This document shows, one piece after another, positions 1-64,000 of a stretch of DNA of 64,000 nucleotides. Source of the DNA: an uncultured Geobacteraceae bacterium (GTDB taxonomy: Bacteria > Desulfobacterota > Desulfuromonadia > Geobacterales > Pseudopelobacteraceae); the NCBI GenBank assembly GCA_903876875.1, contig CAIRBT010000130.1:9431-73430 (forward strand). Reading direction: 5' to 3'. The stretch's first letter is position 1; the number at the start of each line of letters is the position of its first letter. The notes beneath the pieces were generated by a model that was not told the origin of the DNA, ran no database searches, and saw nothing but the letters and a program-made list of their open reading frames with translations. The translations under genes and the position numbers were made by a program.

Positions 1-62
1 AAGGTTTAATTACTGACATGTCACAATCTCCATAACCGGTATTCCGTTGTCCGGGAAATACC

Positions 63-890
63 TTAAAAATATCTTCGTGCGCCAACAAAACGCTTTTCAA
101 AGTAGCTTTCACCAACCGCTGAGATGCGGATATCCTCACCTCGTCGTGGTGCGTGGACAAATTTGCCCTCACCGACGTAAATACCAACGTGGTTAATTTT
201 GTCGGCTGAAGCACCGAAAAAAACCAGGTCACCATCCTTTAAATCACTTTTCGAAATAAGTTCTCCCGCCTTGAACTGTTCCCGTGAAGTTCGGGGTATG
301 TTGAGACCGCATAAGTTATAGACGGCACGGGCAAACCCGCTACAATCAAGTCCTTCAACCACATTATCTCCACCCCACCGATAGGGGATACCCACAAAAC
401 GCTCGGCGGTACGGGCGGCAATGGCACCCATGTCAGAGATGCTTTTCGCCGGTTTTGCCAGGGGTTGTTCATCTTTCACCGCCGGTACCACCGCTGTAGG
501 ATGGTTCGGCAGATTTTTGATTTCATCGGGCAGCAGTTTTTGTATGCCAGCCCCCTTTGGCTGTGCAAAGACCACTTCGTTGGGGGGGGCAACGTAGAAG
601 CTGGTAATCAGATGCTCCGCAACCAGTTTTTTCGCCGCATTTCGGGCCAAATCTTTTGTGGGGTAATCGCCAAAGCGAACAGCATAAATGCCACTATCTT
701 TGCGGTAATAAAACGCTTCAATGCCCTTTGACTGAAGCGTGGCAGCAAGTCGTTCGGCATTCTTCACATCGGAAAACGCCCCCATCTGGATGGCAAAACC
801 GAGCCGGGTGAGGCCGGAAGATTTTGCACCCTGGGCCGTTACTGCGGTGAGGAGTGCTATTAATGATAGTGAAAAAATAAGTCGTTTCAT
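63..890 (-). CDS. Secreted SPOR-domain + NlpC/P60 peptidoglycan endopeptidase
   Basis: Signal peptide MKRLIFSLSLIALLTAVTAQGA starts at M15 of the 63..932 ORF. A SPOR-like segment follows (GFAIQMGAFSDVKNAERLAATLQSKGIEAFYY...YAVRFGDY). The C-terminal NlpC/P60 core is GIPYRWGG...GLDCSGFARAVY...GDLVFF...HVGIYVG...FVHAP. Confidence 0.85.
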   Translation of the reverse strand: MKRLIFSLSLIALLTAVTAQGAKSSGLTRLGFAIQMGAFSDVKNAERLAATLQSKGIEAFYYRKDSGIYAVRFGDYPTKDLARNAAKKLVAEHLITSFYVAPPNEVVFAQPKGAGIQKLLPDEIKNLPNHPTAVVPAVKDEQPLAKPAKSISDMGAIAARTAERFVGIPYRWGGDNVVEGLDCSGFARAVYNLCGLNIPRTSREQFKAGELISKSDLKDGDLVFFGASADKINHVGIYVGEGKFVHAPRRGEDIRISAVGESYFEKRFVGARRYF

Positions 891-1011
891 GGAGTGCCGA
901 TTGGTAACAAGAGTGATATACCCTGCAGACAAGGTTAATTGAGCCTTTCATAATAGCTATTATTACCTCAGCGGTAAAGTATAAAATATTCCTGTGCCTT
1001 TCCCATTCCTG

Positions 1012-2007
1012 TTAGGGAAGTTTTACCACAACCCTCCCCCTGATGCCGCCCTGCAGAATCGTCGAAATGTGCTCCTCCAGCAATTCGAGCGGGATTTCCG
1101 TGGCGATCTGGCTGAGGTGGGGAGGTTTCCACTCACTGGCCAGCTTGTGCCATATCTGCTGGCGGAGCGGGGTGGGGCAGTTGACGGAATCAATGCCAAA
1201 CAGGGTGACGCCTCGGAGAATGAAAGGGTAGATATTCAGAGGGAGTTCGATGGAACCTACCAGTCCACAACAGGTAACAGCACCGCCGTAGCGGGTTGAT
1301 TTAATGGCTGCTGCGAGCGTGGTTCCTCCCACCACATCAACAACCCCGGCCCACCGTTCTTTGAGCATCGGGCGTTCATGGCCGGTAATAACCTGTTCAC
1401 GGGAGATGATATCGGCTGCTCCAAGGGTGTGCAAAAAGGTATGATCCGCTTCCTTACCCGAGGCGGCAACCACCCGGTAGCCAAGGTGACATAACAGGGA
1501 AACGGCCATACAGCCGACACCACCGGTCGCACCGGTCACCAGGATATCTCCGTCAGTTGCCGTGATACCCGATTGTACCAGTTTGATTATTGAGAGAGCT
1601 GCGGTAAAACCGGCCGTACCGATTATCATGGCTTCCCGGAGCGATAACCCCTCCGGGAGCCGTACCACCCACTCTGAGGGGACGCGGATGTATTCGCCCC
1701 AGCCACCGTCACGTTCCATGCCAAGGTCGTAACCGGTGATAATAACGTTATCTCCCGGAGAAAATGTCTCATTATCAGAGGAAACCACTTCTCCGGCAGC
1801 ATCTATGCCGGGAGTATGGGGAAAGGTGCGGGTAACTCCCGGGTGCCCCGTGGCTGACAGAGCATCTTTGTAATTGAGTGATGAATAGCGTACCCGCACC
1901 AGTACATTACCGGGGGGCAAGTCAGCGATGACTCGTTTTCGTAGTTCACGAGTAAACAATTTGTCATCGGTTTTGTCCACAACTAATGAAGTAAATTCAA
2001 TCGACAT
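1012..2007 (-). CDS. yhdH: YhdH/AcuI-type NADPH-dependent oxidoreductase (MDR superfamily; acrylyl-CoA reductase-like)
   Basis: 331 aa. The N-terminus (VRVRYSSLNYKDALSATGHPGVTRTFPHTPGIDAAGEVV) and the GATGGVG nucleotide-binding loop are typical of the YhdH/YhfP subfamily. Confidence 0.8.
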   Translation of the reverse strand: MSIEFTSLVVDKTDDKLFTRELRKRVIADLPPGNVLVRVRYSSLNYKDALSATGHPGVTRTFPHTPGIDAAGEVVSSDNETFSPGDNVIITGYDLGMERDGGWGEYIRVPSEWVVRLPEGLSLREAMIIGTAGFTAALSIIKLVQSGITATDGDILVTGATGGVGCMAVSLLCHLGYRVVAASGKEADHTFLHTLGAADIISREQVITGHERPMLKERWAGVVDVVGGTTLAAAIKSTRYGGAVTCCGLVGSIELPLNIYPFILRGVTLFGIDSVNCPTPLRQQIWHKLASEWKPPHLSQIATEIPLELLEEHISTILQGGIRGRVVVKLP

Positions 2008-2121
2008 GCTGTGATTCCCCCAGGCTTTTTTTAGGTGAGACCTTCATGAAAAGTTGTGTCTGTTGGACGGCAAGTGTGGTATGGTGCGGATAACTTCAAA
2101 TGTGTATCAGGAGGTAAGGAC

Positions 2122-2322
2122 ATGAAATGCTTTGATGCATCAAACGGCTGGACTATCCACCCCGATTCTGCTTTTTTAGTGCTCGATGAGCAAAATCCCC
2201 ACATGGAGTCCGACCTGAAATCAATTAGCGTCGCCTGTGACGAAGCCATTGCTGCTGGGTGTGGTGAATGGGCAAAAATTCTCAAGTTTGAGGCCGATGA
2301 TTATTTGAAAGGTGAGGGGTAA
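2122..2322 (+). CDS. Small acidic hypothetical protein (66 aa)
   Basis: AGGAGG at 2109-2114 lies 7 nt upstream of ATG 2122 (M23 of ORF 2056..2322). A stem-loop follows at 2344-2370. No recognisable domain. Confidence 0.5.
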   Translation: MKCFDASNGWTIHPDSAFLVLDEQNPHMESDLKSISVACDEAIAAGCGEWAKILKFEADDYLKGEG

Positions 2323-2343
2323 CTACCGCTCTTTTTAGCGTAT

Positions 2344-2370
2344 GACTGTTCCCGTTGGTTGGGAACAGTC
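2344..2370. terminator. Stem-loop between convergent genes
   Basis: GACTGTTCCC-gttggtt-GGGAACAGTC, a perfect 10-bp stem, sits between the stop of the small + strand ORF (2322) and the stop of the - strand REC gene (2385). There is no strong U-tract. Confidence 0.5.
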
Positions 2371-2384
2371 ACCGTATTTTTAAT

Positions 2385-2798
2385 CTAAAGCATATCTATC
2401 CGACCACTAAAAAGGTTTTGAAGTATTTCGTTCAGCAGTTGTTTATTAACGACCTTTCTGAGTAAGCCGTTTACCAGTTCTTCAACCTCACCAAGCATCT
2501 CGCTGGCAGATATCATAATAATCGGTGTTTTAAGCCGATCAATACTCTGCTCAAAGGCGCGAATCTGCTTCACCGACTCTTTGCCATCCATCTCAGGCAT
2601 TATGACATCCATGAAAACAATATCGAAGGGATGTTCTGATTCAACACCTTCCCGATACTTTTGCAGGGCGATAAGCCCGTTATCCGCCTCTTCATAGGTG
2701 AAAACCGATGAAATAATCCTACAGACACAGCGGCGGCTTATTTCAGAATCATCGACGACAAGTGCTCTCAACTTTACATGCTCTTCTAATAATTCCAT
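2385..2798 (-). CDS. Stand-alone response-regulator receiver (CheY-like) protein
   Basis: From M21 (MELLEEHVKLRALVVDDSE...) the sequence shows the REC pattern: DD pocket, FMDVIMPEMDG, IIMISA. It starts 27 nt after the stop of the upstream hybrid kinase. Confidence 0.85.
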   Translation of the reverse strand: MELLEEHVKLRALVVDDSEISRRCVCRIISSVFTYEEADNGLIALQKYREGVESEHPFDIVFMDVIMPEMDGKESVKQIRAFEQSIDRLKTPIIMISASEMLGEVEELVNGLLRKVVNKQLLNEILQNLFSGRIDML

Positions 2799-2824
2799 AG
2801 ATATATCCCAATAAGACGTTGTTG

Positions 2825-5800
2825 TTAGTGAGAAGATTCTTCCGTAAGAACAACCCATTTATCAATAATAGCAGCCATTTCTTCTTTTTTAACCGGTTTT
2901 GACAGATAATCATCCATACCCGCTTCAAAACATTCTTCACGATCGCTACTCATGGCATTTGCGGTCATGGCAATAATCGGCACAGAGTGGTTAAGCACCA
3001 TGGAACCTTCACTCCGAATCAGTGCGGTGGCTTCAAATCCCCCCATTTCCGGCATCATACAGTCCATCAGTACCAGATCATAATTTATCATTTCCAAAGC
3101 ACGAATCGCTTCCAGGCCATTGGCAACCATATCAACCCGGTATCCCAGAGACTTAAGCATTTTCTGTGCCACTTTTTGATTGATTACATTATCTTCAGCT
3201 AACAAGATACGAATCAGTTTTTTATTCTGTTCGGTAATTGTTGGTTGAGCGAGTAATTCTGTTGTTCTTGAATCCTCGGATACTGTGGTTGTTCCATTTC
3301 CCCGGGCACGGGAAATTGCTTCCTTCAGCATTAACTGACGTATCGGTTTTGTCAGGTATCCGGAAAAACCGATCTCTTCAAATGCCGTGATTTCGCCACG
3401 TTGACCAATAGATGTTACCATCACCAATGAGGTGTTTTCAAGGAGAGAATCGGATTTAATTATCTTCCCCAGTTGTAGTCCATCCATGTCCGGCATCTGA
3501 TGGTCGAGGAGGGCAATCTGAAATGGAACTCCTCTGTCGACAGCTTCTCTCAACAGCTGAAGCGCGCTGTCGCCATTGGCAGCAGCTGCAGAGTGGCATC
3601 CCCAATTGCCAAGTAATGCTGTTATCAGTTTACGGTTTGTACTGTTGTCATCGACCACGAGCACCCGGGAACCGGTAACGTCTGCGCGTGTAGTGTCACC
3701 GGTTTCCTGGTTTAAGTCAGGCTGCTTCTCAAATCGGGCACTGAACCAGAATGTGGAGCCTTTGCCAGCCTCACTGCTAACACCTATCTGGCCATCCATC
3801 AACTCTGCCAGTTGTTTGCAGATGGCCAACCCCAGGCCGGTACCGCCATATTTCCGCGTGGTCGAACCATCCACCTGGGTAAAGGGGGTAAACAGTGCGC
3901 TCAGTCGATGTGCTGGAATGCCGATGCCGGTATCCTGAACTTCAAAGAGGATGGTTGCAAACTGTGCTTCATCAGACTTGAGAGTGGCACGGATGATTAC
4001 TTCACCCTGCTCGGTAAACTTGATTGAATTACCGGCAAGATTGATAATGATTTGGCGAAGTCGGCCCGGGTCTCCCTTGAGCTGTAAGGGCACTTCTGAA
4101 TCGATGGTGCAGAAGAGATCCAGTTTCTTGTCCGAAGCTCGCAGTGCCAGGATATCCACCGTATCTTCGATAGTGGAGCGAAGGTCGAAGTCAAGAATCT
4201 CCAGATCCAGTTTTCCTGCTTCAATCTTGGAAAAATCCAGTATGTCGTTGATAAGGCTGAGCAGGCTTTCCCCGCTTTTTCTGACAATTTCCGCATATTC
4301 CCGTTGTTCATCATTTAAGGATGTATCAAGAAGCAAGCCGGTCATGCCGATAACGCCATTCATGGGGGTGCGTATTTCATGGCTCATGGTTGCCAGGAAA
4401 GAGCTTTTCGCCACCGTTGCTGCTTCTGCCTTTTCCTTCTCGATGAGGAGCTGTTCGGAGATATAAAATTTCTCGGTAATATCCTCTTTAACCGCGAGAA
4501 AATGGGTAATCACACCATCATTACGCAGTGCTGAAATGACTGAGTGTTCCCAGAAAAGTCGGCCATCTTTACTTTTATTGAGCAGGTTCCCTTCCCAGGT
4601 TTCACCCGACATGATCGTAGACCAGAGGTTTTTAAAAACGTCTGGATTTACCTGTTCAGTTTTAAGTATGCGAGGGTTTTGACCAATGGCCTCCTCTAAA
4701 GTATAGCCAGTCAGTGTGGTGAAAAACGGATTAACGTATTCGATCTTGCCCTGTGTATCTGTGATAACAATGGAAACCGGACACTGTTCAATGGCTCGGG
4801 TCAGTACTTTTAATCTGTCTTCAGCCTCCTTCCGTCGGGTTATGTCCCGGTGGGTTCCCTGCATGAGAAGCGGTGCGCCATCGGGAGACCAGCGGGTAAT
4901 TTTGCCCCTGTTATGGATCCAGACCCAAGTGCCATTCTTGTGGCGGATTCTCATTTCACTTTTATAATGGGGGATCTCTCCGGAAAAATGTTTCTTAATA
5001 AGAATTTTAACCGTGGGAAGATCGTCTGGATGGACATTCTCCATCCAGGAGGTAATTGTACCGGGTGAAAGCTCGTCCAGGGTGGAGCCGATAATATCAG
5101 CTGCCTGTTTATTATACAGTACCGATCCGGACTGAATATTCCACTCCCAGGTTCCGGTGTCAGTTGCCTCCAGCACGTCTGCCAGGCGTTGCCGTTTATC
5201 CTGAAGTGCCTGTTCGTACTGAATGCGGTCGGTAATGTCGTGAATGATGGAGTAAAGCAGCATGTGGTTCTCTTCACCAATGGGTGTCGAGTGTACTTCA
5301 ACGGTTCTTATCTCGCCGTTTGAGAGCCGTTGTGCCACAATTGAGAGATTATCCGAGAAGTCGGAAAGTGACTGTTTTAAGGTGCCAAGCGTGGTATCGG
5401 CAGTGGGCAGATTGATGTCATTGATGGACATTGTGCGTAACTGGGCAAGCGGATACCCGTAAAAGTCGGCGGCTGACTGATTAGCATCAATTATTTTGCC
5501 GGAAAGCGGTTCAATCATTAACATGATGGCAACATGCTGGTCAAACATCTGCCGGAAACGTCTTTCGCTGAACGCCAGTTCCTGTTCACGGCTATTCACC
5601 TTATCAAGGAGTATGTTGAAGGAGCGGGCCAGAGTTCCCAGTTCATCGCCCCTGCTGATATCCAGGCGATGTGTCATATCAGAATCCAGTTTGGTGAGCG
5701 TCAGGATGTCAGTGGTAAAGACGGTGAGCGGTTTGCTGATACCAAGGCCGATAGAGCGGGCCAACGCAAGAGCCGCCAGCAGAACCAACACCATTCCCAG

Positions 5801-6667
5801 TAGATAATAATCCCTGAAGCGACTTATGGGGCGATATGCCTCATTTTTTGGATAGTTGGCCGCAAGTATCCAGTTAGTACTTGTCAGTCTTTTGAACGAT
5901 GCCAGAAAAGGCAGACCCTTTGAATTTACGGTTTCACCTGAACCTTCAAAACCAGTAAGTGCACGGTCAAACAGAATATTTACCCCCGGTAGCACATCCT
6001 GTTTCATAATTCGGGATCGGTCTGGATGCATAATCATGGTGCGATCTGGGGCAAATAGATACACGTAGCCATTGGAGCCGAACTTAATGTCATAGAGTGA
6101 TGAGAGCAGGTCGTGGGAATTCAGTATGTCTACATGCCCGCAGAGAATGCCAATGATAGTACCGGTGGCATTCCGAATGGGGGCGGTCATCTCAAAAGTG
6201 GGGCTTTTCGTAAGCGGGGAATCCGTAGGGTTTGCGATAAATGGTTTACCGCTTTCCATGGTTGACTTAAAATAACCGGTGGATGCAACTGAAGTACCGT
6301 ACACTTCAGGTTTACGTGGGTAGGTGGCGAGCAGGACCCCCGTACTATCGATGATAGAGAGACCTGACACAAAAAAGGTATGCACAGCAATACGTTTTTG
6401 TAACCACTGCTCTGCGGTAACGCTGTTGACAAGTTCATTCTGTCCCGTTGCATCGGCAACGGCGATCAGAGCTTTTTGGGCACGGATGATGTCATTATCC
6501 AGGTTGCGGACGATACTATTGACCGCCGCGTACTGTTGGGTAAGGATTAATTCGCGGGTGGTTACGCGAAAATAGATGAAAGTTCCTACTGCAATAATGC
6601 CCAGTAGCAGAGAGATGAAGAGTACATTATGTATCAGCAGTCTCTGTTTGATGCTGGAAAATGCCAT
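2825..6667 (-). CDS. Hybrid sensor histidine kinase (TM-Cache-TM-HAMP-PASx3-HisKA-HATPase-RECx2)
   Basis: 1280 aa. Features: N-terminal TM helix, a periplasmic Cache-like region, a second TM plus HAMP, several PAS blocks, H-box SHEIRTPMNGVIG, G-boxes (DTGIGI, GGTGLGLAI), and two receivers (VLVVDDNSTNRKL..., ILLAEDNVINQKV...). Confidence 0.9.
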   Translation of the reverse strand: MAFSSIKQRLLIHNVLFISLLLGIIAVGTFIYFRVTTRELILTQQYAAVNSIVRNLDNDIIRAQKALIAVADATGQNELVNSVTAEQWLQKRIAVHTFFVSGLSIIDSTGVLLATYPRKPEVYGTSVASTGYFKSTMESGKPFIANPTDSPLTKSPTFEMTAPIRNATGTIIGILCGHVDILNSHDLLSSLYDIKFGSNGYVYLFAPDRTMIMHPDRSRIMKQDVLPGVNILFDRALTGFEGSGETVNSKGLPFLASFKRLTSTNWILAANYPKNEAYRPISRFRDYYLLGMVLVLLAALALARSIGLGISKPLTVFTTDILTLTKLDSDMTHRLDISRGDELGTLARSFNILLDKVNSREQELAFSERRFRQMFDQHVAIMLMIEPLSGKIIDANQSAADFYGYPLAQLRTMSINDINLPTADTTLGTLKQSLSDFSDNLSIVAQRLSNGEIRTVEVHSTPIGEENHMLLYSIIHDITDRIQYEQALQDKRQRLADVLEATDTGTWEWNIQSGSVLYNKQAADIIGSTLDELSPGTITSWMENVHPDDLPTVKILIKKHFSGEIPHYKSEMRIRHKNGTWVWIHNRGKITRWSPDGAPLLMQGTHRDITRRKEAEDRLKVLTRAIEQCPVSIVITDTQGKIEYVNPFFTTLTGYTLEEAIGQNPRILKTEQVNPDVFKNLWSTIMSGETWEGNLLNKSKDGRLFWEHSVISALRNDGVITHFLAVKEDITEKFYISEQLLIEKEKAEAATVAKSSFLATMSHEIRTPMNGVIGMTGLLLDTSLNDEQREYAEIVRKSGESLLSLINDILDFSKIEAGKLDLEILDFDLRSTIEDTVDILALRASDKKLDLFCTIDSEVPLQLKGDPGRLRQIIINLAGNSIKFTEQGEVIIRATLKSDEAQFATILFEVQDTGIGIPAHRLSALFTPFTQVDGSTTRKYGGTGLGLAICKQLAELMDGQIGVSSEAGKGSTFWFSARFEKQPDLNQETGDTTRADVTGSRVLVVDDNSTNRKLITALLGNWGCHSAAAANGDSALQLLREAVDRGVPFQIALLDHQMPDMDGLQLGKIIKSDSLLENTSLVMVTSIGQRGEITAFEEIGFSGYLTKPIRQLMLKEAISRARGNGTTTVSEDSRTTELLAQPTITEQNKKLIRILLAEDNVINQKVAQKMLKSLGYRVDMVANGLEAIRALEMINYDLVLMDCMMPEMGGFEATALIRSEGSMVLNHSVPIIAMTANAMSSDREECFEAGMDDYLSKPVKKEEMAAIIDKWVVLTEESSH

Positions 6668-6839
6668 CGAATTACCCCTGCAATCTTGTTACTAACGCAA
6701 GCTTCCTACGCAGTGCCAGAAGTGTAAGTGTAGTAATTAATATTATCAAATTTTACCACTATATACCAGCTAATATGTATGTCAATAATTATTGGTGGAT
6801 AGTGCCGGAAGTTGGGAAATGGCAGTGAGATGGGGTAAT

Positions 6840-6868
6840 AAAAAAAGCACCCTGGCGGGTGCTTTTTT
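6840..6868. terminator. Bidirectional rho-independent terminator
   Basis: A-run, then GCACCC-tggc-GGGTGC, then TTTTTT. It lies immediately 3' of tRNA-Asp on the minus strand. Confidence 0.7.
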
Positions 6869-6875
6869 ATTATAA

Positions 6876-6952
6876 TGGCGGGGTTGACGGGGCTCGAACC
6901 CGCGACTTCCAGCGTGACAGGCTGGCACTCTAACCAACTGAGCTACAACCCC
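6876..6952 (-). tRNA. tRNA-Asp (anticodon GTC), CCA encoded
   Basis: The reverse complement reads GGGGTTGTAGCTCAGTTGGTTAGAGTGCCAGCCTGTCACGCTGGAAGTCGCGGGTTCGAGCCCCGTCAACCCCGCCA. It folds as a cloverleaf: 7-bp acceptor stem, D-arm GCTC/GAGT, anticodon loop CT-GTC-AC, T-arm GCGGG/CCCGT with TTCGAGC loop. Confidence 0.93.
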
Positions 6953-7118
6953 CGATACATTGTGACGTTAACTTTGACAATATGCCATATTAATTAATTC
7001 GATGTCAAGCGTGTTTTGATGCTATGCAATAACTTCAGCCTTATGAGCGAGCAACCCGCCCGTGTCCGGAAACAAAGCTGTAGAAGAATAAAAACGGGAT
7101 GTTCATTACTGTCAGATA

Positions 7119-9359
7119 TTAGGCACACTCTGAATAACCACAGACGTGGCACACCGAACAGCCCCCTTCATGCTCAACAATACCACCGCATTCCGGACAG
7201 GCACCCCGTTCGTGGCGTACCGTTGCGTTGTCAATGTCATAGCCATTGTCGAGCAGGTGATTCTGAATGGCCTTTGCAACGGCGTCAGCGCAGGAAAGAA
7301 CACGGTTTTCGCCGAAGCCCGATGGGCAGTGGCACGAAATACCCTGAAGCTGCTTGACCACCTGGCGGGCCTGTACTCCGCTTCTCCAGGCCAGTGATAC
7401 CATACGACCGATAGCTTCACTCTGGGAGGCGGCGCAGCCACCAGCCTTACCCATGGTGGTGAACAGCTCAAAGAGTCCGTTTTTATCCTCATTCACCGTA
7501 ATATAGAGCGGACCGCAGCCGGTTTGCATCTGGTGGGTACACCCTTTAAGTGCTTTGGGGCGTTCCCGTTTAAAGGTTTTCTTGTCATCTTCCACTGGTG
7601 TGGCAGCAACGATGGCCGGTTTTTCCTCTTTTTTACCGGTGGAAAGAACCTGCTCATCACGGGAACCGTCGCGGTAAATGGTGACCCCTTTGCAGCCGGT
7701 TTCGTAGGCAAGCATGTACACTTTTTCCACGTCTTCGATGGTAGCCGAATTGGAAAAGTTTACCGTCTTTGATACGGCATTGTCGGTATACTGCTGAAAT
7801 GCAGACTGCATTTGTATATGGTACTCGGGCGTAATCTCGTGGGATGTTACAAATACGGCACGCACGTCAGTCGGGATTTCGGCAATATCCTGTACGGTGC
7901 CATGTTCGGCAATCTTTTGCATCAGTGCTTCCGAATAGAAGCCACGTTCCTTTGCAATGGCTTCAAAAATTGGGTTGACCTCAACCAGCACATTTTTGTC
8001 CATGACGGTACGAATGTAGGAGACGGCAAAGAGCGGTTCAACACCGGATGAGGCATTGGCGATGATCGAAATAGTGCCGGTCGGTGCGATGGTGGTAACC
8101 GTGGCGTTACGCTGGGGAGCGGCATCCTTCTTGTCAAAGATGGAACCGGTGAAATTAGGAAACGAACCACGCTGTTTTCCCAGTTCCTGGGAAGCAAGAT
8201 GCCCTTCCTCATTAATATATTTCATTATCTTCTTGCCCAGCTTTACCGCTTCATCGGAGCAGTAGGGGATACCGAGCAAAATCAGCATATCGGCCCACCC
8301 CATGACACCCAAGCCGATTTTCCGGTTGGCGTGGGTCATGTCATGAATCTGCTGGAGCGGATAGTTATTGGCTTCAATGACATTATCGAGAAAATGAACA
8401 GCATTATGAACCGTTTCGCGCAGTTTTTTCCAATCGATGGTCCCCTCCGTGACAAAGGTGCCAAGGTTGATAGAACCGAGGTTGCAGGACTCATAGGGGA
8501 GCAGGGGTTGCTCACCGCAGGGGTTGGTCGATTCTATTTCACCAACCAGCGGGGTTGGATTATCTCTGTTAAGACGGTCAAGGAAGATAATGCCCGGCTC
8601 GCCATTTTCCCATGCCTGCTTGACAATCCGCTGGAACACCTTGCGGGCATTGAGTGTGCCAACGATCTTTTTGTCACGGGGATTAATGAGATTGTACTCT
8701 TCATCCCGTTCCACCGCCTGCATGAATTTCTCGGTGAGTCCCACTGAAATGTTGAAATTATTGAACTGCTTTTGATCGGCCTTGCACATGATAAAGTCCA
8801 TGATGCTGGGATGATCCACCCGTAGGATAGCCATATTGGCACCCCGTCTGGTTCCCCCCTGTTTAATAGTTTCAGTGGCAATGTCGAAGACCCGCATAAA
8901 GGAGAGGGGGCCGCTTGATATGCCGGTGGTGCTGCTTACCACGTCATTGGCAGGCCGGAGGCGGGAGAACGAAAAACCGGTGCCGCCACCGGATTTATGA
9001 ATCAGTGCAGTGAATTTGACGGCATCAAAAATTTCTTCCATTGAGTCACCCACCGGGAGCACAAAACAGGCGGAGAGCTGCCCCAGGGGGCGGCCGGCGT
9101 TCATGAGTGTTGGTGAGTTAGGGAGGAATTCAAAGTTAGTCATCATGCGGTAAAAGGTGTCGGCAACAGTTGTTACATCGGCCTTCTCATCAAAGTTTTT
9201 ATCGGCACCGGCAATGGTAACAGCTACCCGGCGAAACATGTCGGCCGGAGTTTCCAGCACTTTGCCGGTTTCATCACGACGCAGGTAGCGTTTTTCAAGG
9301 ACGGTGGTGGCATTTTTGGTAAGAGCAGGGATTGGGGGGGTGATGGTACTTTTCGACAT
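7119..9359 (-). CDS. nrdJ: Class II (adenosylcobalamin-dependent) ribonucleotide reductase
   Basis: 746 aa. Active-site block NPCGEQPLLPYESCNLGSINL and C-terminal Cys-rich tail CPECGG...CSVCHVCGYSEC are typical of monomeric or dimeric NrdJ. Confidence 0.93.
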   Translation of the reverse strand: MSKSTITPPIPALTKNATTVLEKRYLRRDETGKVLETPADMFRRVAVTIAGADKNFDEKADVTTVADTFYRMMTNFEFLPNSPTLMNAGRPLGQLSACFVLPVGDSMEEIFDAVKFTALIHKSGGGTGFSFSRLRPANDVVSSTTGISSGPLSFMRVFDIATETIKQGGTRRGANMAILRVDHPSIMDFIMCKADQKQFNNFNISVGLTEKFMQAVERDEEYNLINPRDKKIVGTLNARKVFQRIVKQAWENGEPGIIFLDRLNRDNPTPLVGEIESTNPCGEQPLLPYESCNLGSINLGTFVTEGTIDWKKLRETVHNAVHFLDNVIEANNYPLQQIHDMTHANRKIGLGVMGWADMLILLGIPYCSDEAVKLGKKIMKYINEEGHLASQELGKQRGSFPNFTGSIFDKKDAAPQRNATVTTIAPTGTISIIANASSGVEPLFAVSYIRTVMDKNVLVEVNPIFEAIAKERGFYSEALMQKIAEHGTVQDIAEIPTDVRAVFVTSHEITPEYHIQMQSAFQQYTDNAVSKTVNFSNSATIEDVEKVYMLAYETGCKGVTIYRDGSRDEQVLSTGKKEEKPAIVAATPVEDDKKTFKRERPKALKGCTHQMQTGCGPLYITVNEDKNGLFELFTTMGKAGGCAASQSEAIGRMVSLAWRSGVQARQVVKQLQGISCHCPSGFGENRVLSCADAVAKAIQNHLLDNGYDIDNATVRHERGACPECGGIVEHEGGCSVCHVCGYSECA

Positions 9360-9433
9360 TTCAAAACTCCTTTACTAGGTAACTGCCTACTGATCGGCAG
9401 AGAATTCAAGCTGTTGGCTCGATTATGGATGAA

Positions 9434-9482
9434 ACACTATATTTTGTGCTATGAAAAGAAAATAGCCACAACATATATGTGC
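9434..9482 (-). promoter_or_regulatory. Two NrdR-box-like palindromes upstream of nrdJ
   Basis: Minus-strand reading gives GCACATATATGTTGTGG (9482->9466) and GCACAAAATATAGTGT (9449->9434). The second matches the published NrdR-box consensus acaCwAtATaTwGtgt at 14/16 positions. Centres are about 33 bp apart. nrdR itself is at 52557..53009. Confidence 0.6.
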
Positions 9483-9488
9483 TGTCAA
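9459..9488 (-). promoter_or_regulatory. Putative sigma-70 promoter of nrdJ
   Basis: On the minus strand, TTGACA (9488->9483), an 18-nt spacer, then TATTTT (9464->9459). The spacer is filled by the distal NrdR-like box. Confidence 0.45.
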
Positions 9489-9632
9489 CAGCAAAATTGA
9501 AAATATCGGTAACCTGTCGAAACAACTTGAAATCTTTTTTTCGGGATATTTTCCCCCCTCTTCGGGAGGAATAAATTTACAGTCGGGCGTATTCGTGATA
9601 GTTGTTAAGAATTGATTCATAAGGAGCTGACG

Positions 9633-10709
9633 GTGAAATTACTCTTGTGTATTGGACTCATGTTCTGTTTTTTATCAAACGCCGGGGCTGCCGATCTGGC
9701 TGTTTCATCTACTGGTATGCAGTTACTGACTGAAGATACTACCTGGAGTGGCACGGTAGTGATTAAGGGTTCGGTGGTGGTTGCTCCCCAGGCGACGTTA
9801 CGAATTTCCCCCGGTACGGTGGTGCGCTTCGAAGCAACGGCTCTCCCTGTGCTGCCGAGTCTCATCGTCCATGGACGTATCCTGGTGACAGGTACTTCGG
9901 ATCGCCCGATTACCCTGAGTGGCGGGGTGGCTGGAGCGAATCGTAGTTCCTGGGGGGGAGTTGTCCTGCTGTCGTCTGAAAAAAAGAATAGCATTGACCA
10001 GTGCCGCATTGAGGGGGCAGAAACAGCCCTTGATCTCCGCTACTCGGCCTTGACTCTGAAATCGACCGCCATTGTCCAGGCTGGTACGGCGATTCTAGCC
10101 ACTGATAGTGTGCTCCATATGACCGATGACACCATTACCGAGTGCGGTATGGGGGTGTCTGTGTCTACCTGTGAACTGGATGGCAAGAATATCACCATTG
10201 CATCCTGTCAACGGGGGGGGAAATTTATCCGGAGTGGCCTGTCTTTGAGCGGATTTAAGCTGTTTAATTGTCAACAGGCGGGTGTGGTGACCGACGGCAG
10301 CCGCATTAAAATAACCGGCGGTGAGTTTGTCGGTAATATGCTCGCTGCCCGTATCACTGGTGGTGAAGGGCAGATTTCCCAGACCCGTTTTCAGGATAAC
10401 CGGGAAACGGTTATCCATCTTTCTGGAGCCCGGATCAAGATTCAGCGCTGTCTTTTTACCGGTAATGCCAATACGGTGCTGCGTACCGAAGATGGACAGT
10501 CGCTTATCCTGAACAACAGTTTTGTCTCCAATGGAGGCTTCAATCTGTATAATGTTGGTCGGGAGGTGATTGCCGCCTGGCAGAACTGGTGGGGTACCAC
10601 CGATCCGGTGCAGATTGGCTTGAAAATTTATGACGCTACCACCGATAAAACCGTCGCACCGGTGAGGTATGCACCGTGGTTGACGGAAAAACCGCTTCTG
10701 CTGCTGTAA
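9633..10709 (+). CDS. Secreted right-handed parallel beta-helix repeat protein (NosD/CASH-like)
   Basis: AAGGAG at 9621-9626 lies 6 nt upstream of GTG 9633. Signal peptide VKLLLCIGLMFCFLSNAGAADL. Repeated approximately 22-aa beta-helix turns (G..I..S.....). C-terminal NWWGTTDP motif. Confidence 0.75.
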   Translation: MKLLLCIGLMFCFLSNAGAADLAVSSTGMQLLTEDTTWSGTVVIKGSVVVAPQATLRISPGTVVRFEATALPVLPSLIVHGRILVTGTSDRPITLSGGVAGANRSSWGGVVLLSSEKKNSIDQCRIEGAETALDLRYSALTLKSTAIVQAGTAILATDSVLHMTDDTITECGMGVSVSTCELDGKNITIASCQRGGKFIRSGLSLSGFKLFNCQQAGVVTDGSRIKITGGEFVGNMLAARITGGEGQISQTRFQDNRETVIHLSGARIKIQRCLFTGNANTVLRTEDGQSLILNNSFVSNGGFNLYNVGREVIAAWQNWWGTTDPVQIGLKIYDATTDKTVAPVRYAPWLTEKPLLLL

Positions 10710-10718
10710 GGAGCTGTC

Positions 10719-11858
10719 GTGTATCTCGATAACGCCGCAACAACATATCCAAAACCGGATTCTGTGTATGAGCGGGTGCTGCATACTATGCGCGAAGTCG
10801 GTGGTTCCCCCGGCAGGGGGGGGCATCGACGCTCCCTTGAGGGGGGGCGGTTACTTTTTCAGGCTCGTGAGGCGGTGGCCGATTTTTTTGCCATCAGTGA
10901 TTCCTCCCGCGTTCTATTTACTCATAACGCAACGGAAGCACTTAATGTGGCTCTCCATGGTGTTCTGGTGCCTGGTGATCATGTCATAACCACCTCCATG
11001 GAGCATAACTCACTGTTACGCCCCCTGAACAGCTTGGCTGCAACGGGTGTTGAGGTGACCATCGTCCCGGCGGCCGCCAACGGGGTTGTATCGGTTGAGG
11101 ATATTCGCCGGGCTCTGCGACCACAGACACGCATGATTGCGGTCAGTCACGTTTCGAATGTCTGTGGTGCCATACAGCCGTTGGCCGAGCTGGCCGAAGT
11201 AAGTCGGGCGGCCGGAACGTTTTTTCTGGTAGATGGAGCCCAGTCAGCCGGGTATCTTCCCCTTGACGTGACTCGACTTGGCATAGATCTGTTGGCGGTG
11301 CCTGGCCATAAGGGACTGCTTGGGCCGGTTGGAACCGGTTTTTTATACGTTGCACCCTCCGTATCCCTGAGGCCGCTGCTCCAGGGGGGCACCGGAACCA
11401 ATTCAACCGAACTGAACCAACCGTTGGTGATGCCGGACGGTTTTGAGGCGGGAACCCACAATCTCCCCGGCATCGTCGGCCTACAAGCCGGTCTTGATTT
11501 TATCCTGAACCGGGGGATTACTGCTCTTCACGACCACAAGCAGGCACTGCTGTGTCAGGCTCAGCAGGCATTAAGTCGCATACCGGGGGTGACGATTCAT
11601 GGCCCGGCCGATCCGGCTGAACGCTGTGCGGTACTTTCCTTCTCCGTTGCCGGTGTGGATGGGTCCCGTCTGGCAACCGAGCTTGACCAAGACTATGATA
11701 TTGCCGTGCGGGCGGGGCTGCACTGTGCCCCCCTGGCCCATGGTACCCTGGGAACCTTTCCGGCCGGTACGCTCCGCATAAGTCCCGGTTGGTCAACAAC
11801 CGGCGAAGAGATTGCATTTTTTTCCGATGCCGTTGTACAATGCCTCGCTAAATTTTAG
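10719..11858 (+). CDS. Class V aminotransferase-fold PLP enzyme (cysteine desulfurase / selenocysteine lyase family)
   Basis: YLDNAATTYPKP N-terminus, the SHVSNV.G block, and PGHKGLLGP carrying the PLP lysine. AAGGAG sits before the GTG start. Confidence 0.85.
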   Translation: MYLDNAATTYPKPDSVYERVLHTMREVGGSPGRGGHRRSLEGGRLLFQAREAVADFFAISDSSRVLFTHNATEALNVALHGVLVPGDHVITTSMEHNSLLRPLNSLAATGVEVTIVPAAANGVVSVEDIRRALRPQTRMIAVSHVSNVCGAIQPLAELAEVSRAAGTFFLVDGAQSAGYLPLDVTRLGIDLLAVPGHKGLLGPVGTGFLYVAPSVSLRPLLQGGTGTNSTELNQPLVMPDGFEAGTHNLPGIVGLQAGLDFILNRGITALHDHKQALLCQAQQALSRIPGVTIHGPADPAERCAVLSFSVAGVDGSRLATELDQDYDIAVRAGLHCAPLAHGTLGTFPAGTLRISPGWSTTGEEIAFFSDAVVQCLAKF

Positions 11859-11910
11859 TAAACTATTTCCGGTGATGTACACCGCCACTACCCAGACAGG
11901 AGAGCATTCT

Positions 11911-13227
11911 ATGAAAAACTTCATTCTCGATACTAATGTCTTACTGCACGATCCCCAGTCGGTGTTCAAATTTCAGGATAACAACATCATAATTCCGATT
12001 ACCGTTATTGAAGAAGTTGACCGATTCAAGAAAGATATGAATGAAACCGGGCGCAATGCCCGCATGGTCTCCCGTATTCTGGATTCCATGCGGGAAAAAG
12101 GCTCCCTGGCTGCCGGTGTGTCAACCCCCGGTGGTGGGGTATTACGTATCGAGATGTTTGCGGAAAAATACTTCAAAAATCTGCCGGTTGATTTGCGGGT
12201 GGATAACGGGGATAACCGGATTATTGCAGTAGCCCAGGCGGTTCATGACCGTTCTCCCGATACTTCCACCATCTTTGTCACCAAGGACTCCAACCTGCGG
12301 ATCAAGGCCGATGCCATCGGGCTGTTCGCCGAAGATTACGAGTCGGACAAGGTGGATATTCAGGATCTCTATTCCGGTACCCGCACCATTGAAGTGTCGG
12401 CGGAAGCGGTGGATCGCTTTTATGGTCAGGGGTGGCTGGAAGCACCGGGTGAGCTGGCTCCCAACGAGTTTATCACCATCGTTGACAGTGCCAATCCGAA
12501 TCACTCCGCCATCTGCCGCAGTGATCTGGCCAATTCCCGTATCGTTCCGGTTCGCAAGGTACCGAAGGAGGGGATCTGGAGCCTGTTCCCCCGCAACCGG
12601 GAGCAGTCCTTTGCCCTTGATGTGCTGATGGACGATAGTATCAAGCTGGTTACCCTGGTAGGAAAAGCCGGAACCGGTAAAACCCTGCTGGCCATTGCCG
12701 CCGGCCTCCATAAAACCGCCGAAGAGAATGTCTATAACCGTCTGCTGGTGTCCAGACCGGTCTTCCCCATGGGGAAGGATCTGGGCTTTCTGCCGGGCGA
12801 TATCGAGGAAAAACTGACCCCCTGGATGCAACCGATTTTTGATAATGTAGAATTGTTGATATCGGGCCATGAATCGGAAAAACGGCACAGTAAGGGGTAT
12901 AAGGAACTGATGGCCATGGGATTATTGGATATCGAACCCTTAACCTATATTCGTGGCCGTTCCATTCCCAATCAGTATCTGATTGTCGATGAAGCTCAAA
13001 ACCTGACCCCCCATGAGATTAAGACCATTGTCACCAGGGTGGGGGAGGGAACGAAAATTGTGCTGACCGGCGACCCGTACCAGATTGATAATCCCTATGT
13101 AGATTCGTCAAGTAACGGCCTGACCTATCTGGTGGAAAAATTCAAGGGTGAGCGGATTGCGGCCCATGTAACCTTGACCAGAGGTGAGCGTTCAGAGCTT
13201 GCCGAACTTGCCGCAAACCTGCTGTAG
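11911..13227 (+). CDS. PIN-domain + PhoH-like ATPase (YlaK family)
   Basis: The start is at M34 of the ORF, after an AGGAGAG ribosome-binding site. PIN N-terminus FILDTNVLLHDP. PhoH Walker A GKAGTGKT, plus IVDEAQNL and GDPYQID. Confidence 0.9.
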   Translation: MKNFILDTNVLLHDPQSVFKFQDNNIIIPITVIEEVDRFKKDMNETGRNARMVSRILDSMREKGSLAAGVSTPGGGVLRIEMFAEKYFKNLPVDLRVDNGDNRIIAVAQAVHDRSPDTSTIFVTKDSNLRIKADAIGLFAEDYESDKVDIQDLYSGTRTIEVSAEAVDRFYGQGWLEAPGELAPNEFITIVDSANPNHSAICRSDLANSRIVPVRKVPKEGIWSLFPRNREQSFALDVLMDDSIKLVTLVGKAGTGKTLLAIAAGLHKTAEENVYNRLLVSRPVFPMGKDLGFLPGDIEEKLTPWMQPIFDNVELLISGHESEKRHSKGYKELMAMGLLDIEPLTYIRGRSIPNQYLIVDEAQNLTPHEIKTIVTRVGEGTKIVLTGDPYQIDNPYVDSSSNGLTYLVEKFKGERIAAHVTLTRGERSELAELAANLL

Positions 13228-13236
13228 GCCCACTCC

Positions 13237-14259
13237 ATGCGCCTGCTTGCCATTGAAACTTCCTGTGATGAAACTGCCGCTGCGGTAGTGGAGGGGGGAC
13301 GGACTATCCTCTCCTCGGTGGTCTCTTCCCAGATCGCCATCCATGCCGCTTATGGCGGGGTTGTGCCTGAAATCGCCTCCCGTGCCCATCTGGAGTCGAT
13401 TGCTCCGGTCATCACCCAGGCTCTCGACACGGCGGGTGTTACCATGGAATCCTTGCAGGGGGTGGTGGCCACACGGGGCCCCGGCTTGTCCGGTGCCTTA
13501 CTGGTCGGTTTCTCTGTCGCCAAGGCCATTGCGGTAGCGCGGAAAATCCCCTTTGTCGGGGTACACCATATTGAAGGCCATCTCTGTGCTGCCTTTCTTG
13601 AACAACCGGTGCAGTTTCCCTTTCTGGCACTGGTGGTGTCCGGTGGCCATACCCATCTCTACCACGTTGAGGGGATCGGCCGCTATACAACCCTGGGGAG
13701 AACCATTGATGACGCGGCCGGCGAAGCTTATGACAAATGTGCCAAGATACTAGGGATGCCCTATCCCGGCGGAGCCTTGATTGATCACATGGCCGCTGAG
13801 GGTAATCCGGCGGCGGTGAAGTTTCCCCGTCCGTTATTACGGGACGGAACCCTCAACTTTAGTTTTAGTGGCTTGAAAACCGCCGTATTGCAGCATGTGG
13901 CCAAGCATCCGGTGGCTATTCCGGGGCAGGAAGCCAATGACCTCTGTGCCTCGTTTCAAGAGGCGGTCTGCCACGTTCTGGCGGCAAAAACGGAAACAGC
14001 CATTCGGCAGACCGGTGCCGTTCGACTGGTTGTTGCCGGTGGGGTTGCCTGCAACAGCGGGCTCCGAAAACGCATGGCCGCACTCTGTGCAGAGCTGGGG
14101 GTTGAACTGCATATCCCCCCTCCCTCCCTGTGCGGTGATAATGCCGCCATGCTGGCGGTGCCTGGTAATTACTATCTGACCCACGATCTTGCCTCTCCCC
14201 TCTCTCTGGACGTTACCGCCTCCTGGGACATGGATCGCATTAAGGAACAACTGCCATGA
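13237..14259 (+). CDS. tsaD: tRNA N6-adenosine threonylcarbamoyltransferase
   Basis: LAIETSCDETAAAV, the HH.EGH motif (GVHHIEGH) and VAGGVACN. 340 aa. Confidence 0.95.
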   Translation: MRLLAIETSCDETAAAVVEGGRTILSSVVSSQIAIHAAYGGVVPEIASRAHLESIAPVITQALDTAGVTMESLQGVVATRGPGLSGALLVGFSVAKAIAVARKIPFVGVHHIEGHLCAAFLEQPVQFPFLALVVSGGHTHLYHVEGIGRYTTLGRTIDDAAGEAYDKCAKILGMPYPGGALIDHMAAEGNPAAVKFPRPLLRDGTLNFSFSGLKTAVLQHVAKHPVAIPGQEANDLCASFQEAVCHVLAAKTETAIRQTGAVRLVVAGGVACNSGLRKRMAALCAELGVELHIPPPSLCGDNAAMLAVPGNYYLTHDLASPLSLDVTASWDMDRIKEQLP

Positions 14260-15107
14260 GTGCCCTTCGTCGCCCCCTGAAATCCCTCGGTCAGAATTTT
14301 TTGGTTGATGGGAATATTATTGATAGAATTATTGACGCTGCTGACATTCATCCCGCTCAGCCGGTTCTTGAAATCGGGCCGGGGCGGGGTGCCCTGACCA
14401 GCCATCTTGCCGAACGAGCCGGACGCTTGATGCTGATTGAATTTGACCACGCCCTGGCTGCCTGGCACCGACAGCAGTTTGCCACCACCCCCACCGTTTC
14501 GGTGGTTGACGGTGATGTGCTCAAGGTCGATCTGGCGGTACTGCTCGCTGAATCGCCGGAGAGATGGAATGTGGTCGCCAATCTCCCCTATAACATTTCC
14601 ACCGAGGTACTGTTTCGCCTCTATAACGTCCACAGCCGACTTGAGCGGATGACCCTCATGCTGCAAAAGGAGGTTGGTGACCGCCTGGTCGCTCCCCCCG
14701 ATTGTTCGGCCTATGGCGTAACCACCGTGCTGCTCGGTCTCTGGTTTGACATCAGCCGGGTCATTGTCGTGCGTCCCGGCAGTTTTCACCCCAGTCCCAA
14801 GGTTGATTCCGTCGTACTCTCCTTTGTGCCGCTGTCTGAACCACGGGCTGAGGTGGGGGATGAAGACCTGTTCCGAGCCGTGGTTAAAAGTGCCTTCTCC
14901 ATGCGCCGTAAAACTTTGTCGAATTGTTTGAAATCGGCTGAGTTCAGCTCCATAATCTCCTCCGGGGAACTGCTGGAGTTGTGTGGCATTGATGGCCGAC
15001 GCAGGGGGGAAACCCTCTCCCTTGAAGAGTTTGCCTTGTTATCCCGTACCCTGAGCGAAATGCTGGGTGCTGCTGCTCTCGGAGGTGGCCATGATTCTGG
15101 AAATTAA
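14256..15107 (+). CDS. rsmA: 16S rRNA (adenine1518/1519-N6)-dimethyltransferase
   Basis: LGQNFLVD, EIGPGRGALT and NLPYNIS motifs. ATGA overlap with tsaD. Confidence 0.95.
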   Translation: MSALRRPLKSLGQNFLVDGNIIDRIIDAADIHPAQPVLEIGPGRGALTSHLAERAGRLMLIEFDHALAAWHRQQFATTPTVSVVDGDVLKVDLAVLLAESPERWNVVANLPYNISTEVLFRLYNVHSRLERMTLMLQKEVGDRLVAPPDCSAYGVTTVLLGLWFDISRVIVVRPGSFHPSPKVDSVVLSFVPLSEPRAEVGDEDLFRAVVKSAFSMRRKTLSNCLKSAEFSSIISSGELLELCGIDGRRRGETLSLEEFALLSRTLSEMLGAAALGGGHDSGN

Positions 15108-15702
15108 CCCGGAGCATCCCCAACCCCACCAGATTTCCCGCGTGGCCGATAGTCTGAAAAACGGTGGTGTCATCGCCTATCCCACTGATACCACCTATGG
15201 CATTGGCTGCTCGATATTCTGTAAGAAAAGTATCGAACAGATTTACCAGATGAAACTACGGGATAAACGCAAACCTTTTTCCGTTATCTGTTCCTCGTTG
15301 TCGGAAATATCACAGTATGCCCGGGTCAGTAACTCAGCTTTTAAAATTATAAAACGCTACGTGCCAGGCCCCTATACCTTTGTTTTTGAAGCAACACGTG
15401 AAGTTCCTGACCTACTGCTTACCCGACAGAAAACGGTTGGCATCCGTATACCGGACAACCGGATCTGTCTTGCTCTGGTGACGGCTCTCGGTAACCCGAT
15501 TATTACTACCAGTGCCAATATATCCGGTGAAGAGCCGGTTGGCGATCCCCGCATTATTTCCGATACCTTTGGCAATCGACTTGACTATATCATTGATGGC
15601 GGGGTGCTGCCCACCGATGTGAGCTCTGTCGTAAGCCTGATCGGGAGCGTTCCCGAAGTCCTCCGGGTTGGTCTTGGTGATGTCGAATGGTGCGGAAAAT
15701 GA
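15091..15702 (+). CDS. tsaC: L-threonylcarbamoyladenylate synthase (YrdC/TsaC type, no Sua5 C-domain)
   Basis: GGAGG at 15081-15085 precedes ATG 15091. GGVIAYPTDTTYGIGC, KLRDKRKPFSV and SANISGE motifs. Confidence 0.9.
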   Translation: MILEINPEHPQPHQISRVADSLKNGGVIAYPTDTTYGIGCSIFCKKSIEQIYQMKLRDKRKPFSVICSSLSEISQYARVSNSAFKIIKRYVPGPYTFVFEATREVPDLLLTRQKTVGIRIPDNRICLALVTALGNPIITTSANISGEEPVGDPRIISDTFGNRLDYIIDGGVLPTDVSSVVSLIGSVPEVLRVGLGDVEWCGK

Positions 15703-15712
15703 AGGGGGAACG

Positions 15713-16993
15713 GTGAAATTTCCCCTGTTCCAGCGTACGGATACCGGCTCTCTGCAGGGGGCTGTTCAGGGTAAGACTCTGGCTACGTTTCGCACTATCT
15801 ATGGCATCTACCGTAACTTCACCTCCCATCAAGGCCCCATGCGGGCTGCCGCACTTACCTATACAACGGTGCTCTCCCTGGTGCCGTTTCTTGCCATAGC
15901 CTTTTCCGTTTTAAAAGGACTTGGTGCCCAGAATTCACTTGAGCCGATGATACAGAATATTGCCGGTGATTCCCGGGAAATGGTGTCACGTATTATTGCC
16001 TATGTGAATAATACCAATATGAAGTCCCTAGGTGCCATCGGCCTGATTATGCTGATTGTCACCGTCATATCGCTCATGGAGAGTATTGAAGTCGCCTTTA
16101 ATGCGGTGTGGGGGGTACGGGAAACACGCTCTCTTCAACGACGTTTCAGTGACTATCTGAGCGTTGTGGTGGTCGGTCCGATTCTGCTGGTGGCTGCAAC
16201 CAGTATGACCTCCTCGCTGCAAAGCCAATGGTTGTTGCAGTGGTTGATTGTCAATACCTATCTGGGCGATGCCATATTACTGCTGTTCCGCTTTTTGCCC
16301 TACCTGAGCGTCTGGGTTGCCATGACGTTCCTCTATATGTTTATTCCGAATATCAGGGTGCGCTTTGTCTCGGCAGTAACGGGTGGTGTGGTGGCAGGAA
16401 CGGCCTGGCAACTGGCCCAATGGGGCTATTTTCATTTTCAGGTCGGCGTGGCTAATTACAATGCCATCTATGGAACCCTGGCCGCCGTTCCGGTCTTTCT
16501 TGTCTGGGTGTATACCAGTTGGCTCATCGTACTGATGGGGCTTGAGATTGTTGCGGCCCATCAGCACCATGGCGTCGGAGGGACACCTTTTGTCCCGTTG
16601 CAGCTTTCTGCCGCAGGGCGCGAAGTGTTGTCGGTGGCTCTTTTACTGCATATTACCGGCAACTTTGTGAAAGGTTCTCCCCCCCCGGTCAGTGATGAGC
16701 TGGCCGTACAGCTTGGTGTACCGCTGCTGCCGGTGCAAGCTGTTCTGGAAGAGTTGGCCTCGTGTGGTTACGTGGTACCGGTGGCAGGTACCGGTGGCGG
16801 GTGGTTACCGGCGCGGGATCCCGGGGAAATTCAGGTGAATGATATTCTTGATGCAGTGCGGGGTACTGCATTCCCCGGCGCACTTTCCCCCGCTGTTCAG
16901 CGTGCTGCACAGGTGGTCGCACAGAGATGGCGCGGGGGACTGCCCGCACTGGAGCGGTTGTCCCTACGGGAGCTTTTGGAGAAAAGCGTTTAG
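15713..16993 (+). CDS. YihY/BrkB-family inner-membrane protein with C-terminal soluble extension
   Basis: AAALTYTTVLSLVPFL, six or more hydrophobic spans, and the YG.LAAVPVFLVWVY motif. The start was chosen at GTG 15713, after GGGGGA and downstream of the tsaC stop. Alternative start: 15680. Confidence 0.8.
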   Translation: MKFPLFQRTDTGSLQGAVQGKTLATFRTIYGIYRNFTSHQGPMRAAALTYTTVLSLVPFLAIAFSVLKGLGAQNSLEPMIQNIAGDSREMVSRIIAYVNNTNMKSLGAIGLIMLIVTVISLMESIEVAFNAVWGVRETRSLQRRFSDYLSVVVVGPILLVAATSMTSSLQSQWLLQWLIVNTYLGDAILLLFRFLPYLSVWVAMTFLYMFIPNIRVRFVSAVTGGVVAGTAWQLAQWGYFHFQVGVANYNAIYGTLAAVPVFLVWVYTSWLIVLMGLEIVAAHQHHGVGGTPFVPLQLSAAGREVLSVALLLHITGNFVKGSPPPVSDELAVQLGVPLLPVQAVLEELASCGYVVPVAGTGGGWLPARDPGEIQVNDILDAVRGTAFPGALSPAVQRAAQVVAQRWRGGLPALERLSLRELLEKSV

Positions 16994-17076
16994 CTGTTTT
17001 TTGGGTCTGTGTTGTCTGGTTAGTAAAATACAATGAGGATAAGCTCTGTCTTATCCCCTCATCCGGCCTGCGGTCA

Positions 17077-17131
17077 CCTTCTCCCCGAGGGAGAAGGGAA
17101 GTGGGTTTGTCCTTCTTCCTGAGGGAGAAGG
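17077..17131. repeat. Two tandem copies of a short inverted repeat (REP-like)
   Basis: CCTTCTCCC-cga-GGGAGAAGG (17077-17097) and CCTTCTTCC-tga-GGGAGAAGG (17111-17131), 34 bp apart, lie in the yihY-sucA spacer. Confidence 0.7.
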
Positions 17132-17157
17132 TTATATTCATAGTGGAGATTATACAC

Positions 17158-19854
17158 ATGGACAGTCGTTTTATAGCCGCCCTGCCGGAAGGTTATTTTG
17201 ATTCTTTGTATCGTGAGTGGCAACAGTCGCCCGAGGGGGTGCCGGTTGAATGGCACCATTTCCTGAGCGGTTTCGAGCTGGGTTCAAATGGCACTGTTCC
17301 TCCGGGCCAGCTGTCCAATGATTCAACGGCTCGCAAGTTGTCCGGGGTTCAGTCGGCCCTGTATCGCTATCGTTCCCTTGGTCATCTCCTCGCCTGTACC
17401 GATCCTCTTTCTCCCTGCCAATTGTCTCACCCCCTGCTGGAGTTGTCCCAATTTGGCCTTGATGAAACTGATCTTGATACGGTGTTTCCCTGCCGTCGTT
17501 TCATGAAATCCGATGCATCCCTGCGGGAAATTGTTGAGACTCTGCGGGAAACCTATTGCCGGGAAATCGGTGTGGAGTTCATGCACATTCAGGATCCTGA
17601 TGAGCGTCAATGGCTCATCGACCGGATGGAGCCGTGCCGGAATCGTCCTGAACTTGATGAAGCGTCACAACTGCATATTCTCGAAAAACTGCATCAGGCG
17701 GCGCTCTTTGAGTCCTTTCTCCATCGTCGCTTTGTGGGGCAAAAACGTTTTTCCCTTGAAGGGGGAGAAGTGCTGATTCCGGTTCTTGATCGGGTTGTGT
17801 CGAGTGGTGCCCGCTCCGGCATTACCGATGTAATTCTTGGGATGTCACATCGGGGACGCTTGAACGTGTTGGCCCATATTCTGGGTAAGCCGTATGAAAA
17901 TATCTTTGCCGAATTCAAAGAAAGTATTTCTCCCGGTTTTACCGGTGAAGGCGATGTGAAATATCATAAAGGGTATTCCTCTGACAGGGAGTTTGACGGG
18001 AAACGTATCCATGTGACGATTGCGGCAAATCCGAGCCATCTTGAGGCGGTCAATGCGGTTGTGGAAGGAAAGTGCCGTGCCCGTCAGGATCGCTACGAGG
18101 GAACTCCGGAGGGGAGTAACCGGGTTGTACCGGTGCTGGTGCATGGTGATGCTGCCTTTGCCGGCCAGGGAAGCGTCATGGAAGTGCTCAATTTGTCGCA
18201 ACTTGATGGGTACAGTACGGGGGGCACACTTCACATTGTGCTCAATAATCAGATCGGTTTCACCACGCTGCCCCGTGATTCCCGCTCCACCAGTTATGCC
18301 ACCGATGTAGCAAAAATGCTCTCCTGTCCTCTGTTTCATGTGCAGGGGGAGGCGCCGGAAGCTGCCGTTCATGCGGTTGACCTGGCAATGGAATACCGCC
18401 GTGTTTACGGTCGTGATGTTGTTATAGAGTTGGTCTGTTACCGTCGTCACGGTCATAACGAGGGGGACGAACCGGCCTTCACTCAACCCAAAATGTACCA
18501 GCAGGTGGCATCACGTCCGTCGGTTAACAAGATTTACCGCCATACTCTGGCCGAAGAGTCCCGCGTTGCGCCGGAACGACTTGACCAGCTTGAGCAGAAG
18601 GTGCTCGCCCAGCTGGAAGCTTCCTTTACCACCCCCCCCTTGGAACGTGCCATTGGCTTTTCAGACCGCTGGAGCGATTTCAGTGCCGTGTATTCAACAG
18701 ATGCCGTTGCAACCGCCGTAGCGTCGGAGCAATTGCGCTCCATTGCTGACAGGGTGGCCAGGATACCGGAGGGTTTTATTCCCCATGGGAAAATCGCCAC
18801 GTTAGTAGAAAAACGGCGGGAAGCTGTCAAACAGGGAGTGGGAATAGACTGGGGCAATGCTGAAACATTGGCCTATGGCTCACTTCTGGAGGAGGGGTAT
18901 TCTATTCGGTTGTCGGGTCAGGACTCCCGGAGGGGAACTTTTAATCATCGTCATTGTGTGCTGATTGATTCCCGTGATGAAAAGAATCACACTCCCCTCG
19001 CTGCGCTTGCCAGCAATGGAGCCACCTTTCAGGTGTGGAATAGTTCGCTTTCCGAGTTCGGAGTGCTTGGTTTTGAGTATGGTTACTCACTTGAAACACC
19101 ACACTGTTTGACCATCTGGGAAGCCCAGTTTGGCGATTTTGCCAACGGTGCCCAGGTAATTATCGATCAGTTTATCGCCGGTGGTGAAACCAAATGGAAT
19201 CGTGCCAGCGGCCTTGTCATGCTGCTGCCCCATGGCTACGAAGGGCAGGGTGCCGAACACTCCAGTGCCCGCATCGAACGGTTTCTCCAGTTGTCAGCCG
19301 GAGAGAACATGCTGATTGCCACCCCTTCCACACCGGCACAGATGTTCCACCTTCTGAGGCGCCAACTGCATCAGAAATTTAGAAAACCGTTGGTGGTTTT
19401 TACCCCGAAAAGTCTCTTGCGCCATCCCGATTGCAGCTCCGAATTGTCGGAACTGAGTGAGGGCGGTTTTCAGCCAATTATAGTCGGTGGTGCCGAACCA
19501 GGTACGGCTGATAAGGTCATCTTTTGCAGCGGTAAAATCTTTTATGACCTTGAGGCCGAGCTACAACGTCGTACTGTGTCGGCAACGGTAGTCGTCCGGA
19601 TAGAGCAACTGTACCCGCTCGATAGCTCCGCTCTGCGTACCGTACTTGAGACTATCCCTGCACAGTGCCGATTACTGTGGGTTCAGGAAGAACCAGAAAA
19701 CATGGGGGCGTGGCATTTCATAGAGCGTCATTTCAGGCGGATGCAGAGAGAAATTGTCTACATAGGCCGTGAGGAGAATTCCTGTCCGGCCGTCGGTTCA
19801 CATCACCTTCACGCAGTACAGCAGGCTGAAATTCTCGATAAGGCTCTTTTGTAA
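17158..19854 (+). CDS. sucA: 2-oxoglutarate dehydrogenase E1 component (ThDP-dependent)
   Basis: The start is at M78 of the ORF (GGAG 9 nt upstream). HRGRLNVLAHILGKPYENIFAEF, GDVKYHKGYS, HGDAAFAGQG and LNNQIGFTT are SucA signatures. Confidence 0.9.
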   Translation: MDSRFIAALPEGYFDSLYREWQQSPEGVPVEWHHFLSGFELGSNGTVPPGQLSNDSTARKLSGVQSALYRYRSLGHLLACTDPLSPCQLSHPLLELSQFGLDETDLDTVFPCRRFMKSDASLREIVETLRETYCREIGVEFMHIQDPDERQWLIDRMEPCRNRPELDEASQLHILEKLHQAALFESFLHRRFVGQKRFSLEGGEVLIPVLDRVVSSGARSGITDVILGMSHRGRLNVLAHILGKPYENIFAEFKESISPGFTGEGDVKYHKGYSSDREFDGKRIHVTIAANPSHLEAVNAVVEGKCRARQDRYEGTPEGSNRVVPVLVHGDAAFAGQGSVMEVLNLSQLDGYSTGGTLHIVLNNQIGFTTLPRDSRSTSYATDVAKMLSCPLFHVQGEAPEAAVHAVDLAMEYRRVYGRDVVIELVCYRRHGHNEGDEPAFTQPKMYQQVASRPSVNKIYRHTLAEESRVAPERLDQLEQKVLAQLEASFTTPPLERAIGFSDRWSDFSAVYSTDAVATAVASEQLRSIADRVARIPEGFIPHGKIATLVEKRREAVKQGVGIDWGNAETLAYGSLLEEGYSIRLSGQDSRRGTFNHRHCVLIDSRDEKNHTPLAALASNGATFQVWNSSLSEFGVLGFEYGYSLETPHCLTIWEAQFGDFANGAQVIIDQFIAGGETKWNRASGLVMLLPHGYEGQGAEHSSARIERFLQLSAGENMLIATPSTPAQMFHLLRRQLHQKFRKPLVVFTPKSLLRHPDCSSELSELSEGGFQPIIVGGAEPGTADKVIFCSGKIFYDLEAELQRRTVSATVVVRIEQLYPLDSSALRTVLETIPAQCRLLWVQEEPENMGAWHFIERHFRRMQREIVYIGREENSCPAVGSHHLHAVQQAEILDKALL

Positions 19855-19940
19855 TAAAAAAATTATCGTGACAGAGGGATATTTACTCTGGTAAAACAAA
19901 AATGTGGTTCTTTGCTGGCATTACGTTAAAGAGAAGGGCA

Positions 19941-21209
19941 ATGATGCTTAATTTACTCTTTATTTCAGATAGTCCCCAGGTGGATACTGTTAAAGAGCAC
20001 CTTCAGCCGCTCGTCAAGGTTATTATTGATGTGGTAGCCGATTTTGATCGGGGAATGAAGGAGGTTCTTGACAAGCGACCGGCCATTATCTGTATCCAGG
20101 ATCAGATTCGGGGTGTTACCGGTGAAAGTGTGGCCCGGCATATCCAGATGTTACTGGGGAGCGGAGCACCCCGTTTTATCCTTCTACACGACGGTGCGGG
20201 CACTGCCCGGCTTGTGCAGGGCCTTTTTGAACATCTGGTCGATTTGAGTCAGGATGATGCTGGTATCATGAAACAGATCATCGAGTGCCTCAAATTACTC
20301 TTGGAAGATCAATGGGACAAAATTAGTTCTTCCTCGGTAGTTACTGCCAATTCCGACGATGGTTTGGGGTGGCTCCAGTCACCCAGCGATCAACTTGCAG
20401 AACTGTTGAAGGAAGATTCTTATAAGTATCCTCTTTCTCCCCCGGCACCAGAGTCGTTGCCCGGTGGTGACTCCGTGACAGAGACTCTACCTGCGGCAGT
20501 CACTGAAACTGTCGTTCCACCGCTGCCCAACAGCCGCCCTGAGTTTCGTATTACTCCCGTTACCCCCCCTCCGCGTGCCACGCAGAGTGAAGTCGCGGCA
20601 AAAACTACTGTCGAACGATCACGTCCGCAGCTCTCCTTTTCTAATCGCCGTCTGGCAGCACTGCTGGTATGTACGGTCGCTGCTGCTGCAGTTGTGTACA
20701 CGGTTTCCCTTGGTGGTGGGAATATATCACTTCCGGGATCCCTTACTGCTTTGTTTGCGACCAAACAGCAGCCAGTACACATTATACCAGCACCGGTTCA
20801 GACTTCGGTGCCGGTGTCCCCACTCCCCAAACAGTCACCCCCTGCTACCGCTGCTGTTCCAGATCAACTCCCCTTGTTTATACCGGTAGATGGGCGTGAC
20901 AGTAGCTATGGGAGTAAAAATCCCGGCTGGGAGCGTTATGTGGACAGCCATGCCGAATTCAGAACCTTTACTGCATCGGGTCGGTTAGAGGCGGTTCAGG
21001 TACTCCCGGTAAACGGTTCGGTGATTCCGGAAAATCTCTTGGCAACGGTGCTCCGTGAATTAACCGGCAACGAGCAGTACCAGATACAGACCCGAAGTAT
21101 CAAATCCGGCGTTAAGGTGGAATGCGGTACCACGTCAAAAAACGGTGATATTCTTGTCTACCGGAGTAATCGTGGCACTGTGCAGGCTTTTGTAGTTTCT
21201 GTCAAATAA
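19941..21209 (+). CDS. Hypothetical bitopic membrane protein (degenerate receiver-like N-domain, Pro-rich linkers, one TM, C-terminal periplasmic domain)
   Basis: N-terminal approximately 125 aa have a flavodoxin/REC-like beta-alpha pattern (LLFISDS..., AIICIQDQI..., RFILLHDG) but no DD acidic pair. TM helix LAALLVCTVAAAAVVYTV. Pro-rich stretches lie on both sides. Confidence 0.6.
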   Translation: MMLNLLFISDSPQVDTVKEHLQPLVKVIIDVVADFDRGMKEVLDKRPAIICIQDQIRGVTGESVARHIQMLLGSGAPRFILLHDGAGTARLVQGLFEHLVDLSQDDAGIMKQIIECLKLLLEDQWDKISSSSVVTANSDDGLGWLQSPSDQLAELLKEDSYKYPLSPPAPESLPGGDSVTETLPAAVTETVVPPLPNSRPEFRITPVTPPPRATQSEVAAKTTVERSRPQLSFSNRRLAALLVCTVAAAAVVYTVSLGGGNISLPGSLTALFATKQQPVHIIPAPVQTSVPVSPLPKQSPPATAAVPDQLPLFIPVDGRDSSYGSKNPGWERYVDSHAEFRTFTASGRLEAVQVLPVNGSVIPENLLATVLRELTGNEQYQIQTRSIKSGVKVECGTTSKNGDILVYRSNRGTVQAFVVSVK

Positions 21210-21314
21210 TACATTGTATTACGCTAACATACTAACAATTGCCATTTGGATTTTTTTAGGTTATAAGCTGGTGAGCCTTTTTTTAACCCCATCAACCTTC
21301 ATTTCGGAGTTTGA

Positions 21315-22859
21315 ATGTCCCGCTTACAGAAATTGGCACTCCTGTCGGTAGTGTGGTGTGCAGTGGTTACGGTACTCCAAGCCCCCGTTGTACATGCCGC
21401 GATGGATCCGCGCTTTGAGCTGGATCCACGAGCTGTTGCCCCTCCAAAAGAGAGTGACTCAAAAAGAAATATGCCCAATAAGGTATTAGCGCGAACGGTT
21501 CGTAAAAAAGAGACGCTTAATCCCGATAAAGGGGGTGTCTATACCGTCACGACGTTCGAAAAGTTACAACAGTTGCTCGTTAAAAAACTGGGGTTGGATG
21601 ATAACGAAACGGGGCTGTTTCTTGAAGAGATCCGGCACGAAAATAATTTGCTGGATATCACTCGTTTAAAAAGTGGCCAGAAGATTGTCATACCACCGGT
21701 GAAACGTCACCCTGACGGTACCCTGAAGCTTACCGCAACCGCCTCCATCGACAAGGGGCAGGGGACGCACACAGAAAGTGATGCCCGTCAAACATTCAGG
21801 CTTGCATCATCGGCACCCCCGGTGACCGATCAGGAACTTGTCGGTAAGGCACTTACGGTCTGGAAAACGATAATTCCTCGTAATAATGTGGAGCTGAAGC
21901 CACTTTCTCTCCAGAGTAATGCCTTTTCCCTCTCTCTTGATACGGCTCACTATCCTACTTTTACCAGAATGGATGGAGGGCGGATTATACTTGACTCCAA
22001 TGGCACCATCCCCCCGCTGGTGAAGTCACTGATTGAGGCGAAGGACCCCTCGGTACGCATACTGTCTGATACCGGTGCGGGTTCAAAACAACTCATGGCA
22101 TCACTGCTTGGGGCTGCCGGTTTTTTTTCAGTTGAAGAAAACTTCACCATGGAATTTGGTGTGGATCCAAAGTTGACCGTTCAGGCTGATTTTAAAGTTG
22201 AAAAAAAACCCGACAGTCTTATGACACAGGATATGTTGTTGGTGAACAGTGGACAGGTGGCTTTTCCGACCCTGATCGGTAACTTTCTTAAAAAAGAAGG
22301 CTTTGCTCTTCAGGAGCCGTTTGCGACGCGCACGCCGCTGTCTCACCATGATACCAGAACCATTAACAACATTTCCGAAACCCAACAGTCCAAGATGGTG
22401 GATGCCATTCTCTCCGCTTTTGCAGTAACTTCCGAACCGAATCGCAAGATTGAGGTGTTTGCGTCAGAACGTAACGGCATCTCGTTATCAGTCAACAGTG
22501 AACGGTATTTTGTGCGGGGTGATAAAAAATACGTTGTGACGAGTTTTGATGGAGATCCCATTAATTATACCTTATTCAGAATTCTTGAAACGAAAGGGTA
22601 TAATGTGGTTATTCTGCAACCGGAGGATGATTTTCGGACAGTTTCGGAAAAATTTATTTCCCGGATGAAGCTCTCCGGAAGCTACGGTTTCCATGACCTC
22701 TTGAAAGATACCTCTGCCGGCTATTCGCTTCAGATGTCCGGTTTTAAGCTGGATGACCGCTTACTTCCCGGCGGGGGAATTTTTTTGACCGATCGTCCCA
22801 TGGATCGAATTATCAGAGACCTCTGCAGTGAAAACGGTTATAATATCGTAACTCATTGA
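21315..22859 (+). CDS. Hypothetical secreted protein with LysM-like segment
   Basis: Signal peptide MSRLQKLALLSVVWCAVVTVLQAPVVHA. Residues approximately 75-125 (YTVTTFEKLQQLLVKKLGL...NLLDITRLKSGQKIVIPP) resemble LysM. The rest is unassigned. Confidence 0.6.
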   Translation: MSRLQKLALLSVVWCAVVTVLQAPVVHAAMDPRFELDPRAVAPPKESDSKRNMPNKVLARTVRKKETLNPDKGGVYTVTTFEKLQQLLVKKLGLDDNETGLFLEEIRHENNLLDITRLKSGQKIVIPPVKRHPDGTLKLTATASIDKGQGTHTESDARQTFRLASSAPPVTDQELVGKALTVWKTIIPRNNVELKPLSLQSNAFSLSLDTAHYPTFTRMDGGRIILDSNGTIPPLVKSLIEAKDPSVRILSDTGAGSKQLMASLLGAAGFFSVEENFTMEFGVDPKLTVQADFKVEKKPDSLMTQDMLLVNSGQVAFPTLIGNFLKKEGFALQEPFATRTPLSHHDTRTINNISETQQSKMVDAILSAFAVTSEPNRKIEVFASERNGISLSVNSERYFVRGDKKYVVTSFDGDPINYTLFRILETKGYNVVILQPEDDFRTVSEKFISRMKLSGSYGFHDLLKDTSAGYSLQMSGFKLDDRLLPGGGIFLTDRPMDRIIRDLCSENGYNIVTH

Positions 22860-22889
22860 TATTAGTCTGAATAAATTTCGTATCTCCAC

Positions 22890-22930
22890 CGCCCGTACCT
22901 TTGCTACCTGTGCCAAGGGCGGGCGTTTAT
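22890..22930 (+). terminator. Possible stem-loop terminator
   Basis: CGCCCG..CCTT...AAGG.CGGGCG followed by TTTAT. The stem is interrupted and the U-tract is weak. Confidence 0.3.
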
Positions 22931-22953
22931 ACATAGATGAGGAGTTGTGTACC

Positions 22954-24882
22954 ATGAATGTCAGAAAAGTAGGCGAACTGCTGGTAGAGAGAAATCTCAT
23001 TACCAAGGAACAGCTCCATGAAGCACTGGAACTTCAGAAAATATTCCCTGACCAGACGGTTGGGCAATTACTTTGCAAGCTTGGATTTATAAATGAATGT
23101 GATCTGGGTCTGGTCCTCGACCAAAAGGACAAAAGGCGTAAGCTCACCGATATTCTTCTGGAAAAAGGCATTGTCGATCTTCAAAAGATTGCGAAAGCTG
23201 TTGATTTGAGTAAGCAACATGGCATAACGTTTGAAAAATCGCTTCTGAAGTTGAGTTATGTTGATGAAGAATCTCTTTCAAAATGTATCGCAATTCAATA
23301 TGACATGCCGTATGTGAATATAAATGCGGCGAATCTTGATCCCTCACTTTCTCACTATATCAGTTCGGTCTACGCTCAAAAGCAACGGATTGTGCCCATT
23401 TCCAAGATCGGCAATACGCTGACTCTGACCATGGTCTACCCTCTCAAATCACTGGTTATTCGGGAGTTGGAAGATAGTATCCGTCTGAAAATTATCTCGG
23501 CTATTGCCTCTGAATCTAGTATCGCAAGCTGTCTTAAAAAACTCTATAATATTGAATCTACCACAACTGCTGATGCGGAAGTTAATCTTGATTTAGTTCC
23601 TGACAGTATTGTTGACCTGCTCAGTAACACGTCGTCCGGAGAAGAGCCGGAAGTAGAGGAAGAGACCAAGAAGGTAACTGAAAAAGACAGTGTCATTGTA
23701 AAACTGGTTAATAAAATTATTTATGATGCGTTCATGAATAAGGCTTCGGATGTTCATATTGAACCATATCCGGGCAAGAGAGATGTCATTGTACGAATCC
23801 GGGTTGATGGCCAATGTTCGGTATATCAACGCATTCCCTATAAATATAAATATGCCTTGCCGTCACGCATCAAGATTATGGCTGAACTCGATATTGCGGA
23901 GCGGAGGAGACCACAGGACGGGAAAATTGAGTTCAAAAAATTCGGTCCCCTTGATATTGAGTTGCGTATAGCGACGATGCCGACCGTGGGTGGCCTTGAG
24001 GATATTGTTATTCGTCTGCTTGCCAGTGGTGATCCGGTCGGATTTACCCAGCTTGGTCTGACCGAGCGTAACCTGCGGGTATTTAGTGAATCGCTGGAAA
24101 GTCCCTTTGGGTTGATTTTGGTTGTTGGTCCAACCGGTTCCGGGAAGACGACCACACTCCACTCGGGGCTTGCACAGATTAATCAGACAAACCGTAAAAT
24201 CTGGACTGCCGAAGACCCGGTTGAAATAACCCAGGCCGGACTTCGTCAGGTGCAGGTGAATCCCCGTATCGGTATGACATTTGCGATGGCTCTCCGCTCT
24301 TTTCTTCGTCTTGACCCGGATGTCATCATGGTGGGTGAAATGCGTGACGAAGAAACCGCTAATACGGCCGTTGAAGCATCGCTGACCGGTCACCTGGTGC
24401 TATCGACCCTTCATACAAATTCTGCGGCAGAAACCGTGACACGGCTTCTTGAGATGGGGTTGGATCCCTATAGTTTCTCAGATTCATTGTTAACCGTGGT
24501 GGCACAACGACTGGCTCGTCGCCTCTGTCATGAGTGCAAGCAGGCAGTGCCATTATCTGAAAGTGAATTTAATGAACTTGTTACTGAATATGGTGAGCAT
24601 GACTTCAAAGATACCGGTCTTTCCCCGCAGGATGTCACCATATATCGTGCCGTTGGCTGTGATCGCTGTGGCCACTCCGGGTATCGCGGGAGGTTGGGGA
24701 TCCATGAGGTACTCGAATGCACACCGAATCTCAAGCGGTTGATAAAGCAGCGGGCAGATACGGAGGTCATTCGAACACAGGCGGTTAAAGATGGTATGAC
24801 AACCATGAAACAGGACGGTATTATCAAAGTTCTTCAGGGGCATACCGACATCCTCGAAGTACGGCGAGTCTGCATAAAATAA
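22954..24882 (+). CDS. GspE/PilB/MshE-family secretion ATPase with MshEN-like N-terminus
   Basis: GAGGAG lies 9 nt before ATG 22954. Walker A GPTGSGKTT, Asp box, Walker B (DPDVIMVGEMRD), His box (TGHLVLSTLHTN), tetracysteine CHECK...CDRCGHSGYRG. The N-terminal repeats are of the form KVGELLVERNLITKEQLHEALELQ. Confidence 0.9.
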   Translation: MNVRKVGELLVERNLITKEQLHEALELQKIFPDQTVGQLLCKLGFINECDLGLVLDQKDKRRKLTDILLEKGIVDLQKIAKAVDLSKQHGITFEKSLLKLSYVDEESLSKCIAIQYDMPYVNINAANLDPSLSHYISSVYAQKQRIVPISKIGNTLTLTMVYPLKSLVIRELEDSIRLKIISAIASESSIASCLKKLYNIESTTTADAEVNLDLVPDSIVDLLSNTSSGEEPEVEEETKKVTEKDSVIVKLVNKIIYDAFMNKASDVHIEPYPGKRDVIVRIRVDGQCSVYQRIPYKYKYALPSRIKIMAELDIAERRRPQDGKIEFKKFGPLDIELRIATMPTVGGLEDIVIRLLASGDPVGFTQLGLTERNLRVFSESLESPFGLILVVGPTGSGKTTTLHSGLAQINQTNRKIWTAEDPVEITQAGLRQVQVNPRIGMTFAMALRSFLRLDPDVIMVGEMRDEETANTAVEASLTGHLVLSTLHTNSAAETVTRLLEMGLDPYSFSDSLLTVVAQRLARRLCHECKQAVPLSESEFNELVTEYGEHDFKDTGLSPQDVTIYRAVGCDRCGHSGYRGRLGIHEVLECTPNLKRLIKQRADTEVIRTQAVKDGMTTMKQDGIIKVLQGHTDILEVRRVCIK

Positions 24883-24959
24883 CCGTTTAACGGAAAAATA
24901 TTCTTGCAATAATTGCTCTGGCATGGTAGGTAGAAGAACAATTTATGTTCACTCGCTAG

Positions 24960-24986
24960 GTGAGCTCGCAAGGCTCACTTTTTTTT
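24960..24986 (+). terminator. Rho-independent terminator
   Basis: GTGAGC-tcgcaag-GCTCAC followed by eight T. Confidence 0.75.
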
Positions 24987-25002
24987 GTTTAACGGGATTG
25001 GT

Positions 25003-25488
25003 ATGGCTACGCAAAAAGAAGATACGTGTACACAGGTTACCGGCATTGCCCGGCCGATTCTCGATTCCCTGGGTCTTGAGCTTGTCGATATGGAGTATGG
25101 TCGGGTAGGGCGTGATGCCGTATTACGGATTTTTATTGATAAAGAAGGCGGGGTTATGCTTGACGATTGTGCCGAATTCAGTCGTGAGCTATCGCTTATT
25201 CTTGACGTAGAAGATATTATTGCTTGTAATTATTCACTGGAGGTGTCTTCACCCGGACTTGATCGCCCGTTAAAGAAACAGGCTGATTATGATCGTTTTG
25301 TCGGTCGTCTGGTTAAGATTCGCACCTATCAGCCCTATATGGACGATAGTGGTAACAAGCGCAAAACTTTTCTTGGAAAATTAGATGGACTGGTGGACGG
25401 TGTTGTCAGGATGACTCTGAACGAAGGGCAGACCGCATCGATTCCGCTTGACCGGGTTGCCAAGGCGAATCTGGAATTTGAACTCTAA
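25003..25488 (+). CDS. rimP: Ribosome maturation factor RimP
   Basis: LEVSSPGLDRPLK motif and the position upstream of nusA. The start is placed at ATG 25003 because the longer ORF would begin inside the terminator U-tract. Confidence 0.9.
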   Translation: MATQKEDTCTQVTGIARPILDSLGLELVDMEYGRVGRDAVLRIFIDKEGGVMLDDCAEFSRELSLILDVEDIIACNYSLEVSSPGLDRPLKKQADYDRFVGRLVKIRTYQPYMDDSGNKRKTFLGKLDGLVDGVVRMTLNEGQTASIPLDRVAKANLEFEL

Positions 25489-25526
25489 TCCGTAATGCCC
25501 ATATATGCCAGCAAGGAGAAGCAATC

Positions 25527-26690
25527 GTGGATACAATCATTAACCTCAAACATGCAATCGATCAACTGGTAAAAGAGAAAAACATCGACCGGCAGGTGGT
25601 TTTAGAGGCGATGGAGCAGGCTGTTTTAACGGCTGCCAATAAAAAATATCGTAATACCCGTGATCTTGAAGCCCATTATAACCACGAATCCGGCGAAGTT
25701 GAGCTGTTTGAATTCGTGACCGTTGTTGAAGAGGTGGAAGATTCCTATAAGGAAATCGGTCTTGATGAGGCCCATGAAATTGATCCTGAAGCAGAAATCG
25801 GCGACTCATTGGGAGAAAAACTTGATTCCAGTGGTTTCAGTCGCATAGCAGCACAGACGGCAAAACAGGTTATTATACAAAAAGTTCGTGATGCGGAACG
25901 TGAAACGATCTACAATGAATACAGTGACAGAGTCTGGGAAGTTATTACCGGGATGGTTCGGCGCTTCGAAAAGGGGGAACTGCTCATTGATCTTGGTCGT
26001 GCCGAAGCGGTACTGCCGGCAAAAGAACAGATGCCACGGGAAGTATATCGCCCCGGCGATCGGATTCGGGCAATTATAACCGATATCCGCATGACCACCA
26101 AAGGGCCACAGATCATGCTTTCCCGTACCCATCCCAGTATGCTTGCCAAGCTCTTTGAAGCTGAGGTGCCTGAGATTGCCGAAGGGATCGTTGAGATTAA
26201 CGCCATCGTTCGTGATGCCGGTAGCCGGGCAAAAATTGCCGTATCTTCCAATGATCGTGACGTTGATCCGGTTGGTGCCTGTGTTGGTATGCGTGGTGCC
26301 CGCGTCCAGAATGTGGTTTCCGAACTTCGTGGTGAAAAGATTGATATTATCCCCTGGTCGGAAGATATTGCCCGTTTTGCCTGTAACGCCCTGTCACCTG
26401 CTCAGGTTTCCAAAGTTTTTGTTGATGAAGAGAAACGGGCTCTGGAGATTATTGTTGCCGATGATCAATTGTCACTTGCCATCGGTAAACGGGGGCAGAA
26501 TGTCAGTCTTGCCGCTCGCTTGACCGGTTGCCGTATTGATATCAAGAGTGAAACGAAGGTTTCCGAAGCAGCTGCACAGGAGTTTTCCTCCTTTGATGGT
26601 ACCGATGCTGATGAAGCTGTTGTAGTGGCTGAAGAACCGGTGGTCACAACAGATGAGGGAGAGGAACCAGCTGTTGCCGTTGCAGAATAA
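25527..26690 (+). CDS. nusA: Transcription termination/antitermination factor NusA (no AR1/AR2 repeats)
   Basis: NTD, S1 (GDRIRAIITDI) and KH1/KH2 (GMRGARVQNVVSELRGEKIDII; AIGKRGQNVSLAARLTG), with an acidic tail. Confidence 0.95.
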   Translation: MDTIINLKHAIDQLVKEKNIDRQVVLEAMEQAVLTAANKKYRNTRDLEAHYNHESGEVELFEFVTVVEEVEDSYKEIGLDEAHEIDPEAEIGDSLGEKLDSSGFSRIAAQTAKQVIIQKVRDAERETIYNEYSDRVWEVITGMVRRFEKGELLIDLGRAEAVLPAKEQMPREVYRPGDRIRAIITDIRMTTKGPQIMLSRTHPSMLAKLFEAEVPEIAEGIVEINAIVRDAGSRAKIAVSSNDRDVDPVGACVGMRGARVQNVVSELRGEKIDIIPWSEDIARFACNALSPAQVSKVFVDEEKRALEIIVADDQLSLAIGKRGQNVSLAARLTGCRIDIKSETKVSEAAAQEFSSFDGTDADEAVVVAEEPVVTTDEGEEPAVAVAE

Positions 26691-26697
26691 TCACTCC

Positions 26698-27300
26698 ATG
26701 CCCAAACGGGGTAGTAGTGAAAGTCCGCAACGGAGCTGCCTTGGCTGCAGAACCGGCAACGATAAAGGGCTGTTGTTGCGTTTTGTTTTAACGCCTGACC
26801 AGCAGGTGCTGCCGGATCTGGAGCACAAACTTCCGGGTAGAGGTGCTTATACCTGCTGTAACAGGCAGTGCGTGACTAAGGCAATTGAGCAGCGTCAGTT
26901 TAAACGCTCTTTCAAGCATGATGTCGTGGTGCTTCCTGCGGAAGAGATGGTTGACCATATACGTCGCCAACTATTCGGGAAGATCATCGGGCTCATAGGT
27001 CTTGCCAATAAAGCCGGAGTAATAACCGGTGGCGGTGACATGGTGACTGAAGCGGTAAAGAGTAAACGGAAACCGGCATTGGTACTTATTGCTACTGATG
27101 TTTCAGAGGCTATAGGGCAGAAGCTGAGCCATGTTGCAGAAGCTCAGCATGTTCAGTGCCGGGTAGTCGCAACTAAAGATGATTTCGGAGCTATTCTGGG
27201 GAAAGCACCCAGAAGCGCGCTCGCCGTTGCTTCAGGCGGTTTTGTTGCGCAACTTGTGAAAGCGATTGACAGATACAGAAACTTCCTGGGGGAGGTATAA
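26698..27300 (+). CDS. YlxR (DUF448/RnpM)-L7Ae (YlxQ-like) fusion protein
   Basis: The N-terminal half ([18 protein letters not shown]...LPGRGAYTC) is YlxR-like. The C-terminal half ([37 protein letters not shown]...) is L7Ae/YlxQ-like. It is one uninterrupted frame. Confidence 0.8.
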
Positions 27301-27305
27301 AGGAT

Positions 27306-30197
27306 ATGGGTAAAATTAGTGTAGGTAGCTTGGCAAAATTGATGGGTGTTGAACCCCGAGATGCCATTGCCAGACTCAAGGAATTCGGTGTTGACGCAAA
27401 GACGGCCACTTCTCAGGTTGATGAGAATCTCGTCGCGCGGTTGACCGCTCCCCAGGTTAAAGAAAACGGTACCAGTGAAATCAGGGTCGCTTCTAATATT
27501 ATCCGGCGTCGTGCCAAGGCGGTTACCGCTGCAGAGGGTGAAGAAGCTGAACATATTGTTGAAGTGGCAGCTCCGGCACCACCGGTTGAACTTAAACCCC
27601 AGCCACCGGTTGAGCCGGTTGTCGTTGCGCCACCGGTTGTTACTGCACCGGTTGAAATGTCAAAATGTCGTGTTATTGAGGCCGCTCCGGTCAAACTCCC
27701 CGTGCCACCGGTTGTTGAGATAAAGGCACCGGAGAAGAAAATCGCGCAGGCGCCTGCTCAAGTAGTTGAAGCGGCTGTCGTAGCCGAGCCGGTTACTCGT
27801 CTTGAACCTGTTGTACCCGTAGAGCCGGTGAAAGCAGCTGAACCGGCCAAGGTGGCTGAGCCGGTCAAACAGCCTGAACAGGTTAAGCCCGGTCCTAACC
27901 AGGCGCGGATTCTCGGCATGATGGAGATTCCCGGCGTTACTAACCGTCCGACCCGAGTCGTCACCAAAGAGTCTCCGGTTGTGCCCCGTCCCCAGTCAGC
28001 GCGTCCGCCTCAGGACCCTTCGCAGCAGCGTCGTCCGGCACCGGCTGCCGGTGACCAGCGTCGCCCGGCACCTTCATCAACCGACAACCGTCGCCCCGCT
28101 TCCGGTGGTGGTTACGAGCAGAAACGTCCCGTTTCCACGGCACCTGCCGCACCAGCTGTTGAGCTTGATCGCTCGCGGATGAAGCAGGTACAGCTTGCTC
28201 CCGCCGCTCTTCCCGGTGCCGATAACCGTCGTGCCGGTAAAAAGGATGGTCAGGGATACGCCGATGCGGGCAAAAACGGCAAGAAGGGTGCTCCGGCTGC
28301 TAAAAAGAAGGAATTGCCACGTAAGAATGAAATCATTGAAAAACGTGAACGTGCCTTTGATCCGGTCTACAAAGGATCTAAGAAACGTGGTGGTAAGGAG
28401 CGGGTTGCCGAAACCAGAAAAACAGAAATCACCGTACCGAAGGCCATCAAGCGTATCATTAAAATATCTGAGAGTATTTCCGTTGGTGAGCTTGCCAAAC
28501 GTCTTGGTATCAAAGCAAATGATCTCATTAAATCGCTCATGAAAATGGGCATGATGGTCACCATCAATCATCAGCTTGATTATGATACGGCGGCGATTCT
28601 GGCTTCCGAGTACGAGTATGAAATTGAAAACGTGGCGGTTGACCTGGACGAAATTCTTGAGTCCACGGTCGATGCTCCCGAAACACTTGAGAAGAGACCA
28701 CCGGTTGTTACCATCATGGGTCACGTTGACCATGGTAAAACCTCTCTGCTTGATGCGATTCGTGAAGCCAACGTTATTGCGGGCGAAGCCGGTGGTATCA
28801 CCCAGCATATCGGTGCCTATGATGTTGAATTAAATGGCCGCAAAATCACCTTCCTCGATACACCGGGTCATGAGGCGTTTACCGCCATGCGTGCCCGTGG
28901 TGCCAAGGTTACTGACATCGTGGTACTTGTGGTGGCTGCCGATGACGGTGTCATGCCGCAGACCAAGGAAGCCATCAATCACTCCAAGGCTGCCGGTGTA
29001 CCGATTATTGTTGCTATCAACAAAATCGACAAGCCTGGTTCCAAGCCTGAGCGTGTCAAACAGGAGCTGACTGAGCAGGGACTGGTCTCTTCTGAATGGG
29101 GTGGCGACGTCACCATGGTGGAGGTTTCTGCCAAACAGCGCCTGAATCTTGACGGTCTGCTGGAGATGATCCTGTTGCAGGCAGACCTGATGGAGTTGAC
29201 TGCTAACCCCAATAAACTTGCCAAAGGTACCATTGTTGAAGGTAAACTTGACAAAGGGCGCGGCCCGGTTGCCACCGTACTGGTACAGGAAGGCACCGTA
29301 AAAACCGGCGATTATTGTGTGGTTGGTGTCCATTCCGGTCGTGTCAGAGCCATGCAGAATGACCGTGGTGAAAAGGTTTCTGAAGCTGGCCCCTCAATGC
29401 CGGTCGAGTTGGTTGGTCTGTCCGGTGTACCCGATGCCGGTGACATTTTTGTCGCCATGAAGGATGAGCGTCAGGCCAAGGAAATTGCCACCCTGCGTCA
29501 GATTAAGCAGCGTGAAGTTGAATTCGCCAAGCATACCAAACTGTCTCTGGATGATCTCTACAAACGTATCCAGAGCGGCGAAGTTAAAGATCTTAATGTT
29601 GTGGTCAAAGGTGACGTACAGGGTTCCGTCGAGGCGGTCAGTGCCTCCTTGAGAAAACTTTCCACCGATGCCGTCCGTTTGAATGTTATTCATTACGCCG
29701 TTGGTGCTGTTACCGAAACTGACGTCAATCTTGCTGCCGCCTCCAACGCCATTATCATCGGCTTTAATGTGCGTCCTGAAGTTAAAGCCCAGGCCCATGC
29801 CGAGCGGGAAGGGGTTGATATCCGTCTCTACAGCATTATCTACGATGCGGTTGAAGATGTGAAAAAAGCCATGGAAGGCCTCTTATCACCGACCTTCAAA
29901 GAGAAATTCCTCGGTCGTGTGGAAATTCGTGATGTCTTTACCGTGCCGAAGGTTGGTAACGTGGCCGGTTGTTATGTCCTTGACGGCAAAATGGTGCGTA
30001 ACGCCCAGGTCAGGCTGCTGCGTGATAATGTGGTTATTTACGAAGGTAAAATGTCATCACTGCGTCGCTTTAAAGATGATGTCAAAGAAGTTGCCACCTC
30101 CTACGAATGCGGTATCGGTCTGGAAAATTATAACGACATCAAGATTACTGATATTATCGAAGCATTTGAAATGGAAAAAATTGCCGGTAAACTGTAA
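27306..30197 (+). CDS. infB: Translation initiation factor IF-2
   Basis: G-domain [24 protein letters not shown]. Long Pro/Val/Glu/Ala-rich N-terminal region. Confidence 0.97.
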
Positions 30198-30232
30198 GTG
30201 TACCACAAACCGTACAACACAAAGGTCACGCC

Positions 30233-30604
30233 ATGCAGCATAAACGTTCTGATAAAGTAGCTGAAACCATACATGAAATTATTTGCAGTATCCTGTCGCG
30301 GGGTCTTAATGACCCCCGCATAGGCTTTGTCACCATCACCGGTGTTGAGGTGACCGATGACTTGAGTCTGGCCAAGATTTTTTTCACCGTTATTGGTGAT
30401 GACAAGGCAAAGAAGGATTCTGAGGCTGGATTAAACAGTGCCAAAGGGTTCATTCGCCGTGATATTGGCAAAAAACTCACCATCAGGCATACCCCGGAAC
30501 TTATCTTTAAATATGATACCTCCCTTGATTACGGCAGTCGGATAGAATCTCTTCTTAAGGAGATACACACTGAACATGACGGAAACAATCCAGAAGATAA
30601 CTGA
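30233..30604 (+). CDS. rbfA: Ribosome-binding factor A
   Basis: R..KV...I...I.......DPRIGFVTITGVEVTDDLSLAKIFF pattern. Position after infB. Confidence 0.93.
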   Translation: MQHKRSDKVAETIHEIICSILSRGLNDPRIGFVTITGVEVTDDLSLAKIFFTVIGDDKAKKDSEAGLNSAKGFIRRDIGKKLTIRHTPELIFKYDTSLDYGSRIESLLKEIHTEHDGNNPEDN

Positions 30605-31535
30605 AGTCATTCGTACCAACAATTCATTTCTGCTTACTACCCATGAGGGACCCGATGGTGATGCCATCGGCTCTTCCCTTGCTCTGGCTTCTTTTCTCCG
30701 TGCCATCGGGAAAGAGGTAACCGTTCATTATCAGGACCCGGTGCCGGAACTGTACTCCTTTCTACCGGGTGCTGACACCGTTTTTTCCCACATTCCGGAA
30801 CGTCACTACGATGTAGCCTGTGTGCTGGATATTGGTGAGCGGAAGCGGGCAGGCAGTCAATTCTGTAATTTTACCAACGTCGGCACCACCATAAATCTGG
30901 ATCATCACCTTACCTGTGAAAACTTCGGTGATCTTAATCTGATTGATTCCACCGCTGCTGCCACCGGACTGCTCGTCTATCGTGTCGCCGCTGCCTATGG
31001 CTTTGCTTTCGATGTGAATACTGCCCTCTGCATCTACGTGGCGGTCATCACCGATACCGGCTCGTTCCGTTATTCCAATGCCAATCGGGAAGCCTTTACT
31101 GTAGCCGGTGAAATGATTGAGTGTGGTATAAATGCGTGGGATGTTGCTGAAAAACTCTATGAAAATCAGCCCCAGCGTCGACTTGAACTATTGGCAAAAT
31201 GTCTGCCGACGCTGGAAGTTTTTAAAGAGGGGCTGGCCGCGTCCGTAACTGTTACCCTCGATATGTATGCTGCCTGCGGGGGGGATGCGGAACTGACCGA
31301 TGGGTTTGTTAATTATCCCCGTTCCATTCGTGGGGTAGAGGTAGCAATCTTCTTCCGGCAACTTTCGGAACAGAAATTTAAAGTTGGTTTCCGTTCCAAG
31401 GGGAAGGTTAACGTAGCGACCTTTTCAGCCGCCCTCGGTGGCGGTGGCCACCACAACGCTGCCGGTTGCACCGTTGACGGTTCACTTGCAGAGGTCAAAG
31501 CTCTGGTGTATGGCATCGTGGAAGCATCTCTTTGA
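30576..31535 (+). CDS. nrnA: DHH/DHHA1 phosphoesterase (NrnA-type oligoribonuclease/pAp phosphatase)
   Basis: HEGPDGDAIGS, the DHH motif (NLDHH) and GGGGHHNAAG (DHHA1). Confidence 0.88.
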   Translation: MTETIQKITEVIRTNNSFLLTTHEGPDGDAIGSSLALASFLRAIGKEVTVHYQDPVPELYSFLPGADTVFSHIPERHYDVACVLDIGERKRAGSQFCNFTNVGTTINLDHHLTCENFGDLNLIDSTAAATGLLVYRVAAAYGFAFDVNTALCIYVAVITDTGSFRYSNANREAFTVAGEMIECGINAWDVAEKLYENQPQRRLELLAKCLPTLEVFKEGLAASVTVTLDMYAACGGDAELTDGFVNYPRSIRGVEVAIFFRQLSEQKFKVGFRSKGKVNVATFSAALGGGGHHNAAGCTVDGSLAEVKALVYGIVEASL

Positions 31536-32440
31536 TTCACGGTTTCATAATCATCGACAAACCGACCGGAATTACCTCCCACGATGTGGTGAGCAGGGTA
31601 CGGCGCATTGTCGGCACCCGCAAGGTTGGCCATACCGGGACTTTAGATCCCTTTGCCACCGGAGTGTTGCCGGTGGCGGTCAATGACGGTACAAAGGCTA
31701 TTCCGTTTCTCGATGAGGGGAGTAAATGCTATGAAGCGGTTATGCAGTTGGGGGTGGCAACCGATACCCTCGATATGACCGGTACCATACTCCGTGAAAC
31801 TGATTGTAATCAAGTCACCCTCCAGCAGCTTCAGGAGGCCTGCCAGCACTTTACCGGTGCCATTCTGCAAATTCCCCCCATGTATTCTGCCATTAAGCAG
31901 GGGGGGCAGCCGCTTTACAAGCTAGCCCGTCAGGGGGTAGAAGTTGAGCGGGCACCGCGCCCCGTCCAGATTCACTCAATTGAAATCCTCGCTTTTACCA
32001 CCCCCTTGGTAACTCTGCGGGTACACTGTTCACGTGGCACCTACGTGCGAACCCTTGCCGATGACATTGGTACCGCTCTTGACACCGGTGCCGCCCTCAA
32101 GGAGCTACGGCGCATCGCCAGTGGCCCTTTTCATCTTTCTGCTGCCTGCACTCTTGGTGAACTTGAAGCGGCCGCAGCTTCCGGTACCTTGGCAGAGCAT
32201 TGTCTCTCTCCACTGCAGGTCTTGTCCCACTTAAACCAGTTAGAGCTTTCCGAAGCGGGCTTGAAAAAAGTATCCTTTGGTCGGTCGCCATTGGCTGAAG
32301 ATGTCTCTGACGGAACGATTCCCGAGTCGGAGCGGGCTTTGGTGCGGCTCTCCCGCTCTGGTTCCCTGGTTGCCGTTGCCGAAGTAGCGACGGGGAGTGA
32401 AGCGGGGACAAGTTTTAAATTAAAACGGGTATTTGTGTAA
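31532..32440 (+). CDS. truB: tRNA pseudouridine(55) synthase
   Basis: G.IIIDKPTGITSHD and GHTGTLDP (catalytic Asp). TTG start overlapping the nrnA stop. Confidence 0.93.
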   Translation: MIHGFIIIDKPTGITSHDVVSRVRRIVGTRKVGHTGTLDPFATGVLPVAVNDGTKAIPFLDEGSKCYEAVMQLGVATDTLDMTGTILRETDCNQVTLQQLQEACQHFTGAILQIPPMYSAIKQGGQPLYKLARQGVEVERAPRPVQIHSIEILAFTTPLVTLRVHCSRGTYVRTLADDIGTALDTGAALKELRRIASGPFHLSAACTLGELEAAAASGTLAEHCLSPLQVLSHLNQLELSEAGLKKVSFGRSPLAEDVSDGTIPESERALVRLSRSGSLVAVAEVATGSEAGTSFKLKRVFV

Positions 32441-32458
32441 CAAAGCGGGAGGTGTGCC

Positions 32459-33046
32459 ATGTTGTTATGGAAAATATTTGTACTCTTCAGCCGGGTATCC
32501 CTGTTTTCCTGGGGGGGTGGGCCGGCGTCCCTGGCACTCATGCAGCGGGAGACCACGGCGGCACTCTGGGTGCCCCCCGGCAGTACGGAAGCTGTCGCCT
32601 GGACAACCCCTCTGGAATTTTCCGATGCCGTTGCTGTTGGTAATGCACTTCCCGGGCCTATTGCCCCACAGGTGTCGGCCTATATCGGCTACAAAATGGC
32701 CGGGGTAGGGGGTGCGGTCGCCGCTGCCGTCGGTACGGTACTGCCGACAACTCTGCTGATGCTGGTAATGGTGGTCTATTTTTTTAAAATTAAGGATAGC
32801 CAACTGGTGCAGTCCATGTTGAAGGCGGTACGTCCGGTGGTGGTCGGTTTACTGCTCTGGACAGCCTATGATATGGCCTACAGTGTTTTTGGGGTTAAAC
32901 AGAACGGGTGGGGTACGTCAATGACCATGGGGTGGGACAAGCTACTCTTGGTCATGGTCAGCCTGCTGCTGCTGACCATGACCAAAATTAATCCGGCCCT
33001 TATTATTCTTGGTACCGCCTGCATCGGCGGAGTTGTCTATCGGTAA
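32459..33046 (+). CDS. Chromate-transporter (CHR) family half-size membrane protein
   Basis: GGGAGG ribosome-binding site. SLFSWGGGPASLALMQRE and GNALPGPIAPQV motifs. About five TM helices. There is only a single half-size gene here. Confidence 0.75.
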   Translation: MLLWKIFVLFSRVSLFSWGGGPASLALMQRETTAALWVPPGSTEAVAWTTPLEFSDAVAVGNALPGPIAPQVSAYIGYKMAGVGGAVAAAVGTVLPTTLLMLVMVVYFFKIKDSQLVQSMLKAVRPVVVGLLLWTAYDMAYSVFGVKQNGWGTSMTMGWDKLLLVMVSLLLLTMTKINPALIILGTACIGGVVYR

Positions 33047-33048
33047 AG

Positions 33049-34368
33049 CTACAGCACCACATCAACTTCATTTTCAATAATCTGCTGTAAGGTCTGTTTC
33101 TTCCGGATCAGTACGAATTCACCTGTACGCATTTTCATAATAGCGGCAGGTTTCCGGTGTGAATTGTAGTTTTCCGGTGACATACTCTCAGAATAGGCAC
33201 CGGTGCCGCCGATAACCACATAATCACCGATTTCCGGTTCGGCGATCAGTACCGGTACGATATTTCCATCACCATCCAGACGCACCGAATCGCCACTTTC
33301 ACAGCATCTGCCGACGATACCATACGGTTTTGTACCGGTGGCCGGAATCTGGTCATATTCACTGGACAGTAGGGTGCCATCCTGACGGATGATGGTCACC
33401 GGATGTTCGGAGCCGTAGAGCAGCGGTCTGGTTAACAGCTCCATACCACCGTCAACGATGAGAAAGTTCATTTCATTGGTCAGTTTCTTGTCGATAATCC
33501 GGGTAATGATGTGCCCCGAATTGGCGACGACAAAGGTACCCGGCTCAATTTCCATCTTCAGTTCCCGTCCGGTTGCCTCTTTGAACTCTGCGATACGCCG
33601 GGCCGCATAGGCACCCAGAGCGGCGATATCCGCCTGTTTTTCTCCCGACATGCGGGCCACCTTGAGGCCACCACCAAAACTCACTCTGACCGCATCGGGA
33701 AACAGATCCCGCACAAAGCCCAGTTCCCGGTCAATGTTTTCCCGCCATTTCTCCGGATCTCCTCCCGAACCGATATGCACATGCACCTGGGTCAGGCGGA
33801 TGCCCATTTCATCTGCCAATTCCTTAACTGCCGGGACATCGTTGAGGTGGACGCCGAAACAGGAATACTCACTGCCGGTATCACGGGTCTGACTCTCTCC
33901 TCCTCCCGCCGCACCCGGATGTACCCGGATGGAGAGTTCGATGCCGGATTCTTTGGCAAAATCTGCAATCAAACGGAACTGGGTCAGGGAGCAGACATTA
34001 TATTTCAGGCCGGCACGGATCATCGTTTCTAACTCTTGTCGCTCTTCACCGGTGGGAACTTCCTGGGTTGTCAGCATCATGCGGGTATAGGGGATGCCGG
34101 CACTGTTAGCCCGTGCCGCTTCTGCCAGTGAAGAACAGTCCAGATCCAGTCCCTTACCGGTCACCACGCGCAGTACGGTGCGGTCAGAATTTGCCTTCAT
34201 GGCGTATCTGACGTGAAGGCCAAAGGGGTTGGGCATATTCAGCAGTTGGTCGCAACTGTTTTCGATGTACTGTTGGTCATGCAGGTAGAGGGGGGTTCCC
34301 CATTGTTGGGCAATCTCCGGGATACGTACTGCGTTAAATTTTGTTGGACCGAAACAATTTTCATTCAT
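33049..34368 (-). CDS. PLP-dependent Orn/DAP/Arg decarboxylase family 2 enzyme (diaminopimelate-decarboxylase-like)
   Basis: YAMKAN (PLP lysine), HIGSG, and CESGD near the C-terminus. The substrate cannot be assigned from sequence alone. Confidence 0.8.
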   Translation of the reverse strand: MNENCFGPTKFNAVRIPEIAQQWGTPLYLHDQQYIENSCDQLLNMPNPFGLHVRYAMKANSDRTVLRVVTGKGLDLDCSSLAEAARANSAGIPYTRMMLTTQEVPTGEERQELETMIRAGLKYNVCSLTQFRLIADFAKESGIELSIRVHPGAAGGGESQTRDTGSEYSCFGVHLNDVPAVKELADEMGIRLTQVHVHIGSGGDPEKWRENIDRELGFVRDLFPDAVRVSFGGGLKVARMSGEKQADIAALGAYAARRIAEFKEATGRELKMEIEPGTFVVANSGHIITRIIDKKLTNEMNFLIVDGGMELLTRPLLYGSEHPVTIIRQDGTLLSSEYDQIPATGTKPYGIVGRCCESGDSVRLDGDGNIVPVLIAEPEIGDYVVIGGTGAYSESMSPENYNSHRKPAAIMKMRTGEFVLIRKKQTLQQIIENEVDVVL

Positions 34369-34397
34369 GTAATAATCCTCACTTGTATGGTTTATTG

Positions 34398-34781
34398 TTA
34401 TTTTAACAGGTGACTTGCCAGAATTTTCTGCACGGCATAAATATCTAAATCCTTGTTAAATTTTTTCTCAATGGGGATGGTATCACTGCCAACCCAGATT
34501 TTTAACTCTGCGTTAAGGTCAAAAGCCGAGCCTGTTTGTACACTAAATTTGGTGATCTTGGTATAGGGCACGGATAAATACTCTAACTGGCGACCAGAAA
34601 TACCCTGGACATCGATAAAAATAAGTCGTTTACTGGTAAACAGCAGGGTGTCTCGCAGTACCGTAAAACCGGCATCAATCATTTCACCATCAATAAGCAA
34701 CTGTTTAAAATCGTTGTTGAACTTCTTAAGTTCGACCGATCCGCCACTGCGTGAATCTCCGGATCCGGAAAAAATACCCAT
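34398..34781 (-). CDS. Bacterial PH-domain protein (YokE/DUF1696-like)
   Basis: The start is at M36 (GGAGGA ribosome-binding site). LLIDGEMIDAGFTVLRDTLLFTSKRLIFIDVQG...VPYTKITKFSV pattern. Confidence 0.7.
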   Translation of the reverse strand: MGIFSGSGDSRSGGSVELKKFNNDFKQLLIDGEMIDAGFTVLRDTLLFTSKRLIFIDVQGISGRQLEYLSVPYTKITKFSVQTGSAFDLNAELKIWVGSDTIPIEKKFNKDLDIYAVQKILASHLLK

Positions 34782-34918
34782 ACTATCCTCCATGCCCCTC
34801 CGGGGCGAATAAATTGTTTTCTCCATGTATGTCCGGGGGAAAATTCCCCCAGCTACTATCCCTGTGCCCTCCGGGCAAAATAACAATACGAGATGGCTTG
34901 CTATCCGGTTGGATATGT

Positions 34919-36175
34919 TTAAAAATACGGGAGCAGCCCCGTTTCAATAGTTTCAAAGCGGGCAAGTCGCTCCGGTGGCACACCATTGATGATTGCTTGC
35001 CATTCCTTCTCAGTGAGGGGGAATTCGGGTGCCGATGGTCTGCGTTCCCGGTACAGTACTCGGCCGGTATCGAGAGTAATCTTCTCAAAGGGGTGGCGGT
35101 AGCCCGGATTCTGCAGCAGGGCCGCCTCACTGTACGAGACACCGGTTACCGTTCGGCTGCGCAGGTATCCGGCTTCGGTGACCTGCTCTCCATTTGGACA
35201 GACGGTCAGAGCTATTCTTCTTCTGGCTGCCGCGTGCTGGAAACGTCTCTTGTAGGGGAAGGAACAGTAATTGATCGGCAAAGCTATCTGCCGCTCCCGG
35301 GCAAAACGGAGCGTGCGTAGTGCCGTCAGTTCGGATTCAAGTACGGTGATCTTTTCCCCATGGATGAAGGTATACCCCCGCTCCACCAGGGGGCCGAAGT
35401 TATGGGGCGTCAGGCGCATCTGGTGCAGATTCAGATGGTTGACACCGGCATCGGCCATTTCAACAAGTTTCAGCCGCAGCAGCTGTTCATCGTCCGGCAC
35501 GGCCGGTATTTCCACGGTCACCACCGGGAGTATGCCGACGGCAAGCCGTAATTTTTTCAGGTTATAGCGAACCGCACCGATGTCAAAGCGGATTTCGTTT
35601 AATCCGGCATCCCGCAGACGCAGGCAGAGTTCCGTAGTCAGCAGGGTACCGTTGGTGTAGAGCCAGATATGGACGTCATCGCCGCAGCGTGACCTGACTG
35701 CAGTGATATAGGCAAGCGTCAGCTCAGGGGTTAGGAGTGGCTCACCGCCACTGATACTGACACCGCTGAAGTTAAAGGTCGCCACATAGGCGGCGTAATC
35801 GGCCGGTGAAGTAAAGGCCAGGCCGTTGGTGACCGGGGGGCCGTTGTCATCCTGGGGGGTGGGGCAGTAAAAACAACGACCATTACAGTGACCATTGATA
35901 AAGAGGCAGGACCAGCCACCGGCACCGCAGTGACGGCAACCGGGTGACAGACCGTTACAATCAACCTTGGTACCGGCATAGCCAAGCTGCGCCTGCCGTG
36001 AGAGCCATTGCAAGAGCTCTTCCCGTTCAAGCCCGGCTGCTTGTACGACCTCGTCAGAAGCAAAATCAAGAAGGTCATACAGACGGCCATATTCACGGCT
36101 ATTTGCATCGATAAGCTGCTGTCTGCGGGCTTCTGAAAGGTGTGGCGGTTGCCAGGTTGGTGGGGTGCTCGGCAC
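34919..36175 (-). CDS. Radical SAM protein (PFL-activase-like core with extra N-terminal Cys cluster and long C-terminal extension)
   Basis: FINGHCNGRCFYCPTP contains CxxxCxxC. It is preceded by CRHCGAGGWSC. GGEPLL glycine-rich SAM motif. 418 aa, GTG start. Confidence 0.8.
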   Translation of the reverse strand: MPSTPPTWQPPHLSEARRQQLIDANSREYGRLYDLLDFASDEVVQAAGLEREELLQWLSRQAQLGYAGTKVDCNGLSPGCRHCGAGGWSCLFINGHCNGRCFYCPTPQDDNGPPVTNGLAFTSPADYAAYVATFNFSGVSISGGEPLLTPELTLAYITAVRSRCGDDVHIWLYTNGTLLTTELCLRLRDAGLNEIRFDIGAVRYNLKKLRLAVGILPVVTVEIPAVPDDEQLLRLKLVEMADAGVNHLNLHQMRLTPHNFGPLVERGYTFIHGEKITVLESELTALRTLRFARERQIALPINYCSFPYKRRFQHAAARRRIALTVCPNGEQVTEAGYLRSRTVTGVSYSEAALLQNPGYRHPFEKITLDTGRVLYRERRPSAPEFPLTEKEWQAIINGVPPERLARFETIETGLLPYF

Positions 36176-36357
36176 GATATTTCCTTACTCATTGATAATT
36201 AACACTCAATCAACGCCTCATAATACCTGCCATGAAACAATATGTCGAGTATGTTTCTACCAATGTGTTTTTTTACCGATGATTCGTCACAACTTGGCGC
36301 AGCGTATCTTATTTGATGTTGTTAATTATACACAGTTTTTTACGCGTGCAGCAATAA

Positions 36358-36387
36358 TTCGTAGAAAAGAAACATTATTTCGTAGAA
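36358..36387. promoter_or_regulatory. Direct repeat TTCGTAGAA x2 (21-bp phasing) in the divergent control region
   Basis: TTCGTAGAA occurs at 36358-36366 and 36379-36387, inside a 383-bp AT-rich intergenic region. Confidence 0.35.
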
Positions 36388-36449
36388 GTTTAGTGGTGAC
36401 TCTATCGGCGCATTGGGTTATTTTATGAATAATATTTTAAAGAAATGTC

Positions 36450-36478
36450 TTGCAAGTTTTTTTTAGTTATCAGATTAT
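36450..36478 (+). promoter_or_regulatory. Candidate sigma-70 promoter for the giant gene
   Basis: TTGCAA (36450-36455), a 17-nt spacer, then GATTAT (36473-36478), about 80 nt upstream of ATG 36559. Confidence 0.3.
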
Positions 36479-36558
36479 AAATTATTTGTATTATATTTGC
36501 AGTAGTATATTTATTTAAACCTGTTTAAAAGCATACACTTATGTTCTGGAGGAACTTA

Positions 36559-39500
36559 ATGTCAACATCAATCGTCTTCGTAGATTCCGCCCTTACCGAT
36601 TATCAGAGTCTGGTTTCATCGCTTTCCGGTGACAATCAGGTCATACTGATTGACAGCCAAAAAGATGGCCTCACCCAGATGCTGGATGCCGTTGCCGGGC
36701 AGAGTGATATTTCTGCCATCCATATTCTCGGCCATGGAGCCAGCGGTTTGGTACAGTTGGGAACCACCATTTTGGACAATGCCGATCTTGCCCAGTACCA
36801 GTCACAGTTGGCTGCGTTGGGGAGTCATTTGTCGGCTAATGCTGATATTTTGTTGTACGGCTGCAACGTGGCGGCCGGTACTACTGGAATGCAGTTTATT
36901 GCAAATCTGGCGCAGGCTACCGGGGCAGATGTGGCAGCTTCGACCAACCTCACCGGGTCTGCGGCACTGGGTGGCGATTGGGTTTTGGAACTGTCGGCGG
37001 GTCCCATAGACGCAGTTACTCTCTCTTCAACAGATTATGGGCAACTATTGAGCCCGGATCCGTTTGCCGGAAAATGGACTTTTTCGAGTCATGATATTTT
37101 TGCTTCAGGTATCGGTGGAACCCCTTATCAAATTAATGTCGAAACTGGACTTGGCTATGGCAACCCTGATTTTCCGCCTACCGGTGCAGTTACGATTAGA
37201 GCAACGTGGACTGATGAGAGCGATTCTTCACGACTGATAACTACCCAAGACTGGACAAGTGCAGCGACTGGTGGACAGTTTCATACCTTTAATCTTCAAC
37301 CATCTGCGGAAGATGCTTTAGCCCTGGATGGTGATTTTATCGAAGTTACATTTACCTTTAGCGGGCCTGGTACTGTGTCTCTTCTTGGTCCATACACCTC
37401 TGGGCTTACTGAAACGTATCAATATTCACTTTCTAACTGGGCCGCTCCCAACTCGGCACCGACTGCTGGTACCAATGGTGAAATATCCATTAGTGCCGGT
37501 GCTTCACTGTCAGCAAGTTATTTAACCACTGCCAATACCGGATCATCCGATCCCGATAGTGGCGACACGCTTACCTACACGCTGACCGGTTCAACCGTTG
37601 TGGCGCCAAGTGATGCCGACCGTCCTTCATGGAAAGGGAGAAATCTTGTCGGTACCCAGTCCTATTCGGTTAGTGACGGACATGACCATACGGCGAATGG
37701 TACTATTAATGTCTATGCTACGTACCGAGATGACGCTGCCGGTTGGAGCACCGATCCGGCCACTGCCGACTGGAATAAAAGCTGGAGCAGCAGCGGTACC
37801 AATACCACTACACTGAATGGAGCAACCGACCCGGAAAGTGATCCGATTAGCTATGCCATTGTCTCGGTGAATGGCCTACCCAAACCAGCCTGGATGTCAA
37901 TCAATGGCAGCACCGGAGCAATTACTGCTAATGTTGCACCTGAGTTCCAGGAATCCACGTACCAGATGATTGTGAGTGCCACCAGTTCCGGCACCTCTAC
38001 ACCGATACAGAAAGCCTTCACCATTACCACCGGCACGGCTGCCCAGTTGAACGACATACCGACCGCCAGCACCGGTAGTAAAACCGTTGCGGAAGACGCT
38101 CCGGCGCACCTTAGCTTCGGAACTGTCGATTTCAATTTTGCCGACCTCGATAATTCCGCCGGCCTTTCATCAGCTACCGGAGCCGCATTGGCACGTGTCC
38201 GCATTGAATCACTCACCAACAATGGTACGCTGTCACTCAATGGCGATCCGGTAACAGTCAGTCAGGAAATTCTGACCGCTGACCTCAGCAAGCTTATCTA
38301 CACCCCGAACACTGATTATAGTGGCAGTGAAAGCTTTACCTACTCTGTCAGTGACGGTATTGACTGGTCGGTTGAACCGACCACCATGAATATCACGGTG
38401 ACTCCATCGAACGATGCTCCGGTACTGGTAGATGGTGTGCCAACTCTGACCACTATCGATGAAAATGCCACCACGAATCCGGTTAGCAATCCGGGTAACT
38501 TCGTTGGCGACCTCATAAGCCGTACTGGTGGTGGCACGACCGTTGGTACTCCGGACGGTATTACTGATGTTGATACAAAAAACAACGGTGGCTTGGGTAA
38601 TGTGCCGGAATCAGTGGGCATGGGCATTGCTATCTTTGCAGCGACTCACAGTAACCTGTTTACCATTGATGGTTCAGATTCTGCCTACTACGGCACTGGT
38701 GGCGGCCATTGGCAATATTCAACGAATAATGGTCAGAACTGGTCTGAGATTGGTGTTGTAAACAATAATGGTTCCCTGTTGCTTTCTGTAACGGATAAAG
38801 TACGCTTTATTCCCGATGCGATAAACGGTACCATCGGTACCTTAAACTATTACCTGTGGGATGGTGCCAACGGTACCAGTCATGGAACGTATGTAGATGT
38901 AAATGATGCTAATCGTGGTGGCAGCACCCCCTATTCGCTTACTTCTGATACCGCCACCCTGATGGTGGGTAATGTCAATGACGCACCGCTGCTTGATCTT
39001 GATGGAAATAATTCCAGTGGTGCAACCGGAACTGGCACCACCAGTAACAGTGCCAGTTACAAAACAGAATATCTGGTGAGAAGTCTGCCTGTACCTGTTG
39101 TCGATACCGATATCACCATCAGCGATATTGATTCCCTGCAGGGTGCCGACAACGTTACAAAATTTGATACCATTGACCATGCCACCGTTGCCATTACTGC
39201 CGGTGCGATTGATAACCTGTTCGGAACTACCTATGAAACATTGAATACGCTTACTGCTACCGTTATTGGTTCCCTGGGAACCATTACTGTCACCGGCAGT
39301 GCCTCAGCGAGCATTTCCATTGCCGGTACCGGTACCTGGGAAGAATATCAGACTATCATTAAAAGTATTACCTATCAGAATGCCAATCCCAATGCCTACC
39401 CGGGCGACCGTACGGTGACAGTTTCCATCACCGACAGTGCCATAACGGATTCATTACATCCGGCCACGGTCAGTGCCACCACTACCATCACCAACGTCTG

Positions 39501-42500
39501 GGCACCCTACGTGGACACAAATGGTGTGGCAGAAGGTGTGTCGTACAGCACCTCCTTCACCGAGGGGAATTCACCCATAAAGATTGTTTCAGCCGATGCC
39601 ACCATCACCGATGAGGACAGTCATCTGAAGAAAGTCGTTGTCAGTATCTATAACCGGCTCAACGGTGACAGCGAAGTGTTGGCTATCCCCGGTGGCGATA
39701 CTACCAATTGGAACGGCATTGACGGGCTTACCGTGTCAGGCAGCGGTACCGGTACCATTACGCTGACCGGCGATCTGGCACCAAACTTCTATCAACTGGC
39801 ACTCCGCTCCATAACCTATAGTAACAGCTCAGACGCTCCGAACACCACCCAGCGGGATATTACGGTAGTGGCAACTGATATTCAGGATCATGTTGGTGTT
39901 ACCGGTCACAGCTACATTGGCTTAACGGCGGTGAATGATGCACCGGTGCTTGGTGCAGCAGGAAGTGGTTCCCCACAATTTCTATCAGACTTCTTTGATA
40001 TTGCCGAGGATGTTCTCAATGGAGAGAATAGGGGCAACACGGTGGCAAGCCTCATTGCCGATGGCCGTATCACCGATCCTGATCTGACCGGTACCGCCCC
40101 CGAGGCTATTGCTGTCTCCGCGGTTGATAACACTAATGGTATCTGGCAGTATAAACTTGGTAACGGTTCATGGACGACCATTAATTTTGCTGCCAATAGT
40201 GGCAAGGCTCTGCTCCTTGACAGTACAGACAGTCTCCGTTTCGTGCCGAATGCCGACTGGAATGGAACTGTCAGTAATGGTATCACCTTTTATGCGTGGG
40301 ATAAAACTTCTGCTGCCGCCGGTGATTATCTGACGGTCAATGGCAATACGGGGGGAGACAAGGTTCTTTCCACGGCAACCGGTACGGTAGATATTACGGT
40401 TAATGCAGTCAACGATGCTCCGGTCATGACCGGCAGCGGCAGTAATATGACCGGTATCACCGAAGATGACACCAGTAACGCAGGCCAGACGGTAGCAAGC
40501 GTACTCGCCACGGTTACTGATATTGATAGTATTAACCTTGGTGTCGCAATATATGGTACTACGGTTATCGGACCGACTACCGGTGGCAAATGGCAGTATA
40601 ATGTCAATTCCACCGGGTGGACTGATTTTGGTTCCGTAGCGGTAGGTTCGGCATTGCTGCTCAAGAGTACCGATCTTGTTCGCTTTGAGCCGGATACGAA
40701 GAATGGCCAGACCGCCAGTTTTGACTATTATGCGTGGGATCAATACAGCGGTACGGCGGGCAGCAAGGTGGATGTCAACAACAGGGGAGGTTCCACACCC
40801 TATTCTACGGCGAGCGACTCTGTTTCCATCACGGTAGCTGACCTCAATGATGCACCCGTTGTGAGCACCGGTTATAGTACCAACTTCCTGGTACGCAGTG
40901 GGCGGGGCGTTGCCATTGTTAATGTAGATACTTTTAGTATCACTGACGTTGATAAAACAAGCGGAGGTATAACTGATACTATTGCAACTGCTACGGTAAA
41001 AATCAAAAACGGTGCAATTGATAACAATTTTGGTACCATTTATGAAACCTTGACGTTGGTTGATGGCACGCCGGTTGTAGGCACGCCCGGTTCTTATACC
41101 GTTGCGGGCACCCTGGATACGCTTACCATATCCGGGAGCAATTCACCAAGTATTACCATCACCGGCATCGGAACGTTGGAAGAATATCAGAATCTTATCA
41201 CTGAAATAACATATCAAAACGCCAATCCCAATGCCTACACCGGTGACCGCACTGTCGAGATTAATATTACCGATAGTGCCATTACGGGTGGTGTTTCTTC
41301 CACGGTGTCGGCAGTATCTACCATTCACAACATATGGGCACCGGTTGTGGATACCAACGGAGTACAGTCCGGTGTGACCTATACCACCAGTTATACTGAG
41401 GGAGGGGAGCCAGCTAAAGTTGTTACTGCCGATGCAACTATTACCGATGAAGACAGTCATCTCAAAAGTGTGGTAGTTACCATTCGAGATGCCGATAATA
41501 GTGTTGTGGCAAATGCCTATGAAACTCTCAGTATTTCAAACGATTATAGCGCAAACTTGAATGGGCTTGGCTTGACGGTTACCGGTAGTGGCACCAATAC
41601 AATTACTCTCACCGGTAACCTACCCCCCAGTATCTACCAGTTGGCACTTCGCTCCATCACGTATGCCAACTCTTCCACCAACCCGGGAGATGTTACCCGT
41701 CATATCAGTGTGGTGGCAACCGATACTACTGATCAAGTGGGCTATACGGGTGTTACCAACCTCACCGTGATACCGGTTAACTCCCCACCTACATTGGTGG
41801 ACGTTCTGTCGGGGAGCATTGCCGAGAACAATCTGGCGACCACGACGACAGATCTTCACCTTTCTGGCACTCTGTCAGGTAATGATGTTGAGTCAGGTTC
41901 CGCTTCTCTGGTGTATGGCATTACCGGTGGCACTGCCGGAGTTGAGCCTGGTACAATTGTTAAGAGCGGTACCTATGGCACATTGCTTGTTTACACTGCT
42001 GGCGGGGCTTATACGTACAGTAAAAAGAGTGATGTTATTGAGCAGTTGGCCGCAAATGCTTCTGTATCAGATGAATTTTCAGTCACCGTCTCTGATGGGA
42101 GTTTGTCGACTTCAAAGGTCTTTACGGTTAATGTGACCGGTGGTAATGATGCCCCTGTGGCATCCGGCAGCTATACCCATGCAATTTTTGACACCGCTGC
42201 AGCTGATACCTTCAGTAATCTGACTGGCACATTAACTGCTACGGATGTAGATGCACCTGATACCCTCACCTGGAGTGGCAATAGCCACGGTACCTATGGT
42301 GATTTGACGGTAAATTCCAATGGCAGTTACAGTTATGTGGTCACTGCCGATGCCGTTAATGCTCTCAATACGAGTCAAAATGTCAGTGACACTTTTACCG
42401 CCACGGTGACCGACAGTCAGGGAGCCACCGCTACCCGCACCATCTCAGTCAACGTAACGGGAGTAAATGATACACCGGTAGCATCTGGTGCCTACACCCA

Positions 42501-44406
42501 CTCGATTGTCGATACTGCTTCTGTTGATAGTTATAACAACCTGACCGGACAGCTGCATGCCACGGATCCTGACGCCAATGACTCACTCACCTGGAGCGGC
42601 AGCAGCACCGGTAGTTACGGAACGCTTACGGTAAATTCTAACGGCAGCTACAGTTATATCGTCGCAGCTGCAGCGGTTAATGCCGTTCCGGCAAATCAGA
42701 GTGCCACGGATACCTTTACGGCTACCGTAACTGACAGTCACGGTGCTTCTGCAACCCGTACAATCACGGTAAATGTGACCGGTGCCAATGATCCCCCGGT
42801 GGCGACCGGTACTTATACCCACACGATCACCGATACGGCTGCTGCTGACACATTCGCCGATTTAACCGGTACCCTGACCGCTACCGATGTTGATGTTCCG
42901 GACACCCTTACCTGGAGTGGCAGTTCCACCGGCAGTTACGGTGCTCTTACGGTCAGCAGTGACGGTAGTTACCGCTATGTGGTCAATGCAGCCGCAGTCA
43001 ATGCACTACCGGCAACAACTGCCACAGAGACTTTTACCGCTACGGTAACTGACAGTCATAATGCCACGGCCACCCGGACTATTTCGGTGAATGTGACCGG
43101 GGTTAATGACAGGCCGGTCGTGACGAACGAGGCCGCTCAGGCTGTCGGCACGGTCACAGAGGCTGGTTTGGCTGTGGTTGGCACCGATCACACATCCGGT
43201 CTCTTGTTAGCCAATGACGTAGATACTAATGCTACCTATAGTTGGAGTGTCTACGGTACACCCTCAACCACCTACGGAGCTTTCTCGCTTAATTCAAGTA
43301 CCGGTGCCTGGGATTATACATTAAACAATAATCTTGCGGCGACACAGGCTCTTAAGGCAGATCAAATGGTTGATCAAACCTATACCGCACGGGTAACCGA
43401 TCAATTTGGTGCCTACGCCGATGAGACCGTCACGGTACATATCAATGGTACTAACGACGCACCGACTATCAGCGGTGTGCCGGATACGGCACCGATTTTT
43501 ACCGCCGGTACGGCCGAAGCACTTGCTGATTTCACTATTGCTGATGCTGAAACCGGTACCTTGAGTGTTTCGCTTGTCGCATCCAGCGGTACTATTGGTG
43601 GCATTACCGATAGCGACCCGTTAACGGCGGGAATCCAGTTGAGTGGTACGGCATCTGCTATTAATTCTGCTCTGGCGAATGCCACATTCACCATAACGAA
43701 TGCACTAGATCCACATTTTTCCATACTGGTAACTGATGATAAGAACGCAACGGCATCGGCAACCTACCACATGATTGCTGATAATGCCGGTGTTCTGACA
43801 ACCATAGAATCCGGCGTGCCTTCACTTCCATCGGCTGGTGGCGGCACTGCAGGGACAGGTGATGGTAACGGTGACGGAGTTGCTGATAGTCAGCAGCTTT
43901 CAGTTCTCTCGGTGCCGCTGTTATCGACATCAACCCCTACAATCAATACCGGTGCTGACCATTCGTACATCACGATGGTCGCCGATTCAAATGCCGGTGT
44001 TATCGATACCACCAATGCGGGCACTGCTGTTGTTACCGATATTCATCAACTTGATAAACCGTCAACGCTGCCGGCTGGTATGCAGATGCCACTTGGTGAA
44101 TTAGCTTTTATTGCGACCACAATTGATACCGGTGTTATTTCACAAACGTTTAGTCTGTTTGTCGATAGTTCACTTGGTGCCAACGGTTACTGGACGCAGA
44201 ACAGTGCCGGTGTCTGGCAGAATCTTGCCACTCACATCGAAACCGTAGATGGTAAAACCAGAATTGACTTTACCATTGCCGATGGCGGAGCCTTTGATAC
44301 TGATCATGCCGCTGGTACTATCAGTAACCAGGGTGCCCTTGGCTCCAAGCCGCTCTCTATTGTCAGTGCGGTTCCGGTAACCACACCGGGTGGCTTCTTT
44401 TTCTAA
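36559..44406 (+). CDS. Giant repetitive surface/extracellular protein (DUF4347 N-domain, cadherin/VCBS-like repeats, C-terminal beta-sandwich-type domain)
   Basis: GGAGGAA ribosome-binding site, then ATG 36559 (M7 of the ORF). N-terminus IVFVDSALTDYQSL...ILGHGASG...LLYGCNVAAG...GDWVLE matches DUF4347. There are many (V/A)NDAPV domain boundaries, VSDG/VTDS strands and three WQY modules. C-terminal ...DGNGDGVADSQQ...IADGGAFDTDHAAGTISNQGALG. Confidence 0.9.
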   Translation: MSTSIVFVDSALTDYQSLVSSLSGDNQVILIDSQKDGLTQMLDAVAGQSDISAIHILGHGASGLVQLGTTILDNADLAQYQSQLAALGSHLSANADILLYGCNVAAGTTGMQFIANLAQATGADVAASTNLTGSAALGGDWVLELSAGPIDAVTLSSTDYGQLLSPDPFAGKWTFSSHDIFASGIGGTPYQINVETGLGYGNPDFPPTGAVTIRATWTDESDSSRLITTQDWTSAATGGQFHTFNLQPSAEDALALDGDFIEVTFTFSGPGTVSLLGPYTSGLTETYQYSLSNWAAPNSAPTAGTNGEISISAGASLSASYLTTANTGSSDPDSGDTLTYTLTGSTVVAPSDADRPSWKGRNLVGTQSYSVSDGHDHTANGTINVYATYRDDAAGWSTDPATADWNKSWSSSGTNTTTLNGATDPESDPISYAIVSVNGLPKPAWMSINGSTGAITANVAPEFQESTYQMIVSATSSGTSTPIQKAFTITTGTAAQLNDIPTASTGSKTVAEDAPAHLSFGTVDFNFADLDNSAGLSSATGAALARVRIESLTNNGTLSLNGDPVTVSQEILTADLSKLIYTPNTDYSGSESFTYSVSDGIDWSVEPTTMNITVTPSNDAPVLVDGVPTLTTIDENATTNPVSNPGNFVGDLISRTGGGTTVGTPDGITDVDTKNNGGLGNVPESVGMGIAIFAATHSNLFTIDGSDSAYYGTGGGHWQYSTNNGQNWSEIGVVNNNGSLLLSVTDKVRFIPDAINGTIGTLNYYLWDGANGTSHGTYVDVNDANRGGSTPYSLTSDTATLMVGNVNDAPLLDLDGNNSSGATGTGTTSNSASYKTEYLVRSLPVPVVDTDITISDIDSLQGADNVTKFDTIDHATVAITAGAIDNLFGTTYETLNTLTATVIGSLGTITVTGSASASISIAGTGTWEEYQTIIKSITYQNANPNAYPGDRTVTVSITDSAITDSLHPATVSATTTITNVWAPYVDTNGVAEGVSYSTSFTEGNSPIKIVSADATITDEDSHLKKVVVSIYNRLNGDSEVLAIPGGDTTNWNGIDGLTVSGSGTGTITLTGDLAPNFYQLALRSITYSNSSDAPNTTQRDITVVATDIQDHVGVTGHSYIGLTAVNDAPVLGAAGSGSPQFLSDFFDIAEDVLNGENRGNTVASLIADGRITDPDLTGTAPEAIAVSAVDNTNGIWQYKLGNGSWTTINFAANSGKALLLDSTDSLRFVPNADWNGTVSNGITFYAWDKTSAAAGDYLTVNGNTGGDKVLSTATGTVDITVNAVNDAPVMTGSGSNMTGITEDDTSNAGQTVASVLATVTDIDSINLGVAIYGTTVIGPTTGGKWQYNVNSTGWTDFGSVAVGSALLLKSTDLVRFEPDTKNGQTASFDYYAWDQYSGTAGSKVDVNNRGGSTPYSTASDSVSITVADLNDAPVVSTGYSTNFLVRSGRGVAIVNVDTFSITDVDKTSGGITDTIATATVKIKNGAIDNNFGTIYETLTLVDGTPVVGTPGSYTVAGTLDTLTISGSNSPSITITGIGTLEEYQNLITEITYQNANPNAYTGDRTVEINITDSAITGGVSSTVSAVSTIHNIWAPVVDTNGVQSGVTYTTSYTEGGEPAKVVTADATITDEDSHLKSVVVTIRDADNSVVANAYETLSISNDYSANLNGLGLTVTGSGTNTITLTGNLPPSIYQLALRSITYANSSTNPGDVTRHISVVATDTTDQVGYTGVTNLTVIPVNSPPTLVDVLSGSIAENNLATTTTDLHLSGTLSGNDVESGSASLVYGITGGTAGVEPGTIVKSGTYGTLLVYTAGGAYTYSKKSDVIEQLAANASVSDEFSVTVSDGSLSTSKVFTVNVTGGNDAPVASGSYTHAIFDTAAADTFSNLTGTLTATDVDAPDTLTWSGNSHGTYGDLTVNSNGSYSYVVTADAVNALNTSQNVSDTFTATVTDSQGATATRTISVNVTGVNDTPVASGAYTHSIVDTASVDSYNNLTGQLHATDPDANDSLTWSGSSTGSYGTLTVNSNGSYSYIVAAAAVNAVPANQSATDTFTATVTDSHGASATRTITVNVTGANDPPVATGTYTHTITDTAAADTFADLTGTLTATDVDVPDTLTWSGSSTGSYGALTVSSDGSYRYVVNAAAVNALPATTATETFTATVTDSHNATATRTISVNVTGVNDRPVVTNEAAQAVGTVTEAGLAVVGTDHTSGLLLANDVDTNATYSWSVYGTPSTTYGAFSLNSSTGAWDYTLNNNLAATQALKADQMVDQTYTARVTDQFGAYADETVTVHINGTNDAPTISGVPDTAPIFTAGTAEALADFTIADAETGTLSVSLVASSGTIGGITDSDPLTAGIQLSGTASAINSALANATFTITNALDPHFSILVTDDKNATASATYHMIADNAGVLTTIESGVPSLPSAGGGTAGTGDGNGDGVADSQQLSVLSVPLLSTSTPTINTGADHSYITMVADSNAGVIDTTNAGTAVVTDIHQLDKPSTLPAGMQMPLGELAFIATTIDTGVISQTFSLFVDSSLGANGYWTQNSAGVWQNLATHIETVDGKTRIDFTIADGGAFDTDHAAGTISNQGALGSKPLSIVSAVPVTTPGGFFF
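42130..43089 (+). repeat. Three in-frame tandem 318-321-bp (106-107 aa) repeats inside the giant gene
   Basis: Unit boundaries (NVTG.ND.PVA) fall at 42130, 42451, 42772 and 43090. Units share long strings such as TLTWSG.S.G.YG.LTV.S.GSY.Y.V.A.AVNA....TFTATVTDS.GA.ATRTI.VNVTG. Confidence 0.9.
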
Positions 44407-44424
44407 GGTAAACGGACAGACACC

Positions 44425-44445
44425 ACTGCCGTCTCTGGCGGCAGT
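44425..44445 (+). other. Stem-loop between the giant gene and the lipoprotein gene
   Basis: ACTGCCG-tctctgg-CGGCAGT, 19 nt after the stop codon. There is no U-tract, so it is not a clear terminator. Confidence 0.4.
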
Positions 44446-44480
44446 TATACTATTAATTCTTTGAATAAGGGGAGTTTACT

Positions 44481-45230
44481 ATGAAGTTTCGTGTGTTAGC
44501 TGCAGCAGTGATTACATCTGCTTTGTTTCTTGGAGGATGTGGCAGTGGAGACGGTGGTGGTATCTATTCATCGCCACTTAAGGGGTATTGGGAGGATTTG
44601 GGTGGTTTGACCAAGGCCATCGTGCTTGCCAATGGGGATGGTTGGTTTGTTTTCAAGAACGACCAGAACTCTGCGATTACCAGCTGTGCCCGCGTGCAGA
44701 TGACAGAGGGCAGCGGGTTGAGCTTTTCTGCTTCTGGTAAACAGTATCTGCTGCAGACCGGTGCCGCTTCTGATGTTACCGGCTCTGGAACCTATATTCA
44801 AAAAGCATCACTTACCGGTTCTCTATTAACTCAAACTTTCACTAATCTGGTGTATGACAGTAGTTTTGAAAAAACCGCTGTTCAGGCTGATGTTGGCGGA
44901 ACCTGGATAGGGAATTACGGGACATATAATAATGGCACTGCAGAAGTTGCTAATATTTTGACTCTTACTGTTAATGACGTTACCGGCATTGTGGCTGGCA
45001 GTAGCACAAATGCTTGTAACTACAGCGGCTCCGCACACCCGCGTGCCTCTGACCCTGCTCTGTTTGACATCACTCTTGACCAGAGCTGTGTTGACAATAC
45101 TTCCCGCCATCTTTCGGGTATTGCGTATACAACTCAGAAGGTTAGTGATATTTATCTCTCCGTTGCTACAACAACTGCTGATAGATCCAGTGCAGCGTTG
45201 TTTATTGGGAAGAAACAGTTGCTCCAGTAA
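44481..45230 (+). CDS. Lipoprotein, unknown function
   Basis: AAGGGGAG ribosome-binding site. Signal peptide plus lipobox MKFRVLAAAVITSALFLGG|C. 249 aa, Gly/Ser/Thr-rich, no recognisable domain. Confidence 0.75.
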   Translation: MKFRVLAAAVITSALFLGGCGSGDGGGIYSSPLKGYWEDLGGLTKAIVLANGDGWFVFKNDQNSAITSCARVQMTEGSGLSFSASGKQYLLQTGAASDVTGSGTYIQKASLTGSLLTQTFTNLVYDSSFEKTAVQADVGGTWIGNYGTYNNGTAEVANILTLTVNDVTGIVAGSSTNACNYSGSAHPRASDPALFDITLDQSCVDNTSRHLSGIAYTTQKVSDIYLSVATTTADRSSAALFIGKKQLLQ

Positions 45231-45266
45231 ACGGACAATAGTTTCGGTCCAGCATCCCCCTCAGCC

Positions 45267-45308
45267 GAGCCCTCTCTCCTTTTAGACCCAAGGGGGGAGG
45301 CTCTTTTT
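45267..45308 (+). terminator. Rho-independent terminator (imperfect stem)
   Basis: GAGCCCTCTCTCC...GGGGGGAGGCTC (G-U-rich stem) followed by TTTTT. Confidence 0.45.
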
Positions 45309-45522
45309 ATTTGATCTTCCCCCCTCCCGACCTCCCCCCGCTGGGTGGAGCAGATAAAACTAGAGTCATCTTGCAGCTGCCCATACTATCTATCCCCACA
45401 ATAACTCAAAAAGTCTCCGCCTGAGCCCATCTCCCCACATATATTCATACAATATTACAAAAAAACATAGTATAACTGACAACCCAAAACACAAAACCCA
45501 TAAAACCGGAAATCACCCAACC

Positions 45523-45987
45523 ATGAAACCATACAATATCGTCCTTATCGAGCCTGAAATCCCCCCCAATACCGGCAATATTGCCCGTCTCTGCGCCGCC
45601 ACCGGCACGGTGTTGCACCTCGTGGGCAAACTGGGTTTTTCCCTTGATGACCGCTATCTGAAGCGAGCAGGCCTTGATTACTGGGAGTTTGTAACCCTTA
45701 AAACCTGGCCCGATCTGGAAACGCTCCAGGCTGCTGCCGGGGGAGAACGCTTTTTTTATCTGACCACCAAGGTGAAGCGGAGCTACCTTGATGCCGGGTT
45801 TCAACCGGGTGATTACATCGTTTTTGGTAAAGAGACTAAGGGGCTGCCGGTCGAATTGCTCGAAGCCAATACTGAAACCTGCTTTACCATCCCGATGCCG
45901 TCAGAAAAGGTGCGGAGCCTTAATCTTTCTACCTCTGCCGGTATCGTGCTGTATGAAGCACTGCGTCAGTGTGGTGGCCTGTCATGA
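45523..45987 (+). CDS. trmL: tRNA (cytidine/uridine-2'-O)-methyltransferase TrmL (SpoU family)
   Basis: 154 aa. PPNTGNIARLCAATG, GKETKGLP and RSLNLS motifs. Confidence 0.9.
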   Translation: MKPYNIVLIEPEIPPNTGNIARLCAATGTVLHLVGKLGFSLDDRYLKRAGLDYWEFVTLKTWPDLETLQAAAGGERFFYLTTKVKRSYLDAGFQPGDYIVFGKETKGLPVELLEANTETCFTIPMPSEKVRSLNLSTSAGIVLYEALRQCGGLS

Positions 45988-47192
45988 TGACGCCCTCACA
46001 CCCCTCTGTTACCAGCGGATTAGCCGGTATGGGCGGAGTTATCAAGGCTTCCGTTGAGGATTTCCGGGTTGATGAAATTCCTTCATATCTCCCCTCCGGT
46101 TCCGGTGAACATTGCTATCTGACCATTGAAAAGCAGGGAATAACGACCCTGGAAGCCATCCATCGTATCGCAAAACAGCTCAAAATATCTGAGCGGGATA
46201 TCGGCTATGCCGGTATGAAAGATGCGGTTGGTATTACCCGACAGACCATATCTGTGCAGTGGCTGTCACCTGAAAAGGCCCGCGAAATCGAACTAGACGG
46301 AGTCAGAGTGGTTGGGGCTGCCCGTCATAGTAATAAGCTGAAACTGGGTCATCTCAAAGGGAACCGTTTCCGGATTGTTGTCAGAGGAGTCGAGGCAGCT
46401 GCAGCACAACTGGTGCAACCCATTGTGGACATCCTTTCTACTCGGGGGGTACCGAATTATTTCGGCTCTCAGCGCTATGGCGCCCAAGGTAATTCCCATC
46501 TGATCGGCATGGCACTGTTGCGTGGCGATTGGCAGGGGGCGGTGGATCGACTCATTGGTGACCCTGCTGCCGTTCGTGATGAACAGTGGTCGGCCGCTAT
46601 TGCTGCCTATGGTGCCGGTGCTCTTGAGGAAGCGTTACGTCTGTTTCCCCGCCACTGCCGGGGAGAGCGGGAGGTCTTGCAACGGTTAGTTGCTCGACCC
46701 GATGCTCCGGAAAAAGCCTTTTCCGTGCTGCATCCCCGTCTGAAGAAAATGTATCTTTCAGCTGCACAGTCGTTTCTCTTTGATGAGGTAGTGGCACGGC
46801 GTATAGATGCTCTTGATCGCATTATTACCGGAGATCTGGCGTACAAGCATGGTAACGGTGCCTGTTTTCTGGTGGAAGAGGGGGCGGTTGAGCAGGGGAG
46901 GTGTGAGCAGTTTGAAATATCCCCCAGTGGGCCGATGTTTGGCTGTAAGATGAAGCAACCGGCGGGAGAGGTGTGGCAGATGGAGGAAGAAATTCTTACC
47001 GCTGCCGGAATAACTTTAGCATCGTTTGATCTGCCGGGGGGCTTGCGCATGGAGGGGGAACGGAGGGCGTTGCGTGTGCCTCTGGAGGGTTTTTTATGGA
47101 AGTGTGAGAGTAATTGCCTGTCCCTGGAGTTTTCTCTGCCACGGGGTTCCTATGCGACGTCGGTGATGAGGGAGATTACCAAGGGGTTTTAG
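45984..47192 (+). CDS. truD: tRNA pseudouridine(13) synthase TruD
   Basis: ATGA overlap with the trmL stop. GGVIKASVEDFRVDE, YAGMKDAVGITRQ (GxKD catalytic Asp) and NYFGSQRYG. Confidence 0.9.
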   Translation: MMTPSHPSVTSGLAGMGGVIKASVEDFRVDEIPSYLPSGSGEHCYLTIEKQGITTLEAIHRIAKQLKISERDIGYAGMKDAVGITRQTISVQWLSPEKAREIELDGVRVVGAARHSNKLKLGHLKGNRFRIVVRGVEAAAAQLVQPIVDILSTRGVPNYFGSQRYGAQGNSHLIGMALLRGDWQGAVDRLIGDPAAVRDEQWSAAIAAYGAGALEEALRLFPRHCRGEREVLQRLVARPDAPEKAFSVLHPRLKKMYLSAAQSFLFDEVVARRIDALDRIITGDLAYKHGNGACFLVEEGAVEQGRCEQFEISPSGPMFGCKMKQPAGEVWQMEEEILTAAGITLASFDLPGGLRMEGERRALRVPLEGFLWKCESNCLSLEFSLPRGSYATSVMREITKGF

Positions 47193-47308
47193 GGGGGGGC
47201 GACCATAAATTAAAGGCGGGCGACCACATTCGAAGGGGGGCGACCACATTTAAAGGCGGGCGACCACATGGGGTCGCCCCTACGCACAGGCACCCCCATG
47301 GGGGTGCC
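47193..47308. repeat. Four 20-21-bp tandem repeats (GGGCGACCAYA core) followed by two GC-rich palindromes
   Basis: CGACCA recurs at 47200, 47221, 47241 and 47261. Hairpin GGGCGACC-acatgg-GGTCGCCC lies at 47258-47279. A perfect 20-nt palindrome GGCACCCCCATGGGGGTGCC lies at 47289-47308. The block sits between the convergent truD and ackA genes. Confidence 0.85.
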
Positions 47309-47322
47309 CCCATTCGGTCTCC

Positions 47323-48588
47323 TTATTTCCTGACGAAATCATCCTTGGCAAATGAATAGGCAAAATGCATGTGATCGGTGTAGGTACCGTTCAGGATGCC
47401 GACGACATCTTCCGTAAAGACTAACTCTTCATCGGTCGGAATGACATAGACTTTTACCGGTGAATCATCGGTGGTGATGAGGGTTTCCCGTTTCCTGGTC
47501 ATGGCACTCTTGTTACGGTCGTGATCAATGATGATGCCGATATGGTCGAGTCCTTCAATGGCCATTTCGCGGATTGCCGCCCCCATCTCACCAACTCCGG
47601 CGGTAAAGACGACCGCGTCAAGTTTACCAACCACAGCCATAAAGGCACCGATATATTTTTTCAGACGATATGCTTCAATTTCCAGTGATAACTTGCACCG
47701 TTTATCCCCCGCGTTGGCATGTTCAATAACATCACGGCGGTCGGTAAAGCGACCGGTAATCCCCATAACACCACTTTTCTTGTTGAGGATACTGTCAATT
47801 TCCTTGGCCGACAGGTTGTTTTTCTGCATCATGAACGCTGGGATTGCCGGGTCAATGTCACCACAGCGGGTTCCCATGACTGCGCCTTCAAGGGGGGTGA
47901 GCCCCATGGTGGTGTCAACGGAAATACCGTTTTTGATGGCGCAGTGTGAAACACCGTTGCCGATATGCATGGTGACGATGTTGGTCTCTTTCGGATCCTT
48001 GCCGAGCAGAACGGCTGCCCGTTTGGAAACGTAGAGGTGGGACGTGCCATGAAAGCCGTAGCGACGTACCTGATGCTGTTCATACCACTCGTAGGGGAGG
48101 GGGTAGATATAGGCCTTCTCCGGCATGGTCTGGTGGAAGGCGGTGTCAAAAATGGCAACATGGGGAACTTTCGGCATTAAGGTCTGAGCCGCTTCGATTC
48201 CTTCGATGTTGGGAGGGTTATGGAGGGGAGCTAGATGCTGAACTTCCTTGACCGCATCAAGAACGTTTTCATCGATGAGTACGGAACAGGTGAATTTCTC
48301 ACCTCCATGGACAACCCGGTGACCAACTGCCGAAATCTGATCAACCCCCTTTAATACTCCGTGGTGAGGATCGGTGACCGTCTTGATGACCAGGTCGATG
48401 GCTTCCTTATGATTGGCACAGTCCTGCTCATGGATATAGTTTTCCCGGCCCGGAATTTCATGCTGAATAAAAGAACCTCCCACAATAACCCGTTCTACCA
48501 TTCCTTTTGCGACTACTTCCATCTTCTGCCAGTCGAAAAGCTGATATTTTACCGAAGAACTTCCACAGTTTAGTGCCATGATAATCAT
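47323..48588 (-). CDS. ackA: Acetate kinase
   Basis: MIIMALNCGSSSVKYQLF N-terminus, RYGFHGTSH and the EMGAAIRE region. Alternative starts are 48600 and 48579. Confidence 0.93.
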   Translation of the reverse strand: MIIMALNCGSSSVKYQLFDWQKMEVVAKGMVERVIVGGSFIQHEIPGRENYIHEQDCANHKEAIDLVIKTVTDPHHGVLKGVDQISAVGHRVVHGGEKFTCSVLIDENVLDAVKEVQHLAPLHNPPNIEGIEAAQTLMPKVPHVAIFDTAFHQTMPEKAYIYPLPYEWYEQHQVRRYGFHGTSHLYVSKRAAVLLGKDPKETNIVTMHIGNGVSHCAIKNGISVDTTMGLTPLEGAVMGTRCGDIDPAIPAFMMQKNNLSAKEIDSILNKKSGVMGITGRFTDRRDVIEHANAGDKRCKLSLEIEAYRLKKYIGAFMAVVGKLDAVVFTAGVGEMGAAIREMAIEGLDHIGIIIDHDRNKSAMTRKRETLITTDDSPVKVYVIPTDEELVFTEDVVGILNGTYTDHMHFAYSFAKDDFVRK

Positions 48589-48830
48589 ATGTGCCCCCAT
48601 ATATTTGTGATTATTGAGTTATAATCTTAATAAAAAAAATAACATCTGACTTAAAATAACTAGCTGTAATAAAACTGTTTTTGATATATACACGTATCGT
48701 GAAATGAATTCAACAAAATATATGAGGAGAGATTTAACGGAGTACAATTTCTTTACTGGACATTTAAAATCCGGTATGGTACATCACAGACGCTTCCGAA
48801 AGGAAGCACATCTTACAAGGAGGTGACATT

Positions 48831-48998
48831 GTGGCCCATTCAATTACTGATGATTGCACTAGTTGTGCAGCATGTGAGGATTCCTGTCCGGTTAATGCTA
48901 TCAGCGAGCAGGGTGCAAAACGTGCTATTGACGCCGATATTTGCATCGACTGCGGAGCATGCGTTGATACTTGTCCCGTAAGCGCTATCCACGCGTAA
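48831..48998 (+). CDS. 2x[4Fe-4S] ferredoxin (55 aa), not in the supplied ORF track
   Basis: AGGAGG lies 5-6 nt before GTG 48831. Translation: VAHSITDDCTSCAACEDSCPVNAISEQGAKRAIDADICIDCGACVDTCPVSAIHA, with two CxxCxxCxxxCP motifs. TAA at 48996-48998, and a strong terminator follows. Confidence 0.88.
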   Translation: MAHSITDDCTSCAACEDSCPVNAISEQGAKRAIDADICIDCGACVDTCPVSAIHA

Positions 48999-49019
48999 GC
49001 AACAGTGACATCAACAACT

Positions 49020-49050
49020 AAAAAAGCCCGTGAAATTCACGGGCTTTTTT
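49020..49050. terminator. Bidirectional rho-independent terminator
   Basis: AAAAAA-GCCCGTG-aaatt-CACGGGC-TTTTTT between the convergent ferredoxin and queH genes. Confidence 0.8.
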
Positions 49051-49060
49051 AGTTGTAGAG

Positions 49061-49588
49061 CTATTTCGCGTACCGCTCCTTTTCACTGTAGATACAGCCA
49101 CAGTACTGCTGGCGATACAGTCCCTGCTCCCGTGATAATTTGATTCCCTCCTGCCATCCTGGTCGAAAATCCTCGTAATAAAAGGTCACGCCCTGGTCTG
49201 CGCCAATCTGTTCACCCAAGCGGCGAATTTCCTCATGCTTCTGATATCTGCTGTAAAGGAGAGAGACGGTAAATGCGTCAAATCCTCCCGCTGCGGCCGT
49301 CTTTGCCGTGGCCGTCATGCGGGAAGCATAGCAGTAGCTGCAGCGCGTGGCGGGGTCGCCAGCCACGTTGGCAAGAAATCCTTCGAGATCGTAGTCGTCG
49401 TGCAGCACGAGGGGGAGCTGTTGTTGCTCCGCCATCTGAAGGGCGGCATCGCGGCGTTTGGCGTATTCCTGATAGGGGTGAATGTTGTGGTTATAGAAAA
49501 AGCCGGTAACCTCATGCCCCGCTTCCCGCAGCTTTTTGAGGGGAAACAGGGCACAGGGACCGCAACAGATGTGGAGCAGTAGTTTCAT
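49061..49588 (-). CDS. queH: Epoxyqueuosine reductase QueH (DUF208)
   Basis: LLLHICCGPCA N-terminus and C-terminal YRQQYCGC. Confidence 0.88.
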   Translation of the reverse strand: MKLLLHICCGPCALFPLKKLREAGHEVTGFFYNHNIHPYQEYAKRRDAALQMAEQQQLPLVLHDDYDLEGFLANVAGDPATRCSYCYASRMTATAKTAAAGGFDAFTVSLLYSRYQKHEEIRRLGEQIGADQGVTFYYEDFRPGWQEGIKLSREQGLYRQQYCGCIYSEKERYAK

Positions 49589-50794
49589 TTAGAGATTTCC
49601 CAGCAGATGTCCCATTTTTTCGCGTTTCGTTTCCAGATAATCTCGATTGGTGTCGGTCGGTTCGGACTCAATGGAAAGACGCTCAACAATGTCAATGCCG
49701 TACCCCTGGAGGCCGATGAGCTTTTTCGGATTATTGGTCAGCAGACGTACCTTGGTGATGCCCAGTGCCAATAATATCTGGGCACCGATGCCATAGTCAC
49801 GCAGATCGGCCTTGAAGCCCAGTTCAATATTCGCTTCCACCGTATCCCGACCACGATCCTGCAGTTCGTAGGCTCGCAGTTTATTGACCAGGCCGATGCC
49901 GCGCCCCTCCTGTCGCATATAGAGAATGACACCGCTCCCTTCGGCGGCAATCTGTTCCATGGCCGAATGGAGCTGGGCACCACAGTCACAGCGCTGGCTT
50001 CCCAGGACATCACCGGTCAGACATTCGGAGTGAACCCGCACCAGTACCGGTTGATCGTTGCGCAAATCACCCTTTACCAGTGCAATATGTTCCAGTTTGT
50101 CAATGTCATTTTCAAAGCCGATGGCTCGCCATTCACCACCAAAGGAAGAGGGGAGTCGTGCCTCGGCAACAGTGCGTACCAGACGTTCGTTTTTAAGGCG
50201 ATAGGCCACCAGATCGGCGATGGTGCAGATTTTAATGTTGTGCTCTTTGGCGAAGACCTTCAGTTCAGGCATACGGGCCATCGTACCGTCATCATTCATA
50301 ATCTCACAGATGACACCGGCCGGTTTCATACCGGCAAGCCGTGCCAGATCCACCGAACCTTCGGTCTGTCCCAGGCGCACCAACACTCCACCCCTCCGTG
50401 CTTTCAGGGGGAAAATGTGCCCCGGACTCACCAGGTCAGCAGCACTGGCACCGTCGGCCACCGCCGTGACTATGGTATGGGCGCGGTCGGCTGCTGAGAT
50501 ACCGGTAGTAACGCCATGTTTTGCCTCGATAGAGACGGTGAAGGCGGTCTCAAAGGGGGAGGTGTTGTCACGAACCATGGGACGCAGTCCCAAATCATCA
50601 CACTTCTCCGGCGTCAGGGTGAGGCAGATGAGTCCTCTGCCATATTTTGCCATAAAGTTGATGTTCTCCGGGGTAGCCGCTTCGGCGGCCAGGGTCAGAT
50701 CCCCCTCATTTTCGCGGTCTTCATCATCAACCAGAATAACCATTTTGCCCTGGCGAATGTCTTCAATAGCTTCTGCAATGGATGCAACGGACAT
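49589..50794 (-). CDS. ribBA: Bifunctional 3,4-dihydroxy-2-butanone-4-phosphate synthase / GTP cyclohydrolase II
   Basis: [11 protein letters not shown] (RibB) and [21 protein letters not shown] (RibA). Confidence 0.95.
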
Positions 50795-50821
50795 AAACGT
50801 TCCTTTCAGTGTGTGTGCGTG

Positions 50822-51463
50822 TCAGATAAATCCGTTTTCAGCGAGGGTCTTCATGGTAAGCCCCCCCTCCGGTTTCCAGGGGGCCGTCAACCGTTCCACA
50901 TACTTGCCGATAATATCGGTTTCGATATTAACCCGGTCTCCGATAGTCAGCTGTTTTAGCGTGGTATTGCCATAGGTGTGCGGAATTATATTGACGGTAA
51001 AGCTTTCCCGTGCAACCTCATTGACGGTCAGACTGATGCCGTCGATGGTTACCGAGCCCTTTTCCACCAGGTAGCGGCAGTGGTCGGGGGGGATAGTGAA
51101 CTGGAGTTGATGGTTACCGGAGCGGCTGTCACAGCGAGTAAGACGACCGGTGCAATCCACATGCCCCGCCACTATATGCCCGCCAAAACGATCACCCAGC
51201 CTGAGTGCCCGCTCCAGATTAACCGATGTGCCAGTTCCCATGGTACCGATGGTGGTACGGGTCAAGCTCTCCGGAGAGACATCAAAGGTTAAAGAGCGGC
51301 TACTGCGGGCGGTGACGGTTAAACAGGCACCATTGACGGCGACAGAATCGCCAAGGGCAATGTCTCCGGTCGGCAGTGCCGTGTCAACGGTGAGCAGTGC
51401 GGCCTCTCCACGGTGGAGTAAGGCTGTAACCCTGCCGGTGTCTTCAATTAATCCTGTAAACAT
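50822..51463 (-). CDS. ribE: Riboflavin synthase alpha chain
   Basis: The true start is [10 protein letters not shown] at M54 of the ORF. Duplicated barrel repeats ([13 protein letters not shown] / [12 protein letters not shown]). 16-nt overlap with the ribD stop. Confidence 0.93.
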
Positions 51464-52551
51464 CTGTTCTCCGGATATGCGGTGACCATGATATCGGTAC
51501 CGACACGGCGTGATTTCAGGGTAGAAAATGGTATGGCCTCGGCCATTGTGGTACTGCCGCTGATGCCGAACGGCGAAATACCATCGGCACCGACAACTTT
51601 TGGGGCGTAGAAAAAGACACATTCATTAATCAGCCCCCGCTTGAGTGCTTCACCTGCCAGACGACTGCCCCCCTCAAGGAGCAGAGATTGGATGCCGCGA
51701 GTGCCGAGCTTATCCCACAGATCACCAAGATCAACTTTTCCGTCACAGCTCTTGCAGACCACGAGTTCCATTCCCCGGGCAAGAAAGCGGGCTTGATGCT
51801 CCGGTGCCGATTCTGTCGTTGCTATCAGGGTGCCAGGAGCCAGGTCGGCCGACAGCAGGGCGGCATGTTCGGGGGTACGGAGGTGGCTATCCACCACAAT
51901 CCGCAATGGATCATTGCCGGTCACATGGCGCACTGTCAGACGGGGGTCATCGGCAATCACGGTGCCCACACCCACCATAATGGCCTTACAGGTGGCACGC
52001 AGCCGATGCACCAGAGTACGGGACGCTTCGCAGCTGATCCAGCGGGAGTCCCCCGTAGCTGAGGCAATTTTTCCGTCCAGAGACATAGCACATTTCATGA
52101 TGGTGTGGGGGCGACCGGTGGCCATAAACTTCATAAAAGCCCGATTCAACTCCTGGCATTTCTCTTCGAGAAGACCGACGACGGTTGTAATACCGGCCTG
52201 TTGCAAGGCATGAATACCGTTACCGTTCACCCGTGGGTTTGGATCACCGCTGCCAATAAACACCCGTGCAACCCCGGCTCGAAGTAATGCGTCACAGCAG
52301 GGAGGAGTCCGCCCGGTATGGCTGCACGGTTCCAGGGTAACATAGACATCGGCACCGGCAGCGTTACTGCCGGCCATGGCGAGAGCGTGTACCTCGGCGT
52401 GGTGTCCACCGGCCCGTTTATGCCACCCTTCACCTATAATCACACCCTCTTTGACGATGACACAGCCGACCGCCGGATTCGGATAGGTCGTACCGACACC
52501 CCGTCGAGCCAACGTGAGGGCACGCTTCATGTAGAGTTCATCTTGCGTCAT
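51448..52551 (-). CDS. ribD: Bifunctional riboflavin-biosynthesis deaminase/reductase
   Basis: HAEVHAL and PCSHTGRTPPC deaminase zinc motifs, plus a C-terminal reductase domain. Confidence 0.95.
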   Translation of the reverse strand: MTQDELYMKRALTLARRGVGTTYPNPAVGCVIVKEGVIIGEGWHKRAGGHHAEVHALAMAGSNAAGADVYVTLEPCSHTGRTPPCCDALLRAGVARVFIGSGDPNPRVNGNGIHALQQAGITTVVGLLEEKCQELNRAFMKFMATGRPHTIMKCAMSLDGKIASATGDSRWISCEASRTLVHRLRATCKAIMVGVGTVIADDPRLTVRHVTGNDPLRIVVDSHLRTPEHAALLSADLAPGTLIATTESAPEHQARFLARGMELVVCKSCDGKVDLGDLWDKLGTRGIQSLLLEGGSRLAGEALKRGLINECVFFYAPKVVGADGISPFGISGSTTMAEAIPFSTLKSRRVGTDIMVTAYPENRCLQD

Positions 52552-52556
52552 TATCG

Positions 52557-53009
52557 TTATCTCTTCAGCAGATCCTGCAGTTCCTGCATGAACTCACCGA
52601 TGTCACGGAACGAGCGATACACCGAGGCAAACCGTACATAGGCCACTTCATCCATGCCATGCAGCTCTTTCATAAGCCACTCACCAATGGCGGTGGTGGT
52701 TATTTCCTTATCGGTTGATTCCTGTAAGCCGGTTTCCAGCTTGTCCACCATATGCTCGATGGCTTCCACCGGAATGGGACGCTTTTCACAGGCTTTCTTG
52801 ATTCCGGATATGATTTTCATGCGGTCGAACGGTTCCCGGCGCCCATCTTTTTTACAGACCTGGGGGAGCATTTCCTCAATCCGTTCGTGAGTCGTGAAGC
52901 GTTTCGCACACTCTTCGCACTCCCGGCGACGACGAATCGCCGTCCCCCCCTTGTCGGGGCGTGAGTCGATTACCTTGCTGTCAGGATTGCCGCAGAAGGG
53001 ACATTTCAT
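52557..53009 (-). CDS. nrdR: Transcriptional repressor NrdR (zinc ribbon + ATP-cone)
   Basis: MKCPFCG...DSKVIDSRP...[12 protein letters not shown]-cone with AYVRFASVY. Confidence 0.95.
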
Positions 53010-53473
53010 AGGGTTTGCTCCGCCGGGGGCGGGGAAAACTGAATAACTTCAATGGCCGCTTCGGCAATCATTTCCCGTGCCAGTTCGTCGGTGTACCCCT
53101 CTCCATAAATCACGGTTTTGATACCGGCATTAATAATCATCTTGGTACAGATGATACAGGGCATGGTGGTGCAGTAGAGTGTGGCACCATTAATGGTGGT
53201 ACCATGTTTGGCGGCCTGAATTATGGCGTTCTGCTCGGCGTGGAGTCCACGACAGAGTTCATGGCGTTCTCCGGAAGGGACACCAAGCTTGGCACGCAGA
53301 CAGCCGGTCGCCTCGCAATGGGTGATGCCCGACGGCACACCGTTATAGCCGGTGGCGAGAATATTACGATCTTTCACCAGTAAGGCACCTACTTGGCGGC
53401 GCATACATGATGAACGGGTCGCCACCAGGTGGGTGATGTCCATGAAATATTGATCCCAGGATGGTCGTGGCAT
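53006..53473 (-). CDS. dCMP deaminase (ComEB/CMP-dCMP deaminase zinc-binding family)
   Basis: HAEQNAI and PCIICTKMI motifs. ATGA overlap with nrdR. Confidence 0.88.
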
Positions 53474-53655
53474 GGGGTGGTTAATTCCTTTCGCAGAGCC
53501 GAAATAATTTCATAAAGTACCTTACTCTGCTGTTGAGGTCAATATTGTAACCGTTTTTTTATCGTTTATTCTGGTGGTGCGACGGTTGTTTTTGTATTAT
53601 AATTCTCACATTGAACGTTATAGGCTGTTTTTCCATCAGAAAAGAGGTATCAACC

Positions 53656-55359
53656 GTGTCCCAGCAGCAACCTCAAAGTCGGATTCTGCTCGTTGATGAT
53701 GAAGAAGGAATCCGTTTTACCTTTGGTACCTTATTACGAAAAGAGGGGTATCTTGTCGAGTCTGCCGCAGATGTGGGGGAAGCCAGGAGGCTGCTCGGAA
53801 ATAATCGTTTTGACCTTGCTTTTCTTGATATTACTCTTGCCGGTGAGAATGGCCTTGACTTGTTGCGGGAGATTAAGGCCTTGGATAGTGATGTTCAGGT
53901 GGTTATGTTTACCGGTGCCCCCAAGCTGGAATCTGCCGTTGAAGCGGTAAGGCTTGGTGCCTTCGATTACATCACCAAGCCGGTTCGCTATGAAACGTTG
54001 ATTGCCGTAACCCGCCACGCCTTGAGTAGCAAGTATTTCAATGACGAGCGGGAACGCAACCGGGCCAATCTCGATGCTATTTTTCGTACGGTTTCCGACA
54101 GTATTCTCATGGTTGACCAGAACGGTTGTCTTGTCCAGTTTAACAGCACGGCTGAGAGGATATGCGGCTATCGGTCAGATCTATTGGGAACCAAAGCGGC
54201 GGCTATCAAGCTTGGTTGTGGTGGAGAATGTACTTCTCTGTTGTTGGAAGTCTTGGAAGGAAAAAGCTCTCGTGAGTTGAAGAGGATTGAGTGCCGACCA
54301 TCTGTGGGAAAAACCAGGGTAGTGACGGTGACAGCAACACCGGTTGTTGAAAACGATGGCGATATCAGCGGTGCCGTGGCGGTTATTCGTGATGAAACGG
54401 CTCTGGTGGAACTGGAGCGCACCCAGCATCTCCGGGGACAATTCCATGCCATTGTGGGGGCTTCAGCTGTGATGCAGCGGGTCTACTCAATGATTGAATC
54501 TCTTGCCAACCTGCCAACAACGGTGCTGATTTTTGGAGAGAGCGGTACCGGAAAAGAGTTAGTAGCTGCTGCGCTCCATGAAAGCGGCAGTCGCTCAAAG
54601 GGGCCGTTTGTCAAGGTAAACTGTTCGGCTCTTTCGGAACATCTGCTGGAAAGCGAGCTGTTTGGCCATGTACGGGGAGCGTTCACCGGTGCCATTGCCG
54701 ATAAAGTCGGTCGCTTCCAAAAAGCCCACGGCGGTACGCTCTTTCTCGATGAAATTGGTGATATTTCCCCTGCCATCCAGATGCGGCTGTTACGGGTTTT
54801 GCAGGAAAGTGAATTTGAGCGGGTCGGGGAATCCCATTCCATTAAAGTAAATGTGCGTATTATTGCTGCCTCAAACCAGAATCTGGCCGAGCGGGTGGCT
54901 CAGGGACTTTTTCGACAGGATCTCTATTACCGGCTCAATGTGGTGCGTCTCGATCTGCCGCCGCTGAGGAGTCGCCGCGACGATCTTGAATTACTGGTTG
55001 CCCATTTTCTGGTAAAATTCAATAACCTTTTTTCCAAAGAGGTTACGGCCGTTTCCCATGACGTAATGGCACTTTTCACGCACTATGAATGGCCAGGCAA
55101 TATTCGTGAGCTTGAGCACGCCATTGAACATGCCTGTATTCTCAGTAAATCTTCTATTCTTTCCATTGAAGACCTTCCTCAGGACCTCCGGGAAACGGTA
55201 CCAGTGCTGGCGGTTTCCGATTCCGTTGTTACTGCTGCGGATACCACTAAACTTACAATTGAAGAAGCTCTGGCGGCTGCGGGGGGGAATAAGGCACGGG
55301 CTGCAAAAATGCTTGGTATCAGTCGCATGACCCTCTATCGTCAGTTAGAAACTAAATAG
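53656..55359 (+). CDS. Sigma-54-dependent response regulator (REC-PAS-AAA+-Fis HTH; NtrC family)
   Basis: AAGAGG lies 8 nt before GTG 53656. ILLVDDEEG...LDITL REC domain, a PAS block, GESGTGKE, GAFTGA, ESELFGH and C-terminal AAKMLGISRMTLYRQL. Confidence 0.92.
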   Translation: MSQQQPQSRILLVDDEEGIRFTFGTLLRKEGYLVESAADVGEARRLLGNNRFDLAFLDITLAGENGLDLLREIKALDSDVQVVMFTGAPKLESAVEAVRLGAFDYITKPVRYETLIAVTRHALSSKYFNDERERNRANLDAIFRTVSDSILMVDQNGCLVQFNSTAERICGYRSDLLGTKAAAIKLGCGGECTSLLLEVLEGKSSRELKRIECRPSVGKTRVVTVTATPVVENDGDISGAVAVIRDETALVELERTQHLRGQFHAIVGASAVMQRVYSMIESLANLPTTVLIFGESGTGKELVAAALHESGSRSKGPFVKVNCSALSEHLLESELFGHVRGAFTGAIADKVGRFQKAHGGTLFLDEIGDISPAIQMRLLRVLQESEFERVGESHSIKVNVRIIAASNQNLAERVAQGLFRQDLYYRLNVVRLDLPPLRSRRDDLELLVAHFLVKFNNLFSKEVTAVSHDVMALFTHYEWPGNIRELEHAIEHACILSKSSILSIEDLPQDLRETVPVLAVSDSVVTAADTTKLTIEEALAAAGGNKARAAKMLGISRMTLYRQLETK

Positions 55360-55394
55360 TGTCACATGTTACACGCTGTGTGTCACATGTGACA
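55360..55394. promoter_or_regulatory. Two phased palindromes TGTCACATGT(T/G)ACA (candidate enhancer-binding sites)
   Basis: TGTCACATGTTACA at 55360-55373 and the perfect palindrome TGTCACATGTGACA at 55381-55394, 21 bp apart. A third half-site, TGTTACAT, lies at 55412-55419. They sit about 95-120 bp upstream of the -24/-12 element. Confidence 0.5.
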
Positions 55395-55480
55395 TGTTTA
55401 GAAACAACAAATGTTACATTTCATATTTCCACATAATAATTAATACGTCGTAATAAATTTATAAACCACTAATAAATATA

Positions 55481-55497
55481 AGGCACCGGCACGGCAA
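55481..55497 (+). promoter_or_regulatory. Candidate sigma-54 (-24/-12) promoter
   Basis: aGGCACcggcacgGCAa. The GG (55482-83) and GC (55494-95) have the canonical 12-nt offset of TGGCAC-N5-TTGCW. The upstream region is AT-rich. Confidence 0.5.
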
Positions 55498-55534
55498 CCT
55501 CTTCTGTGGGGGATTGGCATGGAAGATGTATAGA

Positions 55535-55915
55535 ATGAGGTGCTTCATACGCTCCCGTGAAGGATATTTGTTGATCATTATGAAAAACAGAGACAAAAAA
55601 TACCGGCATCATCCTACGGAATCCCCACATTTTCATTCCTCAATGGTTGCACTGGCCGTTGATATGGCTGCGGATTTTAATAATATTCTGACTACCGTCA
55701 TGGGTGCCTGTACGTTAATTAAAAAAGATGATCCGGAAAATGCTGAACTTTTACAGTGTATTGCTCTTATTAATGCCTCCGCTGAACATGCGGCTCTCCT
55801 GACCAATCAGTTGGCTCACGTGACCTTTCAGAAATCAGTGTCTCTGTCGGATGCTCGCCGTGTTCAGGGTACGGTGAAATCAAATCAAATACATAAGGAA
55901 CTCTGTGATGAGTGA
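55535..55915 (+). CDS. DHp (HisKA)-like stand-alone protein lacking the phospho-acceptor histidine
   Basis: VALAVDMAADFNNILTTVMGACTLI aligns with the common H-box G(G)IAHDFNNLLT.I.GY.EL, but Ala (codon 55670-55672) replaces His. There is no HATPase domain. The start is uncertain (55526, 55535 or 55580). Confidence 0.6.
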   Translation: MRCFIRSREGYLLIIMKNRDKKYRHHPTESPHFHSSMVALAVDMAADFNNILTTVMGACTLIKKDDPENAELLQCIALINASAEHAALLTNQLAHVTFQKSVSLSDARRVQGTVKSNQIHKELCDE

Positions 55916-57122
55916 GTGTGGAATTATTACAGACCAGTCAATACCCCATGTTCTTGTTGTCGATGATGAACCTGAAATCCGTCATATGATTTCGCTCTGC
56001 CTTAAAAAGAGTAATTTTAATGTTGCAACAGCAGAAAGTGTGGCAGAAGCCTGCAATATGCTGGTGCTTGAGCATTTCGACGCCATCCTGAGCGATGTGA
56101 TGATGCCGGGTGAGGATGGCATTGCGTTTTTAGCACGGGTTCATGAACTTTGGCCGGACATTCCGGTTATCTTGATGACCGGCCATGCCCAATTGCAAAT
56201 GGCGGCGAACGCTATTAAGAATGGTGCCTTTGATTTTATCTGCAAACCTTTTGATTTTGAACTGATGCGCAAAATTATTCTTCGTGCGGTTAATTACTCG
56301 AAATTGCAAAGGATTGAGAAAAATTATCGTATTGAACTGGAAGAAACCGTGTTACGGCGTACCAGTGAGCTTAAAGAATCAATGTCTGAGCTGGACTACG
56401 CGCGGGCCGCACTTCAGCAGGCCGCCACGGCAAAGAGTACCTTCATGTCGACTGTTTCCCACGAAATGCGTACACCAATGAATGGTGTTCTCGGTGCTTT
56501 GGAACTTATTGCCGATGAAGGGGTGACCGGTATGGCCGCTGAATACCTGGCCATGGCCCGTGAATCGGCTGAAAGCATGATTGCACTCATTAACCAGATG
56601 CTTTCCTTTGCCACTCAGAGCAGTGCCGGTGAAGGGAATTGTAATCATGATCTTATTGACCCCCGCTCACTGTTGCACTCCCTTGTTGAAGGGATGCACT
56701 CGCAGTTTACCCGAAAAGGGGTAACGCTGGACTTTAGAGCTGGCGATGATGTACCGCGAAAAATATGGACTGATCATGAAAAGTTTAGTCGCTTATTTAC
56801 CATTTTGCTTGGTAATGCACTCAAGTTTACTCACCATGGTGCGGTGCAGTGTGAGTTGTCACACCATCAAACCGATGGTGGTGACCTACTCAACTGTGCC
56901 ATCACCGACAGTGGTATCGGCATTCCTGAAGGTATGTTGGAGCAGATCTTTGAACCATTTGTACAGGGAGACAGTTCTCTATCCCGCTCCTATGAGGGGG
57001 TTGGCCTGGGGTTGTCTATTGCTCGCCAGAATGCCGCATTACTCAATGGTCAGATTTGGGCGGAGCATGTTCCCTCCGGTGGCAGCCGTTTTATTGTTGT
57101 CATCAAAATCAGTACACCTTGA
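55905..57122 (+). CDS. Response-regulator/histidine-kinase fusion (REC-HisKA-HATPase)
   Basis: HVLVVDDEPEIR...LSDVMMPGEDG REC domain, H-box STVSHEMRTPMNGVLG, and DSGIGIP / GVGLGLSI G-boxes. 11-nt overlap with the upstream gene. Confidence 0.9.
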   Translation: MMSECGIITDQSIPHVLVVDDEPEIRHMISLCLKKSNFNVATAESVAEACNMLVLEHFDAILSDVMMPGEDGIAFLARVHELWPDIPVILMTGHAQLQMAANAIKNGAFDFICKPFDFELMRKIILRAVNYSKLQRIEKNYRIELEETVLRRTSELKESMSELDYARAALQQAATAKSTFMSTVSHEMRTPMNGVLGALELIADEGVTGMAAEYLAMARESAESMIALINQMLSFATQSSAGEGNCNHDLIDPRSLLHSLVEGMHSQFTRKGVTLDFRAGDDVPRKIWTDHEKFSRLFTILLGNALKFTHHGAVQCELSHHQTDGGDLLNCAITDSGIGIPEGMLEQIFEPFVQGDSSLSRSYEGVGLGLSIARQNAALLNGQIWAEHVPSGGSRFIVVIKISTP

Positions 57123-57147
57123 AATAAGCTTCTAAGGAGAATGAACC

Positions 57148-57546
57148 GTGAAATACCTGATTGCCGAAGATCACCTGATGTCCCGTCGCATACTCAAGGA
57201 GCTGCTTGCATCGCAGGGGGACTGTGATATTGCCGTAAATGGTCAGGAAGCGATTGATTCCTTCGTTCTCGCCCACGAGTCAAAACGCCCGTACGACGTT
57301 ATTTTTATGGATATCATGATGCCGATTGTTGATGGCATGGAGTCGTTACGCAGTATCAGGGCTATTGAGCGAGAAATGGAGATTCCACCCCATCTGATGG
57401 TTAAAGTGATTATGACGACCGCCCTTGATGACCCCCATACCGTGATCACCTCTTTTAATAAATGTGAAGCGGATGCCTTTATCGTTAAACCCCTGAGCAG
57501 ATCCAAGCTACTTAAGGAAATGCGGGCACTCAAACTGATTCAGTAA
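57148..57546 (+). CDS. Single-domain response regulator
   Basis: AAGGAG ribosome-binding site plus GTG start. YLIAEDHLMSRR..., FMDIMMPIVDG, VIMTTA. Confidence 0.88.
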   Translation: MKYLIAEDHLMSRRILKELLASQGDCDIAVNGQEAIDSFVLAHESKRPYDVIFMDIMMPIVDGMESLRSIRAIEREMEIPPHLMVKVIMTTALDDPHTVITSFNKCEADAFIVKPLSRSKLLKEMRALKLIQ

Positions 57547-57558
57547 GGGAAGTCCTCA

Positions 57559-59397
57559 ATGACATTATACCCCACATACCGCGACACATCTCTTTCGGGG
57601 GGCATAGAATTAACTGCATTACGGAGTTGGCCCGAGGTGCTGTTACCGGCAATTGCCACCTTGAAACTCATGGCAGGTACCACTGAAGATGAGTTTCTGC
57701 ATATTGGCTCCCGCATTCAATTACTGTACCATCGCTCAACTGACGTGTCGGGAATGTCCGGTCAGTTGGTCGAAGTGGTGTCCGGGATGACTGTTCAATC
57801 CCTGACGGATCGACTGCAGCGGATGATGGCCGATATGCAGGCTTATCTTTCTGAGGCTCGTGTACGCAGTAACGATAGCTGCCGTATTCTGGAAGAGGTA
57901 CAGCAGTTGCTTGAGAATCTATCGGCACCGATGGAAGGGTTCCAGAAAATTAACAAATCCCTCAGGATGTTGAGTATCTCAACAAAAATTGAGAGTGCCC
58001 GCCTGGGCGAACTTGGCAGCGGTTTTGTTAATCTGGCCATGGATGTAGAGAAGTTGTCACATCAGGTTAATGAAAAATCAGCGGCGATTTTGGCCCATCG
58101 CCTTCGCCTTTCAAATATGATCGGTGAAAATCTTGTGGGGGTTCACTCCTCTGAAGCGACACAGGATGCCACCGTTACTGCGTCATTGGCGAGTACCGCT
58201 TCCAGTTTGCAGGAACTGTTAACGGTTAATGAACGGTGTAACCGCTTTGGTGAAACGGTGGCGACTATTTCATCTGAAGTAGCTGGTGATATCAGCGAAA
58301 TGGTTGCCTCCATGCAGATGCACGACATGACCCGTCAGCAGGTTGAACATATTATCGAAGCACTGGAGCAGTTGCACGGTACTCTTAAAAACATTGATAT
58401 TGCCACTGTTAGTGAGGAGAAGGGGCGTGCCGTAACCGTGGAGTCCGGGGATGTGTGTGAATTACAGGAGGCGCAACTCCGTTTTTCTTCGACCGAATTA
58501 TATACGGCCGTTACCACGATAATCGGCAATTTACAGGATATCGATCAGAAACAACAGGCCATGGGGCACGAGGTTCATCTGGTTACCGGTGCCTCCGATT
58601 CATCAGGTGGCTCCTTTGTCGATGTCATGAGCGAGGGGATGACTTCTATTACCTCTGCTCTGACCTCCTGTGCCTGGGCCGACCGCAATATGTCCGATAC
58701 CATGGGGAGAGTTGCTGGTACCATCGGTGAAATAGCCTCTTTTGTCACCGATATTGAAATGATTGGTACTGAAATTGATCTCATTGCCCTTAATGCCCAG
58801 ATCAAGGCGGCACATACCGGAACCGAAGGAGCCGCTCTGGGGGTGCTTGCCGAGGCGATCAAGCGGCTCTCTGACGAAGCGGTGCGTCAGACCAGTTCGG
58901 TCGCGGGAACTTTAAAAAATATTTATACCGCCACGGAACATATGACCTGTAGCAGTGCCGATGAGGACCATCATCTCAGTAATCGGGTCATGGTCTTACA
59001 GGGGGATGTGGCTACCGTATTGCGGGAATTAGCGACTATGAATGGTGCAATTTCATCAATTCTCACCGGTTTGGGGCAAGAAATTGCCACCGTTACCGGT
59101 GATGTTGAGCAGCTGATAGCCGGGATTGATGTCCACTCACGAACCCGAACCATGGCCGAGGGGGTACTGGACGACCTTGCGCAAATTGTCTCTCAGGCTC
59201 GCAGCATTGTTCCCGCCAGTACGGAATTTAAGGAAAATCTCCGTTTTATGGAGCAACGTTACACCATGGAAAGTGAACGCCATATCCATGAATCCATAGC
59301 CCGTAAACGGAATGGACAGAGTCCGGTTGTCGTGAGGCAGACAGTTACTGCGGCAGTGGATGAATCAGAATTTGGTGATAATGTAGATTTATTTTAG
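57559..59397 (+). CDS. Soluble MCP-signalling-domain-like protein with two hairpin-tip-like segments
   Basis: No TM helix. aa 133-169 (KSLRMLSISTKIESARLGELGSGFVNLAMDVEKLSHQ) and aa 405-440 (EIDLIALNAQIKAAHTGTEGAALGVLAEAIKRLSDE) both align with the canonical MCP tip [35 protein letters not shown]. Confidence 0.7.
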   Translation: MTLYPTYRDTSLSGGIELTALRSWPEVLLPAIATLKLMAGTTEDEFLHIGSRIQLLYHRSTDVSGMSGQLVEVVSGMTVQSLTDRLQRMMADMQAYLSEARVRSNDSCRILEEVQQLLENLSAPMEGFQKINKSLRMLSISTKIESARLGELGSGFVNLAMDVEKLSHQVNEKSAAILAHRLRLSNMIGENLVGVHSSEATQDATVTASLASTASSLQELLTVNERCNRFGETVATISSEVAGDISEMVASMQMHDMTRQQVEHIIEALEQLHGTLKNIDIATVSEEKGRAVTVESGDVCELQEAQLRFSSTELYTAVTTIIGNLQDIDQKQQAMGHEVHLVTGASDSSGGSFVDVMSEGMTSITSALTSCAWADRNMSDTMGRVAGTIGEIASFVTDIEMIGTEIDLIALNAQIKAAHTGTEGAALGVLAEAIKRLSDEAVRQTSSVAGTLKNIYTATEHMTCSSADEDHHLSNRVMVLQGDVATVLRELATMNGAISSILTGLGQEIATVTGDVEQLIAGIDVHSRTRTMAEGVLDDLAQIVSQARSIVPASTEFKENLRFMEQRYTMESERHIHESIARKRNGQSPVVVRQTVTAAVDESEFGDNVDLF

Positions 59398-59409
59398 AAG
59401 GAGTCGCAG

Positions 59410-59757
59410 ATGTCTTTCAACAGCGTGGTCGATAAAAATGGTGCCATTATCATAGCCACCGGTGATCGTCTGACCATTGAAGTCGTTGGTGAGTTTGCTC
59501 AAATACTTACCGAATCACTGGGGGCTGCCAAAGAGGTGTATCTTGAATTTGCTCCTGAATTGGAAATTGACATAACCGGCGTGCAGCTTATCTGTGCAGC
59601 CTGTAAAACTGCCAGTCGGGAGGGTTCGGTCTTTTCCTTTCGGGGGCTGCTCCCGTCTGCATTGGTAGGTATGGTAGAAAGAAGCGGCATTCAGCGCAAT
59701 GCACCGTGTAAACATAATAATAATTCAACCTGTATCTGGTTTGGAGGTACCGAATAA
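59410..59757 (+). CDS. STAS-domain protein (anti-sigma-antagonist fold)
   Basis: 115 aa. Pattern ...IIIATGDRLTIEVVGEFAQIL...EVYLEFAPELEIDITGVQLICAA... is typical of SpoIIAA/STAS. GAAGGAG ribosome-binding site. Confidence 0.7.
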   Translation: MSFNSVVDKNGAIIIATGDRLTIEVVGEFAQILTESLGAAKEVYLEFAPELEIDITGVQLICAACKTASREGSVFSFRGLLPSALVGMVERSGIQRNAPCKHNNNSTCIWFGGTE

Positions 59758-60122
59758 TGGCAAAACTGATCATGACGGCTGACGACTCGGCCAGTGTACG
59801 GCAGATGGTGGCATTTACCCTGAAACAGAATGGCTATGAGGTTATTGAGGCGGTTGATGGTAAAGATGCACTCACCAAGTTGAGCAGCAAGAAAGTTGAT
59901 ATGTTACTCACCGACTTGAATATGCCACATCTTGACGGTATCGGACTGATTAAGGGGGTGCGCAGCAGTGCATTGAATAAATTTGTGCCGATTATCATGC
60001 TTACCACCGAGTCGAATGATGGCAAAAAGAGTGAAGGTAAAGCGGCTGGTGCCACCGGTTGGATTGTCAAACCTTTCAAGCCGGAACAGTTGATAGCCGT
60101 CGTTAAAAAAATTCTGGGGTAG
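59757..60122 (+). CDS. cheY: CheY-like response regulator
   Basis: ADDSASVRQMV..., LLTDLNMPHLDG, IIMLTTE and GATGWIVKPF. TAATG overlap with the STAS gene. Confidence 0.9.
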   Translation: MAKLIMTADDSASVRQMVAFTLKQNGYEVIEAVDGKDALTKLSSKKVDMLLTDLNMPHLDGIGLIKGVRSSALNKFVPIIMLTTESNDGKKSEGKAAGATGWIVKPFKPEQLIAVVKKILG

Positions 60123-60176
60123 TCACTACGGGGTGTTCGTATCCAGAAGTACTCTGGGTACGCTGAGGTTAGAGCC

Positions 60177-62300
60177 ATGATGGAGCAAACAATTATTACC
60201 TACCGGGATGAGGCCGGTGAACTGCTGGTTGAGTTGGAGGCCTCACTTCTTGAGCTGGAAGAGACTCCCGATGATATGGAGCTTATCAATCGGGTCTTCC
60301 GTGCCATGCATACCATCAAAGGGTCCGGGGCAATGTTTGGTTTTGATGAAATAGCCCTCTTCACCCATGAGGTGGAGACTGTTTTCGATCTGGTACGCAA
60401 TGGTAAGATGACGGTCACCAAGCGTCTGCTCGACCTGACGCTTCAGTCACGGGATCACATCTGCTACCTTCTGAGTCTGCCGGCGGATGAAGCCGTAGAC
60501 CGTACTGAAGGTGATGAAATTATCGCCGGTCTTCGTCAGTTGGTTCCTGCTCTCAAGCCTTCACCCGGAAGTTCTGCAGCTGCGCCTTCCCCTCAGTTAC
60601 CTCGGCTCTCCGGTGAGGATCTGGTAGAGGAAAAAACCTGGCGCATCCGTTTTCACCCAGATCCGAACATTCTCATGTGCGGTACCAATCCCATATCATT
60701 AATTAATGAACTGCGTGATCTGGGGATCGCTCATGTGGTGGCACAGATAGATGAAGTACCTCTTTTGGGGCAGATTGTCAGTGAACAATGTTACCTCTAT
60801 TGGGACATCATACTGACCACATCTCGTGGTGAAGATGCCATCAAGGATGTGTTCATTTTTGTGGAAGACGATTGTGAACTCAAGATAGATCTGATTGATA
60901 GTAGTGGCCTGATTGACCGTCATGACGGGTATAAAAAACTCGGTGATATTCTGGTAGAACGGGGTGATCTCTCTCCGGTTGAGATGCAGAAAGTACTGCA
61001 ATTGCAGAAACGCTTTGGCGAGTTACTGGTGGAACAGGGGGTGGTCTCTCCGGAAAAAGTTCAGTCGGCACTGGTGGAACAGCAGCATGTCAAGAATGTT
61101 CGACGAGAACGGAGCGAAGCACCCCAACAGGAGTCGGCCGCCAGTATTCGTGTTCCGGCCGAGCGGCTTGATCAGTTGATCAACCTGGTAGGTGAAATGG
61201 TTACGGTACAGGCCCACCTGACCCAGGTATCCATGGCAGGGGGTGATCCGGTCTTTATTGCCATCTCGGAAGAGGTGGAACGGCTCACCAATGAGCTTCG
61301 CGATACGGCACTCAATATTCGTATGCTCCCCATCGGCAGTACCTTCAGTAAGTTCAAACGTCTGGTGCGTGATCTCTCCGGTGAGTTGGGTAAGGATGTT
61401 GTCATGGAAACCTTCGGTGCCGAGACCGAGCTTGATAAGACGGTTATTGAAAAGCTCAACGACCCATTGGTTCATATCATTCGTAACAGCATCGATCATG
61501 GTATTGAGACCCCGGCAGCTCGCAATGCCGCAGGGAAAACCTCTACCGGTACGGTTTTCCTCGGTGCAGAGCATTCGGGTGACTCGGTACTTGTTACCAT
61601 ACGTGACGATGGTGGTGGTCTTGACCGCGATGCCATTCGTGACAAGGCGGTGGAGCGCGGCCTGATAGCAGCCACTGCGGAACTGACAGATCGGGAAATA
61701 TTTGCCCAGATCTTCTCCCCCGGTTTTTCCACCGCCAGCAAAGTCACCAGTGTGTCTGGTCGTGGTGTGGGAATGGATGTGGTTAAGCGGGGCATTGATG
61801 GCTTGCGGGGCACCATCAATGTGGAAAGTGTGCGGGGGAAGGGGACGACTATTACCCTCAAGATCCCGTTAACACTGGCTATCATCGAAAGCCTGCTGGT
61901 GAAAATCGGATCCGACCACTTTGTGCTCCCTCTGGCCATGATTGAAGAGTGTATTGAGCTGTCACGGAGTGATGTGGCGGCGGCCCATGGCCGCAACATG
62001 GCGGTGGTGCGCGGTACATTGACGCCTTACATATCTCTCCGTGAGCAGTTTGCCATTACCGGCAATCGGCCCGACATTGAGCAGATAGTTATTGCCTCGG
62101 TACAGGGGGTACGCATCGGTTTTGTGGTTGACTTTGTGGTTGGTGAACACCAAACCGTCATTAAGCCTCTGGGGCGGCTTTACCAGGATGTCCAGGGTAT
62201 TTCCGGTGCCACCATCCTTGGTGACGGTACGGTGGCTCTGATTCTCGATCCGGTTATTCTCTCCCGGGAAGCAGTTCTTATAGAAGCACAGCACCTCTAA
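60177..62300 (+). CDS. cheA: CheA histidine kinase (Hpt - MshEN-like insert - dimerisation - HATPase - CheW-like)
   Basis: Hpt RAMHTIKGSGAMFGF, H-kinase dimerisation RVPAERLDQLINLVGE, N/G boxes (HIIRNSIDHGIE, DDGGGLD, GRGVGMDVV), and a C-terminal CheW-like domain (ISGATILGDGTVALILD). Confidence 0.93.
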   Translation: MMEQTIITYRDEAGELLVELEASLLELEETPDDMELINRVFRAMHTIKGSGAMFGFDEIALFTHEVETVFDLVRNGKMTVTKRLLDLTLQSRDHICYLLSLPADEAVDRTEGDEIIAGLRQLVPALKPSPGSSAAAPSPQLPRLSGEDLVEEKTWRIRFHPDPNILMCGTNPISLINELRDLGIAHVVAQIDEVPLLGQIVSEQCYLYWDIILTTSRGEDAIKDVFIFVEDDCELKIDLIDSSGLIDRHDGYKKLGDILVERGDLSPVEMQKVLQLQKRFGELLVEQGVVSPEKVQSALVEQQHVKNVRRERSEAPQQESAASIRVPAERLDQLINLVGEMVTVQAHLTQVSMAGGDPVFIAISEEVERLTNELRDTALNIRMLPIGSTFSKFKRLVRDLSGELGKDVVMETFGAETELDKTVIEKLNDPLVHIIRNSIDHGIETPAARNAAGKTSTGTVFLGAEHSGDSVLVTIRDDGGGLDRDAIRDKAVERGLIAATAELTDREIFAQIFSPGFSTASKVTSVSGRGVGMDVVKRGIDGLRGTINVESVRGKGTTITLKIPLTLAIIESLLVKIGSDHFVLPLAMIEECIELSRSDVAAAHGRNMAVVRGTLTPYISLREQFAITGNRPDIEQIVIASVQGVRIGFVVDFVVGEHQTVIKPLGRLYQDVQGISGATILGDGTVALILDPVILSREAVLIEAQHL

Positions 62301-62309
62301 GGAGCCACG

Positions 62310-62906
62310 ATGGCCTTTACCTTCTTTTTTCGTGATTTACCGGTTCTTGAGTATGCTGTTGAACGCACCATTGCTCTTTCCATGGGGAGGATGCGTATTA
62401 AGGTGTGGGATGCCGGTTGTGCCCTTGGTCAGGAACCTTACACACTTGCCATTCTCTTTGCGGAGCGTCTGGGAGCCACCTTTAATAATCTCTACCTTGA
62501 CGCCACTGACTATGACAGTGAAAACAACTTTGGTGATGTGGTCAAGCTGGCAACCTATAAATATGAAGAGTTGCAGCGCATACCGGTGGATATTTTTAAG
62601 AAATATTTTGATGCACAGGGTAATGACTTATATCAAGTTACTGACAGGGTTCGGAATCGGGTTTTTTTCCAGTACCATAATCTTCTGTCACTAAAGCCGC
62701 ACGGCTCCGATTATGCACTTGTGGTCTGCAAAAACGTTCTGCTCCATTTCCAGTATGCCGAACGGATTGAAGTAATCAAAATGTACCATCAGTCACTCTG
62801 CCCCGGTGGCTATCTGGCCATGGAGAACACCCAGAAAATGCCGGTTGAAATTGAGCATCTGTTTGAACAGGTGGTTCCGGATGCCCAGTTGTACCGGAAA
62901 AAATGA
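62310..62906 (+). CDS. cheR: CheR-type SAM-dependent methyltransferase, catalytic domain only
   Basis: TFFFRD...RIKVWDAGCALGQEPYTLAI...VVCKNVLLHF. The usual N-terminal helical domain is absent (198 aa). Confidence 0.8.
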   Translation: MAFTFFFRDLPVLEYAVERTIALSMGRMRIKVWDAGCALGQEPYTLAILFAERLGATFNNLYLDATDYDSENNFGDVVKLATYKYEELQRIPVDIFKKYFDAQGNDLYQVTDRVRNRVFFQYHNLLSLKPHGSDYALVVCKNVLLHFQYAERIEVIKMYHQSLCPGGYLAMENTQKMPVEIEHLFEQVVPDAQLYRKK

Positions 62907-63499
62907 GAGTCAGAGAACTGGAGCAATCCCACGAGATTTACACCTGCCGCTCATATCTGATTCTTGGCGAGTGGAACCAGTTGGGTGATGTAAATACGCT
63001 GGTTGACCCGGGTACCGATGGAGCGGTGCTGGCTCAGATAGAAAAACTTTCTACCGGCTGCGGTAAGGTTCCGGTGTCCCAGATTCTGCTGACCCATAAC
63101 CACTTTGACCATGGCGGGGGCATCGGACAGATCAAGAAGATGTACGGCTGCCGGGTGTACGCCTGGTGTGACGGCAAGGATGTTGATGAGTTGCTGTATG
63201 ACGGGCAATTTCTTAAAGCAGGTGACGACCAGTTACAGGTGCTTCATACGCCGGGACACTCGTCTGATTCGATCTGTCTGTATAATTTGAAACAGAAGCT
63301 GCTTTTTTCCGGTGACACCCAGTTACGGGTTCGCTCCTCCGACGGGGTGTTCACACCGGAATATGTGGAATCATTACGTCGCCTGGCCCACCTGGATATA
63401 GAGATAGTGTACTCAGGTCACGATGAACCGGTAACCGGAGGTGTTCAGGAAATGCTCTATAATACGTTGGCTCAGGTACGACGAAGTAAAATATTCTAA
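62903..63499 (+). CDS. MBL-fold metallo-hydrolase
   Basis: LLTHNHFDHGGG (HxHxDH) and HTPGHS. ATGA overlap with the cheR-like gene. Confidence 0.85.
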   Translation: MRVRELEQSHEIYTCRSYLILGEWNQLGDVNTLVDPGTDGAVLAQIEKLSTGCGKVPVSQILLTHNHFDHGGGIGQIKKMYGCRVYAWCDGKDVDELLYDGQFLKAGDDQLQVLHTPGHSSDSICLYNLKQKLLFSGDTQLRVRSSDGVFTPEYVESLRRLAHLDIEIVYSGHDEPVTGGVQEMLYNTLAQVRRSKIF

Positions 63500-63638
63500 T
63501 CCGAGTTGTGGTGAGTAATTAAAGAAAACTATTAAAAGGGGGTGTCAAGGGGTCTTGCTGTTTTGTTAACGTTTATTTGCAGAATATGGGGTTGTGGTAA
63601 CAGTTTATGAACGAATTTATTTCTCGGAGGTAACAGGT

Positions 63639-64000
63639 ATGCAATGGTTTTATAACATGAAGCTGAGAGCAAAACTTATGACCGGATTTGTTCTGGTCGC
63701 CCTTGTGGCAGCGGTGCTGGGGGTCATCGGTATTAAGGAAATCAGGACAATAGATGAAGCTGATACCCGACTCTATGAGAAAATGACCATGCCGCTCAGT
63801 CAGGTTGGTGATATGAGTACTTCATTTCAGAGGATGCGCTGTAATTTTCTTGAAATTTACACAACGGATTCAGTTGAAAAACAGAATGATTTTTTAAAGC
63901 GTATAGCAGAGCGTGATAAGGAAATGGATGAACTCTTTGCTAAATATGAGAAAACCATCCTTACCGAGGATGGGAGAAAAGTCTTTAAGGAACTCCAGGT
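63639..64000 (+). CDS. Methyl-accepting chemotaxis protein, N-terminal part (4HB_MCP-type sensor), truncated by the window end
   Basis: GGAGG lies 9 nt before ATG 63639. The frame is open to position 64000. MQWFYNMKLRAKLMTGFVLVALVAAVLGVIGI... is the typical 4-helix-bundle MCP N-terminus plus TM1. It is absent from the ORF track, which appears to list only ORFs with an in-window stop. Confidence 0.75.
   Translation, partial: MQWFYNMKLRAKLMTGFVLVALVAAVLGVIGIKEIRTIDEADTRLYEKMTMPLSQVGDMSTSFQRMRCNFLEIYTTDSVEKQNDFLKRIAERDKEMDELFAKYEKTILTEDGRKVFKELQ

Follow-up and report, generated by a model that had tools for sequence, protein, structure and literature searches.

Gene content and probable class of a chemosensory cluster with an upstream two-component module in an uncultured Geobacteraceae bacterium

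The window analysed here, a 64-kb stretch of DNA (64,000 nucleotides) from an uncultured Geobacteraceae bacterium, ends in a run of eleven open reading frames, g1 to g11, all on the + strand (Table 1). Their coordinates, overlaps and gaps are as given in a preliminary description made from the sequence: gaps between g2 and g10 are at most 54 nt, genes overlap at 55905/55915 (g2/g3), 59757 (g6/g7) and 62903/62906 (g9/g10), and g11 follows g10 after 139 nt. No terminator-like sites were found in the intergenic gaps.

Table 1. Genes and sequence features of the cluster, with positions in the window.
Feature	Position	Strand	Basis or remark
g1: NtrC-type enhancer-binding protein	53656..55359	+	Pfam, NCBIfam
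Candidate activator-binding sites	55360..55418	.	Read directly
Palindrome TGTCACATGTTACA	55360-55373		Candidate activator site
Palindrome TGTCACATGTGACA	55381-55394		Candidate activator site; 21 bp centre to centre from TGTCACATGTTACA
Half-site ATGTTACA	55411-55418		Candidate activator site
Candidate sigma-54 promoter aGGCACcggcacgGCAa	55481..55497	+	GG 55482-3, GC 55494-5
g2: His-less DHp-only protein	55580..55915	+	HisKA 20-21 bits; ORF open from 55514
g3: REC-HisKA-HATPase kinase	55905..57122	+	Pfam
g4: single-domain response regulator (REC)	57148..57546	+	Pfam
g5: soluble tandem-duplicated McpA/TlpC-like receptor	57559..59397	+	Pfam and motif comparison
g5 tip 1	57961-58059	+	
g5 Q-x2-D-x3-Q-x2-E-H motif	58309-58350	+	
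g5 tip 2	58774-58872	+	
g5 YTMESERHIH	59260-59289	+	
g5 C-terminal NVDLF	59380-59394	+	
g6: STAS-domain protein	59410..59757	+	Pfam STAS_2, 28.1 bits, just below cut-off
g7: CheY (CheY-like REC)	59757..60122	+	Pfam, NCBIfam
g8: CheA with P1, P2-like, MshEN_N-type tandem motif, P3-P4-P5	60177..62300	+	Pfam, NCBIfam
g8 MshEN_N-type tandem motif	60936-61082	+	Between P2 and P3
g9: CheR methyltransferase core without N-terminal helical domain	62310..62906	+	Pfam CheR only
g10: small glyoxalase-II/YcbL-like metallo-beta-lactamase-fold protein	62903..63499	+	Pfam Lactamase_B
g11: 5' part of 4HB-sensor MCP (4HB_MCP_1)	63639..64000	+	Cut by window end

The g1 product has a REC-PAS-Sigma54_activat-HTH_8 architecture in Pfam and NCBIfam (REC-PAS-AAA+ with a Fis-type HTH) and carries the GAFTGA loop at 54676-54693, while its gene begins at a GTG codon preceded by an AGAGG ribosome-binding site. 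Orthologues of g1 lie upstream of the cluster in the related loci L001, L002 and L004. Behind g1 stand the candidate activator sites, and the equivalent position of L001 contains TGTAACATGTTACA twice, 22 bp apart. The candidate sigma-54 promoter matches GGCAC-N7-GCA at 55482-55496; this pattern occurs four times in the window against 2.6 expected, so that taken alone it is at chance level and draws its weight only from its position. The GGCAC -24 element is kept in L001, L002 and L004, whereas the -12 GC is not. Of the regulatory arrangement proposed earlier, the combination of NtrC-type activator, upstream palindromes and -24 element holds, being present before the unit in four genomes, while the full -24/-12 pattern does not stand out.

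Gene g2 was described as a DHp-only protein without the phosphorylatable His, and this was confirmed: its H-box reads AADFNNIL (55667-55690) where relatives read AHDFNN, with the His replaced by Ala in the window and by Glu in L001. Homology with L001 places its start probably at the ATG at 55580 and not at 55514. Gene g3 adjoins g4 and g5 in L001 and L003-L005, in which g4 is 59-94% identical.

The g5 product, as had been proposed, is a soluble MCP-like protein with two tips. It contains two MCPsignal stretches without TM or sensor domain (Pfam/NCBIfam), hhalign identifies its N-terminal and C-terminal halves as homologues (96.7%, E 3.6e-10), and each half separately matches solved MCPs. The C-terminal half matches McpA-like MCPs (hhalign probability 98%, E 2e-13), and the C-terminal NVDLF is similar to EVELF and DIELF, two motifs of McpA-like receptors (Ortega 2020, Suppl. 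Table 12). The signalling tips are degenerate. The Q-x2-D-x3-Q-x2-E-H block is invariant and sits in the first copy, where its Q-x2-D-x3-Q part is weakly CheZ-like.

In g6, the position of the SpoIIAA-type Ser is occupied by Ile, while four Cys positions are conserved in the orthologue alignment. No gene for a partner kinase (anti-sigma) or PP2C phosphatase was found near g6, and the earlier suggestion of STAS partner switching is not borne out. The adjacent CheY, g7, is 65-91% identical over 20 loci and 53-56% identical to the CheYs of Aeromonas and Pseudomonas clusters.

The CheA encoded by g8 has the Hpt, dimerisation, HATPase and CheW-like P5 domains in Pfam and NCBIfam; the "own CheW-like domain" singled out earlier is this ordinary P5. 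Between P2 and P3, residues 254-302 match the NCBIfam model "c-di-GMP motif, MshE-related" (NF053729) with 41.0 bits (cut-off 38), which upholds the MshEN-like motif noted before. The model scores 39-53 bits in distant CheA orthologues, with the Aeromonas and Pseudomonas CheAs below its cut-off, and the 20 CheA orthologues spanning this stretch, which in g8 also matches the PilF GSPII region, all retain the MshE-type motif. Like the MshEN/MshEN_N c-di-GMP receptor (Wang et al. 2016), g8 carries tandem 24-residue motifs of the RLGxxLLxxGLLxxxxLxxxLxxQ type, which differ in lying 1 residue apart (5 in MshE) and in having Lys for the first Arg. The MshEN_N-CheA architecture was already on record in 2016 (PMC5013675, Suppl. 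Table 4), and no c-di-GMP binding assay on a CheA of this type was found in the literature searched. The curated model backs the link to c-di-GMP through CheA that had been put forward as possible.

The truncated CheR and the small MBL protein were both recognised as described. In alignments with solved CheRs, g9 covers their residues ~75-250 (80-237 in 5FTW), and it gave no Pfam match to CheR_N; there is no room for an upstream CheR N-domain, because CheA ends at 62300. Gene g10, which is translationally coupled to g9, carries the HxHxDH motif as HNHFDH at 63095-63112. It passes the Pfam ODP model (28.2 bits, cut-off 27.2), but glyoxalase II matches far better. The pair recalls Treponema denticola, in which an MBL-fold ODP and a CheR-like domain are chemotaxis accessories, although g10 has the classical HxHxDH and is nearer to glyoxalase II.

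The probable continuation beyond g11 is taken from the syntenic locus L001, which has all eleven genes in the same order with 83-94% identity, except for g2 and g6. There, the g11 orthologue is a 1064-aa 4HB-polyHAMP (4HB-HAMP_2) receptor of class 34H ending in EFEKF, followed by CheW (174 aa, single domain), CheR_N+CheR, CheB, HisKA-HATPase and CheD; in L004 the order is CheA-MCP-CheW-CheR-(161 aa)-CheB. CheW, CheB, CheD and flagellar genes were not found within the 64-kb window, as first reported. Because L001 carries these che genes downstream, the absence of CheW, CheB and CheD, which had been taken as a trait of the pathway, is most likely a window-edge effect, with the genes predicted just past the end. 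A T2SSE/MshEN ATPase of pilus or secretion type does occur in the window, at 22945-24882.

The run g5-STAS-CheY-CheA is found in 20 loci of Desulfuromonadales, Desulfobacterales and Deferribacterales. CheA relatives at 72-89% identity that have a source name belong mostly to MAGs of Geobacteraceae, Pelobacteraceae and Desulfuromonadaceae, together with the isolate Pelotalea chapellei. The core consists, in order, of an McpA-like receptor, STAS, CheY, CheA, a pentapeptide MCP, CheW, CheR and CheD/CheB. Compared with 36H receptors, the MCPs of the cluster lack exactly 7+7 residues, and they end in xFxxF. Receptor class 34H has been assigned to F8 (PMC11253619), and the 34H receptors point to this class here, which is read from receptors and gene order.

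F8 clusters (P. syringae pv. tomato cluster II; plasmids of Pseudomonas sp. HR96 and Aeromonas sp. BC14) have an order like that of the window core: a short McpA-like MCP (MCP1 on the Aeromonas and Pseudomonas plasmids), CheY, STAS, CheA, an MCP ending in xFxxF, CheW, CheR, CheD and CheB. They also share 34H receptors and a CheA with a P2-like domain and MshEN_N-like tandem motif, the plasmid CheAs being 40-41% identical to g8. In contrast to F8, the window has a soluble, duplicated first receptor and a STAS protein with conserved Cys and no Ser, a CheR-core/MBL pair follows CheA, the main MCP combines a 4HB sensor with a polyHAMP region, and NtrC, the DHp-only protein, REC-kinase and REC are joined upstream.

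The core order also fits ancestral F7, for which stage 1 was given as STAS, cheY, cheA, cheW, aer2, cheR, cheD, cheB and mcpA-like (PMC7184735). Ancestral F7 systems of stages 1 and 2 (V. cholerae cluster III, P. aeruginosa Che2, S. oneidensis Che1) resemble the window cluster, as continued in L001, in having a STAS (anti-sigma-antagonist) gene ahead of cheY-cheA, a main receptor (Aer2-like in F7) with polyHAMP, CheR, CheD and CheB, and an in-cluster McpA-like receptor with the conserved C-terminus [DE][VIL][ED]LF, but F7 receptors are 36H. Likewise, the order fits the Geobacter "Type 2 E. coli-like" clusters of Tran 2008 (G. sulfurreducens clusters 3 and 4, G. metallireducens cluster 3, G. 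uraniireducens cluster 4), which share 34H MCPs, EFEKF-type pentapeptides, CheD, two CheY loci in all of them and many non-che ORFs. [quoted passage not shown] Orthology to these clusters is drawn from descriptions, not sequences, and the extras have no domain-level account in Tran et al.

We therefore favour, with moderate confidence, the reading that the window holds the 5' two-thirds of a Geobacteraceae F8-type (34H) chemosensory cluster, in layout a sister to ancestral F7 clusters, with a two-component module joined in front. The preliminary description had instead proposed an undescribed ACF-type non-motility pathway, without CheW, CheB and CheD and linked both to a phosphorelay and to partner switching by STAS, that could not be matched to a described one. 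The genes missing from the window, the STAS, additional REC and kinase genes within the operon, and the presumed role of the Vibrio and Shewanella relatives (F7 and F8) in stress responses and not motility would suit it; however, CheW, CheR, CheB and CheD directly downstream in L001, the fit of gene order, STAS, McpA-like receptor and 34H MCPs to F7, F8 and Type 2 clusters, and a STAS protein with neither phosphorylatable Ser nor partner genes make it very improbable. A coupling of NtrC-like activator and che cluster is described for M. xanthus Che3-CrdA, but g1 as a CheA output has no support here. That g1-g4 and the genes from g5 onwards are mere neighbours with separate promoters and no functional link seems unlikely. 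L006-L019 keep g5-STAS-CheY-CheA without g1-g4, g1 of L002 adjoins MBL-CheW-MCP-g5 with g2-g4 missing, and the g4-g5 gap is ~90-105 nt in L003-L005; against this, that gap is 12 nt in the window without a terminator-like site, g3, g4 and g5 stay side by side in five genomes, with 50-85% identity, which also sustains the tightly packed unit of two-component and che genes first described, and g1 remains tied to the cluster despite the rearrangement in L002.

Two further alternatives concern single genes. The product of g5 could be a non-catalytic structural spacer that connects two CheA/CheW baseplates within a double-layered array in the cytoplasm, like DosM (V. cholerae cluster I, F9), which is also soluble, has two signalling domains only and stabilises F9 cytoplasmic arrays. 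Its two homologous signalling hairpins would suit this role, and so would alpha-proteobacterial homologues of ~576 aa, which lie beside ParA genes and end CheA-CheW-MCP-CheW-CheR-CheB clusters, just as tlpC ends R. sphaeroides CheOp2; TlpC (580 aa, without HAMP or methylation regions, in a cytoplasmic double-layer array) is linked to g5 by size, position and description only, and the Agrobacterium CheA, unlike g8, has no MshEN_N motif. However, the signature triple CheW and the gene content of F9 are missing (the L001 CheW being single-domain), g5 has McpA-type motifs, its degenerate tips may weaken CheA and CheW binding, and the invariant block would be left unexplained, so that the proposal is tentative and rather doubtful. 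It is also improbable that g2 is a functionless pseudogene, the decaying remnant of a PAS histidine kinase, although it has lost its His, is shorter than the full PAS-HisKA-HATPase kinases at its position in L003, L004 and L008, and at 63% identity with L001 is the operon's lowest. Its frame is open in both the window and L001, its dN/dS against L001 of 0.17 is near that of the STAS gene (0.16), and its end overlaps the start of g3 as in coupled genes.

In the favoured F8-type reading, g1 would bind the TGT(C/A)ACATGT(T/G)ACA palindromes and fire the sigma-54 promoter, yielding a single transcript that starts with g2. The 4HB-polyHAMP receptor in the membrane and the soluble g5 protein would assemble with CheW and CheA. 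Phosphoryl groups would pass from CheA to CheY and CheB, with adaptation by CheR, CheB and CheD. The CheA kinase may be modulated by c-di-GMP through the MshE-type tandem motif, g5 might serve as a scaffold of the array and perhaps, like CheZ, as a sink for CheY~P, and g3, g4 and the His-less g2 might form a side relay into expression or CheY-level signalling.

The chemotaxis core belongs to a cluster type that is already on record, and only a few of the add-ons are unusual. The tandem duplication of the McpA-like module in g5, the Ser-less, Cys-rich STAS, the CheR-core/MBL pair and the upstream NtrC/sigma-54/REC-kinase module with its relic DHp protein are lineage-specific, and so is the coupling of g1-g4 to the che core, since many loci carry that core without g1 and g2-g4.

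The eleven plus-strand genes at 53656-64000, g1 to g11, were re-read as ORFs, which confirmed the coordinates, overlaps and gaps reported in the preliminary description. Its domain calls, including the double tip of g5, the MshEN-like motif of CheA and the His-less DHp of g2, were upheld by Pfam and NCBIfam. The 'own' CheW-like domain that it listed for CheA is the normal P5.

Genes of the chemosensory locus, with their positions in the window and domain content
Gene	Position	Strand	Content
g1	53656-55359	+	REC-PAS-AAA+(GAFTGA)-HTH (Pfam, NCBIfam)
g2		+	Weak HisKA match (20 bits); H-box AADFNN
g3		+	REC-HisKA-HATPase (Pfam, NCBIfam)
g4		+	REC protein (Pfam, NCBIfam)
g5		+	612 aa; two MCPsignal stretches, no TM or sensor domain
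g6	59410-59757	+	STAS_2 match (28.1 bits), slightly under cut-off
g7		+	CheY (Pfam, NCBIfam)
g8		+	CheA with P1, P3, P4 and P5; MshE-related model match at residues 254-302
g9		+	CheR SAM domain, no N-domain
g10		+	198-aa MBL-fold protein, HxHxDH, YcbL/GloB type
g11		+	4HB MCP, first 120 residues within the window

All eleven window proteins were mapped onto 22 related loci. The closest syntenic relative, L001 (uncultured Geobacteraceae bacterium), carries all eleven genes in the same order, with identities of 78-95% (63% for g2). Neighbourhood conservation had been proposed as a check of the locus. Twenty loci, belonging to Desulfuromonadales, Desulfobacterales, Desulfatiglandales and Deferribacterales, contain the g5-STAS-CheY-CheA block; g3-g4 lie upstream of g5 in L001 and L003-L005, and g1 accompanies the cluster in L001, L002 and L004. 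CheA relatives with 72-89% identity and a source name come mostly from Geobacteraceae, Pelobacteraceae and Desulfuromonadaceae MAGs, together with the isolate Pelotalea chapellei.

The L001 counterpart of g11 is a 1064-aa 4HB-polyHAMP receptor, after which come CheW, a complete CheR (CheR_N + CheR), CheB, a HisKA-HATPase kinase and CheD, and in the related locus L004 the order is CheA-MCP-CheW-CheR-(161 aa)-CheB. Because L001, which is 83-94% identical to the window in most genes, carries CheW, a complete CheR, CheB and CheD after the MCP, their absence from the window is very probably an edge effect, and CheW, CheB and CheD, which had been reported as missing, would lie past its end. The additional L001 kinase between cheB and cheD (308 aa, 19255-20181) probably brings the full cluster to three kinases. 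In the Geobacteraceae MAG locus L010, a FapA gene (12209-13780) is situated between cheA and cheW, and an Agrobacterium cluster (L025) is flanked by REC-HD-GYP (c-di-GMP phosphodiesterase-type) and ParA genes (19030-19731 and 10744-11445).

Gene order and receptor class place the chemosensory core among described systems. Gene content and order agree with the (STAS) cheY cheA cheW mcp cheR cheD cheB expected of F8 (or F7) clusters, with the downstream part seen only in relatives; the window contributes STAS-CheY-CheA-...-MCP and L001 adds CheW-CheR-CheB-HK-CheD, in agreement with the published order. The oldest (stage 1) F7 clusters were described by Ortega et al. 2020 (PMC7184735), and their parts recur in the Shewanella che1 locus together with the CrsR/CrsA RpoS switch. 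Compared with Tar and Gmet1078, which are 36H receptors, the MCPs of L001, L004, L010 and L011 lack exactly 7+7 residues, symmetric around the tip, and are therefore of class 34H. This points to F8, as class 34H is paired with F8 systems in the literature (PMC11253619) and 36H is the F7 class. These receptors end in EFEKF, EFETF, NFEKF or DFVKY, the window's own MCP being cut at the edge. Some relatives' cluster MCPs also contain Aer2-type HAMP_N3, McpB_HAMP_2 and PAS modules. Among Geobacter clusters, the 'Type 2 E. coli-like' type of Tran et al. 2008 likewise combines 34H EFEKF receptors with CheD and many non-che ORFs, and g4/g7 and g5 fit that account. A match to the 'Type 1 E. coli-like' type (36H, DWKEF) was ruled out on account of the 34H class and EFEKF ends of the cluster receptors.

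A matching arrangement, MCP1-CheY-STAS-CheA-MCP(..DF[VT]RF)-CheW-CheR-CheD-CheB, is annotated on plasmids of Aeromonas sp. BC14 and Pseudomonas sp. HR96; the CheA and CheY encoded there are 40-41% and 53-56% identical to those of the window. The window CheA shares 41-47% identity with CheAs of alpha-proteobacterial clusters and 34.6% with CheA of Proteus mirabilis, enteric CheA being F7 according to Ortega 2020; its top NCBIfam model is the E. coli-type CheA (440.8 bits). Taken together, gene order, receptor class and the plasmid matches indicate that the che core belongs to a type of cluster already described, which is F8 going by its receptor class and F7-like in layout.

This assignment bears directly on the interpretation offered in the preliminary description. 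The combination of parts that it could not match to any described pathway maps, in gene set and order, to F8/F7-like clusters, an outcome that it had itself named as contrary to its reading. The 'ACF-type' label fares no better, with no positive evidence seen for it and with receptor class and gene order favouring F8 or F7, while the proposed links to two-component genes and, at the level of sequence, to c-di-GMP hold. Class F9, whose receptor DosM has two signalling domains, as g5 does, was also considered; however, the F9 hallmark, a concatenated triple CheW (CheW3), is missing from these clusters, and the CheW proteins of L001, L004, L010, L011 and L002 are single-domain proteins of 158-204 aa, so that F9/DosM membership was ruled out. 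Lineage-specific at the locus are a duplicated soluble McpA-like protein, a Ser-less Cys-rich STAS, a CheR-core/MBL pair and an NtrC/relic-DHp/REC-kinase front end.

The receptor-like protein g5 has homologous N- and C-terminal halves that align tip to tip (hhalign 96.7%, E 3.6e-10), and each half separately matches solved MCP signalling domains. Its AlphaFold model is all-helical (pLDDT 79), with MCP hairpins as best Foldseek matches (e.g., 3G67, TM 0.70). Three blocks are strongly conserved in the g5 family. Block 1, Q-x2-D-x3-Q-x2-E-H (SMQMHDMTRQQVEH in the window protein, residues 251-264), is invariant across the family; it is kept in the first g5 copy and lost from the second. Block 2, YTMxSERxxH, is degenerate in alpha- and gamma-proteobacterial relatives (YTMDGER, YATDEQR), and block 3 is an acidic C-terminus, NVDLF in g5 and NVELF or NIELF in relatives. 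McpA-like receptors of F7 clusters have 'strikingly conserved' ends such as EVELF, DIELF and EIDLF (Ortega Suppl. Table 12), a motif whose role was called unclear by Ortega et al. (PMC7184735). With its C-terminal [DEN][VIL][ED]LF and its place beside cheY/cheA, g5 shares these traits of McpA-like receptors, but where such receptors are anchored in the membrane and have one signalling hairpin, it has no TM segment and a duplicated hairpin.

Residues 370-579 of g5 align with MCP1 of Pseudomonas and Aeromonas (hhalign 98%, E 2e-13), the alignment spanning the YTMxSER/YATxEQR block. The plasmid MCP1 proteins have 404-412 aa and a TM region, and their ends, D(V/I)TFF, differ from [DEN][VIL][ED]LF in the third and fourth residues. 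In these McpA-like receptors (L028 7029-8243 and L029 6910-8148), LQFQDRVSQ, SYATDEQRxxHH and D(V/I)TFF correspond to the three blocks of g5. Together the three blocks make up a conserved C-terminal module shared across proteobacterial classes. From the homology of its halves and the MCP1 match, g5 is best described as a soluble protein in which the cytoplasmic module of McpA-like receptors is duplicated in tandem. Alpha-proteobacteria encode homologues of about 576 aa, next to a ParA gene, at the end of (STAS-like)-CheY-CheA-CheW-MCP-CheW-CheR-CheB clusters. In R. sphaeroides, the end of CheOp2 encodes TlpC, an atypical MCP of 580 aa that belongs to the cytoplasmic array and by description appears to share size and position with these homologues. 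A Pseudoalteromonas match, H6, was discarded as an unrelated orphan MCP.

Block 1 of g5 also shows a weak resemblance to the catalytic region of the phosphatase CheZ. The Pfam CheZ family was matched by 16 of 20 g5-family segments (best E 6e-6), the next family by only four. With an E. coli CheZ sequence identical to PDB 1KMI chain Z, hhalign placed D256 and Q260 of g5 onto the CheZ catalytic residues D143 and Q147 (E 0.011). The C-termini of g5 (GDNVDLF) and CheZ (DDLLDSLGF) both show an acidic stretch, then a hydrophobic residue and Phe. On the other side, the scores seen for full-length proteins are only 10-20 bits against a CheZ cut-off of 30.7, no CheZ match was obtained for the alpha-proteobacterial g5 homologues, and when the motif region of g5 was searched as a profile in PDB, only coiled-coil noise came back and CheZ was not recovered. 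In the literature, which was searched incompletely, no experiments on such a site in McpA-like receptors turned up. The putative CheZ-like site is best treated as a lead and not as a finding.

The MshEN-like tandem motif proposed for CheA was confirmed by a curated NCBIfam model, NF053729 ('cyclic di-GMP-binding domain, MshE-related'), which scores 41.0 bits over residues 254-302 against a cut-off of 38. The motif reads KLGDILVERGDLSPVEMQKVLQLQ-K-RFGELLVEQGVVSPEKVQSALVEQ and is kept in all 20 orthologues that cover the region; Deferribacteraceae and Desulfobacterium orthologues score 39-53 bits, the CheAs of Aeromonas and Pseudomonas score 32-34 bits, and the motif is absent from the Agrobacterium CheA used as a negative control. 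It also matches the PilF GSPII region. Its spacer is a single Lys (LQLQ-K-RFGE) instead of five residues, with 49 residues aligned to 53 model positions, so that the CheA insert might plausibly bind c-di-GMP. Searching with the P2-like plus motif region gave, at E<=1e-10, 649 clusters defined at 50% identity. Full-length matches are mostly CheA-sized (~700 aa), many others are fragments, and spirochaete CheAs are included. Experimental follow-up to Wang et al. on MshEN_N-CheA was not found in the literature, in a search that was incomplete. The window holds a second MshE-type c-di-GMP module, the full MshEN of a T2SSE-family ATPase (22945-24882, +) of the pilus- or secretion-type c-di-GMP receptor kind, upstream of which lie two large ORFs (19902-21209 and 21315-22859) with no Pfam match.

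In g6 and its orthologues, the phospho-Ser position of SpoIIAA, in its DSSG-like motif, is occupied by I, L or M, and no PP2C or anti-sigma kinase gene was found in the window region. Given this hydrophobic position and the lack of partner genes there, the partner switching suggested in the preliminary description is not favoured. A C-x2-(C/H)...C-x8-C pattern is common to g6 and the STAS orthologues of L001-L021 (delta-proteobacterial and Deferribacterales), and could form a metal- or redox-sensing site. In the Aeromonas and Pseudomonas clusters, the STAS protein retains MDSAG and does not have the Cys pattern.

The CheR-like protein g9 aligns to residues ~75-250 of solved CheRs; it consists only of the SAM domain, with the N-terminal helical domain missing and the DAGCALGQEPY and CKNVLLHF motifs intact. 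In the window, as in L001 and L010, the g9-g10 pair, with a 4-nt overlap, immediately precedes the polyHAMP MCP; L011 has the CheR core without the MBL protein, and L002 the MBL protein without the CheR core. There are precedents in T. denticola, where chemotaxis involves a CheR-like structural domain as well as a sensor of the MBL fold (ODP). An ODP-like reading of g10 is weak, at 28 bits versus 83 for the generic MBL model and with the HxHxDH motif; the protein is much nearer to glyoxalase II than to ODP.

At the front of the cluster, two 14-bp palindromes 21 bp apart and a half-site, which are candidate g1 sites (TGTCACATGTGACA), follow directly after the g1 stop codon. An AT-rich stretch comes after the palindromes, then aGGCACcggcacgGCAa about 100 nt downstream, and the g2 start, most likely the ATG at 55580, lies about 85 nt beyond. 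The elements of a candidate sigma-54 promoter, namely palindromes, GG-N10-GC element and GAFTGA activator, are all present in the window. Equivalent palindromes occur in L001, and GGCAC is found at a similar distance in L001, L002 and L004; the -12 GC is not conserved, and the -24/-12 pattern alone occurs at chance frequency (4 matches in the window versus 2.6 expected). Scans for sigma-70 promoters and terminators gave background levels. The position of g2 is held in L003, L004 and L008 by a PAS-HisKA-HATPase kinase with the H-box AHDFNN, and the H-box His is replaced by Ala in g2 and by Glu in L001; g2 is a remnant of such a kinase. Its dN/dS against L001 is 0.17, a rough value with synonymous sites near saturation, and suggests that the g2 protein is still constrained.

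Directly upstream of the cluster, on the opposite strand (49061-53473, -), lie a dCMP/cytidine deaminase-family gene, nrdR, ribD, ribBA and queH, with acetate kinase, truD and SpoU methylase further upstream. As these are ordinary housekeeping genes, the cluster stands outside any obvious island; the GC content around it is unremarkable. Elsewhere the window encodes a 2621-aa protein with DUF4347, Cadherin_4 and Big_9 repeats (36541-44406, +), probably a giant surface adhesin, as well as a 1280-aa hybrid kinase, dCache-HAMP-PAS-PAS-HisKA-HATPase-REC-REC (2825-6667, -).

CheY and CheB are the phosphoacceptors of CheA in the established Che pathway. Gene content, conservation and family assignments come directly from the analysis, and array assembly, phosphotransfer, adaptation and regulation are predicted steps, beside which g2-g4 might act as a side relay. 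F8 relatives affect swimming and biofilm formation in P. syringae, and F7 relatives have been linked to stress responses. A speculative reading, which we consider improbable, is that CheA is gated by c-di-GMP through its MshEN_N insert, while McpA/TlpC-like proteins, duplicated in g5, act as array-embedded CheZ-type CheY~P phosphatases. The CheZ-type part would make Q-x2-D-x3-Q-x2-E-H the active site and the acidic ...(V/I)(E/D)LF tail the CheY tether. If true, it would account for the absence of CheZ, CheX and CheC from these clusters and for the co-evolution of McpA-like receptors with them. In the same speculative reading, the CheR-core/MBL pair might act as a dedicated enzyme couple that methylates and demethylates the polyHAMP receptor or g5.

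'Second' systems of the F7/F8 type are widespread, including V. cholerae cluster III, P. aeruginosa Che2, Shewanella Che1 and P. syringae cluster II. Desulfuromonadales, Desulfobacterales and Deferribacterales share this architecture, which is old and conserved there, and related insert-bearing CheAs also occur in spirochaetes. Two ideas from this locus lend themselves to testing, namely that CheA binds c-di-GMP and that McpA/TlpC-like proteins contain a CheZ-like site; if both fail, the locus is an ordinary accessory che cluster. As a natural variant tied to an NtrC/sigma-54 and REC-kinase module, the locus could reveal regulatory logic in Geobacter-type metal reducers.
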